Part shown: positions 1 to 64,000 of the stretch, in pieces
How the letters are laid out: the number at the start of each line of letters is the position of its first letter
How positions within the stretch are numbered: the stretch's first letter is position 1
Assembly: GCA_050084515.1 (NCBI GenBank)
Contig: CM114271.1
Location: 27,094,001-27,158,000 of the forward strand
Direction: 5' to 3'
Length of the DNA stretch: 64,000 bases
Origin: Blasia pusilla
Taxonomy: Eukaryota
Notes under the pieces: generated by a model
The model's database searches: none
What the model was told of the DNA's origin: nothing
Seen by the model: only the letters and a program-made list of their open reading frames with translations
Program-made: the position numbers and the translations under genes

Positions 1-1589
1 CTTAAGGGTTTTTTTATTTCTGAAATTAATACCTTGTAGAGATGCAAGAGTTGTTTTTCTCTACCTTTAAATGTGCTCCCTTTCTTACTTTCATAATAGT
101 TAAGCATGGATAGTAATGATATTTCTATCTTTGATTTTTTCTAGTTTTGTCGTTGCAGATGGCATAAATGGAGATGTTCCCATATCGGATCTGGGAAGCT
201 AGTTTCCAAGATGTCTATGCCCGCTGGTTTTCAGATGCATCTCTCATGGCAGATATATAGCTTCGTTAGTTTTTGGCATCAACGCTGTAAATTTTGTACC
301 TCTCAGATTTTGCTGAAAGGAATTTTGTAAAGAAGGCTCTTAAAGCATCTACTAGAGATATGTTGTTGGTTCTTCACTCGTACTCAAGTGACTGGCCTCA
401 TAGTAGTAGAGTTATAATAGGTTTTGTCAAGTGGGACATGCTAGCACTTGGAATACCACCACCTTATACAAAGGGTATTTAATTCCAAATTCAAAGTGGT
501 GGGAATTCGTAAATTCCCATGATTGCTGCAATCAAGTCATGGTGTCTTGTTCTTACATTGTGTATAATTTGGGCAGCATGTGGAATGCTGAGGTTGTGGC
601 AAACTGTCGCAAACACACAGGTTCAAGAGCAATTCAAATGAGTAAGAAATTCTTGAACCTTCCCATGCTTACTAAACCCATCCATGCAATCAAGTGAACT
701 TGGCCATACCAATCTTAAAAACCATTCCACTAGAAATAGAAACTATTCCATATGTCATAAATCCATTCCCACACGTCATGGAAAGCATTCCATCGACATA
801 GTAATCTGGTCAAGTTGGAATGCAGAATGTGGATCCTCATCCAAACTTGTTCATGCACACAAAAACTTAATACATGTCTTCCCTCAAACATATCCAAAGA
901 GATTAGTTTTTACGTCAATTGTACTCTTCTTATTGCTTATGCATCGTGGAAGCCATTCTGCACGCCATATGTTGGTTTATTTTGACACTTGTTTTTTCCT
1001 TCTTATTGACATATAGTGAAAGATTGATCAGAAACTTGGCCTCCCCGACATGACCACATGTGATATGCCCACAAGTGATAGCTCTTTAACAAGGAGGATA
1101 TTATCCATGAATAAGATTGTCATTCAAACAGATATTCCAGCAGGACTTATGACAGCCAACGACCTTTGTTGGAATGATGATCACATGGCATACATAACTT
1201 GGGAAAGATTACATGATTTCATTCTTGGCAAGAAATTTCTGGTAGTGATGTAGGGATCATACGCACCAGGGGGGAAGTGAGTATAGCAAGAGTTAGGAGT
1301 CACACTTTGGAGAATAAATGTTATGAAATCTACAACTACGATACAGAGTGGGGTCATTGTGATTTTCCATGGTCTCTGAAAGGGAACATATGCAAGCATA
1401 TTGTAAGGGCATCTTACATTCTTATATTTTCATTCTTTTCAAAGTAAATATTCCATACTAGTTTGCAGATGTACTGAAAAGGTACCATACTGAGTTTATT
1501 GTTTGAAATCTGCCATACAGATTGGTGCCTTATTGAAGGAAAATTACAATGAAGCACATTTGGTGAAATTTTTAGGAACAAGACAAGGC

Positions 1590-3488
1590 AAGATGGCTCA
1601 TCTCAAGCTCATAACGCAACAATCCAATGAGGAATTGAAGAATGATCCATACCAAACTCGAGGAATGAAGACTTGGACTTTGGTTCCCCTTCCTCCTAAT
1701 CAAAGCACAATTGGCTGTCGTTGGGTTTTTAAAATTAAACCTCATGTGGATGGCACGATCCACAAGTACACAACCTGTCTGGTTGCTAAAGGATTTACTC
1801 AAGTTCCTGATCTTGATTATGACGAGACCTTTTCTCCTACTGTTAAACTTCAATCTCTTCGTATTCTAATTGCTATCGCTGCTTATTTCAACGTGGACTT
1901 ACATCAATTAGATGTAATCACTACTTTTCTATATGGATTCTTGCAACACAAGATCTACATGGCCCTTCCTCCAGGCTTGCTAGTTCCCCATAATAACTTG
2001 GTCTGCCTTCTCGAAAGGTCCATTTATGGTTTGAAGCAAACAGCCCGTATGTGGTATGAACGATGTCACTATGTTTTACTCGACATTGGTTTTGTCAGCA
2101 CCACTGTTGACTCTAATATTTACATTCTGAACAAGGACTCAAATTTTCTGATCCTTGCTCTCTACGTGGATGACACTTTCATCGCCAACTCCAGTTCTGC
2201 GCTGCTTTATTTTGTCAAAACGAAGCTCCGCCAAGAGTTTGAAATGACTGATCTCGGTGAAGCTTATCATGTTTTGAGAATTCATATCCAACGAGACCAA
2301 CAACAAGGATGGATCAAGCTCAACCAGACGACTTACATCACCAACAACTCAAACAGTTCAACATGCTGGGCTGCAAACCTATCTCCACTCCTTTGGATTT
2401 TGGCCTTCATCTTAGTCAAGATCAATCTCATGTTCATCCTGGTGACATTGCAGCAATGTCTTCTATTCCTTATAAAAGTGCTACAGGAAGTTTAATATGG
2501 GCAATGGTGTGTACTCGCCCCGATATTGCCTATTCTGTTAGCACTGTTGCACACTTCATGACCAATCCTGGTCCTATACACTAGACTGATGTCAAACGTA
2601 TTTTCAGGTATCTCCAAGGGACAAAACATTACTTTCTCCAATATCAACGCTCATCTATTCCTTTTCATCTTCAAGGATATTCTGATGCTGCCTATGGAGA
2701 TAAAATCGACTCCCAAAAATCTACTAGCGGATTTTGCTTTCTCCTTGAAGGAAGAGCAATTAGTTGGGCAAGTAGAAAACAAAAGTCAGTTGCTCTTTCA
2801 AGTACCGAGTCTGAGTACATTGCAATGACTAAAACTAGCACTGAAGCTATTTGGATCAGACGATTACTTTACGAAATTGGTTTTACTCAGAAGATAACCG
2901 AGATCTTCTGTGACAACCAAAGTGCTATTGCTTTGATCAGTTCTACAAAACATCATGACCGCACCAAACACATTGATATTCAATACCACTATATCAAAGA
3001 TCAAGTATCAAGTGGCAAAATTATTCTGACCTATATTTCAACTGCAAAGATGATTGCAGACATTTTTACTAAGGGTTTACAGAAAGGACCTCATTAGAAA
3101 CATACTAAATCTCTAGGGTTAACTAGTAATCAAAATGGCTGATTTGTTCCCCTGAGTGGGAGTGTAGGAAATCAATAAGTCCAGCGAAACAAATCATTAG
3201 AGTACTGATCCAAGAATTGATCACACGGATCAATCCATACGAACGATCTAGATTTGATTAGGATCAATGTTCTGTTTATGAGCATTGATTATTGCTAGTA
3301 ACGTTTCATCTTGCGAAACGATATATAGCTATGAGACATTTCTGAAGTGACATAGTTACCGTCACATCTTTTGATTACGGCTCTTAGTTTAGAGCAGACT
3401 TTACTACTTATGTATCGGCTTTTCAATCTATCAATACAGAGAACACAGAGAGTACAAACGCAATTTCAATTCATTCTCCAATTCTCAC
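1590..3488 (+). mobile_element. Ty1/copia LTR retrotransposon, 3' remnant (RT, RNase H, PPT, probable 3' LTR)
   Basis: Copia RT motifs (TWTLVPLP, IGCRWVFKIK, LVAKGFTQ..DYDETFSP, QLDV.T.FL, IYGLKQ..R.W, LYVDD) and RNase H motifs (S..ESEY, FCDNQSAI, RTKHIDIQYH, MIADIFTK) lie across frameshifted ORFs 1503-3097. A purine tract GAGTGGGAG precedes TGTAGG at 3163, and a candidate end TCTCACA falls at 3488. The 5' boundary is approximate. Confidence 0.9.
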
Positions 3489-5129
3489 ATATGGCTCAAT
3501 CTACGCAACATGTTGGATGTTGATGTGCATCCAAATGAACGCGGCAAGTACAATGATCATCAATATTTTCAATGTATATGCATACCTTGATACTTGAATT
3601 CTAGACACTTGGCAAGGCTTATCACTCAGTCCAACAAAAAAATCAGACAATATCCAGCTTTCATCCGCACTCAGCTCAGGCAAAGTTGACTCCTCTGTAC
3701 AATTTATGATCCTTTCTAGAATGGAGGAGGAAAGATTGGATCACTTATCCACAAAGGGTTTAGGGAATTCTAGAGAGGAACTGACCTGATGGTACTCCTC
3801 TCATAGCTAAGCCGAGTCGTTAACATGATTTCAGGGATGGTGAAATGTGACAACAGAGTAGCTCATGAGAGCCCATGATCTTGCACACAAAGCATGCCAT
3901 GGGCGGTTTTGGACATGGAGCTTGGTTTTTTTTTCCTCAAAACATCTGCACATGTGCAAGCTTCTAACATTGGACTCCAGGTCTCCAACACAGGACCCCA
4001 ATTCTCCTTGGCAATGACTGCTAGCACCAAGCTAGCCACTTTCCTTACCTTCTATTAGGGGGCCAATGTATTTATCACTTTATTATGGGTCATTTTCCAT
4101 AAACGGTGTTGAGTTTTGAGTGGGTAAGACCTCCTTTCTGTGGAAGGCAGTCAACTATTGTTGGTCATCGGTGATAAATAGAGGGTTGTGACCCAAGACA
4201 GATATCAATCAAAGTGATGGATATAGGATTGTAGTTCCAGAAATGATTTAATTGCAATTGGTCCTGGGCATGGGATTATCTGATGTACAGTTTCACCTTC
4301 TTCTTTCTTGGAACCAGAATCTCTAGAAGTAGCATGCCTTGTTTCAAATAAAAATACGTGTCACAACCTTGACAGCATATCATCCACGGACATCAATGCG
4401 AGGACAAGGGAGTCTTTCACATACATTTATTTATATTACTAGTATAAAGCCTGTGCGATGCATGCACTGGAGGGAAGTGATTAATGATGTTGCAGCAAAT
4501 TCATAAACTTTTTTCTTGGTGCTCTTAGTATGGGAACGTGTTCTTGCTGTCCGGTTGTCATATGTCAAGCACACAGGTGTTTGCAAATCAAAAAGGTACT
4601 CTCCAAGAATAATATAGGTTAATGGAGATGCGAGATCATTTGTGGTTATTATGCGAGGAAAGTGAAGTTTCATTATTCACCACCCCAATTATAATCCCCG
4701 GAAGGATTTGGAGTTAATTCCATGGTCTATGTATGCCATCGGAACAGTCGAATCTTGTTATTTGAGAATATTTTGAAATCTCTAAACGACAATTAGTATG
4801 ATATCATGGTATGAACTCAATCAAAATCAATTGCATCAGGTGAAAGAAATAGTGATTAGGCTAGTGTGAACATGAAATAAGACATGAAAATACACATTTG
4901 AGTTCTTGAGCCAGTTGCAATAAATGGAAAATAAGGTTTATCTGAAAACTTGATAGGATATAAAAGTATGTAATGAAGAGAGAAGGGATACTTGAAAAGT
5001 TGATTTGATTTTTTATTTGGGATTTTTTTAGAAATTTCAATCTTGAAGCATTGATGTTATTAACAAACTCATGCAACTATTCAAGACATAAATATGGTTG
5101 TGCGTCCTGGTGACTCCATATACCATCTT

Positions 5130-5600
5130 GTCACATCACACTTAGCCGACAAATACAATTCATAAGATTGTTCAAGCATAAATCCTTCCTAAGTGTTTAT
5201 GTGAGGTTAGTGATAACTCAATTGCGTCGAGATGGTCATTTTGAACAAACCCTCTATTTTGCTATTTTGGGCTAGGTGACCCATTGATTGGTTCAACGAT
5301 CATCATGTTGTCATTTTAGGCTATTTTTGGGGGAAGAGCTCTTTTAGCCCTTCCCAAGGGTATAAAGGCGGGAGAGATGGCTTTCATTGGCCATCTCTCT
5401 CATATTTAGCCTTTAGAGCATTCATCCTTTTAGGGTTTCATAGAAGTTTGAGTACTAGAGTTCGGATTCCCTTATGGCAGAGGGTGGATGTGGCTTGATA
5501 CAGAGATATACATTTGGGAGTGAAGTTGATTGTGTGAGTTATTTTTACGAGATGACGGCCGTACTCCTTAGAGTGGAGACATGACACACTTGGATTACGC
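5130..5600 (+). repeat. Old terminal-repeat (LTR-like) remnant related to the 5' end of the 17187-19328 element
   Basis: Starts TGTCAC. Shares GGGGAAGAGC..TT..GC.CTTCCCAA..TATA..GATGGCTTTC..CCATCT.TCTCAT and CGGATTCC.T.AT.GCA.AGGGTGGA blocks with 17430-17590. The right boundary is uncertain. Confidence 0.55.
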
Positions 5601-6011
5601 ATTTATTATGTGGCAGTGTCCGAAGGAAGGTATTTGAATGCTAAATCTCTTTGGAGGGATTTAGCTCAAGGTTAGTTATAGTGTTGTTGGAAATCATACA
5701 AATGCATCAGTACCTCTATGTTGGGAGAGATGAGATCACACAACGATATCCTAATTTATTACTAGAATTTGTAATATAATACAGGAATACTAGTGTACAC
5801 TATCTTTTGGTATTTCTTTTTTGGGGCATAAGACCTAGATAGAGTTGCCACCATTGATTTGGTGATCTCAAGATCGCCCCGCTAAAGTCATTAATTGGAT
5901 TTTCGAGGACTTGGTTTGTATGATCTGAGGTCGAACATGGGATTGAGCATATTTTGGGATATGTTGTGTGTATTGTAGCACATAACATGCTAGATGTTAT
6001 TGCAAGGCACA

Positions 6012-6960
6012 TGTCGTGCGCATACACATCGCTACACAACATACATCGTTGTCACCAAACACACACGCAAACACTCACGATCCCATGCTAACTCATGGCA
6101 TCCAAACAACGAGACAAGAAGTACTAAAATATCTCCAATAAAGTAAGATCCAATCTCTCTCTACACCATCTCATACCATAGCTCTCAAAAGTGTGCATTC
6201 TCTCTCATGTCAAACCAAACCCACTCTCCTGATGAGAGACCTGGGTTACACTCACAAGGCAAGGGACCATAACTCCGCCGCCTTATGCCAAGAGGTTCAA
6301 CAAAGAGAGAATGGTCTCTCAAGTTCTCTCTCCTTGAGGTATACCCATCCCCTCTCCCAAGCTCTCTCCATGGTAACCTATTCTCCCAAGTCACCTCCTT
6401 GGCTCTTGACCTAATGTAGGAGGTCAAGGGCCACTTACCAAAAATATAAAGTCGATCATATACTCAAAATGGTAATTACCTAAAATAGTAAGTTCCTCAA
6501 TATGGCTCCAAATGAGCCGAAACGAAGGGGAAACCTGCTCTCTCAAATTTCCCAGAACCTCAACAGGTCACCCTCAACCTACTGAGCATGTCCTCCACTA
6601 CTCATGTAGGCGCTCTACTACATCTCACCGATCTATCCTAAAAGACGTGACAATTGTCGTGCACATACACATCGCTGTCACCAAACACACACACAAACGC
6701 GCACGATCCCATCCTAACTCATGGCATCCAAACAAAGAGACAAGAAGTACTAAAATATCTCCAATCGCTCCCCTAGTTGGTGGTTAGGTCCCTCTAATTC
6801 CAGATAGCCATCTATCCCTACCTACCATGACATACATCTCTCGCACACTAAGAGCAAGAAAGGTCGGGTGCTCATGTGGCCCCATCGTTAGTCGCCTTCT
6901 TGTCATCCATATCACAAAAAAAGTCGGAATCGAAACGTACCTGTATCTCCTCTATGTACC
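6012..6960 (-). mobile_element. G1 gypsy family, copy a: 3'-terminal remnant (3' UTR + A-B-A terminal repeats)
   Basis: Repeat A at 6012-6139, B at 6140-6652 and A at 6655-6765, then PPT-like CTAGGGGAGCG on the minus strand and a 3' UTR. Nearly identical to 28909-29840. Confidence 0.85.
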
Positions 6961-9900
6961 CTAAACTGAGACTATTGACATGCATGCAAATGAAGGTAAA
7001 TAACAATAATCAACATCAGGTCATGTATACTTCTAGGATCACTATAGGATTCATATTTCGACGTGGTATTTCATATGAGTTGTTGCTCCTTCAAAACTAA
7101 ATGGTTTCCATCTTTGGTGTTGGCCTCAAAGACACCATTCTACTAGGAAGTGAAATATCCTCGGACTCTGCAAACCCTATAACTAACTCCAGTATTGAAG
7201 AAATCGACAAGTTGTTCTCATGGATACGACTTTCCTGTGGTGAAAATGCTTGCCTTCTTGCTTTGACTACAAGAACTCTCATGGAGTTCAGCGGAAAGAT
7301 CGAGTCTCCAAAAATAGCGGTTGAAAAGCAGTGAAAACGGATTACCCCTCAACTAGGTAATCCATTCTACAATTTTGAGGATGGATTCTTGAACAATAAT
7401 TCCATTACACGAGTTCAATCAAACATTGAACATTGGTGGCGACGTAGAAGAAGATCTACAAGATCCATGACACACGTGAATGATACGCAAAACCCAAACA
7501 ACTCATTCACCAACCTACCTTTATTCCCTAGAGCAAAGTTCATAAAGATCACAAGCCCAACTTGATAAAGAAGGAGCCATTGCCTCATGGGTGTGTACAA
7601 ACAAGTAGGGAATGTGGAGGACGTACGAAGGCTTTTGAAAATCACATAGCTTTGTATCCTTTTAGGAAGTGAAGGATGAAATATTGTCGCAGAATTTTTC
7701 ATGTTCATTTTAGAAGTTGAGAAATAAAAAAGCGTTCATGTCACATTTTATTCTATTATTCTTTATATTTTATTCAAATTAAGGGTGGTTCCCAAGGTTA
7801 TACGTAGTATGATTTGTTTTGAATTGTCGGCAATGAATTGCCTACAAAGGAAAACATTCCACAATGCATGGAAACAATTAATAGTAGAGATGGGTAGTAT
7901 GGGAGCCATGATATATGAATTGTGAACTTTTTTTCACAAGAAAAGTGTTCAATAGGGCTGAGGTTGTCCATCACAAATAAAAGATTTAAATGAGAAGAAA
8001 AAAAAAAGTCGCATGTTTCCCGTCGCCAGATAGATAATAGCATTGGCATGCCCTCTATACATAGGAGTATGCGTCATCAAGCAAGCAGTACGCGTGTCAC
8101 CATTGACTCGCTCCTCGGTACGAAGTATGCAACGTGGATTTCCTGATGTAAACAACTAGACGAGGATGAGGTTCATTCGTCATGTCGCCCAACGCCATCG
8201 GCTTCTTATGGCTTTCGCCTGATTTCGTTCGACCGTCTGGAAATGACTGGAACGAAACGCTCAGTTCGTGGGTTCCGGTCGTCACACAAGAATCGCGCGC
8301 AAACGCATTACTGCATCCCTCCACCGGTGCCTGAAAGCCAGCACTCCATCGGCGTCCGTCCGCGAGGCTTCAGGGAATGATGCTTCGGAGAACTTGGCGT
8401 GTGAGCGAGTGGTGGTGGTGGTGGTGAGAACCGCCATGTATCCAACAATTAGTGCGGGGACGAGGGTGTCTTAACGAAGACGCGGTCAGTGGACTTTGCA
8501 CTTGGACGCCACAACTCTCCCACTGCGAGCAGTAAGGAGCGCGACGAGTGAGCGCAATGGCCGTGTTTGTTGGTGGTGGGCTGTGCAGTTCACGGTAATG
8601 GTAACGGCAAACAACCTTTGATGAGCGGGCGTAGGAAGGGGGGATAGGTGGGAGGCGTGGGTTGAGAATTTGAGAGTTTTATGCGTGAAGGGAGTCATTG
8701 AAGTATTGTGGTGGCAACTTTGTGTATTGGAAAGCACGCACGGACGGACGGACGGACGGGCGCATGGACCTTGCGGCAAGCTGTGGCCTCTTGTAGCGGA
8801 GATGGTGAGACGTTGGGACTTTGCGGACGGGAAAAGCTTGCCACAGTCGATCGCAACGCGTGACTGTCGCTCTCGACGGTGACGGTTTCGGGCGGGACTA
8901 CAGGTAGTGGAAGCAGTTGGAAGGAGTTCTGCGCGGGGGTGTGGGAGACCTCCTCGTCAGGCGGCTTTCAACCACGTACGGACCGGGGTAGCAGACCCTC
9001 CGTGCACTGCAACGGAGCCCGAGTTCCCCGTCTCAGATCTTCAGCAGCCGCAGCGAGGATGGTTTGGGAGGAGTCACCAGGTTCATCCGAAAAGCGAAGG
9101 GTTCACGATTTGCGAGCTAGACTCTAGCAAGTGAGGCACTGCTTCGACATGGACGGAAGTTCACTTGTGTCTGATGCCACTTTCCTTCACTGCGTAGAGT
9201 TTTGAATGGTCCTCTAGTCACACAGAAGACTGGGTAGTGTAGTTGTTTGCCTTGACTTGTACACATTCTTCACGGGGAGTTCCAAAGTTTTGCCTTGGAA
9301 TTTTTCATGTTTACGGGCAGCTCCAGAGTGTGGCACTGGAATCGGACCTGTCTTTCATGGGCATCTCCAAACAGGTCCCCAATTATGGTTGACTCGATTT
9401 TCCAACCGCAGATAAATCGTTGGATCTCATGCTTTTGGAACTTTAGGTGTAAAGGAGAGAGCGGACATTAGTCATGAAGGACTATACCTACAATAGTAGG
9501 TATAGTCCTCAATTCACATGACAATTGAGCAGACTTAACTTTTCTTTCTCCGGCTTCGATTCGCTTAGACGTGCATCCACTCGCGTGCTACACTTCCAAA
9601 TGAAATGGAACGTCAAACAGACTTCAAGTTGAACACCATAAATGTTGCCAAGCTTCTCGGATTCTTTCTAGATGACATCAATGAAGCGACGGTGGTTCAG
9701 TTCTTAGGGTTTGATGGGCGGGGATGGGCAGGGTTGACGTACAGTACCAACGGAGAACATGCACCAGTACCGTATCTGATCGCTCATCCGCAAGTTTCCC
9801 CAAATCGCAGATTACCTCCGAAAACTTACCCGCATTTCTTCCTGCTCTACATCATTAAGATGTGATTTTTCAATCTTCAAAGTCGGCGAGAGGGATTTCG

Positions 9901-11375
9901 TACGGCAGGGCCGGCACGACTAGCGAAGAGCTTCCGTGCAAATGTGGATTTAATTAATTTCGTGCGTATGTGGATTCGATTCATTTCGTGCGAATGAGAG
10001 CGACCCGACAAGACAAGACGCACACTAGGCACCGCGATGTTGAGACAAGCTCGATCGAGAGCTTACACAATTCACATGATTACCATGTCAGCGTGCTGAC
10101 AAATCTTCTTTCACGGTGTACCATTCAGAAACCAATGACGTCTTGGGCCTAAGAGCCCAACATCGGTATACCACATCCTCCTCCCGGCTACGCGGAATGA
10201 TTTTCCCGGATAAGGGTAACCCTCGAGTCTGATCTACCCTACCTGCAGGCAATTCCTGTGCTAGATACAAAGCGTAGGACATATGTAATCAGAACAGCCG
10301 TTTTAACGTAACACTGTGACCAACACCAGGAGGCGAGCCTGATAACCTCAACCCAAGCATGACAGTTTTCGGCGCACTCCGTCAATTTAACTCTACTGAC
10401 CAGGCAAAATCCCCATGTTAGGTACAAATTTACGGTGGAACAGAAGAACAAGCGACACACTTGCCACACAGAATATCTCCGGAGTATAGAACAGATTCGT
10501 ATGAAACGGTTACTCAAAACACTATCGGTTACCACATGAACCCATGCATCTTATCGCGGGTACGAACCCTAACAAACGATTGGACTACTAGTTTCTCAGA
10601 CCTGTGAAAATGAAAAGAAAATCTACCAAGTTCCATCAAATCGACTTGAGCGAGTCTAGAGAAAGAGCTCTAATCTACATAATTTCAACATGTCTAGATT
10701 GTCAGACAGACCATTCCAACTTCGTGCAGGCTGAACACGAACTTCCATCACTTGCACTTCCACGCCGCAACAGATCCATACAGAACCTGTGAAGTGACGA
10801 GAGTAACGATTCCCCGCACCAAACATCTCTACAACGACTAAGAACTCGAAGCAAATCAACATAATGCGGTCCATCTCAGAAAGATAAGAAACAATAATCA
10901 GGTCTAGATACCATAGATAAAACTTGCGACAAGTCCAATCGAAACGAAACACATCACATCTTAAGAAGACCATATCGATAACCTTGCTTGGAAATTTTAA
11001 ATAGAATCTTCTGAAGTTATGGCCTAAAAACCAAAACGATAGTTTCGCGATCCGTGCACATTTTTTGGACCTATACACTAGCCACTTCAAGGGATTGTAC
11101 AAACTAGAGCGCGACCCAAGGAAAGAAGAAATTCACATGAAACAGAGTTCGATTCTATTTGACCGCCCATCAGCAGACGGTAACATATCAAAGAGCACGG
11201 CCGAGAGAAAGAGAACCTTGCATGGCAAGGAGAATGGTGAACTATATACAGACAGGAGACAGTGCGATCTATGTACAGAAGATCAGCCCGATTCCATCAC
11301 ACTTTACATTTCTCCCATTCATCCTGTGTTTACTTGACCCACGTCTTGCAGAACGACTGCCTCGGCACACGGTGG

Positions 11376-11804
<429 letters not shown>

Positions 11805-12393
11805 CTATGGCCCTCACCGAACACGCGCCTCTTCCCTTCTCACAACCGAACAACCGACCAACCACCACCGCCACCACAACCTGCTGCAGTCCGTCGTCGA
11901 ATGCTTCTCAATCGCTCCCCGAAAGCCTGTCGAAATTCTCGTCTTCAGCGAGCGAAGTGCACAAACCACAAGATCGACCTTCCGCTTTGTCACCAGCGCG
12001 TCCACAACCGCGACACGAGAGCCGTGTATCACCGATACACTCCAGTCCTCCACCGATGGTGGAAACAAGACGCAAACGTCCACACCCGCACGCACTCCTC
12101 GACCTCCAGCCAAACAAAGTCAAACGTCAAGACACAGACGAACGAAGGAAGAAGCTCTAACCCTCACAACACCCAACTATGAAAGAGAGACAGACAACAA
12201 GACGCGAGGCAGGAAAGAAGAGGAGGAGAAGAACGGAGGCCGGAAACTGTTCCTGTCACGAGAGAAGAGTCAGGAGGGCAACAATGAATAATGGGGGCAC
12301 AAGAAGGAAGGAAGGAAGGAAGGAAGGAAAGGAGCGGGGGGCATCTTGCGTAGAGGTGAAGCACAAAAAGCAATCGACGGCACTCGCAAACGG

Positions 12394-12402
12394 ACACGTG
12401 GC
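12394..12402. promoter_or_regulatory. ABRE/G-box motif ACACGTGGC upstream of ATG8
   Basis: Exact ABRE consensus just upstream of a CT-rich (minus strand) leader-like tract at about 12180-12340. Motif match only. Confidence 0.3.
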
Positions 12403-15400
12403 CGAGATCGTGCGGCTCGCCGAGAGACCCAACCCTATTTCCGCCCTTTTCTTACATTTATCTACTTACCGCTGTCATCCGGGAAACGGCGTGAGTTCCT
12501 CTTCTCAGACTTACTTATCCCTTTCGGCACGATATTATCCAACCAAAATACAACCCTCGGACTTATCCCCCATGCCGCATGCGGCCAATAAGGGAATCTT
12601 CCCCCACTACTGTCTCAGGACAGTATATTCTTCCTTCTCCGCTACGCCCCGGACCTTCCTTCTCTTCTCTTCCATGCCGCCGACGAGAGAATCCTGCCTG
12701 TGAGGGGAATCTTACCCGGACAGTATATTCTTATGTTCCGCTACTTCTCTCCACGTCGTTCCGGACTCAGAGCCACGTCCTACACAGAGTTCCGTAGAGT
12801 AGTACTTCCGGATCCCCTGTACTGTACTGTACATTATATTTCCTCAGCCTCTGCACTGTACTGTACTGTACATTATACTCGCCTTGCGTACGATATTAGC
12901 GTTCACGATTGTTTGTTTCTACGACAAGTTCGGAAATAGCATCGTTCGGTTTTTCTGGCGTCCAAATTCTTTCATGTATATATTAGTATAATCCCCGTGC
13001 AAACGAATTCCTTATGTCTACATTAGTATGATCCCCGTGGAGATATCGGGTTAGAAAGGCATCTCCTTTCTTAATTTATTTTTCTAATATACTAATTTAG
13101 GTGCAATTAAATTGATATGATGGGAGGGAGGGCTCTACAAATCCCATCCTCTTTTAATTATAGTTGAGGAGCAATTATTTATCTCGACGCATGTATATTT
13201 TTTAACAGCCTTGTTGACTTCGAGTAGTTTTATTAATTTCATGCATAGCGTGGGCTCTAGGAAGAGTGAGCAAGTGATTAAAAAGAAATCTATATTTGTG
13301 ATTCAAGATTTGCTCTAGATGAAGATGAACGTATAAATGGCCTCGTATGGAGATCAATTTTATATTTGGAGTTGTTCTTTCCAAAGGTACACACAACTTC
13401 TATTTTTCATAGAAGTATGGTATGGTTCAAGGCTTAGTGTTAGGAAATTGTGTTCATTTGTAATTCTTAACAAGTGGCCCACATTCATAAGACGATGACA
13501 AGGCAATGTCTCTCATTATGGATGACGAAATGGTTGCCATTTTGAGGGAAAAAGAATGGGCGCTTTGTGTCTGCACTTAACGTGGAGAGCTGAAAGGGTA
13601 GGTCATGTCGAGAAGTCACAACTTCTTGATTTTGATTTCATTCCAACGACTTCTTCAAAGTCATGGAAATGATCAACTATGAAGTTCTAACTCAATGTTG
13701 GAAACCAAAAATTCAAACATCGAGAAACCGAATCCAAATGAAATGAACTTTAGACACACTAAATTGGTGGCCAAAGAATAGACCGACGGTAATGTCATGA
13801 GGTAATACTTTTAATTCCACAATTTTGAGGAGTTGAACTAAAGCATCTAGCTATTCTTAGGAATGCATAAGATCTAGTCCGAAGAACTTTCTTTGGGGCT
13901 ATCAACTCCACAACCCAATCACAAAAAATCACATTAATGACAAGACTAATAAGGCATTACCACAAAGAGTGCACACCAAGAAAAGCATAAATGTTTCATT
14001 TTGAAGAATAATTCAAATTACGATACACCATCGATATCAAATAAAACTTATGTATTCACTGAGAAGATTCACCCAAAAACTTCACAACACAAGGGGTTTT
14101 TTTGTTCCTTGCAAATGTCTTTCAAGTTCATGGTTGTCTTGCACATGTGATTTGCGAGTACGTATCATGTTGTCACGACTGTGACCAAGATCTCGATTGT
14201 GACTTCTCAAACTCACACGAAGTTTGTAAATCTATGTATCTACAAGATAGTCGCAAAGTGCAACTACCTTAACCTTGGAAAATTTGAGTTTAAGGACTTG
14301 CAAAGCAACCGCAAAAGAGAACTTAGAGCTAAATTCATGTCTCTACAATTTTATGTACTAATTAAAGATTCAATGAGAGGGATGGGTTCCTCATTTATTA
14401 TTTTCAACCTTGCAAATTAGCCCAAGGACATGGGGACTTTTGGAGGTGGTGGTGTTGGTGTTGGTGGGGAGAGCAAAAAATTGCCGAAGTTCATGTATTC
14501 TTTGGTTCCATCAATAAGACTTCTTTACTTACCTAAGCTTGTACATCATGATGGTGGTATTTGTCAAAATTTTCTCCTATTGCATCACATACAAGCTTAA
14601 CATACCATGCCTTCATTCATGAAAATAGCGACCATATTACTAGGATAATTTGAACTCTAGAGCACTAGAGAAAGTTGAAGCAAATGGAGTAGATATGTGA
14701 TACCAAACAGCCTCAAAGGTAGGTTGTCCTATTGACAAGGCCGACCTACCTCTTCTTACCGCTAATGCTACAATAAACTCCAAATCCGGCGTGAATTATT
14801 CTAATCTATATCAATGCCATTCACACGCCGCTCCCAGCTCGTCATGCACCAATGTAAGCCCATTGGGGGCCTTGAATTTGTGCGGCTATGAGGATCATGT
14901 CCAGCCATTGATCAAGCTCCGTCCAACGTAGTGCCAATAACTTAGCTTTGTGCAACTCACCGCCAAGGTTTGCATGATGTTGGTAGGCCATCGGCCATCA
15001 TGGGGAAATGGCTAGGTTTATTTCCATTTGCTTTATCTTTGTCTATTTTCTCATGCTTTTATCCAATTAACATCTTGTCGTGTGCATACACATCACTGTG
15101 CAACATACATTGTTATCACCAAATACACACACAAACACACAAGATACCATGCTAACTCATGGCATCTAAATATTGAGATAATGAAATACCAAAATATCTC
15201 CGATAAATCACAAGCACTCAAATATTTCAGAATGTGCACACAGACTCCATATCTCTCTCATGTCAAACCAAACCCACTCTTTTAATGAGATGTTCAGCAA
15301 AGAGAAAATGAGCTTTAAAGGTCTCTCTCATTAGTTATTACCCCTTCCCTCTCCCAAACTTTCTCCATGGTAACCTATGCTTGCAAGTCACCTCCTTGCC

Positions 15401-16447
15401 TCTTGACCTGCTATAGAGGGTCAAGGGCCAGTTCCCAAAGTGAAAAGTCAACTTTACTCATAACAGAAATTTGTCCAAAATAGTAAATTTCCCTATATAG
15501 CTCTAAATGAGCGGAAACGAATGAGAAACTTGCTCTCTCAAGTTACTCGAGGCCTCAAGAGGTCATCCTCGACCTCCCGAGGCTGTCCTCCAATATTCTC
15601 AATGGCGCTATATTATAAACTTGTCGATCTATCCTAAAAGACGTGACAAAGCACTCATCCTTATATAAGCTACAAATTCCCTCTGCACTTTTATTTGAGC
15701 CAAACTCATTCTTCCAATGAGAGGCTTGGGTTACACACACAAGGCAAGGAGGACCATAGCTCCGCCGCCTCATGCCAAGAGGTTCAACAAAGAGAGAATG
15801 AGCTCTCAAGCTCTTTCTCTTGGAGGTATACCCCCTTCCCTCTCCCAAGCCCTATCCACGATCATCTATGCTCGCACGTCACCTCCTTGGCTCTTGACCT
15901 CTTGTAGTGGCTCAAGGGCCACTTCCCAAAGTAGAAAGTCAACTATAACAAAATGGTAACTTACCCAAAATTATAAGCTCCTCAATATAGCTCCAAATGA
16001 GCCGACATGAAGGGGAAAGCTGCTCTCTCATGTTTTGTGTGCCCTTAGCAGATCATCCTCGATCTCTTGAGGTTGTTCTCTAGTATCTTTGAAGGTACTC
16101 TACTAGATCTCGTTGATCTATTCCTAAAAGACATGACAGTTGTCGTGCGCATACACATCACTATGCAACATACATCGTTGTCACCGAATATACACACAAA
16201 CATACACAATCCTATGCTAACTCATGGAATATATACAACGAGACAAGAAGTACCAAAATATCTCCAATCGCCCCCCTAGTTGGTGGTTAGGTCCCTCTAA
16301 CTCTAGATAGCCATCTATCCTTACCTACCATGACATACATCTCTCACACACTAAGAGAAAATGGCTAGGTGCTCATGTGGCTCCATCGTTAGTCGCGTTC
16401 TTGTCATCCATGTCATAGACACAAGTCGAAATCTACAACTACCTACT

Positions 16448-16708
16448 CTATGTACATCTGGGGCACATCCATCGTCCCCGAGGAACCCTAGTGAGAGGTA
16501 GCGTCAGACATGCCATATACCACCCTCTCGAATATCCATCACAGACTAGCATAGTGGTTGCACCACGGGCAAAACCACACAACATACATTGCAACCTTGC
16601 AGGAACTACGGCTAAGCTTGGATCAACTGTATCGTCAATATTAGGAAGATGACATGACGCACAGTTACGCACATGGTCCTTCCAAACCCTACCATCGCAT
16701 CCCTCCAA
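16448..16708 (-). pseudogene. Integrase C-terminus with PHD finger (G1 copy b)
   Basis: CMLCG...MLVCDGYSRGWYMACLTLPLTRVPRGRWMCPRC has C4HC3 PHD spacing, with two ligands mutated to Tyr. Confidence 0.85.
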
Positions 16709-17186
16709 TAAGAGGACACCACTCTCAAGATGGTGCGCCCTACAATCACATCAAACGTCAAGGGTGTCGTCTTCTGAAAGTAGACACAGTCTCCCTGATG
16801 AAACCCCCGGATAGTAGGTAGATAACCATCTCACCGAATAGTTGCATACCTCAACATATCTCAATGCTAGGCAATTGCCATGTTCTCAAACGCCATGGGC
16901 ATCACTTTCCAAAATAACTCAACCCTCTCAGAACATACTCGCATCCATATATCAGGGTCATCAAGGTTCAACACCTCACCAACATCTCAACGAATGGCCG
17001 TAGGTAAACCCGGATCTCGGCCATAAAGTAGCAAGTACGGTGAGAAAGACGCTAAGGTTGCCTACGTGTTGAATCTGTATCCCATTGCCAATCATGGTAA
17101 CTGAAGGTCCCAATCTCCTAGGTGACCAATTTACAAGCCATAATTGCATAATCCACTCTTCACCGTCTGCACAACCCTCTCCGCTA

Positions 17187-19328
17187 TGTCACATATGAGT
17201 AGCCGATAGGCCGAGATCTATCGTGGATGGGGCGTAGGAGCCAACGGACTATCTTGAGTGTAACTTTATCCCACGATGTCAGATGAGGTTGAGGGTAGGT
17301 CCATTGTGTTAAGAATGTTGTTTCTCACAACTTTCCTATTGAGGTCTTTCACAACCGGGTGACTTGTTGACCAGGTCACCCGCCCCTGGTAACATGTGGG
17401 CACATGTTACCAAGGGGATAACTATTTTTAGGGGAAGAGCCTTTTGGCTCTTCCCAACCCTATATAAGAGAGGAAGATGGCTTTCCTAAACCATCTTTCT
17501 CATGTTGGGCCGTTGGAGCACCTCTCTTGTATGTGTGTGAGATAGGACTAGCGTCCGGATTCCTTGATAGCACAGGGTGGACGAGGCTCGATATACCGAT
17601 GTAGATTGAGGAGTGGAGTTTTAGGCCGGGTGTGCCGTTTTTACTACTCTTTATTTTTATATGAGAAAGATGCTAGGGGGCTAGTGGGAATTCATTGTTT
17701 GCAGGTAGGCAAGCGAGTTGCCTCGGTGGGAAGCCCTGGAGACGCAAGTTGGAATTTTTGTTGGTCATTTTATGTTCGGAAGGCCGTGGGCGGAAGGGAA
17801 GCGCTGCCCGTTTTTCAAAAATTTATTTGGTGCAGGTTGACGGGGGACAGCAGCCGAGTGTAGTGTGCGGTGGGGCGTCGGGTGTACTCGAGTGAGGGTG
17901 TCAAGAGAGAGAAGAAAAGAGCAAGTTTGGGTTTTGCAGCCGCCGTGGGGTTGTCAAGTAAAGGTGGCTAGCTAGGGTTAGGTTGCATAGATGGGCACAT
18001 ACGGCTTCCCCCCCCTCTCACCTCCCAAATTTTGGGGAGGCCACGGGCCCCACATTTAGGCGTGATGGAGTAGAGGTGACTTTATGAGGTTGAGAGTGAA
18101 CGTGGTAGGGGTCTGGCCAAGTTTCAAAGTTGCAATTTTTGTGGAGTAGTAGGAGGGATTTGGGCGAGCGTGGATGGGATTTGAGACGAGAGTTGGCAGT
18201 CATTACGGGTTGATTGGGGGCGGAAGTACTTGACGTTAGCATAGGTGAGCTAGTGAGGAGTGTGGGAGACTCTCGGGGAGTCTGAGTGCTTGAGCGGGTG
18301 AGACAGGGTTGTCATCACGGCGTTCTTCCAGGGTCGGAAGAACGGGTAGTGCGAGAAGTAGTAGTGGTGTGACACGAAGTGGAGTGAGATACCAAGGGGT
18401 TACCAGTGAGGAGCTACCTCGACATCCATCTGTGGCTGGATCGTGATCACTAGACACTGGGTCTGGTGACGAGATCGTAGACGGAGACACTATCACTTGG
18501 CTAGAGATGGACGACATGGGCCATCAAGGCATGCATTGTTTCTCGGGTGCAGTGGGCACCATTGACTTAGATGATTTTATTCAAGAGTTCGACACGTGGT
18601 GCGACTTCCAAGAGACACGGACCCCGACATGGTTCAACCCTTTCATGGCATGGAAGGGGTTGTTCCATCACTTGGAGGGTCCTCCGATGGATGACTACAT
18701 GGAGTTTCGATCACTATATTCAGTAGAGATCGATGCTTGGAGGATGTATTGGATTCCAGGGTATGTGTCCACTAGTGATCTCGAGGCATATGATGGGATC
18801 GTAAGAGGATAGAGACCCACACCATCAACCCGGAGACTAGATGGAGAGGAGGGTAGTGAGACAAGCAATGTGGCAGAGACCTCTGGTGGTAGAGGGCCAC
18901 CCAGCTTCAGTCCCACAGTGGAGTTCTTCCAAAAATTGAGGAAGAGCTACCAGGGCATACGCACCGACAAGCTGGAGAGTCTACAGGATTTTGAACGACG
19001 ATCGGGTGATCATTGCTACATATGGAGTGATCATATGGAGTGAGTGAGGTTGATCATTGCTACATATGGAGTGATTGAGGCGTAGTCAGTCCAGTATTGG
19101 TACGGGGTTCTGGACCAAGAACTACGGAGGAGAGTCCGAGATGCGGTGCTGATTCACACAGCGAAGCCCACATTGAAAGGTAATCTTTGAGTTGTGTGAT
19201 CTCCATGTATATGTATGAGTTGATTTCTGTACATGTGTGGATCTATCCATGTGTGGGGAAGATCAATGTTATGCGATGTAGATGTGACCAGCGATGTATG
19301 TTGTGTAGCGATATGTATGCGCACGATA
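17187..19328 (+). mobile_element. Internally deleted 2.1-kb G1-related retroelement (gag fragment only) inserted in the integrase of copy b
   Basis: Starts TGTCAC and ends ...TGTATGCGCACGATA (A-type terminus). Flanked by GCTA/GTTA, a 4-bp TSD with one transition. The flanks rejoin to match the uninterrupted integrase at ~30590-30610. ORF 18507-18812 (FSGAVGTIDLDDFIQEF..WCD...HLEGPPMDDY) is homologous to the gag at 53623. Confidence 0.8.
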
Positions 19329-21989
19329 GTTAGTCCATCCGCCTCAAGATGATTTCATGAAGTGGTACGGTGGTCGATCAACGCTTGATCACACAAGGCC
19401 TGAAACTCCCCGCGAAACTCTGTACTCTGGTCTATCAACAACTCACTTGGTGCATCGTACTAACTGAGCACTCGATCTAAGAAAGCATATGCTACTCCCT
19501 TACTCGCTTTGTCAGGCAATGCTACCAACTCTATCCACTTTGAGAAGTGCTCGACCATCATCAACACATAATGACAATGGCGCTCCGTCAATGGTAAAGG
19601 TCCTGCAAAATCCAACCTCCATCTTTAACCTAAATCCATGATCGGAAGTGGATGCAATTGTGGAGACGGAGCATTGAATGATGTTCAGAACCGATCACAC
19701 ACCATGCACCTAATATAAACTACTGATCGTCAATGTGCATGCCTCGCCACCGATACTGTATCTGGAGCAAGCTATACATTCGCTTCAAAATGATCCAACT
19801 CCTCGTGGGCATGACGCACCAAACGTACTCCCTGTGAAGAATGAGGCACTACAGGTACTCTACCATCCTCCCAAACTCACAACACATATGTCCCCTCCCA
19901 CCAAAACCGTTTGGCTCGCTGTAGGATCCAATCCTGCTCTCTAGCACTCATTGTGCTCGGGACGCTGCCACTACCCAAGTACTCCAAGACTACTATATCC
20001 TCGTGAATGTCTCGGCCACCTGTTGTCTCCTCACAAGCCTTTGGATCTAAGGACTCTCCATCAAACCTCGCCATCGAAGTCTCAGCAATCTGGCTCTCCA
20101 TAGCCAGTAAGCCCAAATAGGCTGAAGTGTGCCATCTTGGCACCAACTCCTCATCACTCTCTCCATGCCAACGAGCTCTAATTGCATCTCGCTGACTCGG
20201 GCATGGGTTACGGCTCAAACCATCTCCATCCTGGTTGAGCGTCCTAGGTCTATGCACCACCTGGAAATCATACTCGTGCAACAAAAGAGCCCATCTCGCA
20301 ATCTTCCTTGTAAGTTTGTCGGACTCCATCAACCACTTAATGGCTGGTGATCAGTAATAATGGTAAAGGAATTTCTGAATAAGTAACACTTGAAATTGCG
20401 ACAACCCACACTGTAGCCAAACACTCACCCTCATACGAGCTATACTTTGCCTCTACAGCGTTGTTTGAGCAACTAGCGTAAGCCACCACAAACTCTCTAC
20501 CCTCATCATCATGCTGAGTGAGCACAGCTCCAAACCCCAACATGCTCTAATCGGTATGTAATTGGAAAGGACGCCCCCTGATCGGTCTCCTCAATATGGG
20601 CGCGGACGTCAATTTGTTCTTGAGTAGTTGAAATGCTCTCTCTTCCTCATCCCCCTAGTGCCACTCTTGATCCACCTTGGTCAGCAAGATTAGCGACTTT
20701 GCAAGCAAACTGAAACCCTTGACGTACCGTTGATAGAAGTTTGCCAATCCCATGAATGTACGAACTCAACTTACATTTGTAGGGTGTGGAATGCGAGAAA
20801 TAGCCTCTACCTTTGTCTGCTGCACACCAAGGCTACCTGGGTATGTGGTATGACCCAGATCCTCAATCAGGTTGTAGAAGAACTTGCACTTGCATGGAAG
20901 TAGCTTCAGCCCATGTAACAGCAATCGTCCAAATAACTCCTCTAGATGTTGCTCATGCTCCTCAACCGTGACGCTAAAGACTACGATATCATCAATATAA
21001 CATCTAGCAAAATCCAGTCCTGCCAAGATCCTATCCATGACCATGTGAAACTCAGTCGGGGCGTTCTTTAACCCAAATGTTAAGAACCGCCATTGGTACA
21101 AGCAATCCTTCATGTGAGTATTGATGCCCCAAAATGTCGACGTCTACCTATCCTCTAATTTGATAGGCATCTGATGGTATCCGTCTCAAAGATCCAACAA
21201 ACTAAAGACCTTTGCATGCCCAATAACATCTAAGATCTCCTCAGGGGTGGGCATGGCATGCTTGTTGGACTTCGTTTGTCGATTGATAGGTCGATAACCT
21301 CCACACATCCGCCTATCCGTCCAGTTGCAATGCACATCCTTCTTGGCGTGCATGACAGTGGCGGATGCATACTTTCCATGCGACATCTCCACTAGTCTTG
21401 CTCCAACCAAGTCCTGGCTCCTACTCTGAATCAAAGCCCTCTCCATGTCACTTTACCTGTAGGATCATCGGAAGATTGGCGTGTAGCTCGACAACTCAAT
21501 GCGGATCCTTGGACCCTTCATCATTCACAAATCATGCATACTAAATGCAAAAAAACTCCTACAACTCCTAAGGAACTAATGTATCCAACGCCGCTCTCCT
21601 CCTATCAACTTAGGGCCAATATTTGACTCCCAAATCTCCAGTGTGACTACGGTAGGACTCTCGGACGCGGGTATTGGTGGTTGCTATGGTGCAACCCCAT
21701 CTCAGACAACAACACTCGATTGCTCCTTTGCAACCAACAGCAAAATATGATCTCATCCACATGTAGTACCCAAAACCACGCTTGATGTTGTGGATGCCAT
21801 CTCTCAATGTACCTGCAAAACATCCCAAGAAGTCCAAGGATGTCTCTCGTGATCATCTTTGGTGTGTCAATCTCCTCGAGTCTTGCCCACACCCACTTCC
21901 TCAACCGTCTCGGTAGGCATGGGGCTCACTAACGCAAAAACTGTGATCTGTTGCATCCTCAAATGACGCTACTCAACTACTCCTAAGCT

Positions 21990-22920
21990 GAAAATCCATG
22001 TCAAGCAGTTCAGGTCCATCGCTTGACCCAAGACATGATGTCGTGATGCCTTTGATAGTGACGGTACTGCCATCACTCCTGTGGGGAACCCCATTTCCCG
22101 CTCTTGCTCATCAGCGTTAGGCTATACGTGGTCATCCCAAACCAAGCCACGTCCGGCCTCCTTGAATGCATAGGAAGTGGCAAAAATCACAAACATGAGA
22201 AAGGCTGCATGTGGCATGCCAATCGTGTTGACCACAGTCAATGGTGATTGATCATCGTCTCTCAGTGCGTGTGATCAACGATCTAGATCTAGAATAGAAT
22301 CCGCCAACAAATTGGAGGGGCACTCCACTCTTGCATAAGCCCTCTAAAACACCCCATATGGCACCAAGTTGGTCCACCAAAGACGCGGGCAATGTGCTCG
22401 TGAACCTACACTCGTCGCATCGAACAACACTGCTAGGCCAATCCATGCGCGCACATGATGTGCACTCATCACCACTCGGGACCTTAAATTGCCCAAATTC
22501 TGCACATTCTTTAGAATGTATGTTGGAGAACGAGGCTCATGCTCTTGCAAGTGTCGCAAGATCTGCATCATCCCCAAACAACTTGGATCTAGTGTCAACC
22601 AACCCGCTACCTCGACTAGCACTTGACTGGCCTTGACACTGCCAACTAGCAATGACCAAATCTATGGTCCCTACCTGCTCCAAGTCTTGCGTCCCCAATA
22701 ATGAAATGTCTCTTGGTAGGAAACTCTAGTACCTCCGAACGGCGGACGCAGACAACAAGTCGAGAAATCAGAGGCGTAACTGCGCCACATGATGAAGTGA
22801 AGCGCACCTAGCAACATCATCAATCTAAACGTACAAGTATTGTTGCACGCTCACTATTGCCTACAAAACAATAGCTAAGCCAGTGTTGATCGCTCTAAAG
22901 AGATCCAACACGCAAATACT
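21990..22920 (-). pseudogene. C5 cytosine DNA methyltransferase domain (DNMT3-like) in G1 copy b
   Basis: Motifs in order: ICVLDLFRAI (I), GTIDLVIASWQCQGQS (IV), TYILKNV (VI), DATSVGSRAHCPRLWWTNL (VIII). Collinear with copy d. Confidence 0.85.
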
Positions 22921-25400
22921 CTCCTCTAGGATGCGCCACATAATTGGGGTGGTATCCAAAGAGATCATAGTAGCACTCCTTGATACCTTGAGTTCCTCTG
23001 ACCTGTCACGCTTTGGTACGAATGCCTGACTCCACGTCATCTGTCTGTCATCTGTCAAGCGTTGGAGCTCCTCACTTGAGACCCACAATGGCACCTCTCC
23101 TCCACGGAATGATGCGACTACCACAACACTCCTCTCCCTAGAAGTGTCAGGCGCGGGGATATCCTTTGCATGGACATGCTCCTCAATCAAGTCACAAGAC
23201 CACGTGATGGCATTATTAAATGTGGCTAATATCGCCATCTCTCCTGGCCGTGGCTTGATCACTCCACCTGTGAATCGAACGGATAATGAGCTAAGTCGCC
23301 CATTACCTGATTACTGTCCTGGTCTATAGGACATTGACTCCTCCTAGTAATCCAAGGAAAATCCCATCAGGTACAAAAATGCTCCACCAACCAAGACGTC
23401 GTAGGACTCGACATCGGTCACTATCGCCTTGGCTCGCACCACGGACTCCTCTATAGGATGTCTTGGGAGAATCCTCACCACGACCTCATGTCGGATAATA
23501 AACTGTATGGTACTTGCTCCACCCAAGGATGTCTGTATCCGGAATGGACATCGACCCTCGTCGGGCCTAAGCCCGTGAATGCCGCTTTCCTTAACATCAT
23601 GGGTTGCCCTCCTAAATCTAACAAGACACGCAGTGGACAAAACACTCTACCTCTTGGACTAACCATATGGAATACCTCTCCCCGATTATCCAGCAACACA
23701 ACACCTGGAGCAACTATGGCACGCTCTATCGCGGGTCTAGCCAACATCTCCGCAATCCTAGCAGCTGCAACCTGCCATGAGTCTGAGGTGGACGGACCGA
23801 GCATCAACTCCAAGGGCAGGTCCATCACCTCCTTTGCAATCATCTATGAACGTGATGCAAGAACACCATCTCCACGCTCACATAGCGTAGCGCCAATCCG
23901 AAAACCCCGGCGGGCGTACCTCCCAACGTCATAACATTGGAAACAGAAAATAGCAGAGCACGGTATACCATCGTGGCCTCCCCCAACATCGTACTTGACA
24001 CATGCTCCTCCCGAGCATCAGCAATAGGAATTGTCGCACTTGCGTCTCCCATCGCCCTCCGTGCCTGCACACCAACAACATCAAGTCTCCGAGAATTCTG
24101 ATCAAGACTCATCGATGGGGTCCTCATTGCCTCAGACAACGTGAAAGATTGAGGAAGCCTGGTCTATTTCTTGGCTTCCCCTCTTTGTGGATCCAACTCT
24201 ACAGCGGCTCCATGTGTAACAACAATGGCTACCTCCAACTGGACAATCGCGCACATCCAGCCACGATCCAGTTGGGGTCCTCCATATCTCCGGCTGCTCT
24301 ATAAGACGTCGATGCCACGATCCGGCATCGGATAACCTCAATGCCATAGCGACAATCTGCTATATCTGAGCCGTCAGCCTAGCCTCACGCCCGACGTCTC
24401 CCTCGATGCGTCTAGGTGGAAAAACTCTAGCTCCTCCACGGGAAACTCCACCACCCCCTCACGCAACTTTAACTCCTTATCCCCCAACAATAGGACTTGG
24501 TGCATGACCTCTAGTCCTACCTAGACCAACAACTCGCTTTGGTGCCCTCTCTAGCCCTCGGTCCGGACGTAATTCACGGTGGAGGCTGAAACACCTGGCG
24601 CGTGTCTCACTGTACCTCTAACAATCATCACACCGATAAACTCCTGGTGTGGCACATCTCCTCCTCCATGCTGAGTCATGCGTCCATAACCTTGACAGAT
24701 GCAATCACGTTGGTGATGGGCTCAACCACATGACCAACAAATAATTGCAGGTGGCTGCTACTAAAGCCGCATATGAAGGCGCAAGTCTCTGTGGCATGGC
24801 CTCCCAGTATGATCCATGAGCTTGTGGTGCCACATACCTCTCTGGAAATCCATATTGCTGCACTAGTGGTGCAGAAAATCGTGACTGCTCTCGCCCAGAA
24901 CCCGTGGTGGCTACACTCTCCTCCGCCATGTTCCGCTCAATGTCCTTGGCAGTGGTAAAAACATCTCTTAACGTAGGTGAGATGTGCATAAGAATCACCC
25001 CATCCCTCACCCGTTTCCGCAGGTTTTGCTCCAGCATCGCATACCATGATTGGATAGCCTGGGACTCTATCATCCTTAGAATGACGCAAATCAACTAGCC
25101 CTAGCGAGTGTAGGCCTCACAAAAACTCTCACCCAGGCGCCTCTAGAAGTCGTGGATGCTCCGCATCTTCTCCGTCCGTACCCCCTACTAGCTCGTCCGC
25201 AACTCTGCAAAGAACTCAATCACAAGGTTGAACCTAAGACGAACCTGACTGGACGGTGCAACTGGTCCAATGCGAGCTACCCCTCCTAAAACATCACTGG
25301 TGGAAGAGGAAGAAGCCTCTCTGACTCCTCTTCCTCATCTAGAAACGGCTTCGTCCATGACACATAGTGTGGGTCATAGTAGAGTCTCCATGCCTCAATC

Positions 25401-26190
25401 CACTAGAACAAATCTTGGTTTTTATGACTAGCTCATATGACTTCTGTTAGTCATACATGTCCATAAATGACTGAAAATAACTGATGACTCATGGAGTCAT
25501 AAAAGCCTAGTAATGTACCATGCCATGACTAGAGTCATTTTGGGATAACTCTAGTCATTATTAACAATGATTGACACATCATCAAGCAACGTATGACAGA
25601 ATGAAGTCATATATTCCGATTTCCATGTCTACATATGACATGGCAATGACTTGAAGAAAAAAAATGATATGTTGACACGTGGCAATGATAAATTATGACT
25701 TAGTCATATTCATCATTTGGATTGGTCAAAATGACTTAGTTATGATCTATGACTGGGTCATATCCATCACTCAGATGGTCTAAATGACTTGGTGGTGATG
25801 CACTTCTCAGTCATATTTATCACTTGGATGGTTTAAATGACTGAGTCATATACCGAGTCATATAGATTAACAACATTTGTTAAAATGATTGAGTCGTGAT
25901 ACATGAGTCATATATTCAGTCATATAGGTCACCTAAAATTTAGTCATTGTGATCATTGGAATCATAGTGATCTTTTTGTATGAATGATTGTATTCTTGAG
26001 TCATCAAATATGAATGAGTCATACAGAGGACTCAGATTTTTCTGAAATGACTCATGATGATTATGTCATAAAATATGATTGAGTCGTATTGATCAATTTG
26101 ATTTGAAAAAATGACATAAGATGGACATATATGACTCTTGTAAATGACTCAGTTTCTTTGATATGACTTACTATCATGTATGACAGTTTT
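25401..26190. repeat. CACTA subterminal repeat region (ATGACT/AGTCAT in both orientations)
   Basis: Many ATGACT and AGTCAT copies, mirrored at 50360-50637. Typical TnpA-binding arrays. Confidence 0.85.
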
Positions 26191-26670
26191 ACATTACTTG
26201 ATGTTCATTATCTCCAGGAGGTTAGGGGAAGATACTTGAGGTATGGCATTCAAGTAGGATATGATGCCCCATGTACAAAACCCTTCCCTGTCTCAAGCTT
26301 ACAACCTTGAATGAAGAAATACAAGAAAGAAAATCCAGCAGAGGGATACCTTCTATTTAAGCTAGTTCTACTCCTACTAACAAGTTTCAGATTGAAAGAG
26401 AGTGAGCAGGGACATGATATAATCTCAAACATTTGGAAGAAGTAAGAAACATAGCTAGATAGAAATACAAGGGCGTGCATATATTCATAGAAATTATTTA
26501 AAAATGGCCCATTGTATATCGCAAAGATAACTTCATGTAGACTAAATCCTAGTGTTGGTACGCTATCAAAATTGCATGTGAAACAAAACATCAGCAAGTA
26601 GTACTAACTGAAATGTATCTACAACTAGAGGGATGCTCTAATGTACAACTTTCTTCAAGTTCATTTCAAG

Positions 26671-26925
26671 CTAGAGAATTGAACCCCCAAGAGCATCACC
26701 CAAGGTGTATTGACGTGGCAAGTCATGCTCATTTGGCTGCCACAACTTATGATCCAAAAAAGCAAGATGGACGGTCTTGAGTTCCACTCGCACTATTCTC
26801 GGAGGAATATCACTTCCATGAACTTTGTCCTGTCCACTCAAACCCCTCACCACACCCTTTCCCAATATTGTCCTACTAAGCTTTGGTTTTGTAATGTGAA
26901 CTTCATCTCCCAGTTGAAGCTGCAA
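26671..26925 (-). pseudogene. Exon of CACTA TnpA-like (TNP1/En/Spm-type) protein
   Basis: GDEVHI...ILGKGVVRGLSGQDKVHGSDIPPRIVRVELKTV...DHKLWQP...TLGDALGGSIL resembles the C-terminal Tnp1/En/Spm domain. It is preceded by a TTGCAG acceptor and lies inside the CACTA TIRs. Confidence 0.65.
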
Positions 26926-27269
26926 ACACAAGATGGAACAGCAAGTCACAAATCTCCATAAGTTAGAAAAATGACTTATAATATAGAATGCAATAACCAC
27001 ATGCTTTTACCTTGGTGAAGGTCCAACCTTCGAGAGGTATAAATCTTGATAATTTCACAGATCCCACCTGATATAAATAATCCCCTATCATTTATAATAC
27101 CGAAGTATAAATGTTTAGGATATATAGAAATATTATCATGAATCTAATGCATCCTCAAAATTTACCTTCCCCGTGAGTTTCTTATTGCTCCCAGATTTCA
27201 CATCGTTGTCTTGTTCGCTGCTCGTATCGTTAATTGTGTTTCCTTCCAATTCAGGCACAAAATAGCCGG

Positions 27270-28599
27270 AATGTACAATATGGAGGTAGGGGAGCTAATA
27301 GAAAAGGGTCATAGGGATCCATCGGCCAGCCTCCACAACCTCAGCCTAGAATTATTGAGCACATGCCTCAGGGCACCTCCTCTGAGCCACAATTGCCAAA
27401 CCAATACATCCCTCAATTACATGCACATGTACCTCTTATTCAGAAAGCTGCCCAAGCTGGGTTTACCTCACAACACGTTTCTTCGTTGACATACATGATG
27501 CCTCTAGCAGTGGTGCAAGATCACAAGTTATCAAGTGTGAGTGGATCGAGCATGCAGGAAAATCCCATGACTAGTGGCTACATGGAATCTGGAACACTCT
27601 ATGGGATTGCTCACTTGAGTAGAGCTTCATCATCAATGGGGAGTACCCCGTCGGCTGGTGCAAGCTTTTCCTCTTTCTAGCATCTTGGGATATCGATGAT
27701 GGAAGTGTCTATAGATAGGGGGGCCAATGGCTTAATCAAGGATCGGATAACTCCTACTGTCATGGTTTCTGGAACTTCACAAACTTCTTCAACTGTTCCA
27801 ATGTTCCCTCTCAAGGCGGAAATGGTGCCACAAAGCAACAATCAAGTTGTACGAGGTAGTTTGCAAATGTAGCAGTTGATGCAGCAGCAACAATAACAGC
27901 AGGTTGCGAGGCAAAGTATACAATCTCATAAATGGGAGGGATATTTTGTAGGCTCTTCTCAACAAACATAGCAGCATCATCAACAACTACAATAGCAAAA
28001 AAAATTAATACAACATAAAAAACACTTACAATAGCATTAGCAACAGTAGTTGTTATAGTAGTAGCAACAACAGAATATTTTACAACAAAAGCAATATCAA
28101 TTACAAAAACAACAAATGCAACAACAGTAAGAGCAGCTACAACAGCAACAACAACAAATTTTACTTTAGCAATAGCAGAAGCAACAATAGCAAGAGCAGC
28201 TACAGCAAGAGCAAGAACAACTTTTACTTCAGCAGCAGGAGCAGTAGTTGCTGCAGCAGCAATAGTGCATATATTTTACAACAAATGTAACTTCAATTAC
28301 AACAGTAGCATGAGCATCTACAAGAGCAACAACAAAAACTTTTACTTCAGCAAAAGCAATATCAATTACAGTAATAGTAGATGCAACAACAGCAGGAGCA
28401 GATACAGCAGTACCAACAACTTTTACTTCAACAAAATTAACAATAGTTATTGCAGCAACAACAACATCAGCAGCAGCGATAACAAAAATATCAGCAGCAA
28501 CAGAAGATTTTACAACAAAACCAACATCAATTACAACAGCAACAGATGCAATTACAGCAGATACTTGATCAGCAATTTGGGCACGAGCTGTTTGATTAA
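27270..28599 (+). pseudogene. Decayed glutamine-rich ORF inside the CACTA element
   Basis: The frame of ORF 27363-27680 continues into a polyQ repeat (LLQQKQYQLQ..MQQQQEQ..QQ). The stops read are TAA/TAG at positions where CAA/CAG would be expected. Confidence 0.55.
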
Positions 28600-28667
28600 A
28601 CTACCCCACACAACAAGCAGTGAGGAATCTCGAGCGAAATGGGGATGATGTAGAAGAATGCTGACAT

Positions 28668-37324
<8,657 letters not shown>

Positions 37325-39307
37325 TACTCATTAAGTAGTGCCTTCCCTTCTTTAGACCCCTACCTGGTTGGATGTGCTTGAGCTGGATGGGTGTAGAGAG
37401 AGAAGCAAGTGAAGAAGGTACCATATGAGAGGAGGGAGACACTCTCATATAGTGTGAGTCTTGACCAAACAATCGGAGCTTCAAGTGTCAACCAAGAATC
37501 TCTTCACCACACCATCTACTTTACACGATTGGGATCCCCAATAGACATTACTTACTAGTGCAGCAGTTTTGGGCAATGAATCAAGGCTTGAATGTGTTGA
37601 ACAATGGTGCTCTTAGCAATATCAAGATATGCTCTTGCTCGTGTGTTGTGAATTTTGCGCAGAGACCAAGTAATGACTAGAGAGTCCCCCATCACACAAG
37701 GCGCAAGAGTTTAGTTGTGTTCCCATCCCGCTTTTCTTATGGTTCAAGGATTTCCCCCTGAACTTGAACTTGAGCCGGGTTCCCAAGCAAGGGGTTCCTC
37801 CAAATAGTTCTTGATTCCCTTCTCGGGATATAGCGTCAAAGAGAGAGGTCATACATTTTCATGGCTTCCTCCGTCTTTATTACGCTGCTTTGTGAGCGTT
37901 GTTCACTTTGCTTTGGTTATGGTATCCACGAATGCTTTCTCATCTTGCTCCCCCCCAGTTTAGGCCTTTGTGAGCTTGGATGCTTGCACAATCTCTTGAA
38001 CCTTTTTCGCCCAAGATTTGGCAATTTTACGGGTCTTCTTTGGGTCAGGTTTTCCCCATCACCTCTTTAGGATAGCGATGGGAGTCCATTGTCTCGACTG
38101 CCTCCGCCATTTCAGACTTGGCAATGTCACGTCTATCCTCCAAGGGTTCCACACCTGGATTCGATCTCACACCAACGCTGGCTGTTCGTGATGAAGTTGA
38201 CATCATACCAAACGCCTTCACCGACTTCAAGCCTATCCCTTTGTTTGGTGTTGGCATCCCCACTGCTGCCCGTATTCAGCGAGGGCGAATGGTATGCAAA
38301 ATGACACAACGCTTTTCCGATGTGATGTCCCGGCATGTAGGAATCAGACGGACCGTTCACCTTCTTGTGGCCTTTCTCAGTAGTAGTCTTTAATGTGTGC
38401 ATCCCACATGCAATCTTCCGAGAATTCTATGCCCAGATAGGTGTAGGTAGCCACACGGGGATCTCTTGGTCACCCCAAGACACCATGCTGTTGGTCTTGG
38501 TCCTCCTCCTTGCCATTGAAAATCATCACATCGCACTTCAAGTACATTTGCCTCCATGCCCCACATGTCACACAGATTTTGGTCGGGAGATCATCTCTTG
38601 AGTTTCTCTCCTGTTTCCTCGAGGCCACCAAAGTCATCAAGCAAACATTAGGGCAACAATAGAGTTGTTGCCCACCCGTATGCCTAGTCCACTATCCTCC
38701 ATTTCTTCCAATAGATTTCACGAAAATGTTGAAGAGGGTGGGGGAGAGCGGGCATCCTTGAGCCACTCCTTGCTTGATGTCGAATGTCCCACTCTTTTGG
38801 CCATTCACCAGAACTCTACTCCTTGTGTTCGTACATCTTCTCCACCACCCTCCTTATTTTCCCTCTTTGCCCCACCTTCCAGCTATAAGAAAGCCCGTCA
38901 CGCCATACGGTGTCATATGCCTTCTTGAGGTCCAAGAAGAAGCAATAGGTGGGTTCCCTTCTTTTCCTACCTTGATGATCTCGATCAAGGTGAAGATGTG
39001 GTCCACACATCCTCGGGCTTGCGGAAGCCTGGCCTTCCTTGATGATGATTGAGAATTCTCCTCCAGCAGAGATCCTATTGTTGAGTATACGGCAAAGGAG
39101 CTTCCTCACTACACTCAACAATGTAATACCCTGAAGGTCTTCTCGCTCACCCTTCTTGAAGAGGTTCACGATGACTCCCATCCGCCATCTTTGTGGGATG
39201 ATGCTGCCAAACCAAGGTTGAAGAGGAGAGAACGAGCCATAGCATGAAGATCGCCATACTTCAAGACTCATTCACAAGCTCATCACCACCGCCTGCTTTG
39301 TGGTTCA

Positions 39308-42300
39308 TGTGCGCCCCTTCATGAGTGGCTCCCATGTGTGTTAGATACTTTTGGGACTCTAGTTAGGTGAGTAGAAGGAGCTAGAACAACAATCTGCAAT
39401 TTAAATGGGATCATTGGTGCCATTCGGACCAAGATGGTGGCAGCTCACACATCAGATTGGGATAGGAAATTAGCTTCAGCTGTCCATGCTTACAACACAG
39501 TTGAGAAGAGCACCACAAGGAAAAGTCCCTACTTCTTGGTGTATGGGCAGAACCCTCTCTCGGTAGTAGAGTTGGAGTTGAAGACTGATCATACTCTAGA
39601 AGGGCACTTCCAACCTGAAGGTGGCATAGATAGCAGGCTGGATATGATTGATGCCCTAGAGGAGGAGAGAAAGGCACCATTAGAGAAGACCAAGTCCGTT
39701 CAGCAACAAAGGAAGATGAGGTTTGATAACCGAATACAACATGATCCAGTGAAGGATGGGGACATGGTGCTGATGTATGATAGTCGACCCCAAAAGTTTC
39801 CAGGAAAGCTACACATTCGACTGCTTAGGCCTTATCAGGTGAGGAGCAGCAGGGAAGTAATGAGGAGGTGAGGAGCAGCAGGGAAGTAATGAGATCAGGT
39901 GAGATCAGGTGAGGAGCAGTAGGGAAGTAATGAGATCAGGTGAGATCAGGTGAGGAGCAGCAGGGAAGTAATGAGATCGGTGAGATCGTGAGAGGTGAGA
40001 TCGAGGAGTGAGGAGCGGGAGGGAAGTAATGAGATCAGGTGAGATCAGGTGAGAGCATCCAAGGAAGCTCGAACCAGCTTGAGAAGAAGCAAGCTTGGGA
40101 AATGCTAGTTAGAACAGGTTGAAGTAGATGAGGTCCAAATTTCAAGTAGATGCCTTGGAGTAGATGCTTAGGGGAGGTAGATTTGTAGGAAGGTAGGAAC
40201 CCAGAATGCCGGAGAAGCCCAAGGAAGAAGAGGGCTCTCAACTTCACTTATAAATACTCTGGTGGGTTTGCTTGAAGGCGGGCATAGACATCTTTGTTGG
40301 CTAGTAGACACTCGATCTCTTGAGCCAAGCTAACCAAAGAGGAGTTATGTGCTCCCAGTCTAGGTAGTGTGTAGTGTGCTTTGAAGGGGGCTGAGAAGAA
40401 GAAGGTCTCTCATGTACTCTATGATTTTGTGATACAGGGAGGTAGCCCCTGTGAAATGAGTTCACACCATTGCCTTGTATCCGAGTATGTGCATGATTGA
40501 GTGATGAGTTGGGGAGGGCTTGATGAAGGAGATTCTTGGAGATGATTCAACTAATCATTCAAAAGTGCGAGGGAGAGGACAAGAGGTGTACCGGTAGAGG
40601 GGGGAGGCAAGCTCGGGTTCCAAGATTGTGCTCCACCAAGGTGTGCTTGGAAAGCTTGATGTTTACGCCCCACCTAAGCTTGGCCTTTGACACCAATCAC
40701 ATGATTACTTCAGTGTGACAACCTGGACTTCTAGGTCTGGTAAGTGATAAGAGTTAGTGAGTGGAGAGAGAGAGGGTCATGCTTGAGCTCCCCTATAGGT
40801 AGAAGACCATGGGCTTAGCTTTGTTAAGTCTCCTACTACTGAACAAGAAGGGAGAAAGCGGATCAGCAAGGTGCGAGGAGAAGAAGAAGGTGATTGCACT
40901 ACTTGATCGGTTAGGAGTTGGGTGTACTTTAGAGGATGCCTTGGTACATTCAACTAGTCCAATGCAAAGCACATTGGAGGACCTATATGCTGCCCTGGTC
41001 ATCCTTGATTTGTGAATTCTAAGTAGAGTGTGCTTGTTGGGTTCCACTGGCCACTCCACTCAAAGCACTCAAGAGGAAGGAAGGAGTTTTGGTTAGTAGG
41101 GTGAGGATAGGATTGTGATACTGAAGTGGAGAGAGTTCCTCCAGCCTCTTAAGGTAAAAGAGGTGGGGTTTCTGATGAGTTAAGGAGTACATCTTGTAGA
41201 TCTTGATCTTCTGATCGGCCCTAAGCTCTTACATGGGACCAGGCGGGTGGAACTAGCAACATTTTCACCTGGGTTGTGTCTTTGGCCATGTATTACGGTG
41301 AGACATTTTGGCGCTTCTTGCCGAGGAGTGTGGAGTCGGACCAAAAGTGAAGGAGACTTATGAGTGAGCGGCATCAAAGACATTCAGCAAGGAGTGCACG
41401 GAAGGCTGCTGCAGATCACCAAGAAGAGAGAGAAAGAGCTTCCATAGGAGACTCTTTTGTGGGGAGTCAAGTTCAGCACACGTGCTATAACATCCCGGCT
41501 CAGTTCAATTGGTTCTGCTCAAGCTACCTCAATCAAGATGCCTCCCTCATTTGAATCAAGTACACCAGATTTCGAGGGGATGGTGGTCAAGATGTGGATG
41601 ACTGGATGGAACAATACCTAGCAACTTTGGACCAATGATGAAGGGGATGAAGACACAACCAAGAGGTTGTTTAGGTGGGCTGATTGATGGAGAAGCCTTG
41701 CGTTGGTACAATGCCTTGGAGGATGGATGAAAGCTGATTGGCCAAGGCTGAAGTCAGCATTTGAGCAAGAGTTTAGGAGATCGGGGCAGATTCAAGGGTG
41801 ATGTCACGACTGAATTCTATCAAGATGAAGGCAAGTGACACACTAAGGAGCTACACCCAGCGTGTCTAGCGGTGATAGGGAATTTGTCCATAGTACCACC
41901 AGCAAACCTTCAGTTGGAGTGGTTTATTTCTGGTCTACAGAGTTGTTGGATTTTGAAGTGAGGAAGGCAGATCCTCAAACATTAGCATTTCTTGTTGAGG
42001 TGGCCAAGAGATATGAGAAGTCAGCCCTACTATCAAGGCTGGGCGAGAGAAGAAGCTGAAAGAAGAAGGTCAAGTTTGAGGACTCGATGATAGTGATGAG
42101 TACTCGGTGGAGGACAGAGAAGAGAAGTCTAGCCATCGAGAAGTAGAGAGACACATCCATCACAACTCACCAAGGTTGTGAAGGATGAACCGCAACTTAA
42201 GGGCAGCCATAGAGGAGGTGAAGGTGCAGATGGTGATATCAAGAAGAACGCAAAGGCGATCCCTATGACCCCACTAATATTTGGTGCACCCGATGCAAGA

Positions 42301-45300
42301 AGGAGGGTCATTTCTCTCATGATTGTCAAGCTGAATGGAGGATGATCCAAGAGACGGAGCTGAACTCTCGGGAGCTAGAGCTCAGGGGACATAGAGTGTC
42401 TTTATGCTATTCAACAAGGAGCTCTACGTCTTGATATCGAGGGCTAGACTAGGGGTTCAATACCAAGAATCCCTGGTGCTTGTTGGGAGTGTGGGAGGTC
42501 GCACATATCTCACCCGAGTGCCCACACCAGGAGGATGCCAGGGAGTACATCTTCTTTGTGTAGAAATTGCAAGGAAGAGGGGCACAAGGCTTCCAAGTGC
42601 CCAAAGCCTGTGCAACTTAGAGTCTTGCCCGCTATACCCCAATCCCACCTAGGGAAGAAAATGACCCTCAACTGGTCCAACAAGGCAAAGCAGCAGAGCA
42701 GCAACCAAGGGGCGAGGCACAACTTCAAATGTCGGATGGATCAGGATGTGAAGAGGAGAATGTGTGGAGAGTGTCTACCAGGAGGCAAACCAATGAAGAG
42801 AAGGGCAAGGGGCCTGCAAGAGAGGAGATCAGATCAGGTGGAGAAGAGGAGGAAGAAGCTCCAGCCTTTGAGTTGCCTGATGTTCTTGAAGAAGTGCTAG
42901 CCCACTTGGAAGAGCTTCATACCAAGGAAGGAGAGGCCAATACCAAGAAGACTACAATGGTGGTAAGACCCTCTTTGTCCCCTGCAGCGAGGAAGGGAGT
43001 TGCACTACAACATCATGCTGGACATTGAGAAGAGGTTAGTGAAGTCACCATTGGGCGGTTGTTGAAGGATAATCCAAGGTACCGAAAGCAAGTGTTGGAT
43101 GCAAGTAAAGACCAAGAGGAGGAAGAGGCTCCCACCTACCATTTTAGAGGTGAGATACACTGAAGTGGAGGATTGGGGAGCACCTGAGATCGATTTCTTG
43201 AGATCGAAGGGTGTTTGATCACAAGGGTACCAGTGGATGGAGGTTCGGTGTGAATGTCATGATGGAGCAAGCTGCTGCGACTGGGTTACACGTATTGAGC
43301 CTACCCCAAAGATATTGAGGATGGCTAACCAAGAGGAAGTGGTACCCGTGGGTAAGTTATCTCAGGTAGTTACTAGGATGGGAGAGTTGGAGTATAAGCT
43401 AAACTATGTAGTAATCAGGCTACCCATTCCTGCTACATTCCAAGTTTTGTCGGGGAGGCCTTGGCTGTACAAGGCAGGAGTTTTGGAGGATTGGAAGAAG
43501 AAGGAGTTTAGGATTGGTTCAGTAAGGATCCCATGGGGGATTCCAGCATACCAAGGCGAGACAACAGCAAGCTCCATGGGGTACACGACTGAGAGTGAGG
43601 AAATAGATGAAGAAGAGCAAGCTTCAGATTGCTGGATGGTGGTGAATGCCTTCAAGACAGCAACAAAAAAAGAGTTTGACTTCAACCAACCAGAGGAAGA
43701 GCATGTGCAGGTCAAGGAAGATGAAGAGCCAGAGGACACCACCAAGACTTGGCCTCTTACATCAAATGAAGAAGATCAAATGAGACTAGCTATGGGGAAG
43801 AAGAAGAAGAATGAGCATGCCCTGGGAGAACTTGATGTCCCACTCACCAGTGCATGGGTGCACCAGCAGCTAATGGAGGATCCAGATATGAAGGGCTATC
43901 ATGAGACCTTTGGAAGAGAGCAAGAGGAGGACCTCTCCGCTGTTGTAAAACCAGTTCAGTATGAGAAGATGAGTCTTCCGCCAAATATGGAGTTCTATGT
44001 AGGCAGGACTATCCAGGAGGTGGAGAAAGAAGCCTACAAGGAGTTGTTGCTAGAGTTCAAGGATGTGTTTTCTTGGTCACATCACGACTGACCTGGAATC
44101 TCACCCGAGTATGGAGAACATCGGATAGACTTGAAGGAGGATGCAGTACCCGTTAGGCAAAGGCAATACAGGCTCAATCCAAAGTACTCCTTGAAAGTGA
44201 AGGAGGAGTTGGATAAGCTATTGGAAGCAGGATTTATCTATCGTGTAAAACATAGTGAGTGGGTATCCCCCATTGTGATTGTACCAAAGAAGGTGGGAGC
44301 TGATGGAATAGCCAAGATCAGAGTTTTTCAAGACTATAGAAAGTTGAATGAGGCTACCAAGAAGGACTTCTACCCGCTGCCCTTCATGATATCATCTTTG
44401 GACCATGTAGCTGGTCATGCGGTGTACACTTTCTTGGACGGTATGTCGGGGTACTACCAGACTTTCATCAGAGTTGGAGACCAGATCTACACTACATTCA
44501 CCATTGATTGGGGGACTTATGCATTTCGCAAGATGCCCTTTGGATTGTGTAATGCTCCAGGTACATTTCAGAGGATCATGAGAGACATTTTTCATGATTT
44601 CTTGAGGCATTTTCTAGAGGTCTTCATCGATGATTTTGCAGTTTTCAGTAAAAGGAGGAGCATCTACAACATTTGAGGCTTACCTTTGAAAGATGTAAGG
44701 AAGCCAATCTGAAGTTAAACCAGGAAAGTGCTTCATTGGGATGGAGAGTGGGATCTTTGTTGGGGCATAGAGTATCAGCCGAGGGGATTGTCAGAGACCT
44801 GGATAAAGTGACCACCATCTTGGCTCTCAAAGCACCCACTAGTGTGAAAGAAGTTGAGGCTTCCTTCGCATGGTTGGTTATTATAGGAGGTTTATAGAGG
44901 GATATGCTAAGATTGCTCTCCCATTGACCGAGTTTCTGAAGAAGGAGGCTACATTCCACTGGGCAGATCGCCAAGAGGAAGCCTTTAGGGAGCTCAAGGC
45001 AAGGATGGTGAAGGCACCCATGATGGCAAAGACACCAAGGTTTGATAGAGAGTTCCATGTAATTGGTGATGCTTCGGATTTTGCATAGGAATTATATTGT
45101 GGCAAAGTATGGAGAGGACAAAGAGGAGAGGCCAATTTATTATGCTAGTAGGCGTTGAGTTCACTGAGAGAAACTACAAAGACTCTTTGAGAGAGAGTGC
45201 TTGCCTATCATTTTTTGCGTGTAAGAAGTTCAGGCATTACCTCCTCGGCCATGATGTGGTCTTTCACACTGATCATGATGCCATCAAACATCTGGTCAAC

Positions 45301-47428
45301 AAGGCTGATCTATCCGGCAGAGTTGCAAGGTGGGTTATGCTACTACAAGAGTTCCAATACTAGATCAAGGTGAAGCCAGGATGGGGAACAAGAATGTTGA
45401 CTACTGTCCGGGCTAGAGGAGGAAGAGATGAGAAATGCTATTGTTGCGAGTTTCTGATGAACACCTCTTTGCCATTTCGGAAGAAGGGGATGAGTATCTT
45501 TGAGATTGGAAGGTATCTCAAAGAGGGAGTTGTTCCACCCCATGAACTCTCAAAAACAAAAGATGTTTATAGTTAAGCGGGGCCATATGCATTGATCGAG
45601 GATGTCTTTGTTCAAACTTGGACCAGGATGACAAAGTTGAGAAGGTGTGTGAGTAAGGGAGAAAGTCCGAGAATCATGCACACATTCCACTCAAGAGAGG
45701 AGGGGGTCACTTTGGAGTGGAGACCACCATCAAGAAGATTCGAACTACAGGGTACTGGTGGCCTACCCTCCATAGAGATGTGCATAAGTACATCGAAGTT
45801 GTGACCCTTGCCAACATTCAGGCAAACCTTGATTAAGGATCACTGGCCACTCACACCTATCATCCCTTTGGGTCCTTTTGCTAAGTGGGGAATTGACTTC
45901 ATTGGTCCTATCACTCCTGCTAGTAAGGGCCATAGAAATAGGTACATTATTCTAGCCACTGATTATGCTACTAAGTGGGTGGAAGCTAAGGCCACAAGGA
46001 AGAATCATGGTGAAACTGCTGGGAAGTTTTTGTATGAGCATATTCTCATGAGGTTTGGTGCTCCATGGGAGTTAGTGAGTGATAGAGGTTTGCACTTCAT
46101 TAATGAGGTGATTCAGGCTATAACAGAGCAGCACTGCATCAAGCATAGGTTGACCACACCTTACAACCCTAAGGCTAATGGTCTCACTGAGAGAGCCAAT
46201 GGGATCATTGGTGCTATTTTGACCAAGATAATGGCAGCTCACACATCAGATTGGGATAGGAAATTAGCTTCAGGTGTCCATGCTTACAACACAGCTGAGA
46301 AGAGTACCACAGGGAAAAGTCCCTACTTCTTGGTGTATGGGCAGAACCCTCTCTCGGTAGTAGAGTTGGAGTTGAAGACTGATCATACTCTAGAAGGGCA
46401 CTTCCAACCTGAAGGTGGCATAGATAGCAGGTGGATATGATTGATGCCCTAGAGGAGGAGAGAAAGGCAGCATTAGAGAAGACCAAGGCCGTTCAGCAAC
46501 AAAGGAAGATGAGGTTTGATAACCGAATAAAGCATGATCCAGTGAAGGATGGGGACATGGTGCTGATGTATGATAGTCGACACCAAAAGTTTCCAAGAAA
46601 GCTGCACATACGCTGGCTTGGGCGTTATCAAGTAATCTCAGTATTTGAGAATGGTTCTTTGTCTTTGGCTACACTAGATGGGGAAGCATTACCGGCAAGA
46701 GTGAATGGATCGAGGATTAGAAAATACTATGACATGGGGCAGCTGATTGAAGATGGCTTTCAAAACTAGCATGCTCTCGGGGCGTTCGCAAGCTGGCCCT
46801 GGGATTATATGTGCGCCCCTTCATGAGTGGCTCCCATGTGTGTTAGATACTTTTGGGACTCTAGTTAGGTGAGTAGAAGGAGCTAGAACAACAATCTGCA
46901 ATTTAAATGGGATCATTGGTGCCATTCGGACCAAGATGGTGACAGCTCACACATCAGATTGGGATAGGAAATTAGCTTCATCTGTCCATGCTTACAACAC
47001 AGTTGAGAAGAGCACCACAGGGAAAAGTCCCTACTTCTTGGTGTATGGGCAGAACCCTCTCTCGATAGTAGAGTTGGAGTTGAAGACTGATCATACTCTA
47101 GAAGGGCACTTCCAACCTGAAGGTGGCATAGATAGCAGGCTGGATATGATTGATGCCCTAGAGGAGGAGAGAAAGGCAGCATTAGAGAAGACCAAGTCCG
47201 TTCAGCAACAAAGGAAGATGAGGTTTGATAACCGAATAAAGCATGATCCAGTGAAGGATGGGGACATCGTGCTGATGTATGATAGTCGACCCCAAAAGTT
47301 TCCAGGAAAGCTACACATTCGACTGCTTAGGCCTTATCAGGTGAGGAGCAGCAGGGAAGTAATGAGATCAGGTGAGGAGCAGCAGGGAAGTAATGAGATC
47401 AGGTGAGATCAGGTGAGGAGCAGCAGGA
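39308..47428 (+). mobile_element. Ty3/gypsy LTR retrotransposon (Athila/Tat-like non-chromovirus), degenerate, 3' LTR truncated
   Basis: LTR starts TGTGCGCCCC at 39308 and again at 46810; the probable 5' LTR end is GTGACA at 40720. gag CCHC (CRNCKEEGHKASKC) ~42550, protease ~43230, RT 44131-44900 (DYRKLNEATKKD.YPLP, MPFGLCNAPGTFQR, FIDDF), RNase H 44870-45363, integrase 45600-46769 (WGIDFIGP, VSDRG.HF, NGLTER, KLHIRWLG.Y). Confidence 0.92.
39838..40055 (+). repeat. Tandem repeat GTGAGGAGCAGCAGGGAAGTAATGAGATCAG within the LTR
   Basis: Several imperfect ~31-41 bp units. The same units recur at 47339-47428 in the 3' LTR. Confidence 0.85.
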
Positions 47429-49634
47429 AGGCAATGGCTGCCCTGAGTTCCAAGGACCACCATTTGACGGCTCTGCCACATATTATCAATTTCCTGCCGA
47501 CAGAAATCTTGGCGGCATCTGTCACTCCACGCTCCCACCATGCCAGTACCATGTCCACAGTTGTTCTTGTGAACCCAAAGGTCTTGACGGTAGATTCAAT
47601 GAAAGTGTCAAATGCCAAGAGATTTTCTTCCATCTTGCCAATGTACACCTTCTTGTTGCCCTCATCTTGGAAGTCTTCTATCCTCCATTTCTTAATCACT
47701 CTCTTTAGTGGTTTGGTCAAGCATTTTAGCCTTTGCTGCAACTCTGTCCAGACCAATGAATGATATGATCTTCCAATGTCTGTCGCATCCACTGTAATCT
47801 TCCCACTGCGTGTGTAGAGTTCCTCATCCACAGCTATGTAGTCCACAATGGAGCTCTCATTCTCCTTGAAGTTGACCCTAGTCCAAGCCAGGGATCCCAC
47901 CTTATGCCTATCATTAAGTGCCATTAGTTGAAGTTCCCTCAACATCGTGATCACCCGTGTGCCATTGCCATTCACTCTCACATCTCCAAACATCCCGATC
48001 TTCGCTTGGGGATCAATGCCTTGCCCCACCTAGCTTTGAAGTCTCCTAGCAAGACTATGTTCCCCTTTGTATGGAACCCAAGGCAATCAATTTTCACACT
48101 ATCAAACGCTGCCTCATTGTGGCAGCAGATTCACTGTTTGTAGGCATGTAAATACACCCAATATACATATCCTCGAGTTGCACTCGGCTCGGACTTTGAC
48201 CCATATCTTTGTGTTCATACTCGAGCCTGTCTTGATGATCTCACACTCCCACCATGAAGTCTCGATGAAGAACCCGACACCCTTCATACCTCTGTTGTTG
48301 TCCTGGAGTCTTTGCACATCTTTCCAAACCATGCATAGTGTGGTACATGGGGTATCTCCGTTAACTTGGTTTCCCAAGTTTCTGATCTCCGCATATATGT
48401 ATTTGATTTTTCAGCAAAACTTCAGCAACCTCCACTGCTTCATTGCATGGGTCGATCCACGAAGTTCAGGTACCCAAACGGAGACTGTCACTAAGTGCGT
48501 TGGGGATCTACGAGCACGCTTTTTGGCGTCGGTGTGGTCGCTTGCGACATGGAACCTCTTCATGTGCAGGCTCTTCATCGGGTGTCCCTTGGAGAACACT
48601 AAAGATATTAGATGTGTAGATCACAGCGGTTTTGTGGAGATGGGCCTTTCCTTCAAGCTGGAACCACCCTCGACTACCATAGCCCTCCAGTTGTAGGCAC
48701 GTCTCAGATCTTGAGACACCTGGTTTTTGTGGCAAGCCAAGTATTGGCCTCCTCGCCTTGATAGACGCCTTGAAGATACATTGATTGTTGTTCATCATCC
48801 GAGTAACCCCAGAGAGCTAGCCAGAATTCAAAGCCCAAAGCTGCGCACATGATCTTAAATGACACAAAGTCTCTTGTGGGACGACACCGAAAATGATCAT
48901 GGGGAACCGTGGTCTCCTCAGAGACCAGATTGAACTCGCTGCCCAGTCCGAACTCCGAGGGGGCCTTTGAGCGTCTAACATAAACATGGCAAGTATTCCC
49001 CCTCCCGGCTTGGGGATCTGGGCTTTGGTATGCGCCTTTGATAGGTGAACTGATACTCCTCACAAGCTTGGGAGGACGGAGATATGTTGGGCTCAAGGCC
49101 GCTGATTATATGTAGAGATTTGGCAAACAACTGATTTAGGATCTGGGGAGAATGTTTAAGCTCCCGGCCCGAGAGTCCGACAGGGGACTCGATGTCCTAT
49201 TTGTCGGAGGGGTGTGTCAAGCGAGGGTGCCCAAAGAGATCCCGCTTGTTACCCCCAGAGATCATCACTACATGCCAAGGTGAACAACCCTGGCATTAAG
49301 CTGCAGAGGAGGGCCCGTGAATCCAGCTTCAAAAGAAGGAGAGGTCTCCATTTCTCCAACTAAGTCCATTGGACACCTTACTTGTGACACAACTGCCACA
49401 AGTCACATGGATTAGAGGACACACTAATCCACACCTACCAACCAGGGGAACGACATCGCAAGCTCACTACAGGTTCCAACTACAGCAATGGGCAACTTGA
49501 CAGAGAGTATTGCTATATTGCTTGCATGCGGTTCACTCATTATAAGCTACCCAGGAGTAGTGCTTTAGAACATGTCGTCCCAACATACCAGGCATGTCGG
49601 GACTTGTAGTTTTGGGGTTTAAACCCAACCTGGC

Positions 49635-49747
<113 letters not shown>

Positions 49748-52374
49748 TGGACCCTTAAAATTTGCACCGCAATCCAAAGTTCCAACTTTCATTCCAACTA
49801 TAGGAGCTTCGATGGTAAATCGCTCGCGGGATTGCAACACCTCCTTGGACGTGGCTTGCACCACTACTCTACTTGATTGATTTATCACACTCGGGGAAGG
49901 CAAAAAGGGCCGACGTAGCTCGAGCACTTAATCTTCTTAGACTTACCACACCCCGGGAAGGCAAAAGTGGACCGCACAGCTCAAGTACTCAAGCAATCAT
50001 GTGGCAATGGACTCTCAACTTCTGCTTCCTATCTAGCTTGCTTCCCTTTGCCCTCTCTCTCGTTGCCTTGTTGCACTTTCGTCTCCGCCTTGCTCTCCTT
50101 ACCTTCACATTTTCGCTCAGATGTCTCTTATTGCCTGACCCTCATACCAGTCAGCCCGTCTGGTTCATACTCCCTCGCTCACACTCCCTTGCTCAATCCC
50201 CCCCCCAATCCGTAGCTAAACCCTTCTTTGCTCGCGTGCCATGAGCACGCGATGTCATATGCCACGTAGGGTAATGAAAATTTGGAAGCCCTATTTTTCT
50301 CATTTTTTCTCATCTAAGTTCATATGTACCTTATTTCTCATTAGTTTAGGACTTCACATGTTTAGTCATTTTTCATTTCTGACACTATTGAGTCATATAA
50401 ATTTTTAGTATGACTACACACAAGACTGACTAGTTACTAAGTCATTTCAAATATGACTCTGCCATATCCTAAGATTTCTCTATGACTCAGTCATAATTTT
50501 ATATGACTAAAAAATTATTATTAAATGGGATGATATGAATGCTATCCAACTAGCAGACATTCTAGCCATATGTTTGGGTCATGAAGAACCTCAGTCATTT
50601 TAGTACTAGTCATAAAAACCACTTTTTTCTTCTAGTGATCTCTTGGGCATATATGTGGGAGAACTCATAGTAATCGTCCATAGGCACCCCCTCTAAATGC
50701 TGGAACATACCGTTCTATGTTGTGAACGGGTTGAAATCTTTGAAGTTTCTAACCCGCTGTGAGTCATACCAACTCCTAAACTCCGCAATGAAGTCGTGTA
50801 GCTCTATAGTGTGTATAGCACTTGAAAACCTACGCGGTCCTCTATCCCAGTCGTCCATCTCGTATGTCCAATTGGTAGGACCATTCAATGTGTGCGGTAA
50901 ATCACTAACACACTCCTCTACACTCCCTCCCTTGTCTAAAGATGACAAAGAAGGAGGTTGCGCTCGTCCCTCACATGAGACCCTTGGAACCTCGCGCCAC
51001 TCCGCGTAAACCCTCTAGAGCTACTCTAAGGTCTACCACCTCGACTATCAAAGTCCCAAAAGGACGCCGTGATGACCCTCGTATCCCTCTCACGCAGTCA
51101 TTCTCAATCTCGCAAGGAGTCACTCAATCACTCAAACTAAACATGCGGCACTCAATCTACACCCTCTCATTGAGACGTGTATTGTGCAGCAACAAGCGGC
51201 CTGATACGACAAATCAGCTTTTGTCTTATCATCTCTTTGACACACATACCCTCAACTGCGAACATCCCACACAGGTCTATGTCCCTTAAACCCATACATC
51301 AACGATGCTCTCAGCATCTGCACGAAACCCAATATCCCCAAATAAGTACCCAATACCCTGAGATTCCTAACACGTGCAAGGCAAAATAATAGAATGGGTT
51401 ACCTAAACAAATGTCAATTTCCCCTCAGCAATTGCAAACCTCGACCCCAACTAGGTCGTGAAGAAAACTCCTCAAAGCAGCTAGTTGTACTCTTCTTCAA
51501 CTGACGATGCTCAAATCTCCTTAATATGCGGTGCGGGTCAGCCGGACGGTGCAGCACAGAATGGTACAATCGTAATGACACTCGGGAATAGGTGCAGCAC
51601 TGAACGGCGTACCCTCCTCAATCAACAAAACACAATCAATTCCCCTAATGATGGTGCGGCTCTACGATCGAGATAGTGCGGCGTGTCACGACTGTTAGGA
51701 TAGATTGGTGGGATCTAGCAGAGCGTCTTCACGAGTAGTGGAGGATAGGCCCAGGAGGTCGAGAATGATTTTTTAAGGCCCCGGGAAACCTGAGAGAGCA
51801 GGTTTCCCCTTCGTTTCGGTTCATTTGGAGCCATCTAGAGAAACTTACTATTTCGAGTAAGTTTCCATGTTGGGGATCATTGACTTTCTATTTTTGGTAA
51901 GTGGCCCTTGACCTCCTACATCAGGTCAAGAGCCAAGGAGGAGACTTGGGAGGATAGGTTACTATGGAGAGGGGAGGGGTATACCTCAAGGCGAGAGAGC
52001 TTGAGAGCTCATTATCTCTTTGTTGAACCTCTTGGCATGAGGCGGCGGAGCTATGGTCCCTTGCCTTGTGAGTGTAACCCAAGCCTCTCATTAGGAGAGT
52101 GGATTTGGTTTGACATGAGAGAGAGTGCACACCTTCGAGAGCTATGGTGTGAGATAGTGTAGAGAGAGATTGGATCTTACTTTACAAAGAGAGAATTGAT
52201 AGCTACAATACGGGAGCTTGCTGGAGTTTCGTTGTGTTTGCAGATGGTGCGCGATTTGGAGCTGCGAGCAGGAAGTTATGGCCAATTTTAGGGTAAAAAT
52301 CAAAACCCTAAAGCAGCAGCCGCCATTGGCGGTGCCGTCATCGTCGACCGCCGTCACTGTCGCCGTCGTCCAGG

Positions 52375-52815
52375 CTGTCAACCCATCGCCAGGACGTCAA
52401 CCCATCGCCAAGATGTCAACCCGTCGTCCAGGCCGTCAACCTGTCGCCAGGACGTCAACCCGTTGGCCAAGACGTCAACCCGTCGCCAGGACGTCAACCC
52501 GTCGCCAGGACGTCAACCCGTCGCCAGGACGTCAACCCGTCGCCAGGACGTCAACCCGTCGCCAGGCTGTCAACCCGTCGTCCAGGTCGTCAACCCGTCC
52601 CCAGGACGTCAACTTGTCGTCCAGGCCATCAACCCGTCGCCAAGACGTCAACCCATCGCCAAGTCGTCCACGTGTCGCCAGGCCATCCACCCGTCGCCAG
52701 GCCGTCAACTCGTCGTCAGGCCGTCAACTCATCGCCGAGGCCGTCAACCCGTCGCCAGGCCGTCAACCCTTCCCTAGGACGTCAACCCTTCGCGAGGCCC
52801 TTCAACCCGTCAACT
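52375..52815 (+). repeat. 19-bp tandem array (CGTCAACCCGTCGCCAGGA)n in the 5' UTR of G1 copy d
   Basis: About 20 or more head-to-tail imperfect units with no spacers. Confidence 0.95.
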
Positions 52816-55800
52816 GGCCCATTACCTGTCAAGCTGCCGTCTACCGACTGGAGTACTATTCTGGACGACGTGTGACCCAGTGATTTATGGGGTCCGAGCT
52901 TTCTAGCCGCATTATTATGTTTTGAGTTGGTAGCGGCTCCACGAAGATCGAGGACCGTGACGTGACGCCCGTAGCCGCAACGCCCGTAGTCGCAACGTGC
53001 CGCCAATTGCAGCGCCGTGCCGCTCGTGGCCGCACCACACCGTCTCGATTGCAGAGCCGCATCGTCATTGTGGAGCACATTGTGTTTTGCTGGTTTGAGG
53101 AGTTTGGCTTCACGAAGGAGTTGGGGTCGAGGTTTGCAGCTTGGTGCGGAGCGATTCAACATTTATTGAGGTTACCCATTCTGGTCCTTTACCCTGCACG
53201 TGTGGGGGATTGTGGGATTTGGGTTGTTGATTTGGAGATATTAGGTTTTGTGGATGCTAAGAGCATCATTTATGTATGTGGTTTAGGGGACATAGACCTG
53301 TGTGGGATGTCCGGAGTTGAGGGTAGGTTGTCGATGAGATGATAGCCTTGTCAATTTGCCGCACCACGCCGCTTGTTGCCGCACGTTACACGACTCGGGG
53401 AAAGAGAGTGTAGATCGAGTGCCGCATGTTTGGGATGAGTGATTGAGGGATTACTCACGAGGTTGAGAGTGATCAAGTGAGAGGGGCACGAGGGTCATCA
53501 CGGCGTCCGTTTGGGACTTTGAGAGGCGAGTTGGTGAACCCGAGAGTAGCTCTAGAGGTTTTACGCGGAGTGGCGTAAGGTTCCGAGGGTCTCCACGTGA
53601 GGGACCACCTCGACCTCCTTCTATGTCATCGTCAGACGAGGGGGAGGGTGTAGAGGAGTTTGTGAGCACATCGCCACACATTGTGAGTGGTCCTACCAGT
53701 TGGGCGTACGAGATGGACGACCGGGGTAGAGGACCGTGTAGGTTTTCAGGTGCAATAGGCACGATTGAGTTGCACAATTTCATAGCAGAGTTTAGGTGTT
53801 GGTGCGACTCCCATCGGGCCACAAACTCTAGAGAGTTCAATACGTTTACAACATGGAATGGTATGTTCGAGCATTTAGAGGGGGCGCCCATGGACGATTA
53901 CCATGAGTTCTCTCAGAGATATGCACGTGAGATCGAGGCGTGGAGGCTCGACTATGACCCACATTATGTGTCATGGACGGAGCCATTCCCAGATGAGGAG
54001 GAGGAGTTAGGAGAGGCTACTTCCTCTTCCACTAGTGACATTTTAGGAGGGATCACTCCCACAGGAGCAGTTGCACCGTCTAGTCGGGTTTGTCCCAGGT
54101 TCAACCATGTGGTTGAGTTCTTTGCTGAGTTGAGGGCGAACTACAAAGGGGTACGGATGGAGAAGTTGCGGAACATCCATGACTTCCAGAGGCACCCGGG
54201 TGAGAGTTTGCGTGAGGCTTACACTTGCTTGCGTCGGTTGATCAACGTCACTCAGGGGGTGACAGAGGCTCAGGCTATCCAATCATGGTACGCGATGCTA
54301 GACCGGACCCTGCGGACACAGGTGCGGGAGGGGGTGCTTCTTATGAACACCTCCCCTACGTTGAGAGATATTTTTAGGACCGCCGAGAACATTGAGTGCA
54401 AAATGGCGGAGGAGAGCGTAGCCACCATGGGTTATGGGCGAGCGATCCACGATTATCGCACCACCACGTGCGGCAAAGAACGTGACTCGAGATAGGTCAA
54501 CTGTGGCACCACGAGCTCAGGGAGGATACCGGGAGGCCGTGCCACAGAGACCTACGCCTTCATATGCGGCTCAACAGCAGCCGCCTCCTATTACTTGTTG
54601 GTCATGTGGTGGAGCCCATCATCAGCACGATTGCACTCGTCAGGGTCATAGACGTGGGCCTCAGCATGGAGGAGGAGATGGTGCTGCACCAGGAGGTTAT
54701 CAGTGTGACTATTGTCAGAGGTATGGTCATACACGCGCAAGGTGTTTCAGTTTACATCCTGAGTTACGTCCGGACCGAGGGCCAGAGAGGGCACCAGAGC
54801 GAGTAGCCGATCCGGGTGGGCCTCGAGATCGTGGACTAGGTGGTTCCGTTGGGGGACGAGGAGCTGGAGTTGCCCGACAGGGTGGTGGAGCAGTCCGTGG
54901 AGGAGGAAGAGTACCACCACCTATACGCGCGGAGGGAGACGCCAAACGTGAGGCTGGGATGGCTGCTCAGATACAGCAGCTACAGGAGCAGATTGCCGCT
55001 ATGGCATTGAGGTTACCCGATGCCGGATCCGTGGCATCGACATCATATGGAGCAGCCAGAGATCTGGAGGATTCTGGTTGGATGTGCGGGGTTGCCCAGA
55101 TGGAAGCCGCCGCAGTTGTGACACCTAGAGCAGCCGTAGAGTTGGATCCACAGCTAGGGGAAGCCAGAAAACAAAATAGGCTTCCTCAGTCTTTCACGTT
55201 GTCTGAAGCGATGAGGACCCCATCGATGGGTCCTCATCAAAGTTCCTTGAGAGTTGGTGATGTTTTTGGTGTGCAAGCACGGAGGGCAATGGGAGAAGCG
55301 AGTGGGACGACTCCTATTGTTGATGCTCAGGAGGGGCATATGTCGAGCACGTTGTTGGGGGCGGCCACCGTTGTGTACCGCACTCCTTTATTTTCTGCAT
55401 CCGATGTTTATGACGTTGGGGGGTACGCCTGCCGAGGCTTTTAGGCTGGCCGCTTTGCTATGTGAGCGCGGAGTTGGAGTTTCTACATCACGTTCAGAGG
55501 TGATTGCAGAGGAAGTGATGGACCTGCCCTTGGAGCGGATGCTCGGACCGTCCACATCAAATTCATGGCAGGCTGCAGCTGCTAGGATGGCGGAGATGCC
55601 CGCTAGACTCGCGATAGAGCATGCCATGGCTTCTCTTGGTGTTGTGTTGCTGGATAACCGAGGAGATATCTTCCAGTTGGGGAGTCATGGAGGTAGAGCT
55701 TTTAGTCCGCACCGCGTCTTGTTGGATTCAGCAGCGCAACCCCTGATGTTGGGGAAAGTGTCATTCAGAGGATTGGGCTTGACGAGAGCCGATGTGGAGC

Positions 55801-56435
55801 GTTGTCCATTCCGGATACAAACATCCTTCGGTGGAGCAAGTACCACACAGTATATCATCCGACAAGAGGTCGTGGTGAGGATTTTCCAGGGACATCCTAC
55901 AGATGAGTCCGTGGTGCGCGCCAAGGCGATAGTGACTGATGCAGAGTCCTACGACGTCTTGGTTGGTGGAGCAGTGTTATACCCGATGGGGTTTTCCCTG
56001 GATCATTGGGAGGAGTCAGTGTCCTACAAATCAAGATGGCAGTCCGGTGATGGGCACCTAAGCTCATTACCCGTTCGATTCACAGGTGCAGTGATCGAGC
56101 AACGGCCAGGAGAGATGGAAACCTTAGCAGCATTTAGCAGTGCCATCACTTGGCCTAGTGATTTGATTGAGGGACACGTCTATGCAGAGGATACTCCCAT
56201 TCCTGACATTTCTATGGAGAGGTGTTTTATGGTAGCTGCATCATTCCGTGGAGGAGAGGTGCCGTTGTGGGGCTCGACTGAGGAGCTTTGACGATTGGCA
56301 CATGAGCACGTGCAGACCGCGTGGAGCGAGGCGTTTGCACCGGAGCGTGACAGGTCTGAGGAACCCGAGGTAGCTGGGAGTGCTACGATGACACCCTTGG
56401 ATACCACACCCATTGTGTGTTGTACCCCGGAGGAG

Positions 56436-57395
56436 GGTATTCAAGTGTTAGATCTCTTTGGAGGGATTAGCACCGGGTTAGCTGCTATTTTGCAAGCAGG
56501 AGTGCGAGTACAGCAATACCTGTATGTGGAGAGTGATGATGTTGCGAGGCGCGTCTCACTACGACATGTGGCGAACTTACGCCTACGTTTTCTCGACTTA
56601 TTGTGTGCGTCCGCAGTATAGGGGTACCATAGTTCCCTACCGAGGGATATTTCGTTGTTGGGGGCGCAAGACTTAGAGCGGGTAGGGACCATTGATTTGG
56701 TCATTGCCGGTTGGCCATGTCACGGCCAATCGAGTGTTGGACGAGGCAACGGGTTGGTTGACACTCGGTCCATGTTGTTTTGGGAGATGTTGAGGGTCTT
56801 ACGGAAATTGCAAGAGCACCAGTCTCGTTCTCCAACCTATATTCTGGAGAATGTGCCGATCTTAGGAGACTCCAGGTCACGGGTGGTGACGAGTGCTCAT
56901 CAGGTGCATGCCTAGATCGGCCCAGCAGTGTTCTACGATGCGGCGAGTGTAGGTTCTAGAGCCCATCGCCCGCATCTATGGTGGACCAACTTGGTCCCCC
57001 ATGCGGTGTTATGGAGGGCGTATGCGAGATTGGAGCGCCCCTCCCATTTGTTTGTGGATTCCATTCTGGATCCAGGTCGTCGATCATAGGTAGTGAGGCA
57101 CGATGATCGACCACTGTTGACTGTGGTCAACACAATAGGCAGGCGCCGCGGGAGGCTTGCCAACGTTTGTGAGTTTTCCCACTTCCTATGCATACAAGGA
57201 GGCCGGTCCTGGCTTGGTTTGGGATGACCAAGTTCAGAAGTTGGTGGAGCCCAACGCCGACGAGAGAGAGAGAGCGAGCGATGGGATTTGCCATAGGAGT
57301 GACAGTAGTACCATCAGTGTCAAAGGCATCACGACGCCATGTCTTGGGTCATGCGATGGACCTGAACTTCTTGACATGGATCCTTAGCTTGGGAG
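56436..57395 (+). pseudogene. C5 cytosine DNA methyltransferase domain (DNMT3-like) embedded in gypsy pol
   Basis: Motifs in canonical order: I IQVLDLFGGIS, II YLYVE, IV IDLVIAGWPCHGQS (catalytic PC), V SMLFWEMLRVL, VI YILENV, VIII DAASVGSRAHRPHLWWTNL, IX ERER-AMGF, X RRHVLGHAM. Motifs I-VIII are in the same frame as the upstream protease, with a few premature stops; frameshifts follow. Confidence 0.92.
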
Positions 57396-59423
57396 TGGCT
57401 GAGCAGCGTCGTATGAGATCGCGACAGATCAGAGCGGTTGCGTTGGTGAGCCCAATGCCTACCGAGATGGTGGAGGCAGTGGCAAGGGGCGAGACCTACA
57501 AGCAAATCTACGCACCATGGGAGATCGGAAGAGATACCCTTGGACTTATTGGGATGTTTTGCACGTACGCAAGGAGATGATAGCCACAGCATCGAGCATG
57601 GTTTCGGGCACTGCACGTGGAGGAGATCAGAGTTTGCAGTTGGCTACAGGAGAGCGGCCGAGTGTTGTTGTTCGAGACAGGGTTGCACCATAGCAACCAC
57701 CGATACCCGCGCCGAAGAGTCCTACCGTAGTCACGATGGAGACTTGGGAGCCAAATATGGGCCCTAAGTTGACAGGAGGAGAGCGGCGCCGAATACATCA
57801 GTTCCTCAGGAGTTATAGGAGCTGCTTTGCATTTAGCATGGAGGATTTGGGTAGGCTGAAGGGACCAGGGATCCGCATTGAGTTGTCGAGTGATACGTCG
57901 ATCTTCCGACGACCCTACAGGTACAGTGATATGGAGAGGGCTCTGATTCAAAGTAGGAGCCAGGACTTGGTCGAAGCAAGACTATTGGAGATATCACATG
58001 GGGAGTATGCATCTGCCACAGTCATGCCCGCCAAGAAGGATGTGCATGGCAACTCGACGGACAGTCGGATGTGTGGGGATTACCGACCTATCAATCGGCA
58101 GACAAAGTCCGATAGGTATGCCATGCCCACCCCTGAGGAGATCTTTGATGCAATTGGTCACACAAAGGTCTTCAATTCATTGGATTTGCGAGCCGGATAC
58201 CATCAGTTGCCTATCAGATTGGAGGACAGGCAGAAGACGACATTTTGGGGCATCGATCCTCACGGGAAGGATTGTTTGTACCAGTGGCGGTTCTTACCAT
58301 TTGGGTTAAAGAACGCCCCGGCTGAGTTTCAGAGGGTTATGGATAGGATCTTGGCTCGTCTGGATTTTGCTAGTTGTTATATTGATGACATCGTAGTCTT
58401 TAGCGCCACGGTTGAGGAGCATGAGCGACATCTAGAGGAGGTGTTTCGACGATTGCAATTACATGGGCTAAAGCTACATCCAGGAAAATGCAAGTTCTTC
58501 TACGACCAGATTGAGTACTTGGGTCATATGATATACCCAAGGGGCCTTGGTGTTTAGCAGACGAAGGTAGAGGCTATCTCACGCATTCCACGCCCTACAG
58601 ATGTGAGCCGTGTTCACGCATTCATGGGATTGGGGAACTTCTATCGGCAATACCTCAAGGGATTCAGTTTGATTGCGAAGCCGCTGACCTTGCTGACCAA
58701 GGTGGATCACGAGTGGCACTGGGGGGATGAGCAGGAGAGAGCATTTCAGTTGCTCAAGGATAGGTTGGCGTCCGCGCCCATCTTGAGGAGACCGATAAGG
58801 GGGCGTCTTTTCTAGTTGCACACAAATTGGAGCATGTTAGGGCTTGGAGCGGTGCTCACCCAACATGATGATGAGGGTAGAGAGTTTGTGGTGGCTTACG
58901 CTAGCCGCTTGAACAACGCTGCAAAGGCGAATTGCAGCTCGTATGAGGGTGAGTGCTTGGCTGCGGTGTGGGCTGTGGCACATTTTAGGTGTTACTTATT
59001 CGGCAACCCCTTTACCATCATCACTGATCATCAACCACTGAAGTGGTTGATGAAGTCCGACAAGCTTATAGGGAAGCTTGCGAGATGGGCTCTGTTGTTG
59101 CAGGAGTTTGATTTTTAGGTGGTACATAGACCTAGGACGCTCAACCAGGATGCAGATGGGTTGAGTCGTAACCCATGCCCGAGTCAGCAAGATGCGACTG
59201 GAGCTCGATGGCATGGAGAGAGTGATGAGGAGTCAGTGTCAGGATGGTACGCGTCAGCCTATTTAGGCATGTTGGCTATGGAGAGCCAGAGTGTGAATCC
59301 TTTGATGGCAAGGTCTAGTGGAGAGTCCTTGGATCCCGAGGCCAGTGAGGACACGACAAGTGGTCGAGATATTCATGATGATGGAATAGTCTTGGATTAC
59401 CTTCGTACTGGCAGCGTTGCGAG

Positions 59424-62400
59424 GTGCGGTAAGAGGAGAGGAAGAGAGGAAGAGAGGAGAGAGGAGAGAGGAGAGAGGAAACTAGGGTCAACCGAAATAG
59501 ATACTTTTTTTTGAAGAGAGTTTCCGTTGGGTTGAAGAGAGGAAAATTTTTGTTTGAAATTTTTTGCACTTTTTTGTTCATATATTAAGCAGTCCCACAG
59601 TTTTTTTTTCCTCTTCCATATTTTGGCAACCCCTCTGAGTCCGACGAGTTGCAAATTGCACAAAATTTAGAAACCTGAAAAATCAGTGGAATCATAAGTG
59701 TGGAACCAATCACTTTTTCCATCCAAGGTCTGGAAAAAATCTGTCATTTGCCCGGGGCTGCATAGAGTTCAAGCTCAAAGTGAAGGTTGAGAAAAAAATA
59801 AAAGTACAATCTAAAACCTCATTTTGCATCCTCAAAGTGGGTTTTTTAAAATACTTTGAACTTCTTTGAGGGGCAGAATTGGTTGGTGGATTCCTACTCC
59901 TACCTCCGACTCTCTTAAAACTACCAGCAACACATAGTACATGTGCTTACAAGGGAAATACCTTTTGCCACTTGTCTCTCTTTCGACAAAGTTATCACAT
60001 GAACATGTGGGAAAGCAACAGATGTGCACCACATACACCCCTGTGACACTTGAATTAACAGTGTTGTTCCTGACCCAATACATCCTTCCTATTCCATTGC
60101 CACTCAAGACATCTTTCGTGGCGATGATCTCCATTTTTGCCTCCCGAGTTGATGCAATTCGCTTTGCTCTCTCCACCGTTGGCCTGCACATTATGTTTCT
60201 CTTCACCCCATTTCTAGACTCAAACAGAAATAATGGATTGAGATCATCCACCTTCTCCGGGTACATGTTGACATCAATCTTGGGTTGAATACGAAATGCA
60301 AAGCTCTCTATAATGCGAACATGCTCCGAACTTCCCCCGTCTACGAGTCTGAAACCGACACTTGTAAGATTGTCCACTTCGTCTTGAGTGCAGTTCGTAC
60401 CTGCGGCGATGGGCCAAATCGTGGGGGTATTCCCGGGAGCTCCAATGGCAGCCAGATAAGACTTACGGAAAGCACAAGATTCATTTGGGCAGAAGAAGTA
60501 CTTCAATTGATCCCCAGTCCTCGTGAAATGATCAAAGGTTTTGAGTTCCCAAAACCCAGGCAATGGTCGTCTAGTCCTTGTACAGTTCTTATTTAGGAAA
60601 GTGCCGCATGCTCTCCTAATGCCATCAGATCCTACCCTGCAGGTGGGTCCACGTCCTGGGTTGCTCCGAGATATATGCCACCGTTTTAGGTTGCAATCCA
60701 CCTCCATTACCGGAATCCCATATTGTTGAACCATCCCAGTGACAGGATGTTGCGAACTTCCAACAACGGAGGGCTTTTGAAATAATAAAACATTCACTGA
60801 TTTTGGAGAAGTAACTCCATCACGGATTTGGGACGGGTCCGGGGTCCCCGAATACCTGGGCGGCATAATTTCCTCATCCAAATCAATCACCGGATTCGTT
60901 CCTCGATGTTGCCTCTTCACCTGCCTGAAGTCAAGATACTTATCTGGTCTCCACGAGTCTCGCTCGGACTGCTCTACCACCATCTGTATGGGACGTCTTG
61001 AAACCCGCCCATGAATATCCCCACCAATGTGTACGTCTTGCTCGAGTGGAGTTCCAGCTACGCACCGGTTGAAGGCTTCCACATACATTTTTTCATCACC
61101 AGATCTCACAGCCGCCCTAACATAGAGCTCGTAGATCGACGGCCCCTTTCCTTTTGTTATGCCTTTTGTGAGGAAGATATGGGATGCTGCAAACTGTAGC
61201 ATTGCTCTTGCCTGGTCTTGTGGGCATGCCTCCACAAGTGAAATTCGTTGGCATGCTTGTGACGACCTCCAAGAGGAATGAACACTTTCTGCTCCACTTG
61301 TGTTGGGGCAGAGGGCATTTTCATGAACGTTCAATCCCTGCAACGACGGCAATGTTAGAAGGGAACGAAAATAACTCAGGAGTCAAAGAAATAAGTGACC
61401 TGTCGGAACCAGATGGGTTGTAGGCCCGAGATATCCCATGAACGACTCTGCGACCCGTCGGGTCCCGACGTGTTGTAACCTTAAACCCACCTACTGCAAC
61501 CCGTCGGAACCGGACGGGTTGCAAGGCCGAGGCATCCCATGAACGACTCTGTGACCCATCGGGTCCCGATGGGTTGCACACTCGGGTTGCACCAAACATC
61601 TGGATGCAACCCGTTGGTTTCCGTCGGGTTGCACCCTGTGGCAACCCGTCGGTTTCCGTCGGGTTGCACACTCGGGCAACCCGTCGCATCCAACAGCTTG
61701 CTTGGTTTCTTCCATTTGAAATCCATATAGTTCCCACGCTTCTCACCCTGAGCTACAACTTTACAAACAATTCTCAGCGTGAGCTTGACAAGACAAAATA
61801 GTGAACTCACCTGCCGCATGAAGTTTCCCCATTGTCTCATACGTACAGTCCACCAACTCAACCAAGAGCACAACTCTTTGTACTTCCCCTCAATCGCATG
61901 CTTCCTCCACCACCCATGAAGTTCTTCCTGGCATTCCATGGCCTGCTTCAAGGTTTTGCTGTCCTTGCAGCGTTGGAGTAGAGTGACATGCTCTGTCCTC
62001 TTATTCTCCTTGATGCAAGATTTGGTGTACCGGGTCACAGACTGTTGCCAATGGAAAACATCTGACCTTTCCCTCTCCGGTTGAACCACTCCACCCGAGA
62101 ACACTTCCCGGATAGCAATCCACCTAGGTTGTGCATTGTCCGCCATGAACCCATAAATTTTCGGAGGTGGCCTTTTGTTTTCCTTCACCACCTCTAATAA
62201 GAGTAACCATCACATCTTCAAACTACCAATGTCTTCTGCCTTTACTTCATAGACAAATGTAGTTTTGAGTCCCTTCTCCACATGGTCATAAACGTGAGCA
62301 CCCATCGTCAACCATCCGTTCAGCACTCTGTAGCAAATATCAAAGCTTACCCAACTCCCGTAAAGATCTTCCCCTTCCCTCATTCGATCTATAAGATCGA

Positions 62401-64000
62401 GGCCACTCGACGGACCTGTGGTTGACATTTTGAAGACATAGGCCCTGGATCCCTCGCCTCCTTGGCCCATGAACTACCATCTCTGAATGAATGGAAATCT
62501 GGAGTTGGCCTTGATTCTGGTGATGGCATCCATTTCGGCCGTCTTTCCATCCAGAACTCGTATTTGACGTAGCAAATTCCGGAAGCATTCAGGATCAGCG
62601 AGAAATGCGAGATTTTCCCAGAGTTGTTTCTCCTCAACCGCCGTGATCTCGCCCTGTCCAAGGATTCCAAGCAATTGTTCACAAATTTGTGATGCCGTTG
62701 TGAGCTTGATCACTCCGGGCTTTGAACCCGAAGAGTTTCTGTAGACCTCGGCTACTTTCTTCGCCACATCCTCCTTGATGTGTCTTTGAATTGCATCGGT
62801 CACAGGATGAGTGTGGGAGCCAACATGGACTGCCAGCCTTGTATACTCTGACTTGGAGCCCAAGTCGTGGACAATGAAAAATATGTATGCAGGACACGCT
62901 CCAACACAGAAGGGCGATGCCTGACAATGAGGACATTGATGGCCTCCCGTCGGTATGGTGGCATCGACCTCATATGGAGTTTCTGCATTCTTGGGAGGGA
63001 ATTGTGACGTATTGACTCGCCCGTTGCGCTCTAGATACGGGCATGCTGGACTTCTACACTCCAAGGCTCCCACGCATTGGCGGCGGGAGACAATCCAAGG
63101 ACCATCTGGAATTGAAGACCTTTGGTCCGTTGAAGCTGCACCATCGATGACAATCAGACTTTCTATCCATACCCTTCAAGCGTCCTCCATCCTTCTTTTG
63201 AGCAGGAGCAGCAAGTGGAGGCAACTCAAAAATGCAATTACCATCGTACGTGGGCGGAAGCTCGTCGACAAGAATGTGCTTGAACATTTTCAAGGCCAGA
63301 GACATAAGCAAACTATTGCCGGACACTCGCAAGAGGAACGAGTAGGCGGACAGAGGGCCCGATTGGTGTCCGATAGATCCACTGAGGTTGATAACATCCG
63401 GAATCTCTTGAGGAAGAACAACATTGTTACAAGCGTGCGAAGTTGGAGTCGAAGCCGGATCTGCAGAGCTTGGAGTTGCAAACGTAGAGCTCGGAGCACT
63501 AGGAAATTCTAGATCGTCTACTTGGGAAACAGACGAATTCAGGGGCAGGCCGTAAACTCTGTATTGACCATTTGGTAGAGGTAGGAGATTCCATACTTTA
63601 CGGTCAGAGGTCACTGGCTGGACCGTCTTACCTATTATGTCTTCAGACTGCGTCCACCTAACATCTTTGGATACAAAGATGGTTCCAATTGGAAAAGAAA
63701 TCGAGCAGATGAAAATTTTCATCCACTGCTATGAAAGACTCACGAGCTTGGGGTCGAATGATTTTTGATTGAGGAAAGGCCGCCAGATGACTGCCACAAG
63801 TGAGCTTAACATAATTATCCATTCCAAGAAGATTCCAACGGGAGGAGACTGAGAATGAGAATGAGAATGAGAATATTTAATTTATAGTGAATAGGGAACA
63901 GATACTCCTGACAGATTTTTACTGACAAGATGAATTCGGTGGGTGACATTGTCTGACACAATCGATCCAATTCTGTAACACATTCAATTCTGTTGCAATA
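59424..64000 (-). mobile_element. Mutator-like (MULE) DNA transposon inserted in G1 copy d; probably extends past the window end
   Basis: G1 homology stops abruptly after AGCGTTGCGAG (59423), where copy c continues CACCG. The transposase pseudogene follows. The second terminus is not visible. Confidence 0.75.
59832..63722 (-). pseudogene. MULE-type DDE transposase with N-terminal Zn-binding domain and C-terminal SWIM finger; intron 61338-61810
   Basis: N-terminal C..C/CP..C/H.G.HTHP motifs. Catalytic-like WVSFDICY, GFMADNA, DVFHW and NTSGAESVH. SWIM TCSC...PCKHMYYV. A phase-0 GTGAGT...TTGCAG intron joins WGNFMRQ to GLNVHE. Two in-frame stops (~62474, ~62210) and one frame break near 63060. 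Confidence 0.8.

Follow-up and report, generated by a model that had tools for sequence, protein, structure and literature searches.

Decayed copies of a Gypsy-type retrotransposon with a DNMT3-like methyltransferase domain in a liverwort genome

Copy A, the retrotransposon region studied here, is read as one decayed copy among several of a bryophyte-lineage "Gypsy-DNMT3" element in a liverwort genome, a reading to which we give a probability of roughly 85%. The window—the whole stretch of DNA that was analyzed—is 64,000 nucleotides long. The order of protease (PR), reverse transcriptase (RT), RNase H (RH), and integrase (INT) supports assignment of the element to the Ty3/gypsy type. As reconstructed from relatives, the intact layout runs from an A1 repeat through ORF1 (a CCHC-knuckle Gag, aspartic protease, and a DNMT3-like C5-methyltransferase), an in-frame UAG followed by CAR-YYA, and ORF2 (RT, RNase H, DDE integrase, and a C-terminal PHD finger) to B1-A2-B2 repeats at the 3' end. 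Is the host a land plant, a possibility that the initial annotation raised and proposed to check from ATG8? The ATG8 core in the window matches those of Marchantia polymorpha, M. paleacea, and Riccia fluitans at 119 of 119 positions, which makes the host a liverwort; a land plant thus harbors a Gypsy-borne DNMT3-like system. The system itself is not new. The liverwort element belongs, as a decayed copy, to a family found abundantly in public bryophyte annotations, and this family has its domain position, ORF1 ending, and A-coding-B-A-B repeats in common with the published KnitGypsy-Dnmt3.

What is the domain between the protease and RT? Homology supports its identification as a putative DNMT3-like C5-methyltransferase. 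It occupies 56400–57442 (+), with motifs I–X in the normal, unpermuted order and motifs I–VIII in the frame of the protease ORF (55251–56291), much as the initial annotation had read them, and Pfam PF00145, the profile proposed there as a check, matches a fragment (56622–56915; E = 3.3e-11; 43.6 bits against a cut-off of 22). When 56400–57137 was read through, with its three TAG stops replaced by X, and compared with solved structures, DNMT3A chains matched at 1.2e-10. The best solved relatives of the domain are DNMT3A/B/C; a family profile matched DNMT3A at 6.4e-21 and DNMT3B at 4e-19, vs. 3.6e-10 for DRM, 1e-6 for M.HhaI, and 4e-6 for DNMT2. A structure model was poor (mean pLDDT 51). Copy A has two catalytic changes (PCQ to PCH, and RPR to RPH in motif VIII), so that of the motif IV consensus proposed earlier, GWPCQGQS, copy A itself bears out GWPC while the Q comes from relatives.

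Could the domain have been kept for something other than DNA methylation, such as m5C on genomic RNA or noncatalytic DNA or SAM binding in assembly or targeting? Its place in ORF1 next to Gag sets it beside packaged RNA, RNA methylation has been raised for LINE-borne DNMTs, and the Klebsormidium domain produced no DNA methylation in yeast (PMC5890265). However, the assay was negative for human DNMT3B as well, and its authors drew no firm conclusion from it (PMC5890265); intact relatives retain the complete catalytic motif set of a DNA C5-methyltransferase (PC cysteine, ENV, and RxR), and the nearest solved relatives at ~1e-20 are DNA enzymes rather than the tRNA enzyme DNMT2. We regard such a role as unlikely and retain a DNMT3-like DNA enzyme as the preferred reading.

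Coding damage extends across copy A (Table 1). In the protease and DNMT part it amounts to four stops (TGA at 56289; TAG at 56619, 56913, and 57087) and three frameshifts; motifs IX–X are reached only past those near 57150 and 57262, and the third lies near 57497. The ORF1 tail carries the family motif HPW..WDV. The TGA ending the protease region stands where copy B has CAA, and the active site reads LLDSAAQP vs. LLDSGAQP in intact relatives. Pfam found no protease family in copy A, with Asp_protease_2 and gag-asp_proteas matching relatives only, and likewise no zf-CCHC match in copy A, though there was one in relatives L001 and P0131. The gag region, to which residues 9–546 of the Marchantia ORF1 protein P0007 align (53728–55441), is split over two frames and hence frameshifted. 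RT and RNase H are recognized by Pfam (RVT_1, E = 2.5e-32; RT_RNaseH, E = 3.4e-33) and contain TAG stops at 58555, 58813, and 59116; BLAST homology to other copies ceases at 59423, with different sequence beyond. At the other end, A1 is 85% identical, in inverted orientation, to 6139–6652 and 29027–29539, and the repeat-end alignment of A1 with the 5' repeat of copy C starts at one common point. Self-BLAST places the leader repeat array at 52363–52819. Copy B has SWQC for GWPC and KNV for ENV. With their stops, frameshifts, and changed catalytic motifs, copies A and B are both inactive relics.

Table 1. Features of the element and its relatives in the window
Feature	Position	Strand	Details
Copy A, 5' terminal repeat A1	51684–52202	+	A unit alone, without upstream B unit
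Copy A, 19-nt tandem repeat array in leader	52351–52850	+	Between A1 and gag; repeat family D2, 9 copies
Copy A, gag	53473–55250	+	Capsid-like part, then two C-X2-C-X4-H-X4-C knuckles; ORFs, protein alignment
Copy A, aspartic protease region	55251–56291	+	Aligned with ORF1 of L025, L001, Marchantia, Calypogeia, Klebsormidium
Copy A, DNMT motifs I–VIII	56400–57137	+	Protease frame; PF00145, DNMT3A match, translation, intact-relative comparison
Motif I	56457–56477	+	DLFGGISTG
Motif IV	56709–56732	+	GWPCHGQS
Motif VI	56847–56855	+	ENV
Motif VIII	56955–56990	+	SRAHRPHLWWTN
Motif IX	57266–57289	+	ERERAMGF
Motif X	57332–57367	+	RRHVLGHAMDLN
Copy A, DNMT C-terminal part (TRD, motifs IX–X) and ORF1 tail	57157–57580	+	tblastn of P0007, P0003, P0009 changes frame; indels vs. 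copy B
Copy A, in-frame ORF1/ORF2 boundary stop	57691–57699	+	TAG CAA CCA; fits type I read-through context UAG-CARYYA
Copy A, RT, RNase H, start of integrase linker	57694–59423	+	RT 57694–58557; RNase H 58558–59118
Copy B	15076–25400	-	gag, PR, DNMT; TAG; RT-RH-INT; PHD region; 3' repeats
Copy C, internal-deletion derivative	28900–33256	-	
Copy C, A1	33256–32750	-	
Copy C, partial RT, then RH, INT, PHD finger	32194–29848	-	
Copy C, B1	29630–29525	-	
Copy C, A2	29532–29027	-	
Copy C, B2	29005–28900	-	
Isolated 3' end of further family member	6012–6958	-	3'UTR-B1-A2-B2, without coding part

Is the methyltransferase a standing part of the element? Transposons nested in one another crowd the window. 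Within it, copy B (25400 to 19956, minus strand) shows 80.5% identity to copy A over 5,507 collinear nt and keeps the domain at 22956–21933 (-), which agrees with the earlier recognition of a second, independent minus-strand copy whose motif IV reads SWQCQGQS. Its boundary TAG lies at 21686–21684; its RT-RH-INT part, aligned by tblastn of L025 ORF2, is broken by ~2 kb of inserted DNA at 17187–19244 and is followed by a PHD region (17187–16451) and 3' repeats in the order B1-A2(duplicated)-B2 (16444–15076). Carriage of the domain in the window thus holds for copies A and B; copy C lacks it through an internal deletion that also took gag, PR, and the 5' part of RT. Copy C is 89 to 91% identical to copy A in RT/RH, and Pfam matches Integrase_H2C2 (6.4e-14), rve (1.4e-11), and PHD (4.9e-8) in it; identity between its A1 and A2 is 93.3% across 507 nt, and its B units belong to repeat family D8. 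The isolated 3' end is 90.5% identical to 28910–29845, with B units at 6638–6743 and 6012–6117. A-coding-B-A-B repeats are present in copy C and in relative L021.

Dense packing with nested transposons would favor an accidental juxtaposition, in which a Gypsy copy had taken in a DNMT3 pseudogene of the host or some other element. However, the same junctions recur in copy B and in the intact single ORFs of L025 and L001, annotated Marchantia and Calypogeia proteins span gag to DNMT, and the DNMT is in frame with both the upstream protease and the downstream RT. The probability of a nested insertion is negligible, and we rejected it on the collinearity of copy B, the gag-to-DNMT alignment of P0007, and the intact ORF1 of L025. 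Instead, the methyltransferase belongs to the element, is inherited with it, and has been under selection. Between copies A and B, dN/dS over DNMT motifs I–VIII is 0.28 (bootstrap 0.19 to 0.41), a value that, coming from two dead copies, reflects both pre-insertion selection and later neutral decay. It is near that of RT (0.31); RH, PR, and gag gave 0.18, 0.53, and 0.59, and as a control the same DNMT codons in the wrong frames gave 0.78 and 1.26. Because there are two diverged copies in the window, many collinear relatives elsewhere, and a dN/dS of this size, we agree with the initial annotation that the domain was spread by retrotransposition and was not a one-off insertion.

How widespread are such elements? 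Matches at E ≤ 1e-3 were found in 27 of 3,214 scored long proteins, including Calypogeia fissa (65% identity), 13 Marchantia polymorpha entries, Sphagnum, and Closterium. In M. polymorpha, Calypogeia, and Sphagnum, relatives sharing this architecture go under the label "hypothetical protein"; the element's kin are common in liverworts and mosses, the laboratory model Marchantia included. One Marchantia cluster has 18 members at ≥90% identity, with ORF1s of ~1281 aa on chromosomes 1, 2, 4, 5, and V, and P0007 aligns by tblastn to the window from gag through the DNMT tail. In phylogeny, the window falls within a bryophyte clade of 23 rows (SH-aLRT 99), in an unrooted tree without a canonical DNMT3, DRM, or DNMT1 outgroup. 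The more distant Klebsormidium proteins (31 to 32% DNMT identity) form a separate long-branched clade (branch 0.93), and Closterium, Scenedesmus, and metagenomic polyproteins form further branches whose placement between the two clades is not settled.

Since the tree lacks an outgroup and the Klebsormidium clade stands apart at this identity, descent from a common ancestor is probable rather than proven for the bryophyte and Klebsormidium elements. That distance and the distinct clade would fit independent capture of a host DNMT3 by a liverwort or bryophyte Gypsy, its likeness to KnitGypsy-Dnmt3 being convergent, and DNMT capture by retrotransposons is recurrent (PMC5890265; bioRxiv 10.64898/2026.05.21.726589). 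We nevertheless find this quite improbable: both lineages place the domain at the ORF1 C terminus, immediately behind the protease, and have in common the unusual A-coding-B-A-B repeats and a motif signature (GWPCQG, ENV, SRAHRxRxWWTN, and ERERAMGF), and the Closterium, Scenedesmus, and metagenomic polyproteins, whatever their position, branch in the same tree.

How might ORF2 be expressed? L025 is intact, with a 1369-aa ORF1, a TAG, and a 1047-aa ORF2 in one frame throughout. The DNMT forms the C-terminal domain of ORF1 (Gag-PR-DNMT) in intact relatives, upstream of the stop that precedes RT, which makes the earlier proposal that the enzyme is packaged with Pol doubtful. Among eight family members compared (A, B, L001, L003, L008, L025, L026, and L027), the boundary stop is TAG in seven and TAA in one; CAR follows in seven, L027 having TAG at that place, and then YYA in six, with CCC instead in two. 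Copy B (21686–21678) and L001 have the same nine nucleotides as copy A, while TAG CAG TTA in L025 and L026 conforms to CARYYA although it encodes Q-L in place of Q-P. From this context, UAG-CARYYA being the type I stop-codon read-through motif (PMC5382211), we infer read-through at the UAG. Most ribosomes would halt there, making the DNMT at Gag level as Gag-PR-DNMT, and a minority would continue into RT-RH-IN-PHD. The DNMT, released by the protease or still fused, might then ride with the particle or preintegration complex and methylate cytosines de novo on new cDNA or around the insertion site, and the PHD finger that ends the integrase in the bryophyte clade may read histone H3 tails and so pick that site.

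How does the family compare with known systems? Its context TAG CAA CCA or TAG CAG TTA resembles tobamovirus-type (type I) read-through (PMC5382211), which has been described in the replicase genes of plant RNA viruses, whereas in a retrotransposon it is a prediction from sequence. The closest counterpart is KnitGypsy-Dnmt3 of the freshwater alga Klebsormidium nitens, in which elements of this kind were first described (de Mendoza et al. 2018; PMC5890265). There, too, an element of Gypsy domain composition encodes a DNMT3-like domain within its polyprotein, A-coding-B-A-B repeats replace plain LTRs, and purifying selection acts on the DNMT (Ka/Ks < 0.2 vs. 0.28 for the liverwort copies). In Klebsormidium KFL_013780020, CCHC, protease, and DNMT follow one another as they do in bryophyte relatives, and ORF1 ends right after the DNMT in that clade as well. 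The two differ in host (charophyte alga vs. liverwort), in DNMT sequence, and in the TAG-CARYYA boundary and PHD-tailed integrase seen in the bryophyte clade; the main text of PMC5890265 contains neither "readthrough" nor "PHD." Canonical DNMT3 is similar in solved-structure matches, unpermuted motif order, and motif VIII (R-x-R-x-(F/W)-W-x-N), but the family's domain is embedded in a retrotransposon polyprotein, the liverwort element lacks host-type companion domains such as PWWP and ADD on the polypeptide, and motif IV is GWPCQG where DNMT3A has PCN. DRM, unlike the retrotransposon domain, is rearranged. SymbioDIRS-Dnmt3 of Symbiodinium also combines a DNMT3-like domain with A-coding-B-A-B repeats, and its domains methylate CG de novo in yeast (PMC5890265); it is, however, a DIRS element with a tyrosine recombinase rather than a DDE integrase, and the authors judged the Gypsy and DIRS acquisitions independent (PMC5890265). 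EpiLTRs and chromoviruses likewise have chromatin modules added to Pol—for example, a DNMT or a histone reader on the integrase—but EpiLTR DNMTs are sister to DNMT4 and lie at the pol 3' end with a DAM domain and chromodomain (bioRxiv 10.64898/2026.05.21.726589), whereas in the bryophyte family the DNMT is DNMT3-like and in ORF1, and the reader is a PHD finger.

Does copy A, the plus-strand Gypsy-DNMT3 element, carry a DNA methyltransferase as a regular part of its coding region? Pfam PF00145, the profile check proposed in the initial annotation, matched it at 43.6 bits, above the curated cut-off of 22 (E 3.3e-11), and scored 35 to 58 bits in relatives. A plus-strand series of stop-to-stop ORFs between 53.4 and 59.5 kb runs from gag and a CCHC region through a protease-like ORF and short ORFs to reverse transcriptase (RT) and RNase H (RH), the last two identified by RVT_1 (2.5e-32) and by RT_RNaseH (3.4e-33) and RT_RNaseH_2. 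Pfam gave no match on the gag, protease (PR), and C-terminal methyltransferase (DNMT) pieces of copy A, which were assigned by alignment to relatives. Read in the protease frame (56292–57693), the translation contains motifs I (DLFGGISTG), IV (GWPCHGQS), VI (ENV), and VIII (SRAHRPHLWWTN), and a different frame holds motifs IX (ERERAMGF) and X (RRHVLGHAMDLN); all are legible, with PCQ>PCH and RPR>RPH changes. The ordered C5-methyltransferase motifs I to X, with I to VIII in frame with the protease, were both recovered as first described.

BLAST of 53001–59600 against the window returned three related stretches (see table). The earlier claim that the domain occupies the same position in a second copy stands: copies A and B are collinear, at 80.5% identity over 5507 nt. 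Copy A joins the protease to motifs I to VIII in one frame and copy B joins motifs VI to X to RT, and the two taken together establish a PR-DNMT-RT reading frame in the ancestor. In copy A, RT lies one frame off from the protease because three frameshifts total +7 nt relative to copy B; the whole alignment holds 20 indels. The protease active site of copy A has changed from DSG to DSA, and copy B, in which motifs IV and VI read WQC and KNV, is the more damaged; the catalytic consensus at motifs I, IV, VI, VIII, IX, and X is kept in intact relatives. Owing to stops and frameshifts, neither copy has an ORF able to give a DNMT enzyme. Copy C is an internal-deletion derivative that retains part of RT, followed by RH, integrase, and a PHD finger. 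The window copies are dead and of interest only as family markers. An inverted copy of the leader and gag start lies just upstream of the A1 repeat of copy A, and a gag-like ORF of the same family sits in opposite orientation within an insertion in copy B; they may be nested fragments, or the family may be prone to rearrangement.

How did the stops arise? All six internal pol stops counted in copy A are TAG (the TGA at 56289 is extra), the pattern that a reassigned TAG codon would give. We rejected reassignment because copy B also has TGA and TAA and because four of the six sites are paired as expected from C>T decay: copy B has CAG or TGG opposite 56913, 58555, and 59116 and CAA opposite 58813, the other two (56619 and 57087) being paired with CGG and CAC. 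In the full A/B stop table, CAG, TGG, or CGA stands opposite most stops, and transitions outnumber transversions (651 vs. 362). Stop pairing and transition excess fit C>T decay of methylated DNA.

The domain also bears the mark of selection. Pairwise Nei-Gojobori dN/dS between copies A and B, with stop and gap codons excluded, was 0.28 for DNMT motifs I to VIII (236 codons; bootstrap 95% 0.19–0.41) and 0.40 for motifs IX to X (58 codons), compared with 0.31 for RT, 0.18 for RH, 0.53 for PR, and 0.59 for gag; reading the DNMT codons out of frame gave 0.78 and 1.26 for the two wrong frames. By this check, likewise proposed at the outset, constraint on the DNMT domain was about equal to that on RT. 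Since both copies are dead, true constraint in the active lineage was tighter than these values indicate. The sequences show the DNMT domain to be integral to ORF1, inherited, and under constraint.

To which enzyme family does the domain belong? A read-through of 56400–57137 (X at three TAG stops) matched 32 distinct PDB sequences, 29 of them DNMT3A, 3B, or 3C (best E 1.2e-10); tobacco DRM supplied two of the others (best 5.9e-5) and a bacterial enzyme the third (3.4e-4). A family profile, built from seven family domains and two window pieces and searched against solved structures, ranked DNMT3A (E 6.4e-21), DNMT3B (4e-19), and DNMT3C (2e-18) ahead of DRM (3.6e-10), M.HhaI (1e-6), and DNMT2 (4e-6), and DNMT1 was absent from this list of matches. 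Judged by profile E-value against solved structures only, the domain is closer to DNMT3 than to DRM, DNMT2, or bacterial enzymes. The profile aligns to the structures in three blocks, corresponding to motifs I, IV to VIII, and IX to X. An AlphaFold model from a shallow nine-row alignment was poor, with a mean pLDDT of 51 and a pTM of 0.50, exceeding 70 in the N-terminal Rossmann part only, and an atlas search returned only generic PF00145 clusters, the nearest being a streptophyte cluster of 57 members.

The host was identified from the only clear host gene in the window, an intronless ATG8 with a complete single-exon CDS. Its residues 1–119 are identical to those of Marchantia polymorpha, M. 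paleacea, and Riccia fluitans, with differences only in the tail after the processing glycine; identity is 97.6% over 125 residues to Calypogeia and 88.9% to Sphagnum. The ATG8 comparison suggested in the initial annotation thus places the host among the embryophytes: it is a liverwort, probably one of the Marchantiopsida, and none of the species just named. The gene has a CpG observed/expected ratio of 1.40, against 0.60 for the whole window, and, in a region rich in transposons, may represent either a functional paralogue that lacks introns or a retrogene. Elsewhere in the window lie a Copia-type RT/RNase H, read from its translation alone, and LINE-like RT fragments, and an unrelated Gypsy element with 97.6% identical direct repeats has an RT and integrase about 30% identical to ORF2 of the metagenome locus L025. 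Long (CT)n/(GA)n microsatellites also occur, and copy C has one adjoining its B2 end. Three minus-strand ORFs, one open over 516 aa, follow shortly after the break-off point of copy A; they gave no Pfam match and may be part of an unclassified mobile element.

Coordinates of features in the window and in related metagenome loci (L numbers, locus coordinates)
Feature	Coordinates	Strand	Remark
Copy A, protease-like ORF	55251–56291	+	
Copy A, PF00145 match	56622–56915	+	
Copy A, RT ORF	57694–58557	+	
Copy A, RNase H ORF	58558–59118	+	
Copy A, PR-DNMT stops	56289; 56619, 56913, 57087	+	TGA; TAG
Copy A, RT-RH stops	58555, 58813, 59116	+	TAG
Copy A, frameshifts	near 57150, 57262, 57497	+	
Copy A, extent aligned to Marchantia P0007	53728 to 57520	+	gag to DNMT tail
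Inverted copy of 53089–53934	51481–50637	-	80%
Copy B, stretch collinear with copy A	25400 to 19956	-	
Copy B, gag-like ORF	18447–18812	+	in insertion 17187–19244
Copy C, RT/RH	~31226–32194	-	89–91% identical to copy A
Copy C, PHD finger	29848–29990	-	Pfam 4.9e-8
Copy C, repeats A1; B1; A2; B2	33256–32750; 29630–29525; 29532–29027; 29005–28900	-	
Isolated B1-A2-B2 fragment	6012–6958		
L021, A repeats	1676–2017, 10350–10691		
L021, B repeats	10238–10350, 10693–10805		
L025, ORF1	976–5082		1369 aa
L025, ORF2	5086–8226		1047 aa; PHD finger at residues 990–1034 (2.6e-10)
Boundary stop, copy A	57691–57699	+	TAG CAA CCA
Boundary stop, copy B	21686–21678	-	TAG CAA CCA
Boundary stop, L001	4509–4517		TAG CAA CCA
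Boundary stop, L025	5083–5091		TAG CAG TTA
Boundary stop, L026			TAG CAG TTA
Boundary stop, L003			TAG CAA CCC
Boundary stop, L008			TAA CAA CCC
Boundary stop, L027			TAG TAG CCA
ATG8	11379–11765	-	
Copia-type RT/RNase H	1494–3097	+	
Unrelated Gypsy element	42448–47436	+	
Its direct repeats	39307–39932, 46809–47436		
LINE-like RT fragments	34942–35673, 38816–39271, 47409–48029	-	
Microsatellites	28607–28950, 37183–37300		
ORFs beyond copy A	59832–61382, 61481–62209, 62474–63175	-	first: 516 aa

Where else are such elements found? Of 3214 candidates scored in a word-indexed search for longer proteins, 27 reached E <= 1e-3; these named relatives include Calypogeia fissa (65% identity), 13 M. polymorpha entries (49–67%), Sphagnum troendelagicum and S. 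fallax, and Closterium (39%). An exhaustive HMMER search gave 2448 matches at E <= 1e-3, of which 483 reached <= 1e-10 and 53 reached <= 1e-30. Many were proteins of 1000–3400 aa, and the ten long ones that we identified comprised the "pol" of Scenedesmus, a Closterium protein, and metagenomic sequences. One M. polymorpha cluster has 18 members at at least 90% identity—ORFs of about 1281 aa on chromosomes 1, 2, 4, 5, and V. The Marchantia protein P0007 aligns from gag to the DNMT tail, and a second relative, P0009, extends into RT-RH. A profile search added the Klebsormidium proteins KFL_013780020 (E 9.5e-103, 31% identity; Pfam order CCHC, aspartic protease, DNMT) and KFL_014710010. Common descent with the Klebsormidium elements is possible: homology is clear and the domain order the same, but the sequences share only 31–32% identity and fall into separate clades of an unrooted tree.

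That tree, a quick IQ-TREE analysis of 63 DNMT domains (23 named rows, being 22 from other organisms plus the window, and 40 metagenomic rows hand-picked from 262 domain hits), contains TE-type sequences only and is arbitrarily rooted, for want of a canonical DNMT3, DRM, CMT, or DNMT1 outgroup. In it, the window belongs to a 23-row clade (SH-aLRT 99) of 15 liverwort rows (window included), two moss rows, and six metagenomic rows, outside a 12-row M. polymorpha clade (SH-aLRT 100); a branch of 0.93 leads to a separate clade of Klebsormidium and related metagenomic rows. Scanning metagenome contigs gave 188 matching stretches, 80 of which were confirmed as loci. More distant relatives, metagenomic and chlorophyte polyproteins, have the DNMT in other positions: within a single long ORF, which in near-complete cases runs on for several hundred to more than 1100 residues after it. 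It stands between RNase H and integrase in P0027, a JGI protein of 1991 aa, and within a single ORF of 2100–3300 aa at loci L030, L036, and L050. These other positions imply that the module moved within Pol or was acquired more than once.

The intact layout is best seen at locus L025, where ORF1 (aspartic protease and PF00145) is followed by one TAG and then, in the same frame, by ORF2 with RVT_1, RNase H, Integrase_H2C2, rve, and a PHD finger. The Ty3/gypsy Pol order of PR, RT, Gypsy-type RNase H, and integrase, with both H2C2 and the DDE integrase, is complete there, and RT, RH, integrase, and PHD finger all lie in frame beyond a single stop. L001 has the same layout plus one extra stop. Copy C retains Integrase_H2C2 and rve (Pfam), and its integrase likewise ends in a PHD finger. 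Chromoviruses, in contrast, carry a chromodomain where this family has the PHD finger; a literature search for PHD-tailed integrases in LTR elements returned nothing relevant.

Is the boundary stop itself conserved? A conserved in-frame TAG separates DNMT from RT at homologous positions of copies A and B, and we compared the stop across the eight family members with a readable boundary. The annotated ORF1s of Marchantia and Calypogeia end at the same boundary, 37–40 residues past the HPW..W motif; ORF1 of the Klebsormidium-type clade stops about 27 residues past motif X. The TAG with CAA CCA or CAG TTA after it matches UAG followed by CARYYA, which PMC5382211 describes as the signal for type I read-through in tobamoviruses and other plant viruses, and we found no mention of such a boundary for LTR-type elements in the literature examined. 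L025 and L026 encode Q-L instead of Q-P yet keep CARYYA, which hints at constraint at the nucleotide level.

A DNMT in a Gag-PR-DNMT product ahead of a probable leaky stop would change the working model, since its output would far exceed that of RT or integrase. UAG read-through would set the ratio of Gag-PR-DNMT to full polyprotein, keeping the DNMT abundant; the enzyme may act on cDNA or near the insertion site, and the PHD finger may steer integration by histone state. The most far-reaching interpretation, to which we give roughly one chance in four, is that the bryophyte Gypsy-DNMT3 elements are a living land-plant lineage, with near-identical intact M. polymorpha ORF1s, carrying a two-part epigenetic kit (a Gag-level DNMT3-type enzyme upstream of a leaky UAG-CARYYA and an integrase-fused PHD finger) that chooses chromatin by histone state and methylates its own cDNA or landing site. 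If true, the element would write part of the host methylome and not only be a target of it. According to the available text of de Mendoza et al. (2018; PMC5890265), cDNA self-methylation was proposed for DIRS elements, Symbiodinium domains produced CG methylation in yeast, and the Klebsormidium domain gave no signal in yeast, an assay that its authors call inconclusive.

It is puzzling that retrotransposons should carry the very enzyme with which hosts silence them, and the sole streptophyte example in print is Klebsormidium, with its inconclusive assay. The same kind of element in liverworts and mosses, including the 18-member M. polymorpha cluster, moves the question to a land plant that can be transformed and has good genetics and methylome data. 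Later papers, in the parts available, speak of "streptophytes (Gypsy-DNMT3)", citing the 2018 work (PMC12344493; bioRxiv 10.64898/2026.05.21.726589). Full-text literature searches found no paper describing a bryophyte or any land-plant Gypsy-DNMT3, whose sequences supplementary trees may nonetheless include, and none in the literature searched describing the read-through layout or PHD-integrase of this family. The land-plant extension, the putative leaky-stop layout, and the PHD-integrase add modestly to what is known and are drawn mainly from public relatives rather than from the window.

How, then, does the family relate to known elements? DNMT-bearing Gypsy elements are already known from Klebsormidium nitens (PMC5890265), and the window element is a new, dead member of that kind. 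Two plain equal LTRs are absent; the repeats are split, A1 standing 5' of the coding region and B1-A2-B2 3' of it. Copies B and C both end in B1-A2-B2 on the 3' side, as does an isolated fragment, and the 5' ends of copies A and C consist of A1 only, the alignment beginning at the same point in both. De Mendoza et al. give "A-coding region-B-A-B" as the DIRS arrangement (PMC5890265, available text). The K. nitens element KnitGypsy-Dnmt3 is of the type that combines these A-coding-B-A-B repeats, found also in copy C and L021, with a polyprotein of Gypsy composition that includes a DNMT3-like domain, as in the window family. Domain order aside, this shared oddity is the strongest link to the published family.
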